The notes beneath the pieces are model-generated. The model saw only the letters and a program-made list of their open reading frames with translations. It was not told where the DNA came from and ran no database searches. A program made the position numbers and the translations under genes. Of a DNA stretch of 64,000 bases, positions 1-64,000 are shown piece by piece; position 1 is the stretch's first letter, and every line of letters starts with the position of its first letter. The stretch is from Malacoraja senta (lineage: Eukaryota), in assembly GCA_038087875.1 (NCBI GenBank), contig CM075994.1:4776001-4840000 (forward strand), in the 5' to 3' direction.

Positions 1-825
1 TTAATTAAATGTAACGGCATGCCATTCAGGCTCAATGCCAGGTGGAGCAAACGGCCTCGAACAACTTCAGAATCTTTGGTTAGAAAGTAGTGGGTCAAAA
101 GTAAGGCCACCACGCTCGAATTTGTGCGGTAGTGGCTCATATGCACCCACCTCCCCTGCTCGCCTCCCTATCCAGGACCCATGAGGGTTCATCACTGACA
201 GCACTAAGCGTCTCTTGCAGAAAACTCACACAGTCCCCCACTCTGAGGACTGATATATGGTGAAATGTACGAAGGTCCCCCATTCGGCTATTTAGGTTTA
301 GGGCGGCAACAGCGATATTCATATTGAAGACACACTAGGGTTTTTTTCTCACACTACTCGTAGAAGTGGGTCGCCTTTCTCATAGGAGCTCAAAATAGTG
401 CCCGAACTGATTTCTCAGTCTCGAGTAGACCACTATCTTTACTGCGAAGGATACCATAAAGTTTCTGGAATTCCCGACAGGTCAGTTTGCCAGCTGACTG
501 ATAATTGATTCTACTACCCTTGTTTACTTTCAGAATCTCCATAACCCGGACACTCGAGACACAGCAATGGTATCCGGGCATTCTGCTAAATCACTGAGAC
601 CTGAAGCAACACCTTGCCCTTCACTACGCTCAAGGTCACCGTCTGAGTTCACAGGACTGCAGATGGCTGCAAGGACCTTCGTCCACTGCATAAGCTGGTT
701 TCATCATCCCCTCCTCCGGAATGAACCCCCCCCCCCCCGAGATCAGTGTCGAGCGAGCGTCGCGATTACTCTGACAGCGTTGAATTCACCGATCGGTCAT
801 GGATCGGATTTGCACGGTCGGTCTG

Positions 826-996
826 TTTTCAGGCGGAGCTTGATAGATTATGATTAGTAACCTGATCAAAATTTCCAGGAGAAGCAGGAAAATTGAGTTT
901 AGAGGTAAAGATAAATCACACATGATCGAATGGCAGAGAAGGCTCGATGGGCAGAATGTATGCTCCAAGAACTTCTTCCGGTCTTATGGTCTTATC
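826..996 (+). mobile_element. Degenerate CR1 LINE 3' end fragment
   Basis: Resembles the CR1 3' ends at 52230-52410 and 47680-47855 (gagcttgatagatt...ggagaagcagg...atgatcgaatggc...gggcagaatg); ends in short repeat tcttatggtcttat. Confidence 0.6.
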
Positions 997-2719
997 GTCT
1001 TTACTTAAGAAATACATCGACTAATATTTCAATCATTGAGAAGATTACACGTTATTTATCGAAAGCGATATATATGCATATCAATGAACTTATCAAATGT
1101 ATCATAGGAACATGAAAACAATATTCTATTATCATGTCGTGGATTGAAAATGATAATAGAATATTGTTTTCATTTTCCTATGATACATTTGATATGTATA
1201 TGATATCCATATATATCGCACACCTAATAATTTTAGGGCATCTTTACATTTTTTTTATTTCTGCAAGAAATGTCAATGGTAAATGCAATCTATTTGATAT
1301 CGAAGTTGCAAAACGTAACTAGCAGCCTGCCGAAACAAAGAAGCAGATGGACTCTTACTGAAAGACAGTTGGAATCAGTAGACACAGTGATGCCTTTGTG
1401 ATTATTTCCAGATAAGTCAATATGCCGAAAGCAATTCAAAGCAGCAAAGAACATGGAATTAGCTTCTTTTTTTCTTGATCGCAAAATGCATTTTCATATT
1501 GCAGCGTAAACGTCATCATTCGGCTATAAAGTGTGCGGGAGATGAAAGAGAATGAAAGATCTCACTCTGTGTATCTAAATGCGCACTATGATAATTTGAA
1601 TGTTAGACACAGTGGTACGTATTCAGTTGTCGTTTTTAGAAAAATATTACAAGAAACGCAATCCAAAACGAAACGGAAGTGTCCCGACGTGTTAAGTTAG
1701 CAGGTGCATCCAAAGGTTGGCGGTGGCTTCGCTTCAACTTTTGTAATAGTTGACTCATGTGTGAAGTTAATTCTATTTGGTAATGGGGAGAGCAACTAAA
1801 TGGAGCAGCGTTATTTTAGTGACAGTATGATATATCACGGAAACATTCATTGGATGGGGGGCGGGGGGGGGGGGCTGAAGTGGCAATAAGTAACGGGAAG
1901 CATAGCGGAGACAATGACCTATGTTATTTATCTGTAAATAGACCGAAGGGACAAGTTGTGTCCCGTCCCCTCAACACGTGCTTGCGGGGGCGGAGGCGGC
2001 TTGCGGCGTCACACACACACACACACACACACACACTAATCACCCCCTCCCCCCCACACACACATACGCAATAACCCCCCTTGATATTTTATTAATATTA
2101 TTTATTCGCTCGGTTTATCCCATCGCCCGCCCTTCCACTCATACATCTCCAACAAATGCACATGCGCGGCTATAGAGTGAGAGGGAGGGGGTGGAAGAGA
2201 GGGAGTGAGGGGGTGGAGAGGGAGCGGCAAGGGGTAGAGAGGGTGAGGGAGGGGTAGAGATTGAGGGTTAGGTGGCGCGCCGTGGCACAGAGGAGGGCTG
2301 GTCATCGAACGCAATACTCCAGCACTCAGCCATAGGTCCCAATAGTCACCACTCCCACGGGAAGGAGGGGGTAGAAAGGAAGGGGCCAGAGCGCGAGGGG
2401 GCCAGAGATGGAGGGGGCCGAGCAGGAGGGAGTCGCAGAGCGTGGGCAGGGGGCACAGAGGGAAGGTGTAGAGATGCGGTGTAGAGAGAAGGGGGTAGAG
2501 AGGGAGGTGGTACAGAAGGAGGGGTAAGGGCTAGAGAGGGTGTGGGGGTAGAGAGAGGGGAAGGGGTAGAGAGAGAGGGGTAGAGAGGATGTGGGAGGGA
2601 GTAGAGAGGGAGGTGCTTCAGAGGAAGGGGAGGGGGTAGAGAGGGATGGGGTGGGGGTGGCAGCCTTTTTGAATAAGCGGGGGCGGGAGAGAGTGCGAGA
2701 AGTGTGACAGACCTAGGGG

Positions 2720-2947
2720 GGAGTGTGATTAACCCGAGGGGAGTTGTGTGAATAACCCGAGGGGAGTTGTGTTTATAACCCGAGGGGAGTTGATTAAACC
2801 GTGGGGTGTATGAATTACCCGGGGGCATGTGAAAAACCTGTAGGGGAGGGTTTGAACCAATCGGGGGGGAGAGTGTGTATAATCCGGGAGCTGCGTATAT
2901 CAAACGGAGGAGGGAGTTGTGAATAACCCGGGGGGCTTGTGAATAAC
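2720..2947. repeat. ~22-23 bp degenerate minisatellite (aacccgaggggagttgtgtgaat) after a GA-rich tract (2173-2720)
   Basis: About 9-10 visible degenerate copies. Confidence 0.8.
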
Positions 2948-3418
2948 TCTACTGGAGGGGCGATTCCTAGGTGTCAACAACCTGGGATGTTTGCCGCCTT
3001 TATGAGCAGGTGATTCCGATTCTTCCAGTGGGCGGTGGGGTCGGGTGTGACTTGGCTCGAAATGTGTTGAAGATTCCGTGTGTGAGACGGCTCCGAGCTG
3101 AGCCATTGTGACGTCTCACTAATAGCTGGTTGTTTTAACTTTAAAGTCTTTTGACGTTTTGTTTAGCTTTAATCAGTAAAAAATCCATAAATAAAGCGTA
3201 CAATGTCGAGTGAAGGTATTCACTGTCTAGAGGGGGAAAATGTCAATCAGAATATCTAAAAAAATTACTTCCGGTGGCGCTAATGGTGGAGTAGAGGTGT
3301 GCGCCAGCTAGTTCCACGCAAAACCCGAGAAAAAATGGGAGAAAAATAACGGACTGTCCTGCAGAGATCGCACCGGCAGACTGAGTGACGTCATCAGTCC
3401 TGCGACTCCGGAGATATA

Positions 3419-4510
3419 ATGTCGGTAAAACACTCCCCCACAAAGGGAACGGCTAAATAACTGGGAAAAGCCAAAACTCCGGTGGAAGAAGTAGGCCCGA
3501 CTGAAGCCTCGGGCTCAGTTTCAACGTCGTCCCAGGAGGATGTTTCAAAGGTCCAGAAGCCAAAGACAAAGACAAGTGAAATGGAGGAACTTCGCATCCT
3601 TATCACTTAGAAAATTGCAAGTATCACTAAGGAAACTGCAAGTATGAGAGAAGAATTGATAAACTTTAAAAAAAAAGAACATTAAAGGAATACTGTGAGG
3701 TTTCAAAAATGAAATTAAAGAAGACCTCTTAGATTTTGAAGATAAAATCACTAAGTTTGTCCGTGCAGAACTGGTTACCATGAATGAGAAAATATGTGCA
3801 AACCTCGATTTACAAATTAATGAAGTAAATGAGAAAATTAAGTTGATTGAATCCAACCTAAATGCTAAGCTGGATCCTGTCTTCAACACAATAAATCAAC
3901 AAACTGAGGCCATAACTCATTTGGAGTCAATTGCTGATACGTTCTCTCAAACTACAGAAACACTTCTTGCCGAGTACAAGCGTTTATCAGATTTACTGCT
4001 TACAGTGACTGAAAAATGTAATGACTTGGAGGGACGCCAGAGACGTCAGAACTTAAGAATTGTTGGCGTCCTAGACGGTAAAGAAGGAACTAAAGATCTC
4101 CGTCACTATACTGCAGACTTATTGAAAAAAGTCTTGAATCTAGATCAAAAGCCTTTATTAGGCCGGGCACACATGGCTCTGGGACGTCGCTCGGGCCCGA
4201 ACTCGCCCCCAAGGCAACTGATAGTGAAGGTGCAATATGAACACGTCTTGGATGATATCATGAAAAAAATATTGCTGGCACCAGAAATCTTCTTTTCGAG
4301 GGAGACACAATCAGCATTTTCAGAGACTATCCTGCCGAAGTGGTCAAAAGCACAGCGTTATTTATCGAGACAAGAGGGATTCCTAAGAAGATAGACAACT
4401 TGAGATATGGACTGCTGCACCCTGCAAGATTGAGTGTCACCTATGAACGGAAGGAACATATTTTACTGATCACAAGAAAGCATTGGCGTTCGCCCAGAAG
4501 TTCGCCCTGA
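3419..4510 (+). pseudogene. L1 ORF1p (coiled coil + RRM, Transposase_22-like), disrupted
   Basis: ORF 3780-4394 has a heptad coiled coil then DLEGRQRRQNLRIVGVLDGKEG and RAH...PPRQLIVK, typical L1 ORF1 motifs; stops and frameshifts either side. Confidence 0.88.
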
Positions 4511-5275
4511 AGAGCGTGGGCTTGAATGCTGATTGAATAACATTCATATGATAACCTCATCTTGCGGAGAATAAATGGAACTTTAAATTGCTTTACTCAA
4601 GGACCAATGAAAGCTGATAACGACAACTGAACAGACCTTCTTGATATGGACATATTATTTTAATATTTTAGTACTAATTATTACTAACAAGTACTAATTA
4701 TTAAGACTACTATTATTATTATTAGAATAATTAGTTAAAAATATGAATTGCAAACAAGCTATAACCAGGGTATTTTATTAATTAAAATTAGCTATGTTTA
4801 TTCTTTTTTTTACATCAGACTAACATTTGGCTATTACTTAGCCAAGAGAGTATTAGTCTCTCATTACATGATTACTAATCTTTTGGACCAAAATAGTTAT
4901 AACATTAATCCCGTAAATCACTCTTATTAATTTTTTTAAACAAAATTTAGCGTGGTGCTAGTAATATTTTTTTTAAGGCTACGGAAGTCCTTAGATGGCC
5001 AGCCACGTAAGTGTGGCTTACACTAACTACACTATTTGTAGATGTAGTTTCTTCTTTTTTCTTGCACTTTATTAACCTTTATTTTTTGACTTTCTTTCTT
5101 TATTTGTTATTTAATTACTATCATAAAGTTGATTTGAATGATAAGTATTATTTGTGGAGAGCAGTCCGGGAGGAGGATCTATTAAATTTAAAACTCATCT
5201 GTCCTGTGTTCGGGTGGATTGTCTGGCATACTGTGCTGAGCTATCTACTCTTTTATAGATTACCTTAACCATAAG

Positions 5276-8164
5276 ATGCAAGACGTTAATAGAAAAATTG
5301 GCGATTAAGGAATTACTTTTTGTAGCTGGAACGTTAAGGGAATTAATGAATCAGGCAAGAGAGGTAAAGTATTAGCACACTTAAATTCACTCAATGCAGA
5401 TATAATATTTCTTCAAGAAACTCATTTTAACAATGATGCACAACATAGATTGAAAGCAAAATGGATTGCTGAAACATATCATTCTTCATTCTCCCATAAG
5501 GCCAGAGGGGGCGCAATTTAAATCCGCAAAGGTATACCTTTTAAACGTATATCAACTATTGCGAACAACAATGGTAGATATATTATACTAGTGGATGAAT
5601 TATATATTAAAAAAGTGATTCTTCTCAATGTATATGGACCAAATTTTCATAATCTTTTGTTTTTTAAGAACATACTTAATACTATCCCGGAACTCACTCA
5701 ACATAACTTGATAATTGGTGGAGGCTTAAATTGTACACTAGACTCTTATCTAGCCAGATCATCAAGACAAAGAAAAGTAAAATCTAAGACAAGCGAATTA
5801 TTAAACTCATACAATAATACTACTAATATCAAAGATGTTTGGATAATTGAAAAAGCATCCGGAAGGGAATACTCATTCTACTCTCCGGTACAAAAAAATT
5901 ACTCAAGGATAGATTATTTGTAGTAGATTCTAACCATATTCCATTCACTTATAATTCGAAATATCATAATATAATAATTTCGGACCATGCTCCTTTAACA
6001 TTTATGATCAAACTAAGTGGAATGACTGAGAAGCAGACACAATGGTGACTTAATCCTCAAATTCTAAATGATAAGACATGTTATGAATACGTTATCACAC
6101 AGATACATATGTTTTTAGAGACTATTGACTGCCCTGAAATATCTGCCTCCCTTGTTTGGGAAACATTTAAACCATTTGTACGAGGCGCGTTAATCTCCAC
6201 GCAAGCCTTTCGTAATAAAGAGAATCGCGCCAAACAAAAGGTATTGGAAATGGAGATAAGGCAATTAGATATGGAAAATGCAATCGCGCCCCCTACGATA
6301 ATACATAATAAAATTGCTGCACTCAAATATAAGTTAAATCAAATATACTCAGATCAATTCATAAAACTTTATCAAAATACTAAACAGCTACATTTTGAGT
6401 TTGGTGATAAACCACAAAAAATAAACTAACGTCAACTCCGGTAACAGGAAGGGGGAAAAACAATTTATAAAATTAAATCTGCTACGGGAGAAATACTAAC
6501 ATTACCCAAGGATATTAATGATAGATTTTCTCAATACTACCAAACACTTTACTCAACCAAAACAATAGTGTGGTCTGCAGGAATGGAATCATTTTTACAG
6601 AAATGTAATCTTACAGGTTTAGATCTGAAAGAGAGAGAATTATTAGGGGCCGAAATATCAGTAAAAGATATTGAAGAATCGATTAGATCTTTAAAAAATG
6701 GAAAGGCCGCTGGCTCTGAAGGTCTAAATAGCGAATTTATTTTAAAAATCCATCATCTGAGCTCCCCACGCCTACAGACACTATATACTCATGCCTTCAT
6801 GCAACAGAAACTACCAGAAACTTTAAATGAATCAACAATAATACATACCCAAAATGTATAAGGACCCTGAAGACCCAGGTTCATATAGAGCAATTGGTCT
6901 CTTAAACACCGATCAGAAAATATTAACCAAATTTTCAGCCCATAGATTATGTTTAGTGATTCGTAAATTAATACACCCTGACCAAACAGGCTTTATTCCA
7001 TAGCGCTACACATATTATAATCTGATTATTTAATGTTATATACTCAAATAGAATAGCTAATGTAGATCTAGCAGTCATCGCGTTAGACGCTGCGAAGAAC
7101 ATTCGATCAAGTGGAATGGCCCTATTTATTTCCGGTGATGAATAATGTGAAAACCCTATAATATATATTGGTATTCGAATTCGGAAACAACTGAAAAAGA
7201 CATTAAAATTAGACAATTTATCGCTTTCTCTCCCCATTGTAAATAATCCTTCATTTAAACCCTTAGTGTTGGATAAAGGTTTTGTACAATGGAAAAATCA
7301 TGGAATTAAAAAGATGGGGCATCTTTATAGAAATGGTATTTTTCTCCCTTTTCAGGAGCTACAACAGAATTATGTATTACATTCAAATAATTTGTTTAGA
7401 TATTTACAACTTAAAGATTATGTTAAATCACATATACAAGAATACAGGACTATAGAACCAGAGATTCTAGATGAATGTTTGAATAAACACCCTAACACAG
7501 TTAAATTAATATCTTACATTTATAATAGTCTATTAGACAGTGAGATTCCGTCGACGGAATTATATAGACTAGCATGGGAAAATGAATTAGCTCAACCCAT
7601 AACAAAAGATATTTGGGATGAAAGTCTACAAAATATACATCAATGCACATTAAATGCCAGACATTCTTTAATACATTTTAAAGTACTATTTAGACTGCAT
7701 TATTCTAAAACAAATTTAAATATAATCTTTCCTAATATCTCTCCTATCTGTGAGAAATGCCAATACTCGGCGGCTAATTTAACCCATACTTTTGTAAATT
7801 GTATAAAAATTAAAAATTTCTGAGTGGATATTTTTAAAATAATCTCCGTAGTTGTTAATACTCAACTGGATCCCAATCCTAAATGTATAATATTGGGCAT
7901 ATCAGAACAATACCTAAAACTTACAACAAACCAAAGACATTTCCTTGATTACAGTATAATAATTGGGAAAAAAATAATATTAAAATTTTGGAAAAATCCA
8001 GCAACCCCCACAAATAAGATATGGATTATGGAGAGGTCGGAGACCTTATAGTTGGAAAAAATAGATATGTCTTAATTGACAAACCAGAATTGTTTAGTAA
8101 AATATGGTCTCCATTTATAGATTATTTGAAGGGGTGGATTGGGCCGGCACGTAGGCCAGACTGA
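5276..8164 (+). pseudogene. L1 ORF2p (APE endonuclease, partial RT, C-terminal CCHC), disrupted
   Basis: EN motifs SWNVKG, LQETH, NVYGPN, SRIDY, SDH; RT N-terminal motifs YRAIGLLNTDQKILTK, HPDQTGFI, VEWPYL; C-terminal CEKC...HTFVNC. No QG/PLSP or YADD motifs seen; many stops. Confidence 0.9.
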
Positions 8165-10344
8165 AACCGGAACCCAGGACAAATTTGAATATTTATGTTT
8201 TCTGCCCTACGGACCTCGCTCCTAAGTTGCATTATTGATAGCTTATCTTATTTTTCTAATTTCTTCTCTTTAATTCTTTATTTTTCTGATCTATAAACAT
8301 AAATAAATAATTAGAGGATTGTTAATATGTAACCAATAAAGGAGGACTCCAGCTACTTTTGTAACTGTGTCCCAGGATCCCTGGATATTTAAAATGTAAT
8401 CGTTAAACAAGTTTTCTATTGGTTTGGACTATGATATGCAGATGCCTCAAATAAAAATTTAAATAAAAACAAATCTAAAACATTTTATCGTTACCGCGTA
8501 CTGTTTTTCCGAAGACGAAAATACACACACGTACACGCAAAGATCTGCACATGAACAAGATTAGAGTTTTATTTACTACTAGAGAAACTGCACTTGAATT
8601 TGGCGGCCTTGCACACTGCTTGAAGTGGTAGGAAACTACCCAAGTATGGTGGCCTTGCACTCTGCTTGAAGTGGTATGAATCTGCACTTGAGTTTGGTGG
8701 ACATTGACCCTGCTTGAACTGGTATGAAACTGCACTCGAGTTTGGTGGACTTGCACCCTGCTTGAAGTTGTATGAAACTGCACTTGAATTTGGTGGCATT
8801 GCCCTCTGCATGAAGTGGCAAGAAACAGCACTTGAATTTGGTGACCATTCACCCTGCATGAAGTGGTAGGAAACTGCACTTGAATTTGGTGGCCTTGCAC
8901 CCAGATAGAATTTGTATGAAACTGCACTTGAGTTTGGTGCACTTTGACCCCGCTTGAAGTGGTATGAAACTGCACACGAGTTTGGTGGAATTGCACCCAA
9001 TTTGAAGTGGTATGAAACTGCACTTGAATTTGGTGGCCTTGCAACCTGCTTGAAGCGGTATAAAAATGCATATGAATTTGGTGACGTTGCACCCTGCGTG
9101 AAGTGGCTCGAAACTGCACTTGAATTTTCTGGCCTTGCACCCCGATTGAAGTGGCATGAAACTGCACATGTTTGGTGGCCTTGCACCCTGCTTAAAGTGG
9201 TAGGAAAATGCACTTGAGTATGGTTGCCCTGGGCCCTGCTTGAAGATGTAGGAGACTGCACTAGAATTTGGTGGCCTTGCACACTGCTTAAAGTGGTAGG
9301 ACACTGCACTTGAATATGGTGGCCTTGCACCCTGCTTGAAGTGGTATGAAACTGCACTCGAGTTTGGTGGACCTGCTCCCTCCTTGAAGTGGTATGAAAC
9401 TGCATTTGAATTTGGTGGCCTTGCACCTTGAGTGAAGTGGCATGACACTGCACTTGAGTTTGGTGGCCAAGCACCCTGCTTGAAGTGGCATAAAACTGCA
9501 CTTGAATTTGCTGGCCTTGCACTCTGATTCAAGTGGCATGAAACTGCACTTGAGGTTGGTGAACTTGCGCCCTGCATGAAGTGGCATGAAACTGCACTTG
9601 AGTTTGTTGGCCTTGCACCCTGCATGAAGTGGCAAGAAACTGCACTTGAATTTGGTGGCCCTGCACCCTGCTTGAAGTGGTAGGAATCTGCACTTGATTA
9701 TGGTGGTCTTGCACCCTGCTTGAAGTAGTATGATACTGCACTTGAATTTGCTGGCCTTGCACTCTGATTTAAGTGGCATGAAACTGAAGTTGAGTTTGGT
9801 GGACTTGCACCCTGCATGAAGTGGCATGAAACTGCACTTGAGTTTGGGGGCCTTGCACCCTGCATGAAGTGGTAGGAAACTGCACTTGAGTGTGGTGGCC
9901 CTGCACCCTGCTTGTAGTGGTATGAAACTGCACTTGCATTTGGTGGCCTTGCACCCTGCTTGAAGTGGCATGAAACTGCACTTGAATTTGCTGGCCTTGC
10001 ACTCTGACTGAAGTGGCATGAAACTGCACTTGATGTTGGTGGACTTGCACTCTGCATGAAGTGGCATGAAACAGAACTTGAGTTTGGTGGCCTTGCACCC
10101 TGCATGAAGTGGTAGGAAACTGTACTTGAGTGTGGTGGCCCTGCACCCTGCTTGAAGCGGTAGGAAACTGCAATTGAGTTTGGTGGACTTGGGCTCTGCT
10201 TGAAGTGATATGAAACTGCACTTGAGTGTGGTGGATTTGCACCCTCCTTGAAGTGGCTTGAAACTGCACTTGAATTTTATGGCCATGCACCCTGCTTGAA
10301 GTGGCATGAATCTGCAGTTGAATTGAGTGCCCTTGCATGCTGCT

Positions 10345-10537
10345 TTAAACAACGTTTGAATTGGTTTGGACTTTGATATGCAGTTGCCTCTAATAAAAAT
10401 GTAATAATAAAAAAAATCAAAAGTAAATCTAAAAAATGTTATTGTTACCGCGTACTGTTTTTGCGAAGACGAAAATACACAAACATATACGCAAAGATAT
10501 GCACACGAACACGATCAGAGTATTATTATCTACTAGA
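10345..10537. repeat. Array spacer copy 1 (L1 3' tail + inverted Helitron 5' end)
   Basis: Homologous to 8401-8583 (ttaaacaa...ttggtttggac..gatatgcag..cctc..aataaaa...gttaccgcgtactgtt...tactaga). Confidence 0.92.
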
Positions 10538-13500
10538 GAAAATGCACGTGAATTTGGTGGCCTTGCACCCCGCTTGAATTGGTAGGAAACTGCACGAATA
10601 TGGTGGCCTTGCACCCTGCTTCAAGTGGTATGAATCTGCACTTGAGTTTGGTGGACTTTGACCCTGCTTGAAATGGTATGAAACTGCACTCGTGTTTGGT
10701 GGACTTGCACCCTGCTTGAAGTGGTATGAAACTGCACTTGAGTTTGGTGGACATGCACCCTCCTTGAAGTGGCATGAAACTGCACTTGGAATTTATGGCC
10801 ATGCACCCTGCTTGAAGTGGCATGAAACTACAGTTGAATTTAGTGCCCTTGCACCCTGCTTGAAGTGGTATGAAACTGAATTTGAGTTTGGTGGACTTTC
10901 AACCAGCTTGAAATGGTGTGAAACTGCTCCTAAATTTGGAGGCTTTTCACCCTGCTTGATGTGGCATGAAACTGCACTTGAATATGGTGGCCTTGCCCCG
11001 TGCATGAAGTGCCATGAAACTGCACTTGAATTTGGTGACCTTGCACTCTGCAGGAAGTGGCATGAAACTGCATTTGATTGTGGTGGCCTGGCACCCTGCT
11101 TGAAGTGGTAGGAAACTGCACTTGAATTTGGTGGCCTTGCACCCTGATAGAATTTGTATGAAACTGCACTTGAGTTTGGTGCACTTTGACCCCGCTTGAA
11201 GTGGTATGAAACTGCACTCGAGTTTGGTGGACTTGCACCCAAATTGAAGTGGCATGAAGCTGCACTTGAATTTGTTGGCCTTGCAGCCTGCTTGAAGCGG
11301 TATAAAAATGCATATGAATTTGGTGACCTTGCACCCTGCTTGAAGTGGCTCGAAACTGCACTTGAATTTTCTGGCCTTGCACCCTGATTGAAGTGGCATG
11401 AAACTGCACATGTTTGGTGGCCTTGCACCCTGCTTGAAGTGGTAGGAAAATGCACTTGAGTATGGTTGCCCTGGGCCCTGCTTGAAGATGTAGGAGACTG
11501 CACTTGAATTTGGTGGCCTTGCACACTGCTTAAAGTGGTAGGACACTGCACTTGAATATGGTGGCCTTGCAACCTGCTTGAAGTGGTATGAAACTGCACT
11601 CGAGTTTGGTGGACCTGCTCCCTCCTTGAAGTGGTATGAAACTGCATTTGAATTTGGTGGCCTTGCACCTTGAGTGAAGTGGCATGACACTGCACTTGAG
11701 TTTGGTTGCCTTGCACCCTGCTTGAAGTGGTAGGAAATTGCACTTGCGATTGGTGGCCCTGCACCCTGCTTGAAGTGGTAGGAAACTGCACTTGAATTTG
11801 GTGGCCTTGCACCCTGCTTGAAGTGATAGGAAACTGCACTTGGATATGGTGGTCTTGCACCCTGCTTGAAGTGGTATGAAACAGCACTTGAGTTTGGTGG
11901 ACTTTGACCCGGCTTCATGTGATATAATAATGCACTCGAGTTTGGTTGACATGCACCCTGCTTGAACTGGTATGAAACTGCACTTGAATTTGGTGGACTT
12001 GCACCCTCGTTGAAGTGGCTTGAAACTGCACTTGAATTTTATGGCCATGCACCCTGCTTGAAGTGGCATGAAACTGCAGTTGAATTTAGTGCCCTTGCAC
12101 CCTGCTTGAAGTGGTATGAAACTGAACTTGAGTTTGGTGGACTTTCAACCAGCTTGAAATGGTGTGAAACTGCTCCTAAATTTGGAGGCCTTTCACCCTG
12201 CTTGATGTGGCATGAAACTGCACTTGAATATGGTGGCCTTGCCCCGTGCATGAAGTGGCATGACACTGCACTTGAATTTGGTGACCTTGCACTCTGCAGG
12301 AAGTGGCATGGAACTGCATTTGAATTTGGTGGCCTGGCACCCTGCTTGAAGTGGTAGGAAACTGCACTTGAATTTGGTGGCCTTGCACCCAGATAGAATT
12401 TGTATGAAACTGCACTTGAGTTTGGTGCACTTTGACCCCGCTTGAAGTGGTATGAAACTGCACACGAGTTTGGTGGACTTGCACCGAATTTGAAGTGGTA
12501 TGAAACTGCACTTGAATTTGGTGGCCTTGCAACCTGCTTGAAGCGGTATAAAAATGCATATGAATTTGGTGACGTTGCACCCTGCTTGAAGTGGCTCGAA
12601 ACTGCACTTGAATTTTCTGGCCTTGCACCCTGATTGAAGTGGCATGAAACTGCACATGTTTGGTGGCCTTGCACCCTGCTTAAAGTGGTAGGAAAATGCA
12701 CTTGAGTATGGTTGCCCTGGGCCCTGCTTGAAGATGTAGGAGACTGCACTAGAATTTGGTGGCCTTGCACACTGCTTAAAGTGGTAGGACACTGCACTTG
12801 AATATGGTGGCCTTGCACCCTGCTTGAAGTGGTATGAAACTGCACTCGGGTTTGGTGGACCTGCTCCCTCCTTGAAGTGGTATGAAACTGCATTTGAATT
12901 TGGTGGCCTTGCACCTTGAGTGAAGTGGCATGACACTGCACTTGAGTTTGGTGGCCAAGCACCCTGCTTGAAGTGGCATAAAACTGCACTTGAATTTGTT
13001 GGCCTTGCACTCTGATTCAAGTGGCATGAGACTGCACTTGAGGTTGGTGGACTTGCACCCTGCATGAAGTGGCATGAAACTGCACTTGAGTTTGTTGGCC
13101 TTGCACCCTGCTTGAAGTGGCAAGAAACTGCACTTGAATTTGGTGGCCCTGCACCCTGCTTGAAGTGGTAGGAATCTGCACTTGAATATGGTGGTCTTGC
13201 ACCCTGCTTGAAGTAGTATGATACTGCACTTGAATTTGCTGGCCTTGCACTCTGATTTAAGTGGCGTGAAACTGAAGTTGAGTTTGGTGGACTTGCACCC
13301 TGCATGAAGTGGCATGAAACTGCACTTGAGTTAGGTGGCCTTGCACCCTGCATGAAGTGGTAGGAAACTGCACTTGAGTGTGGTGGCCCTGCACCCTGCT
13401 TGAAGTGGAAGGAAACTGCACTTGAATTTGGTGGCCTTGCACCCTGCTTGAAGTGGTAGGAAACTGCACTTGAATATGGTGAACTTGCAGCCTGCTTGAA

Positions 13501-13685
13501 GTGGTATGAAACTGCACTTGAGTTTGGTGGACTTGGGCTCTGCTTGAAGTGATATGAAACTGCACTTGAGTTTGGTGGACTTGCACCCTCCTTGAAGTGG
13601 CTTGAAACCGCACATGAATTTTATGGCCATGCACCATGCTTGAAGTGGCATGAAACTGCATTTGAATTTAGTGCCCTGCATCCTG

Positions 13686-13821
13686 CGTTAAACAACATTT
13701 GTATTGGTTTGGACTATGATATGCAGTTACCGCATACTGATTTTGCGAAGACGAAAATACACACACATATACGCAAATATATGCACACGAACAAGATCAG
13801 AGTATTATTATCTGCTATAGA
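13686..13821. repeat. Array spacer copy 2 (60-bp internal deletion)
   Basis: Same as 20781-20976 but joins atgcag directly to ttaccgc. Confidence 0.92.
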
Positions 13822-16800
13822 AACTGCACTTGAATTTGGTGGCCTTGCACCATGCTTGAAGTGGTAGGAAACTGCACGAACTTGGGGCCTTGCACCCTGC
13901 TTGATGTGGCATGAATCTGCTCCTGAATTTGGTGGCATTGCCCCCTGCATGAAGTGGCAAGTAACTGCACTCGAGTTTGGTGACCATTCACCCTGCTTGA
14001 AGTGGCATGAAACTGCACTTGAATTTTATGGCCATGCACCCTGCTTGAAGTGGCATGAAACTGCGGTTGAATTCAGTGCCCTTGCACCCTGCTTGAAGCG
14101 GCTTGAAACTGCACTTGTATTTGGTACACTTGCACCCTGCTTGAAGTGGCATGAAACTGCCCTTGAATTTGGTGGCCTTGCACCCTGCTTGAAGTGGTAG
14201 GAAATTGCACCTGAATATAGTGGACTTGCACCCTGCTTGAAGTGATAGGAGACTGCATTTGTATTTGGTGTCCTTGCACCCTGCATGAAGTGGCACGAAA
14301 CTGCACTTGAGTTTGATGGCCTTGCACCCTGCTTGAAGTTGTAGGAAACTGCACTTCAGTGTGGAGGTCCTGCACCCTACTTGAAGTGGTAGGAAACTGC
14401 ATTTGAATTTGTTGGCCCTGTACCCTGATTGATGTGGTATGAAGCTGCACTCGAGTTTGGTGGCCTTGCACCCTGCTTGAAGTGGCATGAAACTGCACTT
14501 GAATTTTCTGGCCATGCACCCTGATTGGAGTGGCATGAAACTGCACGAGTTTGGTGGCCTTGCACCCTGCTTGAAGTGGCATGAAACTGCACTTGAGATT
14601 GGTGGCCTTGCACCCTGCTTGAAGTGGCATGAAACAGCACTTGAATTATCTGGCCATGCACCCTGATTGACGTGGCATGAAACTGCACGAGTTTGGTGGC
14701 CTTGCACCCTGCTTGGTGGCATGAAACTGAACGAGTTTGGTGGCCTTGCACCCTTCTTGAAGTGGTAGAAAATTGCATTTGAGTGTGGTGGCCCTGGACC
14801 CTGCTTGAAGTAGTAGGAGACTGCAGTTGAATTTGGTGGCCATGCACTTTGCTTGAAGTGGTAGGAAACTGCACTTGAATATGGTGCACTTGCACCCTGC
14901 TTGACGGGGGATGAAACTGCACATGAGTTTGGTGGATTTGGACTCAGCTTGAAGTGGTATGAAACAGAACTTGAGTTTGGTGGTCTGGACCCTGTTTGAA
15001 GTGGTATGAAACTGCACTCGAGTTTGGTGGACTTGCACCCTGCTTGAAGTGGTATGAAACTGCACTTGAGTATCGTGGCTTTGCCCCCTGCATGAAGTGG
15101 CATGACACTGCACTTGAATTTGGTGACCTTTCTCCCTGCTTGAAGTGGTCTGAAACTGCACCTGAATCTGGTGGCCTTGCACCCTGCTTGAAGTGGTATG
15201 AAGCTGCACTTGAGTTTGGTGGCCTTGCACCCTGCTTGAAGTGGCATGAAACTGCACTTGAGTTTGGTGGCCTTGCACCCTGCTTGAAGTGGTAGGAAGC
15301 TACACTTGAGAATGGTGGCCCTGCACCCTGCTTGAAGTGGTAGGAAACTGCACTTGAATTTGGTTGCCTTGCACCCTGCTTGAAGTGGTAGGAAACTGCA
15401 CTTGAATATGGTGGTCTTGCACCCTGCTTGAAGTGGTAGGAAACTGCACTTGAATATGGTGGTCTTGCACCCTGCTTGAAGTGGTATGAAACTGAACTTG
15501 AGTTTGGTGGACTTTCAACCAGCTTGAAATGGTGTGAAACTGCTCCTAAATTTGGAGGCCTTTCACCCTGCTTGATGTGGCATGAAACTGCACTTGAATA
15601 TGGTGGCCTTGCCCCGTGCATGAAGTGCCATGAAACTGCACTTGAATTTGGTGACCTTGTACTCTGCAGGAAGTGGCATGAAACTGCATTTGAATTCGGT
15701 GGCCTGGCACCCTGCTTGAAGTGGTAGGAAACTGCACTTGAATTTGGTGGCCTTGCACCCTGATAGAATTTGTATGAAACTGCACTTGAGTTTGGTGCAC
15801 TTTGACCCCGCTTGAAGTGGTATGAAACTGCACTCGAGTTTGGTGGACTTGCACCCAATTTGAAGTGGTATGAAACTGCACTTGAATTTGGTGGCCTTGC
15901 AACCTGCTTGAAGCGGTATAAAAATGCATATGAATTTGGTGACCTTGCACCCTGCTTGAAGTGGCTCGAAACTGCACTTGAATTTTCTGGCCTTGCACCC
16001 TGATTGAAGTGGCATGAAACTGCACATGTTTAGTGGCCTTGCACCCTGCTTAAAGTGGTAGGAAAATGCACTTGAGTATGGTTGCCCTGGGCCCTACTTG
16101 AAGATGTAGGAGACTGCACTTGAATTTGGTGGCCTTGCACACTGCTTAAAGTGGTAGGACACTGCACTTGAATATGGTGGCTTTGCACCCTGCTTGAAGT
16201 GGTATGAAACTGCACTCGAGTTTGGTGGACCTGCTCCCTCCTTGAAGTGGTATGAAATTGCATTTGAATTTGGTGGCCTTGCACCTTGCGTGAAGTGGCA
16301 TGACACTGCACTTGAGTTTGGTGGCCTAGCACCCTGCTTGAAGTGGCATAAAACTGCACTTGAATTTGCTGGCCTTGCACTCTGATTCAAGTGGCATGAA
16401 ACTGCACTTGAGGTTGGTGAACTTGCGCCCTGCACGAAGTGGCATGAAACTGCACTTGAGTTTGTTGGCCTTGCACCCTGCATGAAGTGGCAAGAAACTG
16501 CACTTGAATTTGGTGGCCCTGCACCCTGCTTGAAGTGGTAGGAATCTGCACTTGATTATGGTGGTCTTGCACCCTGCTTGAAGTAGTATGATACTGCACT
16601 TGAATTTGCTGGCCTTGCACTCTGATTTAAGTGGCGTGAAACTGAAGTTGAGTTTGGTGGACTTGCACCCTGCATGAAGTGGCATGAAACTGCACTTGAG
16701 TTTGGGGGCCTTGCACCCTGCATGAAGTGGTAGGAAACTGCACTTGAGTGTGGTGGCCCTGCACCCTGCTTGTAGTGGTATGAAACTGCACTTGCATTTG

Positions 16801-17202
16801 GTGTCCTTGCACCCTGCTTGAAGTGGCATGAAACTGCACTTGAATTTGCTGGCCTTGCACTCTGACTGAAGTGGCATGAAACTGCACTTGTGGTTGGTGG
16901 ACTTGCACTCTGCATGAAGTGGCATGAAACAGAACTTGTGTTTGGTGGCCTTGCACCCTGCATGAAGTGGTAGGAAACTGTACTTGAGTGTGGTGGCCCT
17001 GCACCCTGCTTGAAGTGGTAGGAAACTGCAATTGAGTTTGGTGGACTTGGGCTCTGCTTGAAGTGATATGAAACTGCACTTGAGTGTGGTGGATTTGCAC
17101 CCTCCTTGAAGTGGCTTGAAACTGCACTTGAATTTTATGGCAATGCACACTGCTTGAAGTGGCATGAATCTGCAGTTGAATTGAGTGCCCTTGCATGCTG
17201 CT

Positions 17203-17395
17203 TTAAACAACGTTTGAATTGGTTTGGACATTGATATGCAGTTGCCTCTAATAAAAATGTAATAATAAAAAAAATCTAAAGTAAATCTAAAAAATGTTAT
17301 TGTTACCGCGCACTGTTTTTGCGAAGACGAAAATACACAAACATATACGCAAAGATATGCACACGAACACGATCAGAGTATTATTATCTACTAGA
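17203..17395. repeat. Array spacer copy 3
   Basis: Nearly identical to copy 1, offset 6858 bp. Confidence 0.92.
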
Positions 17396-20300
17396 GAAAA
17401 TTCACGTGAATTTGGTGGCCTTGCACCCCGCTTGAATTGGTAGGAAACTGCACGAATATGGTGGCCTTGCACCCTGCTTCAAGTGGTATGAATCTGCACT
17501 TGAGTTTGGTGGACTTTGACCCTGCTTGAAATGGTATGAAACTGCACTCGTGTTTGGTGGACTTGCACCCTGCTTGAAGTGGTATGAAACTGCACTTGAG
17601 TTTGGTGGACATGCACCCTCCTTGATGTGGCATGAAACTGCACTTGGATTATATGGCCATGCACCCTGCTTGAAGTGGCATGAAACTGCAGTTGAATTTA
17701 GTGCCCTTGCACCCTGCTTGAAGTGGTATGATACTGAACTTGAGTTTGGTGGACTTTCAACCAGCTTGAAATGGTGTGAAACAGCTCCTAAATTTGGAGG
17801 CTTTTCACCCTGCTTGATGTGGCATGAAACTGCACTTGAATATGGTGGCCTTGCCCCGTGCATGAAGTGCCATGAAACTGCACTTGAATTTGGTGACCTT
17901 GCACTCTGCAGGAAGTGGCATGAAACTGCATTTGATTGTGGTGGCCTGGCACCCTGCTTGAAGTGTTAGGAAACTGCACTCGAATTTGGTGGCCTTGCAC
18001 CCTGATAGAATTTGTATGAAACTGCACTTGAGTTTGGTGCACTTTGACCCCGCTTGAAGTGGTATGAAACTGCACTCGAGTTTGGTGGACTTGCACCCAA
18101 ATTGAAGTGGTATGAAGCTGCACTTGAATTTGTTGGCCTTGCAACCTGCTTGAAGCGGTATAAAAATGCATTTAAATTTGGTGACCTTGCACCCTGCTTG
18201 AAGTGGCTCGAAACTGCACTTGAATTTTCTGGCCTTGCACCCTGATTGAAGTGGCATGAAACTGCACATGTTTGGTGGCCTTGCACCCTGCTTGAAGTGG
18301 TAGGAAAATGCACTTGAGTATGGTTGCCCTGGGCCCTGCTTGAAGATGTAGGAAACTGCACTTGAATTTGCTGGCCTTGCACACTGCTTAAAGTGGTAGG
18401 ACACTGCACTTGAATATGGTGGCCTTGCACCCTGCTTGAAGTGGTATGAAACTGCACTCGAGTTTGGTGGACCTGCTCCCTCCTTGAAGTGGTATGAAAC
18501 TGCATTTGAATTTGGTGGCCTTGCACCTTGAGTGAAGTGGCATGACACTGCACTTGAGTTTGGTGGCCTTGCACCCTGCTTGAAGTGGCATGAAACTGCA
18601 CGAGTTTGGTTGCCTTGCACCCTGCTTGAAGTGGTAGGAAATTGCACTTGCGATTGGTGGCCCTGCACCCTGCTTGAAGTGGTAGGAAACTGCACTTGAA
18701 TTTGGTGCCCTTGCACCCTGCTTGAAGTGATAGGAAACTGCACTTGGATATGGTGGTCTTGCACCCTGCTTGAAGTGGTATGAAACAGCACTTGAGTTTG
18801 GTGGACTTTGACCCGGCTTCAAGTGATATAATAATGCACTCGAGTTTGGTTGACATGCACCCTGCTTGAACTGGTATGAAACTGCACTTGAATTTGGTGG
18901 ACTTGCACCCTCGTTGAAGTGGCTTGAAACTGCACTTGAATTTTATGGCCATGCACCCTGCTTGAAGTGGCATGAAACTGCAGTTGAATTTAGTGCCCTT
19001 GCACCCTGCTTGAAGTGGTATGAAACTGAACTTGAGTTTGGTGGACTTTCAACCAGCTTGAAATGGTGTGAAACTGCTCCTAAATTTGGAGGCCTTTCAC
19101 CCTGCTTGATGTGGCATGAAACTGCACTTGAATATGGTGGCCTTGCCCCGTGCATGAAGTGCCATGAAACTGCACTTGAATTTGGTGACCTTGCACTCTG
19201 CAGGAAGTGGCATGAAACTGCATTTGAATTTGGTGGCCTGGCACCCTGCTTGAAGTGGTAGGAAACTGCACTTGAATTTGGTGGCCTTGCACCCAGATAG
19301 AATTTGTATGAAACTGCACTTGAGTTTGGTGCACTTTGACCCCGCTTGAAGTGGTATGAAACTGCACACGAGTTTGGTGGACTTGCACCCAATTTGAAGT
19401 GGTATGAAACTGCACTTGAATTTGGTGGCCTTGCAACCTGCTGGAAGCGGTATAAAATGCATATGAATTTGGTGACGTTGCACCCTGCTTGAAGTGGCTC
19501 GAAACTGCACTTGAATTTTCTGGCCTTGCACCCTGATTGAAGTGGCATGAAACTGCACATGTTTGGTGGCCTTGCACCCTGCATAAAGTGGTAGGAAAAT
19601 GCACTTGAGTATGGTTGCCCTGGGCCCTGCTTGAAGATGTAGGAGACTGCACTTGAATTTGGTGGCCTTGCACACTGCTTAAAGTGGTAGGACACTGCAC
19701 TTGAATATGGTGGCCTTGCACCCTGCTTGAAGTGGTATGAAACTGCACTCGAGTTTGGTGGACCTGCTCCCTCCTTGTAGTGGTATGAAACTGCATTTGA
19801 ATTTGGTGGCCTTGCACCTTGAGTGAAGTGGCATGACACTGCACTTGAGTTTGGTGGCCAAGCACCCTGCTTGAAGTGGCATAAAACTGCACTTGAATTT
19901 GCTGGCCTTGCACTCTGATTCAAGTGGCATGAAACTGCACTTGAGGTTGGTGGACTTGCACCCTGCATGAAGTGGCATGAAACTGCACTTGAGTTTGTTG
20001 GCCTTGCACCCTGCATGAAGTGGCAAGAAACTGCACTTGAATTTGGTGGCCCTGCACCCTGCTTGAAGTGGTAGGAATCTGCACTTGAATATGGTGGTCT
20101 TGTACCCTGCTTGAAGTAGCATGATACTGCACTTGAATTTGCTGGCCTTGCACTCTGATTTAAGTGGCGTGAAACTGAAGTTGAGGTTGGTGGACTTGCA
20201 CCCTGCATGAAGTGGCATGAAACTGCACTTGAGTTTGTTGGCCTTGCACCCTGCATGAAGTGGCAAGAAACTGCACTTGAATTTGGTGGCCCTGCACCCT

Positions 20301-20780
20301 GCTTGAAGTGGTAGGAATCTGCACTTGAATATGGTGGTCTTGCACCCTGCTTGAAGTAGCATGATACTGCACTTGAATTTGCTGGCCTTGCACTCTGATT
20401 TAAGTGGCGTGAAACTGAAGTTGAGTTTGGTGGACTTGCACCCTGCATGAAGTGGTAGGAAACTGCACTTGAGTGTGGTGGCCCTGCACCCTGCTTGAAG
20501 TGGAAGGAAACTGCACTTGAATTTGGTGGCCTTGCACCCTGCTTGAAGTGGTAGGAAACTGCACTTGAATATGGTGAACTTGCAGACTGCTTGAAGTGGT
20601 ATGAAACTGCACTTGAGTTTGGTGGACTTGGGCTCTGCTTGAAGTGATATGAAACTGCACTTGAGTTTGGTGGACTTGCACCCTCCTTGAAGTGGCTTGA
20701 AACCGCACATGAATTTTATGGCCATGCACCATGCTTGAAGTGGCATGAAACTGCATTTGAATTTAGTGCCCTGCATCCTT

Positions 20781-20976
20781 CGTTAAACAACATTTGTATT
20801 GGTTTGGACTATGATATGCAGATGCCTCTAATAAAAATTCAATAATTAAAAAAAATAATAATAATCTAAAACATGTTATCGTTACCGCATACTGATTTTG
20901 CGAAGACGAAAATACACACACATATACGCAAAGATATGCAAGCGAACAAGATCAGAGTATTATTATCTGCTATAGA
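20781..20976. repeat. Array spacer copy 4
   Basis: Shares diagnostic variants with copy 2 (catttgtattgg, cgcatactgatt, tctgctataga). Confidence 0.92.
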
Positions 20977-23900
20977 AACTGCACTTGAATTTGGTGGCCT
21001 TGCACCATGCTTGAAGTGGTAGGAAACTGCACGAACATGGTGGCCTTGCACCCTGCTTGATGTGGCATGAATCTGCTCCTGAATTTGGTGGCATTGCCCC
21101 CTGCATGAAGTGGCAAGTAACTGCACTCGAGTTTGGTGACCATTCACCCTGCTTGAAGTGGCATGAAACTGCACTTGAATTTTATGGCCATGCACCCTGC
21201 TTGAAGTGGCATGAAACTGCGGTTGAATTCAGTGCCCTTGCACCCTGCTTGAAGCGGCTTGAAACTGCCCTTGAATTTGGTGGCCTTGCACCCTGCTTGA
21301 AGTGGTAGGAAATTGCACCTGAATTTAGTGGACTTGCACCCTGCTTGAAGTGATAGGGGACTGCATTTGTATTTGGTGTCCTTGCACCCTGCATGAAGTG
21401 GCACGAAACTGCACTTGAGTTTGATGGCCTTGCACCCTGCTTGAAGTTGTAGGAAACTGCACTTCAGTGTGGAGGTCCTGCACCCTACTTGAAGTGGTAG
21501 GAAACTGCATTTGAATTTGTTGGCCCTGTACCCTGATTGAAGTGGTATGAAACTGCACTTGAGTTTGGTGGACATTGACCCCTCTTGAAGTGGTATGAAA
21601 CAGCACTCGAGTTTGGTGGACTTGCACCCTGATTGAAGTGGCATGAAACTGCACTTGAGTTTGGTGGCCTTGCACCGTGTTTGAAGTGGTAGGAAACTGC
21701 AGTTGAGTGTGGTGGCCCTGGACCCTGCTTGAAGTGGTATGAAACTGCATTTCAATTTGGAGGCCTTGCACCCTGCTTGAAGTGGCATGAAACTGCACTT
21801 GAATATGGTGGCCTTGCACCCTGCACGAAGTGGCATGAAACTGCACTTGAATTTGGTGGGCTGGCACCTTGCTTGATGTGGTAGGAAACTGCACTTGAAT
21901 TTGGTGGCCTTGCACCCTGCTAGAAGTTGTATGAAACTGCACTGAGTTTGGTGGACATTGACCCCGCTTGAAGTGGTATGAAACTGCACTCGAGTTTGGT
22001 GGCCTTGCACCCTGCTTGAAGTGGCATGAAACTGCACTTGAATTTTCTGGCCATGCACCCTGATTGGAGTGGCATGAAACTGCACGAGTTTGGTGGCCTT
22101 GCACCCTGCTTGAAGTGGCATGAAACTGCACTTGAGATTGGTGGCCTTGCACCCTGCTTGAAGTGGCATGAAACTGCACTTGAATTATCTGGCCATGCAC
22201 CCTGATTGACGTGGCATGAAACTGCACGAGTTTGGTGGCCTTGCACCCTGCTTGGTGGCATGAAACTGCACGAGTTTGGTGGCCTTGCACCCTGCTTGAA
22301 GTGGTAGAAAATTGCATTTGAGTGTGGTGGCCCTGGACCCTGCTTGAAGTAGTAGGAGACTGCAGTTGAATTTGGTGGCCATGCACCTTGCCTGAAGTGG
22401 TAGGAAACTGCACTTGAATATGGTGGACTTGCACCCTGCTTGACGTGGGATGAAACTGCGCATGAGTTTGGTGGATTTGGACTCAGCTTGAAGTGGTATG
22501 AAACAGAACTTGAGTTTGGTGGTCTTGGACCCTGCTTGAAGTGGTATGAAACTGCACTCGAGTTTGGTGGACTTGCACTCTGCTTGAAGTGGTATGAAAC
22601 TGCACTTGAGTATGGTGGCCTTGCCCCCTGCATGAAGTGGCATGAAACTGCACTTGAATTTGGTGACCTTTCTCCCTGCTTGAAGTGGTCTGAAACTGCA
22701 CCTGAATCTGGTGGCCTTGCACCCTGCTTGAAGTGGTATGAAGCTGCACTTGAGTTTGGTGGCCTTGCACCCTGCTTGAAGTGGCATGAAACTGCACTTG
22801 AGTTTGGTGGCCTTGCACCCTGCTTGAAGTGGTAGGAAGCTGCACTTGAGAATGGTGGCCCTGCACCCTGCTTGAAGTGGTAGGAAACTGCACTTGAATT
22901 TGGTTGCCTTGCACCCTGCTTGATGTGGTAGGAAACTGCACTTGAATATGGTGGTCTTGCACCCTGCTTGAAGTGGTATGAAACTGTACTTGAGTTTGGT
23001 GGACTTCGCCCTGCTTCAAGTGGTATTAAACTGCACTCGAGTTTGGTGGACATGCACCCTGCTTGAACTGGAATGAAACTGCACTTGAATTTGGTGGCCT
23101 TGCACCCTGAATGAAGTGGCAAGAAACTGCACTTGAATTTGTTGTCCTTTCACCCTGGAAGAAGTGGTATGAAACTGCACTTGAATTTGGTGGCCTTGCA
23201 CCCGGCTTGGAGTGGTATGAAACTGCACTTGAATTTGTTGTCCTTGCACCCTGCTTGAAATGGTATGAAACTGCATTTGAATTTGGTGGCCTTGCACCCG
23301 GCTTGAGTGGTATGAAACTGCACTTGAATTTGCTTGTCTTGCACCCTGATTGAAGTGGAATGAAACTGCACTTGTGTATGGTGCCCTTGCACCCTGCTTG
23401 AAGTGGCATGAAAAGGCACTTGAGTTTGGTGGCCTTGCACCCTGCTTGAAGTGGTAGGAAACTGTACTTGAGTATGGAGGCCCTAGTCCTGCTTGAAATG
23501 GTATGAAACTGCACTTGAATTTGGTGGCCTTGCACCCGGCTTGAGTGGTATGAAACTGCACTTGAATTTGCTTGTCTTGCACCCTGATTGAAGTGGAATG
23601 AAACTGCACTTGTGTATGGTGCCCTTGCACCCTGCTTGAAGTGGCATGAAAAGGCACTTGAGTTTGGTGGCCTTGCACCCTGCTTGAAGTGGTAGGAAAC
23701 TGTACTTGAGTATGGAGGCCCTAGTCCTGCTTGAAGTGGTAGGAGACTGCACTTGAATTTGGTGGCCTTGCACCCTGCTTGGTGGTAGGGAACTGCACTT
23801 GAATTTGCTGGCCTTGCACTCTGATTGAAGTGGCATAAAACTGCACTTCAGTTTGGTGGCCTTGCACCCTGCTTGAAGTGGCAGGAAACTGCACTTGAGT

Positions 23901-24975
23901 TTGGAGGCCTTGCACCCTGCTTGACGTGACATGAAACTACACTTGAGTTTGGTGGCCTTGCACCCTGCTTGAAGTGACATGAAACTACACTTGAATACGG
24001 TGGCCTTGCACCCTGCTTGAAGTGGTATGAATGTGCAGTTGAGTTTGGTAGAATTGGACTCTGCGTGAAGTGGTATGAAACTGCACTTGAGTTTGGTCGA
24101 CTTTCCCCCTGCTTGAAGTGGTCTGAAACTGCACCTGAATCTGGTGGCCTTGCACCCTGCTTGAAGTGGTATGAAGCTGCACTTGAGTTTGGTGGCCTTG
24201 CGCCCTGCTTGAAGTGGCATGAAACTGCAGTTGAGTTTGGTGGCCTCGCATCCTGCTTGAAGTGGTAGGATGCTGCACTTGAGAATGGTGGCCCTGCACC
24301 CTGCTTGATGTGGTAGGAAACTGCACTTGAATTTGGTGGCCTTGCACCCTGCTTGAAGTGGTAGGAAACTGCACTTGAATATGGTGGTCTTGCACCCTGC
24401 TTGAAGTGGTATGAAACTGTACTTGAGTTTGGTGGACTTCGCCCTGCTTCAAGTGGTATTAAACTGCACTCGAGTATGATGGACATGCACCCTGCTTGAA
24501 CTGGAATGAAACTGCACTTGAATTTGGTGGCGTTGCCCCCTGAATGAAGTGGCAAGAAACTGCACTAGAATTTGTTGTCCTTTCACCCTGCAAGAAGTGG
24601 TAAGAAACTGCATTTGATTTTGGTGGCCTTGCCTCCTGCATGATGTGGTACGAAATTGCACTTGAATGTGTTGGCCTTGCACCCTGCTTGCTGTGCTATG
24701 TAACTGCACTTGAATTTGGTGGCCCAGCACCATGCTTGAAGTGGCATGAAAATGCACTTGCATTTGGTGGCCTTGCACCCTGCTTGAAGTGGCAGGAAAC
24801 TGTGCTTAAGTTTTGTGGACTGTCACCCTGCATGAAGTGGTAGGAAACTGCCCTAGCATTTGGTGGCCTTGCACCCTGCTTGACGTTGCAGGAAACTGCA
24901 CTTAAATTTCGTGGCCTTGCCCCCTGCTTGAAATGGTAGGAAACTGCATTTGAATTTGGTGGCCTTGCACCCTGC

Positions 24976-25276
24976 CATAAATGGGATTACATGGAATAGC
25001 CATGAGTCAACCGCCGGCCCACCAGCCGTGAGCGAGCTGCCAGCACATTAGGCTTCAGTGACTGAGCTGCCATCCCGAAAATCCAGTTGTCCCACAATGT
25101 CCATACTAGCCCTCTGGAAACCAGTCCCTTCAGCCCACAAGACCCATACTAGCGATCCAGAAAGCAACCGCCCTCCCCACTGGCTACCAATTTGGAATTC
25201 GTGAGAGGTGGAATATTGCGTTGGGGACCAGCCCTCCCGTGTGAACATGGGACCCAACGGGTCCCACTTAGTCTAG
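24976..25276 (+). mobile_element. 3' terminal segment of Helitron-like element (B) directly downstream of the 48-bp array
   Basis: Perfect hairpin tgggaccc-aac-gggtccca (25248-25266), short spacer, CTAG (25273-25276) followed by T; same architecture as 57646-57674. Confidence 0.82.
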
Positions 25277-25601
25277 TAATCATCTATATGTACTCAGTAC
25301 AACTTGTACCCGAGTTTCTGCATGGCAAGAGAAAGGGGAAATCAACCCAAACGGACAGCTTTACGAACGGCGGAGTCTTTTTTGGAGGTGACGAAGGAGA
25401 TTGCTGAAGGTAGGGCGAATGGTATAAATGGTAAACCAGGCTAAATAGAACTGCAGTGGGTCGTGGTCGAAAGTAGTGTTCTGGCTTAAGAACCGGTGGA
25501 GTCATAGATACATAGATCCATAGAAAATAGGTGCAGGAGTAGGCCATTCGGCCCATCGAGCCTGCACCGCCATTCAATATGATCATGGCTGATCATCCAA
25601 C

Positions 25602-28570
25602 TTAGTGTCCCGTACCTGCCTTCTCTCCATACCCCCTGATCCCCTTAGCCACAAGGGCCACATCTACCTCCCTCTTAAATATAGCCAATGAACTGGCCTC
25701 AACTACCCTCTGTGGCAGAGAGTTCCAGAGATTCACCACTCTCTGTGTGAAAACGTTTTTCCTCATCTCGGTCCTAAAGGATTTCCCCCTTATCATTAAG
25801 CTGTGACCCCTTGTCCTGGACTTCCCAACATCGGGAACAATCTTCCTGCATCTAGCCTGTCCAACCCCATAAGAATTGTGTACGTTTCTATAAGATCCCC
25901 TCTCAATCTGCTAAATTCTAGCGAGTATAAGCCAAGTCTATCCAGTCTTTCTTCATATGAAAGTCCTGACATCCCAGGAATCAGTCTGGTGAACCTTCTC
26001 TGCACTCCCTCTATGGCTATAATGTCCTTCCTCAGATTTGGAGACCAAAACTGTACGCAATACGCCAGGTGTGGTCTCACCAAGACCCTGTACAACTGCA
26101 GTAGAACCTCCCTGCTCCTATACTCAAATCCTCTTGCTATGAAGGCCAACATACCATTCGCTTTCTTCACTGCTTGCTGCACCTGCATGCCTACTTTCAA
26201 TGACTGGTGTACCATGACACCCAGGTCTCGCTGCATCTCCCTATTTCCTAATCGGCCACCATTTAGATAATAGTCTGCCTTCCCGTTTTTGCCACCAAAG
26301 TGGATAACCTCACATTTATCCACATTATACTGCATCTGCCAAACATTTGCCCACTCACCCAGCCTATCCAAGTCACCTTGCAGTCTCCCAGCATCGTCCT
26401 CACAGCTAACACTGCCCCCCCCCCCCAGCTTAGTGTCATCCGCAAACTTGGAGATGTTGCTTTCAATTCCCACGTCCAGATCATTAATATAAATTGTAAA
26501 TAGCTGGTGTCCCAGCACCGAGCCTTGCGGTACCCCACTAGTCACTGCCTGCCATTGTGAAAAGGACCCGTTTACTCCTACTCTTTGCTTCCTGTTTGCC
26601 AGCCAGTTCTCTATCCACATCAATACTGAACCCCCAATACCGTGTGATTTAAGTTTGTATCCTAATCTCTTATGTGGTACCTTGTCGAAAGCCTTCTGAA
26701 AGTCCAGATACAACACATCCACTGGTTCTCCCCTATCCACTCTACTAGTTACATCCTCGAAAAATTCTATGAGATTCGTCAGACACGATTTACCTTTCGT
26801 GAATCCATGCTGACTTTGTCCAATGATTTCACCACTTTCCAAATGTGCTGCTATCCCATCTTTAATAACTGACTCTAGCAGTTTCCCCACTACCGATGTT
26901 AGACTAACTGGTCTGTAATGCCCCGTTTTCTCTCTCCCTCCCTTCTTAAAAAGTGGGGTTACGTTTGCTACCCTCCAATCCTCAGGAACTACTCCAGAAT
27001 CTAAGGAGTTTTGAAAAATTATCACTAATGCATCCACTATTTCTGGAGCTACTTCCTTAAGTACTCTGGGATGCAGCCTTTCTGGCCCTGGTGATTTATC
27101 GGCATTTAATCCATTCAATTCACCCAACACCACTTCCCGACTAACCTGGATTTCACTCAGTTCCTCCATCTCCTTTGACCCGCGGCCCCCTGCTATTTCC
27201 GGCAGATTATTAATGTCTTCCTCAGTGAAGACGGAACCAAAGTAGTTATTCAATTGGTCCGTCATATCCTTGTTCCCTATGATCAATTCACCTGTTTCTG
27301 ACTGCAAGGGACCTACATTTGTTTTAACTAATCTCTTTCTCTTCACATATCTATAAAAACTTTTGCAGTCAGTTTTTATGTTCCCTGCCAGTTTCCTTTC
27401 ATAATCTATTTTCCCTTTCCTAATTAAGCCATTTGTCCTCCTCTGTTAGTCTCTGAATTTCTCCCAGTCCTCTGGTATGCTGCTTTTTCTGGCTAATATG
27501 TACGCATCATCTTTTGCTTTGATACTATCCCTGATTTCCCTTGTTACCCACGGATGCACTACCTTCCCTGATTTATTCTTTTGCCAAACTGGGATGAACA
27601 ATTTTTGTAGTTCATCCATGCAGTCATTAAATGCCTTCCATTGCATATCCACCGTCAACCCTTTTAGAACTAATTGCCAGTCAATCTTGGCCAATTCACG
27701 TCTGATACCCTCAAAGCTACCTTTCTTTAAGTTCAGAACCGTTGTTTCTGAATTAACAATGTCACTCTCCATCCTAGTGAAGAACTCAACCATATTATGG
27801 TCACTCTTGCCCAAGGGGGCACGCACAACAAGACTGCTAACTAACCCTTCCTCATTCCTCAATACCCAGTCTAGAATAGGCTGCTCTCTCGTTGGTTCCT
27901 CTACATGTTGGTTTAGATAACTATCCCGCATACATTCCAAGAAATCCTCTTCCTCAGCACCCCAGCCAATTTGATTCACCCAATCTATATGTAGATTGAA
28001 GTCACCCATTATAACTGTTTTGCCTTTGTTGCACGCATTTATAATTTCCTGTTTGATGCCATCCCCAACTTCACTACTACTGCTAGGTGGCCTGTACACA
28101 ACACCCACCAGCGTTTTCTGCCCCTTAGTGTTTCGCAGCTCTACCCATACCGATTCCACATCCTCCAAGCTATTGTCCATCCTTTCCACTGCGTTAATCT
28201 CCTCTCTAACCAGCAACGCCACCCCAACTCCTTTTCCTTTCTCTCTATCCCTCCTGAATATTGAATATCCCTGGATGTTCAGCTCACAGCCTTGGTCACC
28301 CTGGAGCCATGTCTCCGTGATCCCAACTATATCATAATCATTAATTGTTATCTGCACGTTCAACTCATCCACCTTATTACGAATGCTCCTTGCATTGAGA
28401 CACAAAGCCTTCAGGCTTGTCTTTACAACGCTCTTACCCCTTATACAATTATGTTGAGAAGTGGCTCTTTTTGATTTTTGCCCTGGATTTGTCTGCCTGC
28501 CACTTTTACTTTTCACCTTGCTACCTATTGCTTCCGCCCGCACTTTACACCCCTCTATTTCTCTGCTCAC
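25602..28570 (-). pseudogene. CR1 ORF2 (APE endonuclease + reverse transcriptase)
   Basis: CLNARSIRNK, GITETWL, GVVYRPP, MGDFN, SDHN; RT YRPVSLTSVVGK, QHGF, YLDFQKAFDKVPH, GVPQGSVLG, SKFADDTKL. ORFs 27446-28570 and 25796-27346 share a frame, split by one TAA; one frameshift near 25820. Confidence 0.95.
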
Positions 28571-28722
28571 CCATTTAAGAACCCCACCACCTCTTATTCT
28601 CTGTTTATTATTGTTTTCTTCTTTCCCCCCTGCATGTTGGGTCTGAGTGTTTTCCTTCTCTGCCTCCTACCTCACACACTGTCTAATAGCATTCTCTATT
28701 TGAGTCCCTCCCCCCAACCATT

Positions 28723-29445
28723 CTAGTTTAAAGTCTCCCCAGTGGCCTTTGCAGATCTCCCCGCCAGGATATCGGTCCCCCTCAGGTTCAAGTGCAACCC
28801 ATCCTTTTTGTACAGGTCGAACCTTCCACAAAAGAAGTCCCAATGATCCAGAAATTTGAATCCCTGCCTTCTGCAGCAGTCCTTCAGCCACCCATTTATC
28901 CTCCACCTCGCTCCATTCCTACTCTCACTGTCGCGTGGCACAGGCAGTAATCCCGAGAATGTTACCTTTGCTGTCCTTTTCTTTAACTCCCCTCCTAACG
29001 CCCTAAATTCTCCTTTCAGGACCTCTTCTCTTATTGTACCTATGTCATTGTTACCTATATGTACCACGACCTCGGGCCGGAGGCCCAGCCGCTGTCACTA
29101 CCCCCAGGTAGGCTGTCCACCCCAACAGTGCTCAAACAGGAGAACTTATTGTTCAAGGTGTACAGCCACCGGGGTACTCTCTAGTCCCTGCCTGTGTCCC
29201 TTGCCTCTCCCAACCGTGATCCACTTGCCTGCCTCCTGTGGTGTTGGAGTGACCACATCCCTGTAACTCTTCTCAATGACTTCCTCGCTCTCCCTGACCA
29301 GACGGAGGTCATCGAGCTGCTGCTTCAGGTTCCTAATACGGTCCATTAGGAGCCCCATCTCGATACACTTGGCGCAGATGTGGACGTCTGGAGGGCTATC
29401 AGACTCCATGACTTCCCACATCTGACACCCAGTCCTGCAAGGATA
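28723..29445 (-). pseudogene. CR1 ORF1 (N-terminal zinc finger/leucine zipper + SGNH/GDSL esterase-like), disrupted
   Basis: C..CQMWEV...HICAKC then LxxxIxxLxxxL; VHIGNNDI and DGLHLN esterase-like motifs. Confidence 0.85.
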
Positions 29446-29569
29446 TGTGCTGGGATCTCTGTTGTTAGCGATATACATGAATTATATGAATATATATGTA
29501 GATGGCTTAGTAAGTATCCTTATGACACTAAAGCTGGAGCATTGGAAAACTTTCAGGACTGCTGTCAGA

Positions 29570-30160
29570 AGATACATTCTTACCAGCAGTCTCTCAGTCT
29601 GGTATGGCAGTTGCTCTGCTGCTGACCAGAAGGCCCTACAGAGAGTGGTGAGGACAGCGGAGAAGATCACTAGATCACCCCAACCAGCAATTCAAGACTC
29701 ATACCCATCTCGCTGTCGCAAGAGAGGAACCAATATCATCAAAGACACCACCCACCCAGCACACATACTGTTCACCCTCCTACCATCCGGCAAGCGCTAC
29801 CGCAGCATGCGGAGCAAAACCACAAGATTCAAAAACAGCTTTTTCCCTCAGGCCATCAGACTACTCAACACACTCAAGAAAATTCCATGAACATTACACA
29901 AAGACCAACTGACCGTCAAATTAACTTTAACCCAATGTCTGCAGTATGCTACTTGCACTTTTCTATATTGCACCTTTTATTAATGAATATTTTATATAAT
30001 GTATATGTCCATTGTCTATTTTTATTGGTACACTGTCTGTCTATGTTATAAATATTACTTGCACATTGGAGTATGGAAAAACGCAATTTCAATCCTCTGT
30101 GTAACTAGTTACATTATTTGAATTGACAATAAAATTCCTATTACTATTACTATTACTATT
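29570..30160 (+). mobile_element. 5'-truncated Rex1/Babar-type LINE 3' end
   Basis: ILTSSLSVWYGSC...LQRVVRTAEKI...HPAHILFTLLPSGKRYRS...SFFPQAIRLLN, homologous to 46800-47100; (ttacta)n tail at ~30138-30160. Confidence 0.85.
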
Positions 30161-30320
30161 AAAGCAGAGATAGACAAATACTTGGTTAAAACGGGTGTCA
30201 ATGGTTATGCGGAGAATGCAGGGAAAGGGGATTCGCTGGCAGGGATATGACATGATTCACTAGCGGAGTAGGGTCAATTGGCCGAATGGCTTAATTCAGT
30301 TCCTATCACTTGTAACTTGA
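30161..30320 (+). mobile_element. Degenerate CR1 3' end fragment
   Basis: aaagcagagatagac...ggttatgcggagaatgcagg...ggccgaatggcttaattc; similar to 47677-47855. Confidence 0.65.
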
Positions 30321-31491
30321 AAGTACATGTTGCCACCGTCTCTGGCGGTTGATGGGATCTGTGATTTGACTTTACTGGTGGTGATATTACGAAATACATT
30401 TCCCTCGCTTTCATTTTGACGGATGTATTTGTCACTCAAAAAAAACATCTAATTCAACATCAAATATTAGTCCGGTATCTGAAATAACCACTATCCTTCT
30501 GAAGGCACGGGCAGGTTTTGTGATTCATTTTATATCTAAGACATAAACGATCTATTGATTTGCATGTACTTTATCTGACGAGAACAATGTCACTTGTTTA
30601 ATATTCAGGTATACATTAAAATGTAATTTACAAGAAATAGCACCTATGCCCCCCCCCCACCACCCCCCCCCACACACACACACACTTTGCACATCTCCAA
30701 TCCTGGACTTCCACCCTCACTTTTCATTCATGTTTCCTGCATCTTATATTTTATGACTGTTGCCACTTGGGCAGCGCACTTTCCACCCTGGGATAAATAA
30801 AATTCCATGCGATATGCATAATGTATTCGACCATCCAATGAACGTTCAAGGCTACCGTTCCGCCGGCAAATACGATGGACGCATATGGGTCTACCAGGCA
30901 CGTGCCGTGAGTAATTAGTCAGGGTAGACGGTGGCTTTTAAAAATCTTGAAAAGCGGGCATGCGCAGATTATTCTCTCCCCTGCGAGCAATTAGTCGGCT
31001 TTATTTATTATTTTTAATCGTGGACACCGCGCATGCGCAGTTTGTTCTTTCCCCGCCGAGCAGACAGTCGGCTCTTATAAAAAAACATCGTGGAAACCGC
31101 GCATGCGCAGGTTGTTCTCTCCACGGCGAGCTATGTCGGCTTAAAAAAATTGGAAATAGAGCATGCGCAGATTGTTCTCACGACTTTTATCAAGAAATTT
31201 GTCTTCAATACATGCTATCTCCAACTAAAGTATTTTAAAACATATAGCTCAAAGAAATGTACTTACCATATTATTTGTACACGAAATCCATCCTTCTCTC
31301 TTTGTTTGCAGCAAAAATATCCATAATATTTTCTTAAAAATTAGCAGTGGGACTTTGCTCCATCTGAGTAAATATTTCCTTTTCGATAGGAATTGAAGGA
31401 AGTAATGAAAGCCTTTTAGTGACCATTCTATTCCTGGTGAAGCTTTTAGTTATTTTCAAAGCCGAAAATGATCTCTTAACAGAAAATGCTG

Positions 31492-33280
31492 TATAACCAT
31501 ATAACCATATAACAATTACTGCACGGAAACAGGCCATCTCGGCCCTTCTAGTCCGTGCCCATTTTTAAAAGCCACTCTCACCTAGTCCCATCTGCCTGCA
31601 CTCGGACCATAACCCTCCATTCCTTTCCCGTCCATATACCTATCCAATTTATTTTTAAATGATAAATTCGAAGCTGCCTCCACCACTTCCACTGGAAGCT
31701 CATTCCACACAGCTACCATTCTCTGAGTAAAAGTTCCCCCTCATGTTACCCTTAAACTTTTGTCCATTCATTCTCAAATCATGTTCTCTTGTTTGAATCT
31801 TCCCTACTCTCAATGGAAAACGCTTATCCACGTCAACTCTGTCTATCCCTCTCATAATTTTAAAGACCTCTATCAAGTCCCCCCTTAACCTTGTGTGCTC
31901 CAAAGAATAAAGACCTATCTTGTTCAACTTTTCTTTGTAACTTAGGTGCTGACACCCAGGCAACATTCTTGTAAATCTCCTTTGTACTCTCTCTATTTTG
32001 TTGACATCTTCCTATAATTTGGCGACCAAAATTGTACACCATATTCCAGAATTGGCCTCACCAATGCCTTCTACAATTTTAACATCACATCCCAACTTCT
32101 ATACTCAATGCTCTGATTTATAAAGACCAGCACACCTAAAGCTGGCTTTACAACCCTATCTACATGCGATTCCACCTTCAGGGAACTATGCACAGTTATT
32201 CCTAGATCCCTCTGATCAACTGAATTCCTCAATTCGCTACCATTTATCATGTACGTTCTATTTTGATTTGTCGTGCAAAGATGTAGCACCTCACACTTAT
32301 AAGCATTAAACTCCATCTGCCATTTTCCCGCCAATCTTCCAAGTGGCTTAAATCTCTCTGTAGACTTCGAAAATCTACTTCATCGTCCACAACACCACCT
32401 ATCTTAGTGTCATCTGCATACTTACTTATCGAATTTACCACACCATCATCCACATCATTGATCTATATGACAAACAACAGTGGACCCAACACAGATCGCT
32501 GAGGCACCCCACTACTCACCGGCCTCCAACCTGACAAACAGTTATCCACCATTACACTCTGGTATCTCCCATTCAGCCACTGTTGAATCCATCTTCCTAC
32601 TCCACTATTAATACCCAACTATTGAACCTTCTTAACCAACCTTCCAGGTCGAACCGTGTCAAAGGCCTTATTGAAGTCCATATAGACAACATCCACCGCT
32701 TTACCCTCATCAATTTCCCTAATAACCTCTTCAAAACACTCAAGAAGATTAGTCAAACATGACCTTCCAGGCATAAATCCATGTTGACAGTTTCAAATTA
32801 GACCCTGTTTATCCAGATGATTATATATATTATCTCTAAGTATCCTTCCCATTAATTTGCCCACCACTGACGTCAAACTATCAGGTCTATAATTGCTAGA
32901 TTTACTCTTAGAACCATTTTTAAACAATGGAACAACATGCGCAGTACGCCAATCCTCCCGAACCATTACCGTTTCTAATGACATTTGAAATATTTCTGTC
33001 ATAGTCCCTGCTATTTCTACACTAACTTCCCTCAATGTCATACGTAATATCCTTTCAGGCCCTGGAGACATCCACGTTTATATTTTTGAAAAGTGTCAGT
33101 ACTTCCTATTCTTTGATCCTCATAGTTTCCATAGCTACTCTACTTGTTTCCCTTACCTCATATAATTCAATATCCTTCTCCTTCGTGAATACCGAAGAAA
33201 ATAATATCTCCCCCATCTATTTTGGCACTGCAGATAGCTGTCCACTCTGACTCTCTAATGGACCAATTTTATCCGTCGTT
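31492..33280 (-). mobile_element. 5'-truncated CR1 (second subfamily) inserted in the hAT dimerisation domain
   Basis: (ttatatgg)n tail; RT motifs NYRPDSLTSVVGK, SKYADDTKIGG, RLRGDLIEVFKI. Confidence 0.9.
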
Positions 33281-34724
33281 CTATCAGGAATTGTTAAAAT
33301 TAATTGTAGCAGCTTCGAGGCTTCAGGGAACGTTTGTTCCAGTCCATTTTGAAATATAAAAACGATTAAATATTTAAATGATTTATCCCGAAACACGTGC
33401 ATTATAATTTCCAGCTAGATCCGCTTTCAGTCTTATGAAATCAAAGTTACTGTATTGTCTGTCTAAACATTATATTGCCTCCTGATCAATTTGACAAGCA
33501 CGTTTTTGAAAGTTGTTTCCATCAACTAGGGAAATGAATTGTAAATTTTTGAAGTCGCTGTATCTTGCTTCTATATTCTTCAATAGATCAACCAATATAA
33601 GTTCAATTATTCGTGCTCTCTCTTCTTTAATTGGACGTTTTGAACGAGATTTTGATTCAGTCAGGTCATTTTCTTTTCAATATTTTTCAACCTTTTCATG
33701 AATGTCATCAAATTATTGGCGCAGATCCTCAAGCGAATGTATTGATTCATTGATTCTTTCAATGTAATAAGGAATATCTATCATTTTAGTTTATAAAATG
33801 TTGTAGAGAGTGTCAGTTTTAATGCAAAAGTTCATTATAAACTGTAGTTTGGGTATTGCATTTGAACCAATCATAGTAGAGTAACATCATTAACCCCACC
33901 TTACCGTATGCGTTATATTATCACCCACTTCCTACATTAGGTAGTCTTGGAAGCAGTAGTGATGAACTAAAAACTAACAACCTGCTGCACCGCTATGTTA
34001 TGTGTAACAATTAAGATGACTTTAAACTCCAGACTTGTGTAATATCAATAATTTACATAAAACATGAATCTTTGTAGAATGTGTGTAGAATCTTTCGTCA
34101 GCCAAGCATAAAACCCATTGCTCCTCACCAATGTTTCAGGATCCCATAATAAAGGATTGATGTTAATGCTGCCGTAACGTTTACAGAGGTCTACATGATA
34201 TTACACAATGGTTTTGATTTGCTTTGAGTTTGAAGTCCATCTGGATGGTGCTGCCTTTGGAATGCGTTTCTGCACCATTTCATCATGAAATTGCGTTCGT
34301 TTTGTAGAATGACTAAACAATGAGGCAAGAGCTTCAATGGTCTTGAAAAGGCATGTACATTCACGTATGGCTTTATCTGACTGAGACAGAATACGATTCA
34401 ACTTATGAGCATAGCAGTGGGTAAATAAAGCTGATGGTGCCTTTTCTCTTACTTTAGCTTGAGCACCATTTAAGTTTCATGCCATTACCATTGCTCCATC
34501 GTATATCTGTGCTACAAGTTTCTCAGCAAAAAAATATATTTGTATAAGTTATTGAATATGCATTATGTTACACTAGTAGCAGTTCTGTCCTTAAGTTTGT
34601 CACAGCCGATGAATAGTTCTTCAATTTCAGAGCCCAGTATATACCGTAATACTGTAGAACACTGAGCTGTATTCTTCTGCATTTATATAGGTCTTCTTCT
34701 GCAGTTGTATAGTTTTTTTTCTGT

Positions 34725-36569
34725 AGTTCAATAGGGCTCTGGTAAGACCACATCTGGAGTATTTCGTACAGACTTGGTCTCCGAATTTGAGGAAGGACAT
34801 CTTTGTGAGTGAGGCAGTGCATCGTAGGTTCACGAGATTCATCCCTGGGTTGCCGGGACTGTCATATTAGTAAGGGTTGGAAAGACTAGACTGTATTCAC
34901 TAGAGTTTACAAGGATGAGGGGGAATCTTATTGAAACATATAACATTATAAAAGGACTGGAGAAGCTAGATGCAGGAAAAATGTTCCCAATGCCTAATCT
35001 TCTGGAATTTTTGGAAGATGTAACTAGGAAAATGGACAAGGGAGAACCAGTGGATGTTGTGTACCTGGACTTTCAGAAAGCATTTGATAAGGTCCCACAT
35101 AGGAGATCAGTGGGCAAAATTAGGGCACATGGTATTGGGGGTAGAGTGCTGACATGGACAGAGAAGTGGTTGGCAGACGGGAAACAAAGAGTAGGGATTA
35201 ACGGGTCCCTTTCATAATGGCAGGCATTGACTAGTGGGGTACCGTAAGGCTCGGTGCTGGGACCGCAGCTATTTACAATATACATCAATGATTTAGATAT
35301 AGGGATTCCATGTATCTTCAGCAAATTTACAGATGACACAAAGCTGGGTGGCAGTGTGAACTGTGAGGAGGATGCTATGATAATGCAGGGTGACAAGGAC
35401 AGGTTGGGGAGCATGGCAGATGATGTTTATTGCGAATAAATGTGAGGTTATCCACTTTGGAAAGAAAAAAACAGGAAGGCAGATGACTATCTAAATGGCG
35501 TCGTTGGGAAAAGGGGAAGTACAACGGGTTCAGGGGGTCCTTGTATAGCAGCCTATGAAAGTAAACATGCAGGTACAGCAGGCAGTGAAGAAAGCGAATG
35601 ACATGTTGACCTTCATAACAAGAAGAATCGAATATAAAAGCATAGTTGTCCTTCTGCAGTTGTACAGAGCCCTAGCGAGAGCACACCTGGAGTATTGTGC
35701 GCAGTTTTGGTCCCCTGATTTGAGGAAGTACATTCTTGCTATTGAGGGAGTGCAGCGTAGGTTTACAATGTTAATTCCCGTGATGGCGGGACCGTCATAT
35801 GCTGAGAGAATGGAGCATGGGCTTGTGCATTCTGCAGTTTAGAACGAGGAGAGGGGATCTCATGGAAACATATAATATTGTTTAGGGTTTGGACAAGTTA
35901 GAGGCAAGAAACATGTTCCCGGTGTTGAGGGAGTCCAGAACCAGGGCCACAGTTTAAGAATAAGGAGTAAGCCATTTAGAACGTAGACGATGAAACACTT
36001 TTCCTCACAGAGTGGTGAGTCTGTGGAATTCTCTGCCTCAGAGGGCGGTGGAGGCAGGTTCTCTGGATGCTTTCAACAGAGAGCTAGATAGGGCTCTTAA
36101 AAACAGCCGGGTCAGGGGATATGGGGAGAAGGAAGGACCATGGTACTGATTGGGGATGAACAGCCATGATCACATTGAATGACGGTGCCGGTTCGAAGGG
36201 CCGAATGGCCTACTCCTGCACCCATTGTCTATTTTCTATTGTCTAATGTTGGCCAAATAGAACCAGGGGCCAAATTGTTAGAATAAAGGGGAGGCTATTT
36301 AAGACTGAGGTGAGAAAAAAAACGTTTTCACCCAGAATGTTGTGAATTAGTGGTATTCCCTGCCACAGAGGGTAGTTGCGGCCAAATAACTGGATGGATT
36401 TAAGAGAGAGTTAGATAGAGCTCCAGGTGATATTGGAATCAAGGGACATGGGGAGGTCAGGCACGGGTTATTGATTGGGGACGATCGGCCATGATGACAA
36501 TGAATGGCAGTGCTGGCTCGACTGGCCGAATGGCCACCTCCTGCACCTATTTTCTATGTTTCTATGTTT
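34725..36569 (+). mobile_element. CR1 3' fragment interrupted by a second CR1
   Basis: 34725-34992 and 36245-36569 join into a continuous match to 51825-52410; (tttctatg)n tail. Confidence 0.85.
34993..36244 (+). mobile_element. 5'-truncated CR1 nested in CR1
   Basis: Begins at NLLEFLEDVT, has YLDFQKAFDKVPH and KFTDDTKL, ends in ttgtctattttctattgtct; flanked by duplicated aatg (34989-34992, 36245-36248). Confidence 0.85.
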
Positions 36570-37030
36570 CAAAATATCAGTGGATTCATCCACTCCTATG
36601 GCAATCAATGGGGCTTTTGCGATCTATTCTTTAATATTATTTTCTACAACTATGCATACTGCTTCAATCAAGTCATTTTGTATCTTGTTACAAATGCCAG
36701 AAAAAACGGATGAACTCTGTAAATGCTGTCCCAATTATTCATCAAATTGTGCTGTATATTTCAGTAACTTCATATCGTTTCAACCAATACCGATTCTTTG
36801 TTTTCATTATCACCGCGAAAAGCAAGTTCTTTTCTGATCAAAAAGCACGTAGCACATATTAACTTTTTTTTGTATCTCTCTGTTCTCCTTAACTTTTTCA
36901 TCGTGAATATCGATGCTACGTTGCTTCTGCTTATCTATGAGCAAGTCGATCCGTGTAGACCCAAATGTCTCCAATGCTATTTCGCTTTAATAATGCGCTG
37001 AAGATCTCTCTTGCTTGTTGAAAGCATTAG

Positions 37031-37170
37031 TCAGTGGTGTGAGATTGCAACCTGCACGTGGTCCGCCCTCTTTCGCCGAATGCATACAACCCGGCGTGCA
37101 CAATCAAGTAAGATCAAATAGAATAAATTGTCCTGCAACTTTAGGCTGTGCACGCCATACGCAAGAAGAA
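37031..37170 (+). mobile_element. 140-bp retroposed 3' fragment with (AAG)n tail
   Basis: 11-bp TSD gaaagcattag (37020-37030, 37171-37181); ends gcaagaagaa; interrupts the hAT transposase. Confidence 0.75.
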
Positions 37171-38285
37171 GAAAGCATTAGACAAATTATTCGAATCATT
37201 CTCTCCATCTGCTACTCATACAATTCCACTAGATGCAGAAAACAACAGGCACGAGAAACAAAACAGTATATATGTTGAAATACAACGGTATAGCCACTCT
37301 TTCCTGTTTTACCAAGTTTTTTGAAATGTCCTAATTATTTTGGTTCCTTTGCGCTGTTGAAGTTCTTTAAGTTCCGGCATTGGTCTGCCATTTTTAATTA
37401 TTTAGGTCATTTTCTCGTACGTTTGCTTCGAGAAACGTTTAACGTAATCACTATCCATCTTTGAAAAAAACGCCAAGAAACTTGCGCGTGCGCACGCGCA
37501 GTAAGCTGGAGCGCATGTGCAGTGCGAAGCGCAGCACATGCACACATTCCACGGTGTACAGGCATAATTTCAGCTGCCTTTACGGACCGTTCCCACTGAT
37601 GGCTTGAAGCATCGTCGACGGCACGTTCTGCGGATGAAAGGCACGGGAGAATTATGCCTCCCTACAAGATCGATCTCTTATAGGAAACCATAATTCTCCC
37701 GTGACTTTACTATTTATGACCATTTTATATATCTTATATATATGTTATATATATAAAATTATGAACATTTTATAATTTTAGTCAGGGTAGGCACGGCCTA
37801 ACTTGCCTACTATGACGGCACGTGCCTGGGGTCTACCATGCTGTAATTGGCCACATATATCTAAAGTCATTAAAATGGATACAAAAGGTATCATCGTATC
37901 AAAATATCAAAAGGCATGCAAATCGCCAGTCTATATATTTTTTTTAATTAATTTCCAAAGCAGCCGAATAATATATGAACTGAAATATTAGTTGTCGAAA
38001 TAAGTAAACATATATGTCAGAAAATGAACACAATGGAGGTAGATCATGACATTGGAACGCAAGTGACTGTCTGGATTTCAACTCATGACAATTTGTACTA
38101 TGTGAGATTTTAAGTGTAAATAAGACGTTGTTTTATCGTATAGCTAACCAGATAATCGTGTACGTCACAAATCATGTATATGATGTGATCCAAATCGTGA
38201 CTGTGTAATTCATCAGAACTTTTTATTACAGGAACTACATTTGCTAAATATATGGTTTATTATCATTCACTTAATCCTTGAACAT

Positions 38286-38314
38286 AATCAATCAATCAAT
38301 CAATCAATCAATCT

Positions 38315-38383
<69 letters not shown>
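38286..38383. repeat. (TCAA)n microsatellite, ~24 units
   Basis: Direct; one tcta interruption. Confidence 0.97.
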
Positions 38384-39245
38384 GCACTTTATTTATCCCC
38401 GAGGGGAACTTCAAACAATTCATTAAATCTGCACCGACCGGTCGACCGCATGAGCAGTGACCCGGCAAGGATTGGGTTGTCAGCAGCGATACAATAATAA
38501 AGAACACACAAAAAGGAACACAAACATCCACCACAGCATTCATCACTGTGGTGGAAGGCACACAAATTTGGCCAGTCCTCCTCCATTTCCCGCCCCCCCC
38601 CCCCCGTGGACAGGACCAGAGTCCAGAGTCAGTCCAGGATCGGCTCTTCCTCACCGGAGACCGCGGCTTTAGATTGTTGTGGGACGCAGGCCGGCGGTCA
38701 AGATTTAAAGTCCCCGCCGCAGCCAGAAGCACCGTAGACTGCAGGGTCGGCGGTCGAAGCTCCCCTCCAGGAGTGATGGTAAGTCCATGCCGGCCCCGCG
38801 ATAGAAGTTGGCCGCGGGCCGGCAATGATGGCTTCTTCTACCCCCGGGTCCCCCACGAGGGATCCCGGGCTGTAGACGCCGCACCAACTGGAGCTCTGCA
38901 CACCGCGGCTTCAGGCTGCGACTTCAGGCTGCCGGTTTCCCCGGGCCAGCGAAACGGAGCGCTCCCCTCCAGCGAGCCCCAACGAGGGTTCACTCGCTCC
39001 ACGCCGAGAGTCCACTCTGCGCCCGCCGCTGAAGCCCCGGGCACGTCTCCGGGAAAGGCCGCGCCGATCCTTGATGTTAGGCCACGGGGGAGGCGACCTG
39101 GAAAAAGTCGCCTCTCCATGGAGGAGGCGACCGAAGCGGTTTCCCCCTTACCCCCCCCCCCACACCACCCCCCACACAAAACACACAAATAAACATTAAA
39201 TACACATTTTAAAACATACTAAAAATAAAAAATAAAGTTGAAAAC
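38384..39245 (-). mobile_element. Unclassified GC-rich interspersed repeat, probably a retroposon whose tail is the (TTGA)n tract
   Basis: Minus strand ends cctcggggataaataaagtgc(ttga)n, a LINE-like 3' end (compare ccctgggataaataaaa at ~30787); CpG-rich body contrasts with AT-rich flanks. Confidence 0.5.
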
Positions 39246-41292
39246 TGTTTGGTCATATTCCCACTGCGGCTAAATCTCCAAAAAATAGCGATACTGGTTT
39301 GATGGCGGTTTATGTTCAGTTAAACCGCCAGAAAGCCTCATTGGGTACATTTCAAACATACCTTACATTTCCAACGTACACACCTCGTCATTCAACAGAA
39401 CAATTTGACAAGTGTATGGTCAATAAATGCACCCTCCTTTGTGGTCACATTATGCTTCAAATAACAAAGTACAAGACGATGAAGCTTTAGTTTCTGTATA
39501 TATTGGTCAATGTGCTGCTCAATAGTTATTGCACTCTAGTTGGAAGATTCCACAATTTTCAGTAAAATAAAAGAGAACCAATTTCTCATTATCGGGATCT
39601 AACTTCTTTAAAACCAACGTTGTTTTATTTATCACTTACAATGTGAACACATTTAACATGTTTGCCGGTAAAATGGACATTTATTTTACTTCGTTCTGCA
39701 AGTCGTCCAACCACTTAGAACATCATGAACATAGCACAGAGATGGTTTCGATAATGCAAAGCACGTTTTACATCGTAGTGCCAAAGATGTATAATAAAAG
39801 AGTGTTACTAGCACATATAAAATAAAACAAATTAATGCAGTTGAAGTAAACAATGTTTTTTTTTCCCTTCAGCGCCGATACTTTTGTTTGAGCGTTAAGG
39901 GCAACGGGATTAGATGTGATCTGCAATTAAAAATAAGCAACTTTAGGCACAACGTAAATGCTAATATTGATAATTAATCTTTAAAAACATAATCCTTTGA
40001 AATACTGCAAAACTGCAGAATTTGTATTTGATTTTCTTTTCCTTTGAAAAATCATTCCGAACCAGCCAGCAGCTACGTTTCTTCAACCATGTTGTTATTT
40101 TGGCCATTCATAATCGACCCCGGAAATCGTCACGGTTTTGGTCACTCAGAAATTAAAATTGCGGCGGCAAGGGCTATGCGTTAGATAGGCCTCGAAATGC
40201 CGTGAACGCTCAGTAATACTGGAGCATATTAAATTATCCACGAAAGGTCTTCTGTGGTAATTTGGGCGCAAATTACGAAGCGTTTCACGAATGGTTTATT
40301 CTCTAACGACAAGACATAGCGATAAGTTTGTCGAGAGGTAATTTAAACACGCTACGCAAAGGTAACACGTCATGTACGGAATAATAAATGTCTTGTATTC
40401 GCTACCCATGGCGTTGCGGAATCTACTTTGTTGTGCGTGGATATAAAACGAAGTCATATATTTTTGGAAAGATGTTGGGGTTGTGAGCTCTGGGAAACTG
40501 ACGCAGAGAACTAGAAGAAGACGGGCAGATCAGCATGCTGACCCTCGTATGTACACACGTTCACAAATTTAACAAGTTGAATTAGGCCAATCGGCCCAGC
40601 GAGTATTCTCCGACATTCAGTCATGGCTGATCTCTAGCTTAAAATCCCAGTATCTTGCCTTCTCCCCATGACACGTGACACCCGTTGGGATCGAAGGACG
40701 AAAGTCTTAAGGGGTCGATGGGCATCTTAGTCCATTTGCTCCTTGATGCTTCGAATTTCGACTTGAAGCGAAGCTTTGTGAGGGACGTTGCTATGCTAAA
40801 TTCAACGCAGTTAATTTATTTTCCAAGCTTTGCCTTCGAAATTCTTCCAGAAGATTGCAATTCAGTTGTTTCTCAATTGATTCTGAATGGGAATTAACTG
40901 TTTTGCAGAACATAATAAAGTCAAAGTTTGCATATTACAATAATTTAGTGTATATCAGTGGTTATATCAACAATTCGACAAGACATCATCAGTGTTACGG
41001 TGTCTGAATTATTTGTGGAAAATTTGTCATCATTTTCGTGCTGTAATATTTGCTGTAATATGAGATACATGCCGGTTGCAACTACGCTTTTCGTCGGGCA
41101 TTGCAAAATTCTTCATTTATTCCATAATGAAAAAAAATTGAACTGGATTATGCACTATCTTATACATGTATGTATTTCCCCTTGCTTCCTTTATTCCTGA
41201 ATTTCTTCTTAATGATCATCGTCATTCTTCTCTGTTTCCATAACTATCCCCGTATATCTGTTTTTTATGAGATGCATTTCGGTACATTGGAA

Positions 41293-43217
41293 GGTACCCG
41301 GACATGGCGCAGGCGGACGTGAAGCCGAAGCAAAGAAGTAGAAGACAAATAGCCGTTGGAAACGAAGCCGAAACGCCTAACAACCGAATGTAATCGAAGC
41401 CGAAGCGCCAACTAACCGAAAGAGTGGGACGCCTAAATGCAAAATAACCGAAAGGGCGGTACGCCTAAAAGCCAACTAACCGAAAGGCTGCGTCGCCTAA
41501 TTCCAAACTCACCGTATGGACGCTCTGCCGAAACGCCGCCTACCCGAAAGGCGGCGTCGCTTACAAGCCAACGAACCGAATGAAGCTCAATAGGAAATAA
41601 CGGGCATGACGTTGCCGGGGGGCGGGACTTGTCAGCGATTGTTCCAGACCCCCGTGTCCATCACATCACTGCGGAGGGATGAACATTATCCCACACCTCC
41701 GTTCCGCCCAACCCACAGCCCGCGGAGAGTGACCGTGGGAGAGTGGGGGCTGTCCCGAGGGTTGTGCTCGGGTTCAGATTGCCCTGTCACCTACGGCTTG
41801 TGTGGGAAAATGCTCCCAACCTTTCACCGGTGGAAACGGGAATGTGCGGGTAATTTTCCCACACAAGCTATAGGGGACTGGGCAATCTGAACCCGAGCAC
41901 TAAGTTGTAAGCGGACGAAGGAGCGCCACTATCGGGATAACCACCACTCTCCCACGGCCACGAACTCCCTCCGCCTCATCTCCCCCATGCGGCCGCATTG
42001 TGACGGGCTGTTTGTCGGATAGTACCCGACACATCAGACCGTATGGGACGATTCGGCCCCCACAACCCCCATACCAGGGCGACCATCGGACACTGACACC
42101 CACGCCGGTGATTCACCCCAACCCTGGTCGCGGGGACAGACGGCTCGGGGCATAATAACTCGCTTTTAAAACATGGGGACTCGGGAATCTGAAAACGAGA
42201 ACCAAGTTGTAAGCGGTCGAACGAGCGCAACCCTCTGGGGAGGGGGGACTGGGAGGAGATAAAATTGTTCGTCTTCATGTACACTTGTCATCGGCCCGCC
42301 AGCGAATGTGTTTGTCACCACATTCATTAACAGCGATTTAATATGCCCCTATCCGTCTGTCCACGCGACGGGGTGGGCTTGAATCACCCTGTGTGGGTGT
42401 CAAGGCCTGGGGATCTGGGGGGGGGTGGAGAATCACCCTGGTATGGGGGTTGGGGTCCGATGGCGGTGCATCGCGGTCAGAGATGCTGGATGGGCGGAGG
42501 GACCAGCCTGTCCCACACCTCTGCTCCACCCGACCCACACCCCGCCACAGTGCGGCCACACGGGGGAGATGAGGCGGCCGTCTACAACTTGCTGTTCGGT
42601 TTCAGATTGCCCAGTCACCTATGGCTTGTGTGCGGAAATGAATTCCACATTCCCGTCTCCACCGGCGGGAGGTTGAGGGTCAATTTCCCACACAAGCCAT
42701 AGGCGACGTGGCAATCTGAATCCAAGCGCCAAGTTGTAAGCGGCCGAAGGTGCGCATCCATCGGGACAGTTCCAACACTCCGCGGCCACCCCCCGCGGGC
42801 TGTGTGTCGGGTGGAGCGGAGGTGTGGGACAATGTTCATCCATCCACGGTGATGTGATGGACGCGGGGGTCTGTACCAATCGTTAACAAGTTCCGCCCGC
42901 CGGCTACGTCATGTCCGTTATTTGACTTATCTGTTGAGCGGCATTCGGATCGTTGGCTTGTAGGCGACGCCGCCTTTCGGGTAGGTGGCGTTTCGGCAGA
43001 GTTTGCTTTTAGGCGACGCAGCCTTTCATTTGGTTGGCTTTTAAGCGTCCCGCACTTTCGGTTAGTTTGCATTTAGGCGTCCCTCCCTTTCGGTTAGTTG
43101 GCGTTTCGGCTACGTTTCCATTCGTTTAATTAGAGTTTCGGCTTCGTTTCCATTCGGTTATTTTGATTCCATTTTATTGCTTCGGCTTCTCGTCCGTCGG
43201 CGCCACGTCCGCACACG
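41293..43217. mobile_element. Non-autonomous foldback / MULE-like DNA element
   Basis: Imperfect inverted arms of ~800 bp with short ccgaa sub-repeats; 9-bp TSD acattggaa (41284-41292) / acgttggaa (43218-43226); no transposase. Confidence 0.8.
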
Positions 43218-43419
43218 ACGTTGGAAATATTCTCCCGCAGAAACAAAATCCGCCAAAAGTTCAGTTGATTATTGACGCGCGCATCGAGGTGTAAAGTTGT
43301 AGATGTCATGCTATCTATTCAAACATAATAGTATACATGAATACAATCAGGTCGTCCGCGGTGTATAAGTAAAGGATAAATGGTGCATCATTTCGTGCAC
43401 GATATACCACTAAGCTCCG

Positions 43420-43745
43420 TTCAAGGCAGATTATGAATGTTTCGAATATCTCCTATGAGGTAGATGGGCTCAGGACCACACTCTCGCTGCCGAATTGAGC
43501 ATTCAGTTGCCTGATAACAACTGGAGTAAAACTGTGCGTGAATCTGGGCTTATGCTTGTTCAAACCTCTGTACATCCTGTCTGGTGGGAGAGAGAAGAAG
43601 AGGGAGTGACTGGGGTGAGACGTCCTGATGCTGGCGGCCTTCTTGATCAGTGTAAAGTATAGCTCGAGTAAATGGAAGCTTGACTGGTAGTTTGTGTGGT
43701 GATCTGGACTACGTCTATAATTCTCCGCAATTTCGCATTGGAAAA
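43420..43745 (-). mobile_element. Old Rex1/Babar/L2-like LINE 3' fragment
   Basis: Reverse complement resembles the ...HSLF..P....Y...F.P.VIR.LN C-terminus of the other Rex-like copies. Confidence 0.5.
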
Positions 43746-43980
43746 AAGCTGATCCCTAAGCTGCAAAAGGAATATAACATACAATAAATTTTATACATTT
43801 TAACATACAATTAATTTTATACATATATAACATACATTTTACCAGCTTGGTTTTTCACGTTCCTCTGTTGTGGCAAAGACATCGAACATACAAACGTTAT
43901 TGAGCAATATCTGCAATTTGTGGAAAAAAAGTTGTAGAAACATTTACAAGCTATTATGGTTATAATGTGTGCCATCTACA

Positions 43981-46900
43981 AAGATGGCGGTGCACGCGAG
44001 TGCAGCGGCTCTATGCTCTCTACTCTGGTGTATCTGTGTGTTTTGTTTTTGCCTGCGTTTTTTAATCTGTGTGAAGCAGACTATTTGTATTGTCGACAAA
44101 ATTTAATCAGCATCGGACAATTGTTATAGAATTTGATCTTGAACGTTTTCTACCGCATTTGTTTGAAAACTCTGATTTTTTTGTCACCTTGACTGTTAAG
44201 ATGGCGGCGCGCGCTAGTGCAGTGGCTCTATGCTCTATCTGTTTGTTTTTGTCTGCTTTTTAAAACCTGGGTGAGGCAGACTATGTGTATAGTCGATAGT
44301 ACTTAATCAACATTGGACTACGCCACAATTTAGGCATCACAAGTGACTTTCAGAGGCCTTACAACATAGAGGAGGACATCGCTAGACCACCGGAGTCAAC
44401 GTGGATTGTGAGTTGGACCGGCAGGCGACGTAGACGGCGAAGAGAGAGGAAGCAGAAGCGAGGATACCGGTAAGGATTACTGGCTAGGCTGGGGAAACAA
44501 CCACACAAAGCTCCGCTTCCGAGTATCTTCCTCACAAACGCCCAATCAGTCACGCACAAAATGGAGGAATTGGAGCTGCTGATCGCTTCTAACTCCACCG
44601 TCTGGACCTGCTGCGTGATGATCATAACCGAAAGCTGCTTACACCCATTATTCCCTGACGCCGCAGTACAACTAGCAGGCCGCACTAGCTACAGGCAGGA
44701 CAGAAGCAAGGAGTCGGGTAAGAGCAGAGGAGGGGAGCTATGTGTATATCTACACAATGACTGATGTGCCAACAGCAAGATTGTTGCCCAATACTGTTGT
44801 CCTGATCTTGAAGTCCTCTCATTTTTATGTAGACCCTTCTATTTACCACGGGAGCTGAGAGTAGTGATCGTCACTGCTGTTTAAATCCCTCCCGATGCTA
44901 ATATTAGCATTACTCTCGGCTACTTACAAGCCGAGAGTAATGCTAATTGTAAACAAACAGCAGCTATCCCACCCTGACGGTGCACACATCATAGCAGGGG
45001 ATTTTAACTAAGCAAGTTTTGAAACAGTACTCCCCAACTTCTACCAGCATGTGAACTGTGCAACAAGGGGGAAAACACTTTAGACCATGTTTACTCAAAC
45101 ATCCAACATGCTTAACGAACTGCAACTCTCCCTCACCTCGGCCAGTCAGACCACCTCTCACTGCTCCTGTTTCCTGCATACACCCCCTTCAGAAGAACAA
45201 CAGAACCAAGTAACACAACCATCACAACTTGGCCCGAAGGGGCTCTATCCCAGCTGCAGGACTGCTTAGATCACACAGAATGTGATTTATTCGATCAAGG
45301 GGACCTGGAGGAATACACAGAAACTGTGATTTTTTTACATTAATAGCTGCACTGACAATGTCACAGTCAATAAACGCATCCAGATGTTTCCCATCCAGAA
45401 ACCATGGATGACGAGGGACGTCCAAATGCTCCATAAAAACCGCAACACCGCCTTGAGGTCAGGTGACCAAACACGGTACAGCAGCGCGAGAGCCGACCGG
45501 AAGGGTGGCATAAAGGTGGCCAAGGTGGCCTACAAGAGGAGGATCGAGGACGGCTGTCACACAACGACCCACGGAGAGTGTGGCAAGGCTTGCAGCACAT
45601 AATCAACTATTAAGGCAATACAAACAGCACTGTAAATGCCGACGCGGAGGAGCTTAACCGTTTCTTCGCCAGGTTTGCGGCTAACAGGCCTGCTACAGAC
45701 TCACTGCCTCCACGCGCCTCTAACACCCACACACTCACACTACAGGAACAGGATGTGAGACGTGTGTTGTGGTCAGTAAATCCAAGTAAGACTGCTGGAC
45801 CTGACGCAGTACTGAGTAAAGTACTCCGGGCATTTGCTGACCAACTCGGTGGGGTCTTCATAAAAAAAAACGTAACATCTCCCTGTCACAAGCTATCATA
45901 CCGCCCTGCTTAAAGTCAGCCAGAATCATTCCTATTCCAAAATAGGTCAGTCCCTGAGGATTTGAATGACTATAGACCGATTGCACATACACCAGTGATT
46001 ATAAAGTGCTTCGAGAAACTAGTCATGCATCACATCAGAACCAGCCTATCTGCCTCCTTCGACCCACATCAGTATGCTTACAGAGATAACAGATCAACTA
46101 AGGACACCATCGCCATGGCAACTCACACCGCACTGAGCAATTTGGAACATCGGGAAAGCTACGTGAGGATGTTATTCATTGATTATCGCTCAGCATTCAA
46201 TACAATAATGCCGGACATTGACCTATACCACTCGTCCCCCATCTGCACATGGATCAAATGACTTTTCACAAACCGCCCACAGAGAGATAAAACCGCCCCC
46301 CACTGCTCCTCCTCCATCACACTCAGCACTGGTGCACCTCAAGGCTGCGTGCTGAGTCCACTCCTTTACTCCTTATACACCTATGACTGCACACCCGCCC
46401 ACCTTTCTAACACCATAATTAAATTTGCCGATGACACAACTGTCGTCGGGCTCATCTCAAGGGGGTGGGACGAGTCAGCATTCAGGGACGAGAAACAGCG
46501 ACTGTCAGAGTGGTGTTCAGTAAACAACCTGACATTGAACACAACCAAGACAAAGGAGCTAATACTGGACTTCAGGAGGAAACGGGACGCGGAACCGGCC
46601 ACGCTCTGCATCAACGTGGCATGTGTGGAAACGGTGCAAACTTTCAAATTCCTTGGAGACCTCATATCCGAGGACCTCTCCTGCCTGGCCAATACCACTG
46701 CAACCGTCAAGAGAGCACAACAGAGGCTCCAGTTCCTGAGAGTGCTCAGGAGGCAGAACACCAAGAACAAGCTGTTGGTGGCCGACTGCCCGGCGACCAT
46801 TGAGAATCTACTGACATATTGCATGTCAGTGTGGTATGCAGGCTGCTCTGATGCAGATGCGAAAGCGCTCCAAAGAGTGGTAAAAACAGCATAGTGAATC

Positions 46901-47353
46901 ACCGGCTCCGCACTGCCCTCTCTGGAGGATATTGCCGCCTCACGCTTCCTCCGCAGAGCCACTAAAATCATCAAATACTCCACACAACCTGGTCACCACC
47001 TTTTTGAACTGTTGCCATCTGGCAGGCGTTACAGGTCAGCCAAAACACGCACCTCCAGACTCAGAGACAAATTCTTCCCCAAAGCAATCTTCACTCACAA
47101 CATGAAGAAACACTGAGTATTATTCATGCTGCACTCTTCCATGCTGCTACCCACCTTGAATTGTCATTATCACCATGTACAGTACTGATTACTTACTGAT
47201 TTGAATACCTAGTTTTTAAAATTGTTTTTAAATTGTGTCCTGTGTTTTTATGTTTGTATATTATGCACCAATGGAGTGGCAACAACAATTTCGTTGTATG
47301 CAGAGCTTAAAACGACACATAAAGGCATGTCATTTGTTTCATTTCATTTCATT
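43981..47353 (+). mobile_element. Full-length decayed Rex1/Babar-type LINE (single EN-RT ORF)
   Basis: 5' aagatggcgg; EN motifs LPSIFLTNAQS, IITESCL, IAGDFN; RT NDYRPIA...KCFEKLV, DPHQYAYR, FIDYRSAFNTI, PQGCVLSPLLYSLYT, KFADDTTVVGLI; (cattt)n tail; many stops. Confidence 0.9.
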
Positions 47354-47604
47354 ATGTGCACAAATTATCATTCCAACGCATGCTTCTAATGTAGTTGTCA
47401 ACGTTCAATTTCAGATGCGAACCTCCAAGTGCATTCGGGACGTACATAGCAAAATTCTGTGCCAATTAATTGTTCGCCGTTATTTACACGCTGAAAGCGC
47501 CAACAATACTAATAGTGCCACAGATGACCCACGTCTTTACCAAGGCATGTTAATGCTTTCATTTATTCTACTACATTGTGCTGAGAGGATTTTATCACTC
47601 CTGA

Positions 47605-47855
47605 GTTCTAAGGGTGGTGAATCTGTGGAATTATTTGCAAGAGAAGGCGTTGGAGGCAAATCAGTGGATATATTTTAAAGCAGAGATACATACATAATGC
47701 AAATTCTTCATTAGTACTGGTGTCAGATGTAATGGGGAGAAGGCAGAATCATGGGATTAGGAGGGAGAGATCAATTAGCCATGATTGAATGGCGAAGTAC
47801 TTGATGTGCCGAATGGCCTAATTCTACTCCTATCACTTATGATCTTATGATCATA
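47605..47855 (+). mobile_element. CR1 3' fragment
   Basis: gggtggtgaatctgtggaatt...ggggagaaggcag...gccgaatggcctaattc; tail cttatgatcttatgatc. Confidence 0.75.
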
Positions 47856-49334
47856 GATTTCGATTGCTTGACACGTTTCTTGTTGTTAGATTGTCTTACA
47901 TAGTAACGTTGTTATAGATATTGGATCATGTTCCTTTTTTTCAGTGCGGTTATTTCTCTGATGATTCGATATTTCATTCAAAGTTATTGGCACATTTATT
48001 TCACTGTCTAAAGAAAGGTTACAGGATTCGGCAACACATCTCTTGCTTTTGACGAGCAAAGTCGCCACAGCAGGTACGTATCACAACCCCAGCTGTCTAT
48101 TTTTGGTGCGTTTCAATAAATCTATCGGGTGAATAAAATATTGTCAATTTTTTTTTTAATTTAACTGCTTATCTCATCCCTATGCCTTATTTTTGCGCAG
48201 GCATTCTGAGCAATGACATGGAAAGCGATAACTTTGACATGTCCAAATAAGATAATGTTGATTTTAATTTTACACATCTTTTGTTAAATTTGTCTGTGCT
48301 AGATAATTCCAACGATTCACTAACTTCTGCCGCAAGAGATTTATTTTAATCATAATGTAAAATACAAACCGCTTTCCCAGCAGAGTGGCTGTTGGATAAG
48401 TACACTTTCCACATGCGAATCATTTTTCCATCCAACATCTGAATCCCTGTAATAGTTTTGAACTTTCAGGGGACTTCTTGTCATTCCTGCAAATCTAGAG
48501 AATAAAAGCCAATCCGGCTTGATTGGCACCTCAAAGTTCAGATGTACCGTTCCTTCGACGAACGGGTAATCCACCCCTCCCTTAGTAATGTATTTCCATT
48601 CTTATTTATGGAGGGCAAGCATGTACACATTATTCCGTGCGCCGTCTTCTTACCAGTGCCCTACGGTGTTCTCTTTGAACACATTTATATTCCGACTGGT
48701 CTGATCATAATAAAGGCCTCAATACTACTGCATTTACGTTCCCAATTAAGCATGGGCATTGATGATTTGTGCACGTAATCTAGGTTTGCTTCAACTTCCA
48801 AATTACCCAATCGCTCACCCATTACAATAGTCGTCGGCGTATTTAGCAGTTTTTGTGTCTTTTTTAGTTCTTATCCAAATGGTGTTGCAATTATTATGTT
48901 CTTGCCCGCTCATCCCGCTAGATTAAAAAAAAGTCAAGATAACCGCGAAAAGGGAAATTAACATTTGCAATAATGAAATAAATAAAGTTAAATCCTCACT
49001 TTGTTGACCTGTCACAGACTGCGCAACCAAAATCCCGACGCATCTTCGGCTGTTATTTACGTTTGTTTCTACTTTACTTGGGAGCTTCAGTGTGAAATAT
49101 AATGGACGATTATCCTAAGATACTTCTGAGAAGTGTATAGTAAATTTGAAAACAACGACAGAGAGCTGCATTGTAATAAATTGATAGGTGCAATGACTTA
49201 CTAATAATATTTCGAAGCCTTTCCAGTTCTGCAAAATAAAGATTAATTTCAAAATAGGAAAGCTATCTACTGAACTGTTCAGTACTTCGAAATCTCTTTC
49301 AACAGGGACTGCATTTTGTTGCCTGCGTGTAACC

Positions 49335-52300
49335 CTACACGGGTGGTTTTGAACTGAATAAGGGGGGTGGGGTGTCAAATGGGAAAGTCGAGGAGGAGTT
49401 AAAGGGAAAGCAAGTAAAGGGGTGGTTAATGACCCCAGAATTAACGGGAAAGGAAGCTCACAAAGAGATAGGAGAGTATGGCCAAGTTTAATAGGGATCG
49501 ATGTGAAAGGTGAGATGCGTAATGAATTAAAAGTATTGTATAATAATGCGCGAAGTATAAGATGTAAAGTAGATGTGCTTGATGCTCATATCGAGGTTGG
49601 TAGATAAGACATTGTGGGGATTACTGAGACGTGGCTGCAAGAGGATGGGGCCTGGGAACTTAATATTCAGGGTATTACACCCTATAGAAAGGATATGCAG
49701 GTTGGCAGAGGAGGGCGGGTAGCTCTGCTGATGAGAGATGGAATTCAGTCCCTTGCGAGGGAAGGTAAAGGGACTGACGAGGTCACTGTGGATTGAGTTG
49801 AGGAATTGCAAAGGCAAGAAGACACTAATTGGTGTTATTTACAGATCCCCAAACAGTAGCCCGGATGTAGGTTGTAAGTTGCAGCAGGAGTTAAAACTGG
49901 CATGTAACAAAGGTGATGCCTCTGTGGTGATGGGGAATTTCAGTATGCAGGTAGACGGGGACAATCAGGTTGGTGCAGGACCCCAAGAAAGAGAGTTTGT
50001 AGAATGCCTCCGAGCTGGATTATTAGAACAGTTTGTAATGGAGCCGACCAGGGAAAAGGCAATTCTGGATTTAGTGTTGTCCATGAACCAGATATGATAA
50101 GAGAACTCGAGGTAAATGAACCGCTTGGAAGTAGTGATCATAATATTGCAATTTGAGAATGAGAAGGTTAAATCGGAAGTGGCAGTGATGCAGTTGAACA
50201 AAGGGGACTATGAAGGCATGAGAGGGGAGCTGGCCCATGTAGATTGAAAAGGGGTCCTAGCAGGAATGACGGTGGAACAGCAATGGTAGGAATTCCTGGG
50301 CATAATCCGGAAGACGCAGGATCAATTCATTCCAAAAAGGAAGACAGATTATAAGGGGAGTAGGAGGCAACCGTGGCTGCCAAGAAAAGTTAGGGATATA
50401 ATAAAACTAAAAGAAAAGATATATAACACAGCAAAGAGTAGCCGGAAGCCAGAGGATTGGGAAACGTTCATAGGACAACAGAAGGAAACAAAACGGGCAA
50501 TACCGGCTGAAAAATGAAGTATGAAGAGAAGCTGGACAGGAATATAAAGAAGGACAGTAAAAGCTTCTTTAGATATGTTAAGGGAAAAATAGTAGCAAAG
50601 TCAAATGTGGGTCCCTTGAAGGCAGACACGAGTGAAATTATTATGGGCAACAAGGAAATGACAGAAGAGTTGAATATGTACTTCGGATCTGTCTTCACTA
50701 AGGAAGACACAAACACTCTCCCAGATGTACTGGAGGACAGAGGATCTAAGGGGGTAGAGGATCTGAAAGAAATGTACATTGGGCGAGAAATAGTATTGGG
50801 TAGGCTAATGGGACTGAAGGATGATACATCCCCTGGGCCTGATGGTCTGCATCCCAGGGTCCTCAGGAAGGTGGCTCTAGAAATAGTGGACGCATTGGTG
50901 GTCATTTTCCAATGTTCAATAGATTCAGGATCAGTCCCTGTGCATTGGAGGATAGCTAATGTTATCCCACTTATCAAGAAAGGAGCGAGTGAGAAAACGG
51001 GGACTTACAGACAAGTTAGCCTGACTTCGGTGGTGGGAAAGATGCTGTAGTCAATTATTAAAGAGGTAATAATGGGCATTTGGATAGCAATAATAGGATT
51101 AGTCCAAGTCAACATAGATTTATGAAAGGGAAATCATGCTTGACCAATCTACTTGAATTTTTTGAGGATGTGACAAGTAAAATGGATCAAGGGGTGCCAG
51201 TGGATGTAATGTATCTAGACTTTCATAAAGCCTTTGATAAGGTCCCGCACGGGAGACTGGTGACTAAAATTAGAGCTCATGGTATTGGGGGTAGTGTGTT
51301 GACATGGATAGAATAGTGGTTGGCAGACCAGAAGCAAATAGTTGGAATGAACGGGTCATTTTCAGAATGGCAGGCAGTGGCGAGTGGAGTGCCGCAAGGC
51401 TCGGTGTTGGTGCCGCAAATGTTTACCATATATATTAATGATTTGGAAGAGGGAATTGGGAGAAACAATAGCAAGTTTGCGGATGACACAAAGCTGAGTG
51501 GAAGTGTGAACTGTGAAGAGGATGTTAGGAGTTTGCAGGGTGACCTGGACAGGTTTAGTGAGTGGGCAGATGCGTGGCAGATGCATTATAATACATATAA
51601 ATGTGAGGTTATCCTCTTTGGCGGCAAAAACAAGGGTGCAGATTATTATCTCAATGGGGTTAGGTTAGGTAAGGGATAGGTTCAGCGAGACTTGGGTGTC
51701 CTTGTACACCGGTCACTGAAAGTTGGCGAGCCAGTACAGCAGGCAGTGAAGAAAGCTAATGGAATGTTGGCCTTCATAACAAGAGGATTTCAGTATAGGA
51801 GTAAAGAGCTTCTTCCGCAGTTGTATAGGGCTCTGGTGAGGCCACATCTAGAGTATTGTGTACAGTTTTGGTCTCCTAATTTGATGAAGGACATCCTTGT
51901 GATTTAGGCAGTGCAGCGTAGGTTCACGAGATTGATCCCTGGGATGGGGGGACTGTCATATTTGGAAAGATTGAAAAGACTAGGCTTGCATTCACTGGAG
52001 TTTAGAAGGATGAGGGGGATCTTATATAAACATATGCAATTATAAAAGGACTGGACAAGCTAGATGCAGGAAAAATGTTCCCAATGTTGGGCGAATCCAG
52101 AACCAAGGGCCACAGTCTTAGAATAAAGGGGAGGTCATTTAAGACTGAGGTGAGAAAACAAAATTCACCCAGAGAGTTGTGGATTTATGGAATTCCCTGC
52201 CACAGAGGGCAGTGGAGGCCAAATCACTGGATGGATTTAAGAGAGAGTTAGATAGAGCTGTAGGGGCTAGTGGGGTCAAGGGATACGGGGAGAAGGCAGG

Positions 52301-52412
52301 CACGGGTTATTGATAGGGGACGATCAGCCATGATCACAATGAATGGTGGTTCTGGCTCGAAGGGCCAAATGGCCTCCTCCTGCACCTATTTTCTATGTTT
52401 CTATGTTTCTAT
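49335..52412 (+). mobile_element. CR1 LINE with complete but stop-disrupted ORF2
   Basis: LYNNARSIR, GITETWL, GVIYRSP, SPGPDGLHPRVL, YLDFHKAFDKVPH, GVPQGSVL, SKFADDTKL; (tttctatg)x3 tail. Confidence 0.93.
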
Positions 52413-53059
52413 GTAACCGAATCTCAGTAGCAACCGAATGTTGCTCGTTTATTTGTCTGCAAGACAATATAATGAGCACAATAGGGAGATACAAATGTAT
52501 AGCCTGCTTTATCATTACTACCAATCGATAAACTTTGTATCGAACGATCATTCTTCTTTGGTTATTAAATCACGAGTAAATAAGCAGTGTGGTTTCAACT
52601 TTAGTTCATAAGGATTTTCATCGCATATCAGCGCAGTATAGTATAGACGTACAATCTGTATTTTCACGGGTGTTTTATGGAATCTTTATTTGCGTGAAGA
52701 GTATGTCTTTCAATGTTTATCATATACAGTACAGTACTCGCGTTACCTGAACATGATAGTCAACGATAATCTGTTTTCGATTATGTAATCCGTTTAACAT
52801 ATGTATTTGAAATTAAAATAGAAAACAAGAAATGCTTTACCTTCATCCTTCCGCTGAACCAAGGCCTCTGAAAATCGAAAGAGCATGACAAATTACGTAC
52901 CTAACTGTGATGGAAGGCAATCAATTCTAATAATACGACGCATTCACCGTTTTAACGTCATTTTCAGCTTCGCTCGATTATGACAGGGACTCCTGCTTCA
53001 AATAAGCCCTCGTTCAGCACCTGCATGTCGAGACATTCTATGCCATTCAAAAAGTCACG

Positions 53060-53292
53060 AGGTCATAAGTGATAAGTGGAATTATGCCATTTGGCCGGTC
53101 AAATTTATGTCATTCAATTATGGCTGATCTAGGTCTCACTCCAAACCTTTCCTCCCTTTCACCTATAACCTCTGACCACTGTACAAACCAAAAATATATG
53201 CATCTCTGCCTTAAAAAAATATCCAATGACTAGGCCTCTACAGCCTTTTGTGGCGAAGTATTCCACAGATTCATCACCCTCTGACTAAATAA
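53060..53292 (-). mobile_element. CR1 3' fragment, degenerate
   Basis: Resembles the reverse complement of 47605-47855. Confidence 0.6.
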
Positions 53293-54100
53293 TGAATTCT
53301 AATAATTTCAGATTATCAGGAATGCTTTTCCTGTGTGTGTGTTGTGTGCGCGTGTATGCCTGTGTGTGCGTTTCGTTTCCAGATTGGTGGGAGCCCGCAG
53401 TAGCATGTCACATTGCTGGAAAGTTGTTACAATATGGTAAGGTTGAATCGATGTCTCCCCATAGAATTTTGAAAATAAAATCTCAAGCCTTTGACTCTAT
53501 CGCGATAGTGTAACATTATAAACCGCACCATTATTTATATTGGTCGCTTCCCTGTTACTTTCTTGCGCAGCTATTTGGAGAGGTTGGCTCATTACGTATA
53601 TGACAGTGAACAGAAGCATTTTTCGATTTTTTAATTCCGAAATGAAGCACATCGTTAGAGAAAAGCATGACATACTTTATTTCCTTTTGATTTGGGGTAT
53701 TTTCCCAAGTAAACATGTTTCACTGCTTACCGACGACCTTGCGAATTGATTCCAATTTCTCTAATTCTGAAATTAAAAAGTAATTTCGTCTCATGTCTCC
53801 CTGCCATCTGAACGCAAACAGCTGCCTCAGATAGCCGTCAATAGCAACCGAGATCAAAAGTATTTTGCAATTATCTCCCAGATCTCACATTGTTACACAG
53901 GAAATCCCACATCCCCAAAGTACCAAAGCTTGGTAGACCATCACCAGTGGCCGTTACTATATTCGTCATCAATGTTTCCCAGGACAATGCAAGGCGAAGT
54001 TTGATAAATATCCCTGTAAAAGGGACCACATATAGTTAAATTTAGAGAGACAATGGCAATGATGTAATCTATATACTTTTAAAACTCTCTGGCTGTCGTC

Positions 54101-54166
54101 CGTCTGTACGTCTGTACGTCTGTACGTCTGTACGTCTGTACGTCTGTACGTCTGTACGTCCGTACG
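54101..54166. repeat. (CTGTACGT)n microsatellite, ~7-8 units
   Basis: Direct. Confidence 0.95.
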
Positions 54167-55239
54167 CCGCCTTTGATACCGCCCCGCGCCCGCGCGGCGC
54201 GCGGAAACGCCGGTATTTTTTACCGTTTCTAAAGAGGTTACGTTTATCTTTAGGAATAGACGATCCCGATTAAATTCGGTCGTGTTTATGTACGCTTTTT
54301 AAAATAAAATATCTCTCCCCCCCCCAAAACCAAACATTTCAAAATGTTTAAAAAAGCAGCTCAGCCGTAGAATGTTAGTAAATATTCCGTTGTGTGATGT
54401 CATAATGCACAATGGTCACAGATGTCCAATCGGAATGGATCCATTTACATATGCCTTGGCAGCAGCCCCAGCCCCTCCCCCCAACCCCCGCAGCATTGGG
54501 CATTGTGACATCACAAAACAGAACCTTCATTTACATTCTATTGCTGAGAGCTGTTTGTTTAACATTTTGAAATGTCCCCATTCCCTATCACCCCCACACG
54601 TGGCGACGCCCTGCGACACGTGTGACAAATCGGAATGAATCCGTTTACATATGCCTTTGCAGCACCCACAGCACAAGCCCCCCCCCCAACCCCGCAGCCT
54701 ACCTCAACTCTCCCTCCCCACTCTTCCCCCTCTCTCCTCTCCCCCTCCCCCCCTCCCTTCCCCCTTCACCACCCCTATTCACTCCCATCACCCACCCACC
54801 CCCTTCACCTCTCTCTTGCACCACTCCCTGCTACCCCTCTGCCCCGCACTGTTCCCACCTCTCTCCTTCCCCTCCCTCTCTCCCTATCTTCCCCCTACTC
54901 CTCTCCCCTTCCCATCATCCCCTCCCCCCTTCCTGCCCTCCCCGCTCTCCTCCCACTCCAAACACTCCTCCCCCTCCCTCTCACCCACCCTGATCTCCTC
55001 TCCCTCCCCAATCTCTCCCCTTTCCTCTTCCCCCTCTCCCCTCCCTCCCCCTGTCCTCTTCTCTTCCCACCCCGTCTCCCTCTCCCCTCTTCTCTCCCCC
55101 CTCCCCCCGAGTGTGTTTGGGGGTGGTTAGTGTGAGTTTGGGGGGTGGTTAGTGTGAGTGTGATGCCGCAGCCCACCCCCCCTCCCGCAAACGAGCGTTG
55201 GGAAAACAGTCCTCCACCAGTCTCTCTGTCTTTAAGACG

Positions 55240-55450
55240 GAACTGCAGATGCTGGAAAATCGAAGGTATACAAAAAAAACCTGTATATCATCAGCGGGTG
55301 CAGCAGCATCTATGGATCGAAGGAAATAGGCAACGTTTCGGTAGAAAACCAGTCTGAGGATGGGCTTCGACCCAAAGCGTTGCCTATTTCTTTCGCTCCA
55401 TAGATGCTGCTGCACCCGCTGAGTTTCACCAGCTTTTTTTGGTGTACCAG
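55240..55450. mobile_element. Penelope-like terminal-repeat fragments in inverted arrangement
   Basis: Palindrome 55291-55422 (tcagcgggtgcagcagcatctatgga...tccatagatgctgctgcacccgctga) with a decayed CTGANGA...GAAA motif; second copy at 57054-57185. Confidence 0.65.
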
Positions 55451-58400
55451 TCTCTCTATCTCTCCCCTCTCTCTCTCTCTCTCTGCCCTTCTTTCTTCAC
55501 AGCCCGCAGCTCAACTCATGAACACCCGCTGAAACCCCCCCTTCACCTATCTCCCACATCCTCTCCTTCCTCTCTCCACACCCTCCTCTCTCTCCCCCTT
55601 CCTCTCCCCCCTTTCTCTCCCCCCTTCCTCTCCCCCCTTCCTCCTCCCCCTCTTCAATTTTTTTTAATTCTAACATTAAATTTTCTCTCTCTGCCCCCCC
55701 CTCTAGACACACCTGAGAGCTGAGGGCTATTCGTCAATGGATAGGGTGGAGATGGGATAAAAGAAGCAAATTAAAAGGGTTGTGATGAGTGTGTGTGTTT
55801 GTGGGTGCCAGATTCCCACCCCGCAACCGTGCTTTGGAGGAAAGGGGGTGGTTAGTGTTGCGCCACAGCACCCCCCCCCCCACCCGAAAACGCACGTTCG
55901 GTGTCCAGACCCAACTTGGTCTCTCTCTCTCCCTCTCCCCATTCTCTCTCTCCCCATTCTCTCCCTCACCTTTCTCTCTCTCCCTTCTCTCTCTCTCCCT
56001 TCTCTCTCTCCCTTATCTCTCTCTCTCCATTCTCCCTCCCTTCTCTCACTCTCTCTCTCTCTCCTCTCTCTCCCACTTCTCTCTCTCATTTCACTCTCTC
56101 CCTTCTCTCTCTCCCTTCTCTCCCTCACAGCCCGCGACTCGACTCATGCACGCCCGCTCCAACCCCCCCCCTTCACCTCTCTCCCCATCCTCTATTTCCT
56201 CTCTCCACCCCTCTCCTCTCTCCCCCGTCCTCTCCACCCTCCCTCTCCCTCTCCTCTTCTCTCCCCACCCCGTCTCCCTCTCCCCTCTTCACTCCCCACC
56301 CCGTCTTCCTCCCCCCCCCATCCCCCCGAGTGTGTTTGGGGGTGGTTAGTGTGAGTTTGGGGGGGTGGTTAGTGTGAGTGTGATGCCGCAGCCCACCCCC
56401 CTCCCGCAAACGCGCGTTGGGAAAACAGCCCGCCAACAGTCTCTCTGTCTTTAAAATATTAATATAATATCAAGGGGTGTGATGAGTGTGTGTGTTTGTG
56501 GGTGCCAGATTCACACCCCGCAACCCTGCTTTGGAGGTACAGACCCAACGGGTGGTTAGTGTGACGTCACAGCCCCCTGCCCCAAACACAAGTTCGGTGT
56601 CCAGACCCAACGGGTCTGCACTTGGTCTTCACTCCCCACTCTTCCCCTCTCCCTCCCCACCTCTCTCCCTCCACCCTCCCTCTCTCCCTCTCTTCCACCT
56701 ACTCCTCTCCCCTTCCCCTCATCCCCCTCCCCTCTCCCCCCTTCCTGCCCTGCCCGCTCTCCACCCACTCCAAACTCTCCTCACTCTCCCTCTGACCCAC
56801 CCTGATCTCCTCTCCCTCCCCAATCTCACCCCTTTCCTCCTCCCCCTCTACCCTCCGCCCCCCTCTTCCCTCCCCTCCCCTCTTCTCTCCCCACCCCGTC
56901 TCCTTCTCTCCCCCTCCCCTCCTCTCCCCAACCCCGTCTCCCTCTCCCCCACTCCCCCCGCCTGTGTGTTTGGGGGGTGGTTAGTGTGAGTGTGATGCCG
57001 CAGCCGCAGCCCCCCCCCCAAACGCAAGGTAAACAAAAAAATGACGTATAAACTCAGCGGGTGCAGCAGCATCTTTGGATCGAAGGAAATAGGCAATGTT
57101 TCATAACAAAACACGTCTGAAGATGGGTTTCGGCCACAAACATTGCCTATTTCCTTCGCTCCATAGATGCTGCTGCACCCGCTGAATTTCACCACCTTTT
57201 TTGGGTGTACCAGTCTCTCTGTCTCTCCCCTCTCTCTCTCTCTCTGCCCTTCTGTCTTCACAGCCCGCAGCTTAACTCATGAACACCACCTCAAAACACC
57301 CCCCTTCACCTATCTCCAACATCCTCTCCATACTCTCTCCACACCCTCCTCTCCATCCCTCTTCCTCGCACCCCTTCCTCTCTCCCCCTTCCTCTCCCCC
57401 CTTCACTCTCTGCCCCCCCCCCCTCTAGACGCAACTGAGAGGTGAGGGCTATTCGTCAGTGGATAGGGTGGAGATGGGATAAAAGAAGCAAATTAAAAAA
57501 TTAAGATAATATCAAGGGTTGTTATGAGTGTGTGTGTTCGTGGGTGCCAGATTCCCACCCCGCAACCGTGCTTTGGAGCAAAGGGGGTGGTTACTGTGAC
57601 GCCACAGCACCCCCCCCCCCCACCCGCAAACGCACGTTCGGTGTCCAGACCCAACGGGTCTGCACTTGGTCTAGTTAATAATAAAATCCCTCTTGCAATG
57701 CATAATTTAAATGCGTTTTTCAAGCCTTAAATACTTCATTGTGCGAGTACATATGCATGTGTTCGCGCGTGTACGCAATATTTGCTTGGCTAAATAGCCG
57801 AACGGTTGCCCTAGACGGCGGCGAAATAAATATATTGAACCAGGAGTACTTCACAGCAAAATCTGAAATGGTGTTACTAGACGAATCCACTAACCAGACT
57901 TCAATTGTTTTAAACGTGCTTCTGAAAATTATAAGTGACAAGATATAAAATTGAAACGATAAACCGATATTAGCACGAAGCATTGCTTGGTCAGAACTTT
58001 CATGACCCTGCATTTTTTTCTCACAAAATTAAGGAAGATGTTGAAAAATATTACAGTATAATGTTAGGAATTGTCTTTTATGAGATTATGATATCGCAAG
58101 TTTTCTGACATACGCTTTTAAATACAACAAGTAATCCTAGGGAAACCAACAGATTCACAATTTGTCTTGTGCTTTTGTCGTGACTGCGATATGTCAAATT
58201 GACTGTCATACTAAGCAATATTTCCCTGTGCACAGAGCGGAACACAAGAAGACACTTTATAGAAAGACAGAAAACGCCGGAGTAACTCAATGGGTCAGGC
58301 GGCATCCATGGAGAGCATGCAATGTTTGGGACACGTGTCAGGGGATAATTCTTCAGACACGTGTGTAACCTGCCAGACTACGAAGGCGCCCCCCCCCTTG

Positions 58401-59496
58401 CGGAATGCTTGAATTATAATGTTGGGATTGTTGCGTTCTGGTCCCTTGCCCGACACTGTGGGCCGCTTTTCATACCGCGTTCTTCAAGTAACTTTGATTC
58501 TTCAGGATCAAAATCAAACTTGATGTGCAATAAACATGGGCAGGAAATATCAACTACTTTGTGTGTCCATTTTAGGAGATCTTGTACTTTTCATAATCCG
58601 CTTTCTCTCTCAACCTGGCCTATGTTGACAGACACTATAAAGTTTGTTTATTTTCAGTATTACGAACGGATTACCTTCACTCACCATCGGTTTGCAAATG
58701 GTTCAGCAATTCTGAGGATCATAAAGTTATAATTATTGTTCGAAAATGAATATTGAACGTGCTTAACAGGCAGACAATTTTACCAAAGTCTTATGATGGA
58801 GAAAGGTTTGGACACGCTCTACTTCTAGCTTACCAGCTTCTTTTATCTTCATTTTCTCTGCTATAAACACAAAGATAAGGTCATAAGCTCAGGCCCATCA
58901 AGTGATCTCCGTCGTTCAAACATGGCTGATCTCTCTCTCCCTCCTAACGCCGTTCTCCCACCTTCTCCGCATAGAATAGAATGGATTTGAACAAACAGAA
59001 ACACGTCGTCATACTTTGCCGAAATAAACTTTGTTTTCCCCCTTTTAATGGCAACATAGCCAAAATAAAAATGAGCGGTTTCTTTACGTAGAAAATCCAG
59101 GTAGAAATACAGCAGCGAAGAGTATGTAAACAAGAACGCGTTTGACGACTTGGGGGTTTAACTGACGTCACAGAATAATGTTGCTATGTGCCCAAGGAAC
59201 GCACCACAAACTTCTTGAGACAGAATTCGCAAACCTTCAGCGGTGCTTTTTTTCATTTTCAGTAGAGATTGTCGCAGTTCAACAGTAATAAAGCAATGTA
59301 CCCAGTGCCAAAATCAATCCACCTTATTACTTATTTTCCTCGCAAGAACAGTATGCCATAAAAAATATTGAAAAAGAGCAACACGTGCTCGGGAAGAAGC
59401 AGCAGTGTTTGCTCGTATGACACTAGTTCTAAATAAATGTCAGGTGAATTTTATCTCCAAGCCATTCTCCAGCTATGAATGTGTCATTAATTCCTC

Positions 59497-59775
59497 TAGT
59501 TTTGTTTAGAGGTGCAACATGGAAACACGCTTTTCGGCCGACCGAGTCCGCGCCGACCTATTGTCCCCGCACATTAACAGTATTCTGCACTCTATGGACA
59601 ATTTACATTGTTTACCAAAGCACACTGACCTAACATCATATATGTCATTTGATTGCGGGGGGAATTCGGAGGAAGCGGTAAAACCCCACTCGGTCACAGG
59701 GAGAGCATACAAACTACGTACAGAGAGCACCCATCGTCAGGATAGAATCCGGGTCTCTGCGGCCGTGCCGGCGTG
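59497..59775 (-). mobile_element. tRNA-derived SINE (HE1/V-SINE-like)
   Basis: Minus strand has B-box-like ggattctatcc near 59745, core gtagtttgtatgctctccctgtgacc, CR1-like tail and ctaaac-like end. Confidence 0.6.
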
Positions 59776-60976
59776 TCGCCAAGTATGGAATATCAGTGAA
59801 TTCATGGGTACCTGTTTCCTCCAGCTCTGTCTTGAGTTTGATTATTTCTTTATTTTAAATGAAGCACATTCATACAATTAAAATACATAGGACATCTGAG
59901 ACTAAAAACAGAAACAATACAAATACCAATTGTGTTTTGTATCTACCAAATCAGCAAAATTGTAGGATGCTGAGTGTAATATTAGACTACACAGTCTTGT
60001 CCATTTGACCAAAATCATCGTCGATTGCATAAATACATCTGCATTTTAGCCTTATAACTAATCATTTAGTTAACACGGTACACGACCAATTGTTCTTCAA
60101 TTGCAGAAGTGATTACTGGTAATAACGTTCATTTGTCTGTTTAGGATTACTGGGTGCAACCCAAATTGTTTAGATGCGGTGGACTTTTCCATCGTTTTCC
60201 TTGCAGCGGAAATCACTGATACACTATATCGGTTCATGAAATCACGGAAGGTATGGACAATAATTGAATGGCCATTTCATTATTTAGGGAAAAGTGAATG
60301 TTGCCTTTAGGAGCACGTAAATTCCCACCAAATATCAACGATGAGTTGAGAAAACAGACAAAATCAGTTAAACTCAGAAATATGTTAATATTCTACCAAA
60401 GCGATGAAATGAAAACAACAAGTTGAATTAGCATTCAGTAACCTGATATATAATTTTACATTATTTGATCGCCTGAAAATGAACCTTAGTATTCAACATA
60501 AACCTCCTACTATCAACACACCATCGCATGTCTTCCTTCCGAAGCATGTAATCTAGTAAATATTAAATAAACACTATTGTTTCCCTCAAAGAATCTATGG
60601 AAGACGGGTTCCAAAAGCATTTTTCCAAACACAATTTCCTAATAATATTTGGAAATGAGGTTATCTCAATGAGAATCTATTTGGAAAGTAGAAAATGATT
60701 GCCATTCATTTTGATAGCTCTACTGCTTTCAGAATAAGACGTGGGAAGCTGGTAATATCGTTCACGTCCAAGTGCAAGGTTCGGACTGTTGCCCACGTTT
60801 GTGCCATTTTTTAAACTTAATTCATCCCCACTCATTCAGTGCAGCCGTCCGAGACATAATATCCCAGTGCATGAGCCGAACAATTTTCTTTAACAACGAG
60901 AGACTGATATAGGATATTTTTTTAATGTATGCTAAAATAAAGGGAATTTAAATTGAGTAGTGTTTGAGAAGGAGCG

Positions 60977-61091
60977 GCAGATGCAGGAAAATCGAAGGTA
61001 GACAAAAATGCTGGAGAACTCAGCGTGTGAGGCAGCATCTATTGAGCGAAGGAAATAGGCAACGTTTCGGGCCGAAACACTTCTTCAGACA
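60977..61091 (-). mobile_element. Penelope-like terminal fragment with hammerhead-ribozyme core
   Basis: Same family as 55240-55350; minus strand reads gtCTGAAGAagtgtttcggcccGAAACgtt. Confidence 0.65.
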
Positions 61092-62049
61092 TTGAGTAGC
61101 TTTGTATTTAATTCTGATATATTATTTTACGTTTCTCGTTCCCAACGTGCAAAAGCACATCTATGTTTGCAACACATTGATAAGATGACCAATCGCCTTG
61201 GAAGTTCTGGCGCCGTTTATTCAAGAGATCTCCCTCGTTTAGCAAGTATACTACAAGTATACTACAAGTATTCATGGACAATTTTAAAATACTTATGTGG
61301 TTTTCACGGAATATGAACTAAGATAACATATCGAAATTTCAAATGTAATCATAATGCCCGTGCACGCATTAAGCTACATTTGAGATCGCACGTTTTCCCT
61401 TTGACCATATGCAATATACTGTAGCATTTGTTTTTGAATTCAGACAAGAAACATAAATAATTCAGTGACATTTGTTTTCAATTCTGATTTGTGTTATTGT
61501 CAGATATCTTCCCGCCAGCTAATTGCGGCAAAGGCTATTGATTCCAACAGACTGAGGTTGATATAATTAATTCCCTAGTTGTCTAAACTAATCTTGTTTA
61601 ATATTCTGATTCATTCACTTAGGCATATACTTTTCAGGTATCCAAACATAAGATGCAGCCATAAGATCCAACCAGACTCTCAAAATATAGTAGCATTTCT
61701 AGCTGTCTATATGCATTCGATACTGGTGACAAATGTATTCCGACTACTGGTCTATGACTGAAATTGGACCACGTGTTGTGGGAATAGTATGTACATACCA
61801 AATATAGTTCACAGGCAAATAAGCAAATAAACCGTTTCTACTCACCCAATACACATCCTTCTACAATTCTACATCCTTATACAAATAAAGTAAATATATT
61901 CATAAACAAACTGGACGTCACAAGTGGCTGTTTGTCTTAAGATTTTAATACACAAAGAATATTTCAAACATAACATGTTCCCAAAACAGTTTAACTGTTC
62001 AACCGCCAGAAATGATTAATAAGGGAGGATGAATGTATTCGAGGCTCAT

Positions 62050-62745
62050 GGATTCGTGCAGCGTGGAAACAAGATCATCGTCCCAAACTGGCCTCTCCAC
62101 TCGTCCCACCTGTTTACTTTTGACCCATATCCCTCTAAACCTACGTGTTTCTTAAATGTTGCGACGATACCTGACTTAAGTATCTCCACCAGCACCTCCA
62201 TTCATAGACCCGCCATACTTTGTTAAAAAAAAGTAACCCCTCATTTTCCTGTTATATACCCCCTGCACCCCCCCCCCCCACTCTCACCTTAAAACGATAT
62301 CCCCTGGTTCGATATTCTCCTACACTGGGTAACGACTCTGTGTGTATATCCGATCTATTCCTCTCATGATTTTGTACAACTCTGCAAAGGTAACCCGATA
62401 CGAATGCACTACTAGGAGTAGTCATATCCTGCGCAACATCTCCTCTATAGCTCCGGCCCTTGAATCCTGGCAACATCCTCATATATTTTATGAGCTCCAT
62501 TTTCTAGCTTGACAATATGTATCCTATCATAAGGTGCCAAAACCGATATACGGTGCACTAAATGTGATTTCACCAACCTCTTGTATAACTTCAACATGAC
62601 CTCTCAACTTCCAAACTAATCACTCAGAACGACGGTGGCCATGTGCTGAAATGTTACTTGACCACATTATCCACCGACGAAGCTACTTTCAAGGGACTAT
62701 GTACCTGCACTCCAGGATGACTGTCTACAACACACACCAGAACCA
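62050..62745 (-). mobile_element. Old CR1 3' fragment
   Basis: RMLPGFKGRSY and RTRGYRFKV remnants; similar to 31520-32220. Confidence 0.7.
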
Positions 62746-64000
62746 TATGATATATCAAACAGGACTTGCACATATTAGACTTCTAAATCCTAATTCATAT
62801 TGTTCTATATCTCCCTCGAATTCATAATCCTTTACTTTTCCAATTAGTCGCCATTTTTTGCATTTTCTGATAATTACCAAAGTATTCCCACGAACTTTTT
62901 CCAAAGAAAATATTAGGTCTGGCGATGCAATAATCAACACTCCATGACATTCTCACTTTGAAAACAATAAGGTGACTGCAATATCAGTCATCCGGCCATG
63001 AAACCTCATGTAAATGTGTGGAGAAAACATGGTTCCTCGTGCTTCCATTCTCTGGCTTCATTCGTTTGACAAAGAATCGACTTTTCTATCTGGATATGAT
63101 TTATCCACCATGACATTTACTGCTAATAACTTTAATATATCTTCAATCCAGCTATTATCTAATCAAATTATTCAATCGGCCCCTCAGATGTATGGTTTCT
63201 TTCTGATCGCTGTTCTGTGGAAAGACATTTCTCTTTATTTGGAGCATTGGATTGCAGTTGTGACTTTTGAAATGGTCACGGTTGAATAAGTACAGTAAAT
63301 ATAGCTGTTACATTTTTACTTGCAGCCATAAAAACAAAGCTAGATATTTATCACGGCTTACAGCTCAACAAAATATATATCTCTGAAAACAGAACATTTA
63401 ATCATACAAATTCATGCTATCTGTACAATGGTTCCACATATAATCCATAACATCTACACGCATGGTGGAGCGTTGCCCCATTTACTCTAATTTCAATAAA
63501 TGTCTTTTTAGGAGGTTCATCAGTTGGTAAAAAAAATCGACTACGCAGAATGAAGTATATGGCACAAAGGACAAAGAAGCATAATCACCATTATATTCAG
63601 ACGAACGTCCCCAAAAACTAGCTTCATAACAGCCTTCCGAAATGGTCGACATTCCCCGTTTGAAACTATTCTTTTTTGTTTACCTTTGCCTTGCAAGACT
63701 TCTTTAAGTAGCCCTAATTCTAAAGAATAAGGGGAAGAGTGTCGTTTCTTTTAAATTAAATGTATTCATTCGATATCACTTGCTTACCTTTTATCTCCGT
63801 TACATTATAATTATCTACTTAATCTTTCAGAGTATGGTTTGCAAGCATCGTTAAAAAGGCAATATATAGCATAGCATTTGCGGGGAATATCAATTAAGGA
63901 AACGTATCAAGATTAGCTACATGATATAGATTACAAATTTACGATGTAATCCCAATAATAAATATTGAGAACAGGCTGCTGAAGTAAGCACATTTGTATT

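Follow-up and report, generated by a model that had tools for sequence, protein, structure and literature searches.

Does a 16-kb array of short tandem repeats that runs into a Helitron-like terminus record the birth of a satellite inside a transposon, or has it grown in some other way? The question is raised by positions 8584-25276 of the window, the stretch of 64,000 nucleotides from Malacoraja senta (contig CM075994.1, positions 4,776,001 to 4,840,000) analyzed here. All coordinates without a contig name are those of the window, and a slash in a motif marks the boundary of an element.

Five sub-arrays, each preceded by a copy of the left flank

Tandem Repeats Finder reported a single 48-bp tandem repeat that spans 8584-24975 (score 17578). 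Segmentation of this array gave 329 monomers, exactly 48 bp long in 284 cases, in good agreement with the approximately 325 copies of the original prediction. The one continuous run that this prediction had implied was not recovered, as segmentation and comparison revealed interruptions at 10345, 13686, 17203, and 20780, all of which are 115-190-bp copies of positions 8400-8583. The array consists of five sub-arrays with 37, 66, 71, 71, and 84 monomers, each preceded by such a flank copy (termed head), and the 301-bp tail follows only the fifth and last of these head-plus-array units. Viewed as a satellite, the array comprises 16.4 kb of head-to-tail repeats with a higher-order structure, in which duplications of 5, 26/27, 30, and about 137 monomers are nested. 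The features of the locus are as follows.

1938-3262, minus strand: 3' part of an older Helitron-like element (element B) that is split by a LINE; degenerate hairpin and CTAT end near 1938; putative middle part
3263-8478, plus strand: degenerate, near full-length LINE (L1/Tx1-like) with a poly(A) end, inserted in element B
8400-8583: head H1, the original left flank, composed of the LINE end (~80 bp) and the start of element B (~105 bp; minus strand, 8479-8583)
8584-10344, plus strand: sub-array 1, 37 monomers
10345-10535: head H2, flank copy, 15% from H1 and 2.1% from H4
10536-13685, plus strand: sub-array 2, 66 monomers, with an internal duplication of 26 monomers (2.8%)
13686-13819: head H3, flank copy with a ~60-bp deletion, 2.3% from H5
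13820-17202, plus strand: sub-array 3, 71 monomers
17203-17393: head H4, flank copy
17394-20779, plus strand: sub-array 4, 71 monomers
20780-20974: head H5, flank copy
20975-24975, plus strand: sub-array 5, 84 monomers, the last of which is the usual last-monomer variant of the family
24976-25276, plus strand: 3' tail of a non-autonomous Helitron family, with a hairpin at 25248-25266 and CTAG at 25273-25276, followed by T

The whole array-plus-tail block sits between A8583 and T25277. As predicted, the tail ends in a perfect hairpin (8-bp stem, 3-nt loop), which lies 6 nt upstream of CTAG/T at 25276. Taken alone, this hairpin is modest, with a z of -2.15 and equally good folds in 7 of 200 shuffles, and it carries weight because it is conserved across the family described below. 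A coding function of the array was considered and rejected: stop-free frames of up to 590 codons on the minus strand and up to 149 codons on the plus strand were attributed to the stop-poor 48-bp unit and to chance.

The monomer and the tail belong to an abundant Helitron family

The segment of about 300 bp behind the array had been called unique, but the 301-bp tail matched 2,936 first-look candidates in the genome, and the 40 that were scored had 89-91% identity, the window itself excepted. An abundant non-autonomous Helitron family (A/TC...CTAG/T), with about 3,000 loci or more, has this tail as its 3' end. At 29 other tail-selected loci that were fetched, 4-31 monomers were found within 1.5 kb upstream in 28 cases; the CTAG end was present in 26, and a T directly followed the end in all 29. 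In the other direction, a 35-mer taken from the monomer has 4,602 exact matches in the assembly (2.4 per Mb). The first 60 of 62 clusters among the first 100 matches listed served as a sample, which is limited to one contig (C1) and biased to near-consensus, longer arrays. In this sample, the tail was adjacent at 51 of the 60 loci and the left block at 54, and the number of monomers per locus ranged from 2.1 to 49.6 (median 8.4). The expected association of the monomer with this terminus at other loci was thus found from both sides (28/29 tail-selected and 51/60 monomer-selected loci), and the expected range from a few to hundreds of monomers per locus corresponds to about 2 to 329 across the sampled loci.

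A full family copy contains, in this order, A/TCTATAT, a block A1, a minisatellite of about 30 bp, a related block A2, the 48-bp repeat, and the tail. At the fetched loci, the 5' ends are mostly A/TCTATAT, and most of them are preceded by A. The 5' TC end, the 3' CTAG with its hairpin, and the insertion between A and T are characteristic of Helitron1-type elements, and neither target-site duplications nor terminal inverted repeats were apparent by eye in the printed family ends. The family does not group with Helentrons, DINEs, or HINEs, as its ends are TC and CTAG at A/T, and Pfam detected no endonuclease domain in the one RepHel that was scanned. Among the family copies, L022 and L214 carry an internal inversion, and L020 is a tail without monomers.

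A plausible RepHel partner

Helitron_like_N had 112 matches in the genome, with open frames of up to 1,766 aa. The one ORF scanned with Pfam (1,745 aa) contains Helitron_like_N and PIF1 domains and gave no endonuclease match. A sister hairpin-CTAG motif was present 0.7-1.8 kb past the RepHel ORF in seven of eight fetched regions. The RepHel-coding elements contain neither the 48-bp monomer nor the body of the family tail. Judged from terminal motifs only, they may be partners of the family, which would then be a canonical non-autonomous Helitron with a plausible RepHel partner.

The RepHel Helitrons L110-L125 (for example on G000:C3619, C4719, and C6177) are 93-99% identical over long stretches and occur, frequently on small contigs, where Helitron ends are stacked in clusters. 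RepHel-coding Helitrons were possibly active in recent times. The window was also considered as a source of RepHel sequence and rejected, as the only tblastn match, at 25956-26015, covered 20 aa of the C-terminal end of the ORF and not the RepHel core. A second complete-looking non-autonomous Helitron, with an A/TC start and a hairpin plus CTAG/T end, lies at 54067-57674 (plus strand); its 5' sequence matches the sequence upstream of RepHel-coding elements.

The heads combine a LINE end with the start of a second Helitron

The LINE in the left flank, which we take to be of the L1/Tx1 type as judged by eye from motifs in its translation, is flanked by a TSD-like repeat of about 13 bp with two mismatches. 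Its dispersed genome copies are about 91% identical and share its poly(A) end point; a Pfam scan of one 187-aa LINE piece gave no match. The first ~80 bp of the head are the poly(A) end of this dispersed LINE, and 35 of 41 head matches contained the LINE half only. Beside such LINE-half matches elsewhere, monomers were found at none of the 25 loci fetched. The last ~105 bp of the head are the beginning (5' end) of the Helitron-like family B, read on the minus strand, and B-family loci resume beyond the LINE at 3262->3096, with the end of B near 1938. Both halves are joined only in the five heads of the window among the 41 scored matches. The repeat unit thus starts outside the Helitron, at a LINE/B junction that was seen at the window locus only.

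It was in principle possible that the head was the family's own 5' end, but this was rejected, since the head consists of a LINE 3' end and a 5' piece of B, and the 5' half of the family is different. The family's 5' blocks were searched for in the window outside the array and in the adjoining 10 kb to its left and right, and no match was obtained. For this search range, we rejected on the same grounds a displacement of the 5' half by the insertion of B and the LINE. The placement of the array inside a Helitron-like element, as originally proposed, therefore holds in one respect, as the monomer does represent a Helitron central repeat, and fails in another, as the 5' half of this copy is gone and the repeat unit contains outside DNA.

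When the block was taken out in silico, the flanks joined at A/T, and B gained a regular A/TC start. We infer from this sequence arrangement that the block was inserted at the edge of element B.

Helitron 3' ends often abut Helitron 5'-like sequences, where they replace the first five bases. This was seen at 12 of 15 B-like loci (L065-L079), and the same abutment occurs at 8 of 70 family 3' ends (L002-L030, L128-L187). The pattern suggests that Helitrons may prefer to insert into each other's 5' ends, and the junction itself resembles a new left end.

Probable growth of the array by successive local duplications

Adjacent monomers differ by 18%, yet for 302 of the 329, another monomer exists with at most two differences. 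The divergence within seven duplicated block pairs of 0.5-2.9 kb is 1.3-3.1%, and the largest set lies at an offset of about 6.86 kb. The divergence of the heads is stepwise: H2 and H4 differ by 2.1% and H3 and H5 by 2.3%, the two types differ from each other by 8-13%, and all differ from H1 by 13-17%. All four internal heads begin at one LINE position, after homologous monomers. With this common start and these homologous monomers, the block is accounted for by a single duplication that formed the junction and by the unequal exchanges that came after it. Similar, recent block duplications were found in other long arrays, at an offset of 39 monomers with 0.3% divergence and at an offset of 29 monomers with 0.6%, and one other long array has co-duplicated about 780 bp of foreign DNA. 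A point against local growth is that the internal heads differ from the LINE majority by 12-17%, compared to 7.6% for H1, although these values derive from 66 bp and small numbers.

The observations point to growth by successive unequal exchange after insertion, rather than to rolling-circle growth. In a rolling-circle concatemer, according to the model of Xiong et al. for plant Helitrons, the transposase would have started at a cryptic site near 8400, flank and array would have been copied several times, and termination would have occurred once. Such an event would produce the architecture of multiple 5' ends and a single 3' end that is described in PMC12628747, an A/TC is indeed present at 8399-8401, and open-frame RepHel ORFs exist in the genome. 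However, the unit starts in a LINE 3' UTR, which is unlike the left terminus of the family, and the T of the said TC is missing in three of the four internal heads. Moreover, a single concatemer would consist of units of equal age, whereas the heads are 2-17% apart and the sub-arrays are of mixed age, and none of the scored matches elsewhere showed the unit. We therefore regard a concatemer as very unlikely.

An assembly effect was also considered, in which the last doubling of about 6.9 kb (units 4-5) would be the other haplotype set in tandem by the assembler, and the true array would have only about 9-10 kb; the rest of our preferred explanation, given below, would be unaffected. The doubled blocks are only 1.3-1.7% apart, and the public run X1 gave one contig over the H2/H4-type junction and left H5 uncovered, both of which would fit. 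On the other hand, H3 and H5 are separated by an indel of about 60 bp, several indels of whole monomer blocks distinguish the two halves, and nested duplications of other sizes and ages are present. The hole at H5 is uninformative, as contigs drop variants and X1 may stem from another individual. Taken together, we consider such an artifact improbable. The X1 contig of 331 nt bridges the monomer-head-monomer transition at H2 (10292-10578) with one difference; H5 is unbridged, the run may come from the very sample that was assembled, and contigs do not count copies. As the H2 junction is present in X1, a wholly artifactual array is unlikely. What X1 supports is the type of junction; the length of 16 kb is that of the assembly alone.

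Our preferred explanation, which we hold to be probable, is that the block consists of the central repeat and the 3' end of a Helitron copy without its 5' half, and that it reached 16 kb by post-insertion local duplications that included the flanking LINE and the second Helitron. We would reconstruct the sequence of events, and what led to the 5' loss, as follows. A family copy, oriented opposite to B, would first have inserted at A/T on the 5' edge of this element. The 5' half of the family copy would then have been deleted, perhaps aided, as a speculation, by the two similar Helitron 5' ends that stood head to head. A duplication that began at 8400 in the LINE 3' UTR and reached into the array may next have generated the monomer-to-LINE junction, an event that would be about as old as the LINE insertion. 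Later unequal exchanges would have copied this junction together with blocks of 5 to about 140 monomers, and the last event would have been the doubling of about 6.9 kb, which is about 1.5% diverged. By these steps, the array was likely enlarged about 40-fold over the usual internal repeat of the family.

In Helraiser, the left end is essential for transposition and the right end is dispensable, according to PMC4778049. The window copy would not move as a unit because its 5' half is lost and Helraiser needs the left end. The intact terminator noted in the original prediction therefore does not make the copy mobile, as it is the end that Helraiser can dispense with, and the needed 5' end is missing. 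Most likely, the block is inert, immobile, and without function.

A satellite in the making?

Array searches were carried out with overlapping result sets, the best 9-13 of more than 5,000 candidates being scored in each, and the array lengths are samples in this sense. The array of the window, with its 329 monomers, was the longest among those scored. Long arrays (66-197 monomers) are rare in the family, whose median is about 8. Complete family copies with 66 and 68 monomers were found, and 92 monomers are present on C2. At G000:C4314:104487-120576, about 197 monomers occur in four pieces. At G000:C1:157716135-157724105, at least 166 uninterrupted monomers stand behind an intact 5' end and run into an assembly gap, which makes this array the best candidate for a larger one and indicates that growth inside the element does occur in the family. 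In the C4314 array, a foreign segment of about 780 bp is duplicated together with monomers (92.7%), and a 4.7-kb insert has 203 bp repeated exactly at both ends.

In the original view, a satellite is being born in a still-delimited Helitron and is on its way to a large (hetero)chromatin satellite. In line with this view, the monomer is a Helitron central repeat in arrays of about 2 to 329 units, and the C1 array, with its intact 5' end and 166 or more monomers, enters an assembly gap. A precedent exists in DINE-TR1 of Drosophila (dmgsat-7), whose central tandem repeats have taken such a path and expanded to arrays of up to about 82.6 kb, as reported in PMC9957191. However, the copy in the window lacks its 5' half, and DNA from outside the element is part of its repeat unit. 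Nor are the monomers homogenized: their pairwise identity in the window array is 81%, and they are more diverged there than in the sampled short copies. Furthermore, the exact 35-mer has a density of 2.4 per Mb genome-wide, compared to 3.8 per Mb on C1 (first 100 matches, 26.5 Mb), and no scored array was longer than that of the window. As the genome-wide density is below that of dispersed loci on C1, this count gives no hint that the assembly contains a large homogeneous block, with the limit that the exact 35-mer misses diverged or unassembled blocks and that the window's own array contains 5 exact matches. A long free-standing array was found at none of the 60 monomer-selected loci on C1, and neither the 35-mer count nor the array searches revealed a large satellite block of the 48-bp monomer in the assembly. 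Since a mature satellite built from this monomer was not encountered, the intermediate stage of satellite birth is a projection, and we rate this course of events as highly improbable.

A broader reading would see a graded series of Helitron central repeats, with about 2-329 monomers at about 3,000 loci and a RepHel that is maybe active. Some of its arrays would by now be satellites hidden in gaps, and the window locus would be a composite LINE-Helitron unit at five copies. We consider this reading unlikely as a whole.

Comparison to known systems

Helitron-derived and composite satellites have been reviewed (PMC9659126, PMC12692304, PMC12628747), and minisatellite-bearing Helitrons are known from Xenopus, zebrafish, and bats (PMC12001565). 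The claim of an undescribed system cannot be upheld, as the type is already described, including the vertebrate minisatellite-bearing Helitrons of PMC12001565. The array in the window represents a known process at its extreme, namely the local duplication of a Helitron central repeat, here in a truncated copy. In the partial collection of article texts that was covered, we found no description of the family itself, nor of any vertebrate Helitron whose array reaches hundreds of monomers; a killifish preprint likewise contained nothing of relevance.

Like DINE-TR1, the family consists of non-autonomous rolling-circle elements in which conserved blocks enclose a central tandem repeat, and some of the arrays have hundreds of copies. 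DINE-TR1, however, is described as a Helentron derivative with repeats of about 150 bp that make up 1.6-2.5% of the genome, whereas the skate family has Helitron1-type ends (TC...hairpin-CTAG, AT target) and a 48-bp monomer; its largest array found, that of the window, has 16 kb and a unit that includes the flank. Cg_HINE of the Pacific oyster (PMC7492417) resembles the family in its thousands of dispersed non-autonomous elements with short satellite-like arrays and a steep fall-off in array length, but it is reported to have Helentron-type ends, monomers of 140-180 bp, and a longest array of 29 in its assembly, compared to 66-329 here. Heli2Xen, Helitron-N2_XT, Helitron-N1_DR, and the bat Helitrons are likewise vertebrate elements that consist largely of minisatellite repeats and spread these repeats; as presented in PMC12001565, they differ in having 2-7 repeats and in being mostly Helitron2-derived (166-bp unit).

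With its LINE 3' end, B 5' end, and central repeats, the composite unit of the window resembles the composite monomers from "TE graveyards" or shuffled Helitron loci treated in PMC12628747, from which it differs by its length of 2-4 kb and its five copies at one locus. The arrangement of several heads with a single 3' end is shared with tandem arrays of truncated plant Helitrons (Xiong et al. 2016, as summarized in PMC12628747). In the plant arrays as summarized there, the heads are the element's own 5' end, whereas those of the window are foreign flank of mixed ages.

In the standard two-stage model of satellite origin, which is laid out in PMC5932611, small tandem seeds arise first and unequal exchange follows. 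The growth proposed here for the window array conforms to this model. The family offers thousands of natural replicates of one minisatellite, seeded by a transposon and with sizes over two orders of magnitude, and these many replicates make it a usable vertebrate test bed for this model. The largest expansion found did not need the transposon ends and took in foreign flank.

Three further repeat features of the window may be mentioned. A foldback or MITE-like element of about 1.9 kb lies at 41299-43211, with inverted arms of about 620 bp that are 77% alike and with 32-bp subterminal tandem repeats. A 70-bp tandem repeat with about three copies is present at 30940-31180, and a perfect hairpin with an 18-bp stem and a 7-nt loop is found at 44904-44946 in otherwise unannotated DNA.

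Follow-up and report, generated by a model that had tools for sequence, protein, structure and literature searches.

How did the likely end of a retrotransposon and the head of a Helitron come to punctuate a tandem array in the skate Malacoraja senta? In the window, by which we mean the whole 64-kb stretch of DNA analysed, the block at 8401-8585 recurs solely at 10345-10539, 13686-13821, 17203-17397 and 20781-20976 (blastn). The three full internal copies are 81-83% identical to 8401-8585 (E values 2e-55, 1e-51 and 7e-49), and the copy at 13686 matches it in two pieces (E values 5e-26 and 6e-12). All five copies are co-oriented, and the four internal ones lie within a plus-strand array of 48-bp monomers at 8584-24975. 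A first-pass annotation had described five copies of a 185-195-bp block, each carrying AATAAA and an A-tail, in a satellite reaching to 20976. The five copies are real, but they amount to three lineages, two of them recently doubled; the copy at 13686 is 136 bp long and has neither AATAAA nor A-tail, and the array continues to 24975, where it closes in a Helitron-type 3' terminus.

The elements that meet at the array

A decayed full-length L1-type retrotransposon occupies 3268-8472 on the plus strand, with an approximate 5' start. Its ORF1-like region (3699-4394) has Atlas neighbours with a LINE-1 type transposase domain (score 0.90-0.92, Chordata); it stays below every Pfam cutoff, and Transposase_22 is found in 29-64% of the members of two Atlas clusters. 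ORF2 survives in short pieces from 5309 to a stop at 8164, beginning with an APE-type endonuclease (PF03372, 31 bits against a cutoff of 24.5, 5309-5518), the one match above a Pfam cutoff among the seven pieces scanned. The RT domain had no match among the scanned ORF2 pieces, which are short and leave out 6842-7003 and 6049-6429. The 3' UTR contains AATAAA at 8450 and 8462 and an A-rich tail to 8472. The left copy of a candidate target-site duplication (TSD) lies at 3254-3267 on the plus strand, with the core ATCTAAAA; it matches 8473-8480 at 8 exact bases (~14 if mismatches are allowed) and the type I copies described below at 10. This TSD is weak, being equalled by 318 of 5000 shuffles (p ~0.06) and by 112 of 2000 A-matched 26-mers of the window.

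Because of its position, its AATAAA and A-tail, and the contigs of related organisms, the segment 8401-8472 is likely the L1 tail. It runs on unbroken from the last ORF2 piece and ends beside the candidate TSD. When 24 sequencing runs were compared with the window by shared words, the best share was 0.20 and none reached half; contigs were then compared for four of the 24, which come from three related organisms. In these four runs the L1 is covered by multiple copies along its whole length, and the summed depth of the contigs is 1556-7414 in the bin 8276-8467 against 9-128 in the bin 2900-3091. In run X1, a contig that is identical to the window over 8288-8442 crosses 8401, although it may represent the orthologous locus. 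Were 8401-8472 instead a part of Helitron A or of the satellite locus, the spacer would give no order relative to the L1. The modest p value of the TSD would suit such an origin, as would the relatives' contigs, whose variant-bearing members can be traced only to ~8400, 8448-8479 being skipped as repeat. Multi-contig variants lie at 8317-8360, and the rows listed include none for 8401-8472. Set against the unbroken course from ORF2, the crossing contig and the depth, we regard this origin as very unlikely. A motif of the L1 tail had 0 matches in metagenome contigs, where vertebrate DNA is not expected.

The L1 likely separates two parts of a non-autonomous Helitron on the minus strand, Helitron A. 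Its body and 3' end (1938-3266) close in a hairpin of -5.2 kcal/mol at the distance usual for Helitrons (~11 nt) from the terminus, which is CTAT|T at ~1938 and thus one base off CTAG; the 3' region is 67.6% identical to that of Helitron C over 213 bp (E value 5e-21), and at 3207-3208 each of the four runs of the related organisms has 4-11 contigs. The 5' end (8473-8585) reads TC ... AAAACTCT followed by GT-rich repeats, as in Helitron C. Its TC lies at 8585-8584, overlapping the first monomer of the array, and the precise start could shift by 2 nt. The head motif, which was picked post hoc, has six matches in the window, namely the five heads and Helitron C. The base preceding the TC is T (or C) in all five heads rather than the canonical A, and the 3' flank is T, so that the A|T insertion site is not seen for Helitron A. 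The missing A fits a later deletion at this point and lowers the certainty of the exact terminus. A joint from 3267 to 8473 was not among the 15 of 35 joints listed for the contigs of related organisms, in which 8448-8479 was skipped as repeat.

At its other side the array adjoins the 3' part of a second Helitron, Helitron B (24976-25276, plus strand), which has a hairpin of -8.6 kcal/mol followed by CTAG|T, the CTAG ending at 25276, and has 30 of 35 bases in common with the 3' end of Helitron C (E value 2e-4). No plus-strand head that could be the 5' end of Helitron B was found upstream of the array within the window. Nor did we find a terminator within the array, where the best hairpin at 56 CTRR|T sites reaches -1.7 kcal/mol, compared with -8.6 and -7.2 kcal/mol at the two true ends. 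This hairpin-CTAG|T terminus at the end of the array, together with the abundance of the unit in three related organisms, makes a Helitron-borne satellite the probable reading, the assignment to Helitron B being drawn from one locus.

The array itself falls into five segments of 37, 66, 71, 71 and 84 monomers (329 in all), with nested higher-order duplications. Monomers average 11.7% from the majority unit and differ pairwise at 9.5 of 48 sites (19.7%), more than the native spacer differs from the internal ones (12.6-16.4%). The 48-bp monomer is abundant in all four of the runs compared, and in the relatives' contigs its commonest neighbours on either side are more monomers. Because the monomers are more diverged than the spacers and the unit is abundant in relatives, the 48-bp repeat did not itself originate after the L1. 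The earlier proposal that amplification post-dates the L1 insertion thus holds for the spacer-bearing expansion, if 8401-8472 is L1 tail, but not for the repeat, which is older. The monomer pattern had 0 matches in contigs of viruses, prokaryote genomes and metagenomes, where vertebrate DNA is not expected, and an abstract-level literature search found no paper on this family or locus, though repeat catalogues may well list it already. The long minus-strand frames were rejected as coding, since the majority unit is stop-free in four of six frames; in a protein search with an open frame through a type I spacer (residues 1-135 of 408), none of 52 candidates was scored.

A shared junction and three spacer lineages

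The native spacer (8401-8585, plus strand, 185 bp) consists of what is likely the final ~72 bp of the L1, the candidate TSD and the inverted Helitron A head. The internal spacers, also on the plus strand, are of two types. Type I comprises 10345-10539 (195 bp), in which AATAAA is retained, and 17203-17397 (195 bp), 1.5% from the former; type II comprises 13686-13821 (136 bp) and 20781-20976 (196 bp), which differ by 2.2%. By comparison with the 20781 copy, the 13686 spacer has a 60-nt deletion that takes out AATAAA, the A-tail and the candidate TSD, and AATAAA is present in the other three internal spacers.

All four internal spacers follow a monomer of the variant GAATT(G/T)AGTGCCC, interrupted at the identical point. 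The first-pass annotation had taken this variant as a mark of one founding junction. The variant as such is not specific to the junction, since it occurs ten times, four broken by a spacer and six intact. The junction monomers are nevertheless set apart, because all four carry GCAT where the intact variants have GCAC (derived base in 0 of 6), and this common derived base, together with the common breakpoint, bears out a single founding junction. On the other side, each head is followed by monomers homologous to those that come first at the native junction, down to a 2-bp deletion in monomer two, which supports the view that flanking DNA was drawn into the repeat unit.

The shared breakpoint and the native downstream monomers in all four copies indicate that the internal spacers are, as read from their sequences, duplications of the array edge and not insertions. 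Clean insertion is contradicted by the native monomers after the heads and by the 12 bp of the broken monomer that are missing at the junctions. These same features bear on the idea that the spacers are mini-Helitrons, each pairing a head with a captured piece of L1 tail and each entering the array by a hop of its own. A Helitron 5' TC does stand at the start of every spacer, and PMC4778049 describes Helraiser insertions that are truncated and have gained new 3' ends. Such hops should leave two halves of one monomer at the flanks, which is not what is found; moreover, the right flank is always native, the site is the same in all four, the monomers downstream are shared, and the spacer end has neither CTRR nor hairpin. 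We therefore rejected independent hops on the spacer flanks and hold them to be extremely improbable.

Alignment of the five spacers resolved the native copy, the type I pair and the type II pair, the three lineages being 8-16% apart (type I against type II, 8-13%), with merely 1.5-2.2% within the pairs. In the unrooted tree the two pairs are supported at 100/100 and 99/97, the native branch is 0.085 long and the base is near-star; private changes number 20, 14 and 8 for native, type I and type II (chi-square p 0.08 against a star). Being unrooted, the tree by itself gives no proof of one founding junction. The near-star split of native, type I and type II also fits a single burst producing several copies.

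The spacers had further been thought to seed the array with poly(A) signals and potential Rep nicking ends. As functional features, neither finds support: one copy has lost its signal, the spacers change as fast as the neighbouring monomers, AAAACTCT, common to the native head and another Helitron of the window, is altered in all four internal heads, and duplications do not end at the heads. Monomers downstream of the spacers diverge by 10-13%, matching the spacers, and constraint was rejected on this equality. At the sequence level the spacer copies show no sign of function or constraint; they would be neutral passengers, clock marks of the history of the array.

Growth of the array

The pairs are so close because one recent ~7-kb duplication doubled both types. 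It spans 8870-22979 on the plus strand, with 8870-15439 corresponding to 15728-22979 and a spacer of each type in either half. The halves are 98.7% identical, with 87 substitutions in 6521 aligned bases (1.33%), and the gaps between them measure 46, 192, 60, 48 and 431 bases, plus three of a single base. Its breakpoints lie within monomers. The 7-kb doubling is known from the assembly alone. Further nested duplications have diverged by 1-3.4% at differing offsets. Duplicated runs cross the spacers and terminate in monomers. Of the 104 run ends counted over 26 runs, 2 lie at a head, and both come from one run that resumes beyond the spacer, which is an alignment break.

Two haplotypes placed in tandem by the assembly would leave two internal spacers, not four, and would alter the count, not the mechanism. 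The halves are indeed adjacent and nearly identical, and no sequencing run of this species was found among those compared. The 87 substitutions, the monomer-sized gaps, the scarcity of single-base gaps (three in 6.5 kb) and the nested duplications at varied offsets, as expected of a genuinely duplicating array, make such an artefact improbable.

It seems that the array is best explained as a passive, locally grown composite repeat, made by an old tandem duplication and then by unequal exchange, a reading to which we give a probability of about three in four. A 48-bp minisatellite carried by the non-autonomous Helitron B (plus strand, 3' end at 25276) would have been placed against the 5' end of Helitron A, probably by deletion, because the 5' part of Helitron B is missing. 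An L1 likely then inserted ~110 bp within the head of Helitron A. One illegitimate tandem duplication with ~1 nt of microhomology would have linked an AGTGCCC monomer with a site 72 bp short of the L1 end, its left breakpoint lying 183 bp beyond the array; the structure of this junction is observed, and the event is the one it suggests. The resulting unit would be L1 tail, Helitron head and monomers. A second duplication soon after the first gave types I and II, and far later unequal exchange between monomers doubled ~7 kb with both spacers and also made the nested duplications, while one copy lost 60 nt.

On the minus strand, five heads but just one 3' end (at 1938) make a layout that also brings to mind rolling-circle amplification. 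In this reading the founding recombination would have excised a terminator-less circle of Helitron 5' end, L1 tail and monomers, which RepHel in trans would copy repeatedly, starting at the TC; the concatemer would then re-enter the home locus, so that 5' ends multiply while the 3' end stays single. The unit has no terminator, the base of the tree is near-star, a 5' end by itself is reported as enough for Helraiser transposition (PMC4778049), and such arrays are reported in plants (Xiong et al. 2016, as cited in PMC12628747); that review ascribes the many-5'-ends, one-3'-end layout to rolling-circle arrays. The recent doubling, though, has its ends in monomers and not at the TC, one of them ~1.9 kb or farther from a head and the opposite one 6 monomers away, and the run ends place the other recent duplications likewise, a result confined to the recent events. 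Moreover, there are just two old internal lineages, unequally spaced (1944, 3341, 3517 and 3578 bp between successive spacer starts), and the terminal motif is altered in every internal head. Copies of the junction elsewhere were not seen in limited tests on contigs of the related organisms: a monomer-to-8401 joint or one skipping the L1 was absent from the 15 of 35 joints listed (4 runs) and from the 24 of 2502 loose ends listed, which is no evidence of absence. Both the circle and its re-entry are therefore unlikely. It is equally doubtful that this is a vertebrate composite satellite made by Helitron rolling-circle copying, with the L1 tail marking truncation and the heads still serving as initiation sites, and there is little likelihood that the internal heads could mobilise array, L1 and Helitron A together. 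If true, such copying would tie Helitron Rep activity directly to vertebrate satellite growth and offer a testable substrate.

The skate array among composite repeats

Composite arrays of transposable element pieces and satellite are ascribed to unequal crossing over in the accounts of 10.1101/2021.07.12.451456 and 10.1101/2022.12.01.518724, and human composites are described as having three or more repeat kinds per tandem unit (Hoyt et al., 10.1101/2021.07.12.451456). The skate locus combines three, the putative L1 tail, the candidate Helitron head and the 48-bp satellite, with four internal units in tandem, in one orientation, at one locus. It resembles human teucer-ajax in TELO_Comp, where a ~49-bp satellite and a flanking non-satellite block are described as a higher-order tandem unit (10.1101/2021.07.12.451456), a likeness of structure for which no sequence relation is claimed; the skate has one locus with four unequal internal units of L1 tail, Helitron head and 48-mer. 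HSat1B/DYZ2 with its AluY subunit is alike in having a retroelement fragment fixed in the satellite unit and in unequal exchange, but is reported to be megabase-scale and homogenised (10.1101/2022.12.01.518724), whereas the skate array is 16 kb with three spacer lineages 8-16% apart. LINE 3'-terminal sequence also occurs in the common cetacean satellite (L1 3' end) and the chicken HinfI repeat (CR1); there, according to PMC9659126, the LINE piece is a main part of the monomer, whereas in the skate it makes up ~72 bp per 2-4 kb.

Other likenesses lie on the Helitron side. In oyster Cg_HINE (PMC7492417) and the 'intermediate' arrays (PMC12628747), as these sources describe them, a Helitron terminus bounds the array on one side, and the unit is dispersed and common to several species. 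The skate array has TC/CTAG termini in place of HINE boxes, and the other side is the inverted head of a second Helitron. The rolling-circle truncated-Helitron arrays (Xiong et al. 2016, summarised in PMC12628747) have similar numbers of ends, five 5' and one 3' in the skate, and a terminator-less unit; unlike them, the skate unit is mostly DNA upstream of the 5' end, and its datable duplication breaks within monomers.

The skate array is thus an ordinary member of the known composite-repeat class, and it opens no new mechanism; growth of this kind is usual among composite satellites. As read here, it offers a small, clear example of an array edge drawn into the satellite, in which the spacers put the events in order: the likely L1 insertion came before two duplications in close succession, and the 7-kb doubling is recent.

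The probable L1-Helitron junction and its copies

The native spacer (8401-8585, 185 bp) joins the probable tail of the L1, a decayed L1-type element at 3268-8472, to the inverted head (5' end) of Helitron A. A blastn search of the 64-kb window found four further copies of this block, all inside the 48-bp tandem array (8584-24975; 329 monomers by monomer decomposition), and none elsewhere. The type I copies at 10345 and 17203 are both 195 bp long. Of the type II copies, that at 20781 measures 196 bp, and that at 13686 is only 136 bp, lacking 60 nt that include AATAAA, the A-tail and the candidate target-site duplication (TSD). AATAAA is thus kept by three of the four internal spacers, and the five-copy junction of the first-pass annotation stands for its four recurrences but is incomplete at 13686.

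The window is rich in retrotransposons and of vertebrate type, its repeats resembling those of a cartilaginous fish; L1 ORF1 has Chordata as its Atlas neighbors and lies close to LINE-1 ORF1-like clusters, and one of seven scanned pieces of the L1 carries a PF03372 endonuclease above cutoff. The final ORF2 piece stops at 8164, and AATAAA at 8450 is followed by an A-rich tail. The candidate TSD matches exactly over 8 bases between 3254 and 8473, or over 10 when the type I copies are used; it is weak, as 318 of 5,000 shuffles equaled it. None of the 24 public sequencing runs listed was of this species (best word share with the window, 0.20). In four of them, which represent three related organisms, contigs covered the entire L1 many-fold, with summed depths of 1556-7414 at 8276-8467 versus 9-128 at 2900-3091 and variants in multiple contigs at 8317-8360. 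It is therefore likely that 8401-8472 is an L1 tail and would match other L1 3' ends. One contig of a single run (X1) is identical over 155 bases (8288-8442) and could represent the orthologous locus of a closely related species; most L1 contigs of this run are <99% alike.

Helitron ends on both sides of the array

On the minus strand, 8585-8473 shows a TC start, the AAAACTCT motif and GT-rich repeats, the same layout as the 5' end of Helitron C (54068-57674, plus strand), our in-window reference for Helitron ends. The sequence left of the L1, which terminates at 1938 with a hairpin and CTAT|T, is 67.6% identical to Helitron C across 213 bp. Together, the shared head motif and this C-like DNA with its terminus suggest that Helitron A runs from 8585 to 1938, with the L1 inside it some 110 bp from the head. 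Its TC is not preceded by the A of canonical Helitron junctions (PMC4778049), and blastn in the window found no monomers beyond its 3' end, which rules out that Helitron A simply inserted into the array; more likely, a deletion brought its head and the array together. Helitron C itself is complete and non-autonomous: it starts at A|TC, ends in a hairpin and CTAG|T, and has internal tandem duplications of sequence from its 3' region. By eye, it also contains two inserts resembling SINEs, near 55240-55450 and 57050-57210.

At its other edge, the array adjoins a 301-bp stretch that closes at 25276 with a -8.6 kcal/mol hairpin and CTAG|T; this terminus shares 30 of 35 bases with the Helitron C end. 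The 48-bp unit is very abundant in all four related-organism runs, where its neighbors are chiefly further monomers. Judging from this one locus, it is most likely the repeat found inside a family of non-autonomous Helitrons (Helitron B, plus strand), whose 5' part is missing here. Helitron-borne arrays are well known (PMC7492417; PMC12628747), including those that have Helitron parts at just one edge (PMC12628747). The majority unit has no stop in four of six frames, giving spurious ORFs of up to 590 aa in 8584-24975; a protein search with a limited region of the 408-aa frame through a type I spacer (9288-10514) found no relatives.

About 200 bp past the Helitron B end lies a minus-strand retrotransposon (25480-28666), presumably CR1-like from its motifs. 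Its endonuclease and RT frames, 406 and 549 aa long, are separated by a single stop. Repeats of 70 bp with GCGCATGCGC motifs occupy 30940-31142, similar motifs recur near 37480-37530, and these regions (30940-37530) flank, by eye, minus-strand hAT-type-transposase-like remnants broken up by CR1 pieces. The element at 41290-43210, with long imperfect inverted termini of 32-bp subrepeats (41399-41560, 43000-43160) and inverted internal blocks, looks foldback or MITE-like by eye.

Duplication history of the spacers

Ten monomers of the array are of the AGTGCCC variant. A spacer interrupts four of them, always at the identical position, and these four carry a C-to-T change that none of the six intact ones has. 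This bears out the proposal of one founding junction, and independent hops of the spacers are contradicted by their flanks. The monomer-to-L1-tail join has about 1 base of microhomology. Behind each head lie the same first monomers as at the native site, the second with an identical 2-bp deletion, so that the copied unit comprised L1 tail, head and monomers; flanking DNA was, as suggested earlier, taken into the repeat unit.

Three spacer lineages are seen: the native copy, the type I pair (1.5% apart) and the type II pair (2.2% apart). Native and internal spacers differ by 12.6-16.4%, and types I and II differ by 8.2-12.9%. The unrooted tree fully supports both pairs, and its base is nearly star-like (private changes of 20, 14 and 8; star not rejected, p 0.08). 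Both pairs arose from a single duplication, 8870-15439 versus 15728-22979, which is 1.33% divergent and has both ends within monomers. A false tandem of two haplotypes would halve the internal spacer count, but it is improbable given the nested duplications in the array and the substitution-rich differences between the duplicate halves.

Rolling-circle amplification of a truncated Helitron might also be considered as the source of the array copies. With five 5' ends and a single 3' end, the minus strand has the layout reported for such arrays (Xiong et al. 2016, as summarized in PMC12628747), and a circle from the locus, lacking a terminator, would suit as template. For the oldest event, the star-like tree base permits this origin; for the recent duplication, it is excluded by the breakpoints, and overall we regard rolling-circle amplification as unlikely. 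Among 26 near-identical sequence runs within the array (104 ends), two ends fall at a head, and both mark a gap in the alignment of one run that continues beyond the spacer.

The 329 monomers reduce to 147-164 context clusters; the six monomers beside the native head and roughly the final ten of the array are unique, as expected for array edges under unequal exchange. Because pairwise monomer divergence (19.7%) exceeds that of the spacers, the 48-bp repeat is older than the junction. The idea that amplification followed the L1 insertion thus probably holds for the local expansion but not for the repeat itself. Transversions exceed transitions in the recent duplication (55 versus 32; 8870-22979) and between monomers and the majority unit (1016 versus 710), the reverse of the usual vertebrate bias; variant exchange between monomers or consensus error is possible.

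Spacer function and related composite repeats

The spacers change at the same rate as neighboring monomers. All four internal heads have changes in the AAAACTCT motif that the native head has in common with Helitron C. These changes lie in the terminal 40 bp, where the cleavage determinants of Helraiser sit (PMC4778049). No terminator was found among the 56 CTRR|T sites in the array (best hairpin, -1.7 kcal/mol). With the monomer-like rate, one AATAAA lost and the motif altered in every internal head, nothing in the sequence points to use of the poly(A) signals or Rep ends with which the array was proposed to be seeded.

Titles and abstract starts in the literature yielded no description of this 48-bp family or locus. 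Its layout is close to that of teucer-ajax (10.1101/2021.07.12.451456), its spacers recall the AluY subunit in DYZ2 (10.1101/2022.12.01.518724), and the locus resembles the L1-derived cetacean satellite (PMC9659126), as these sources present them. The locus works in the manner of a composite tandem repeat and fits how that class is defined (10.1101/2021.07.12.451456).
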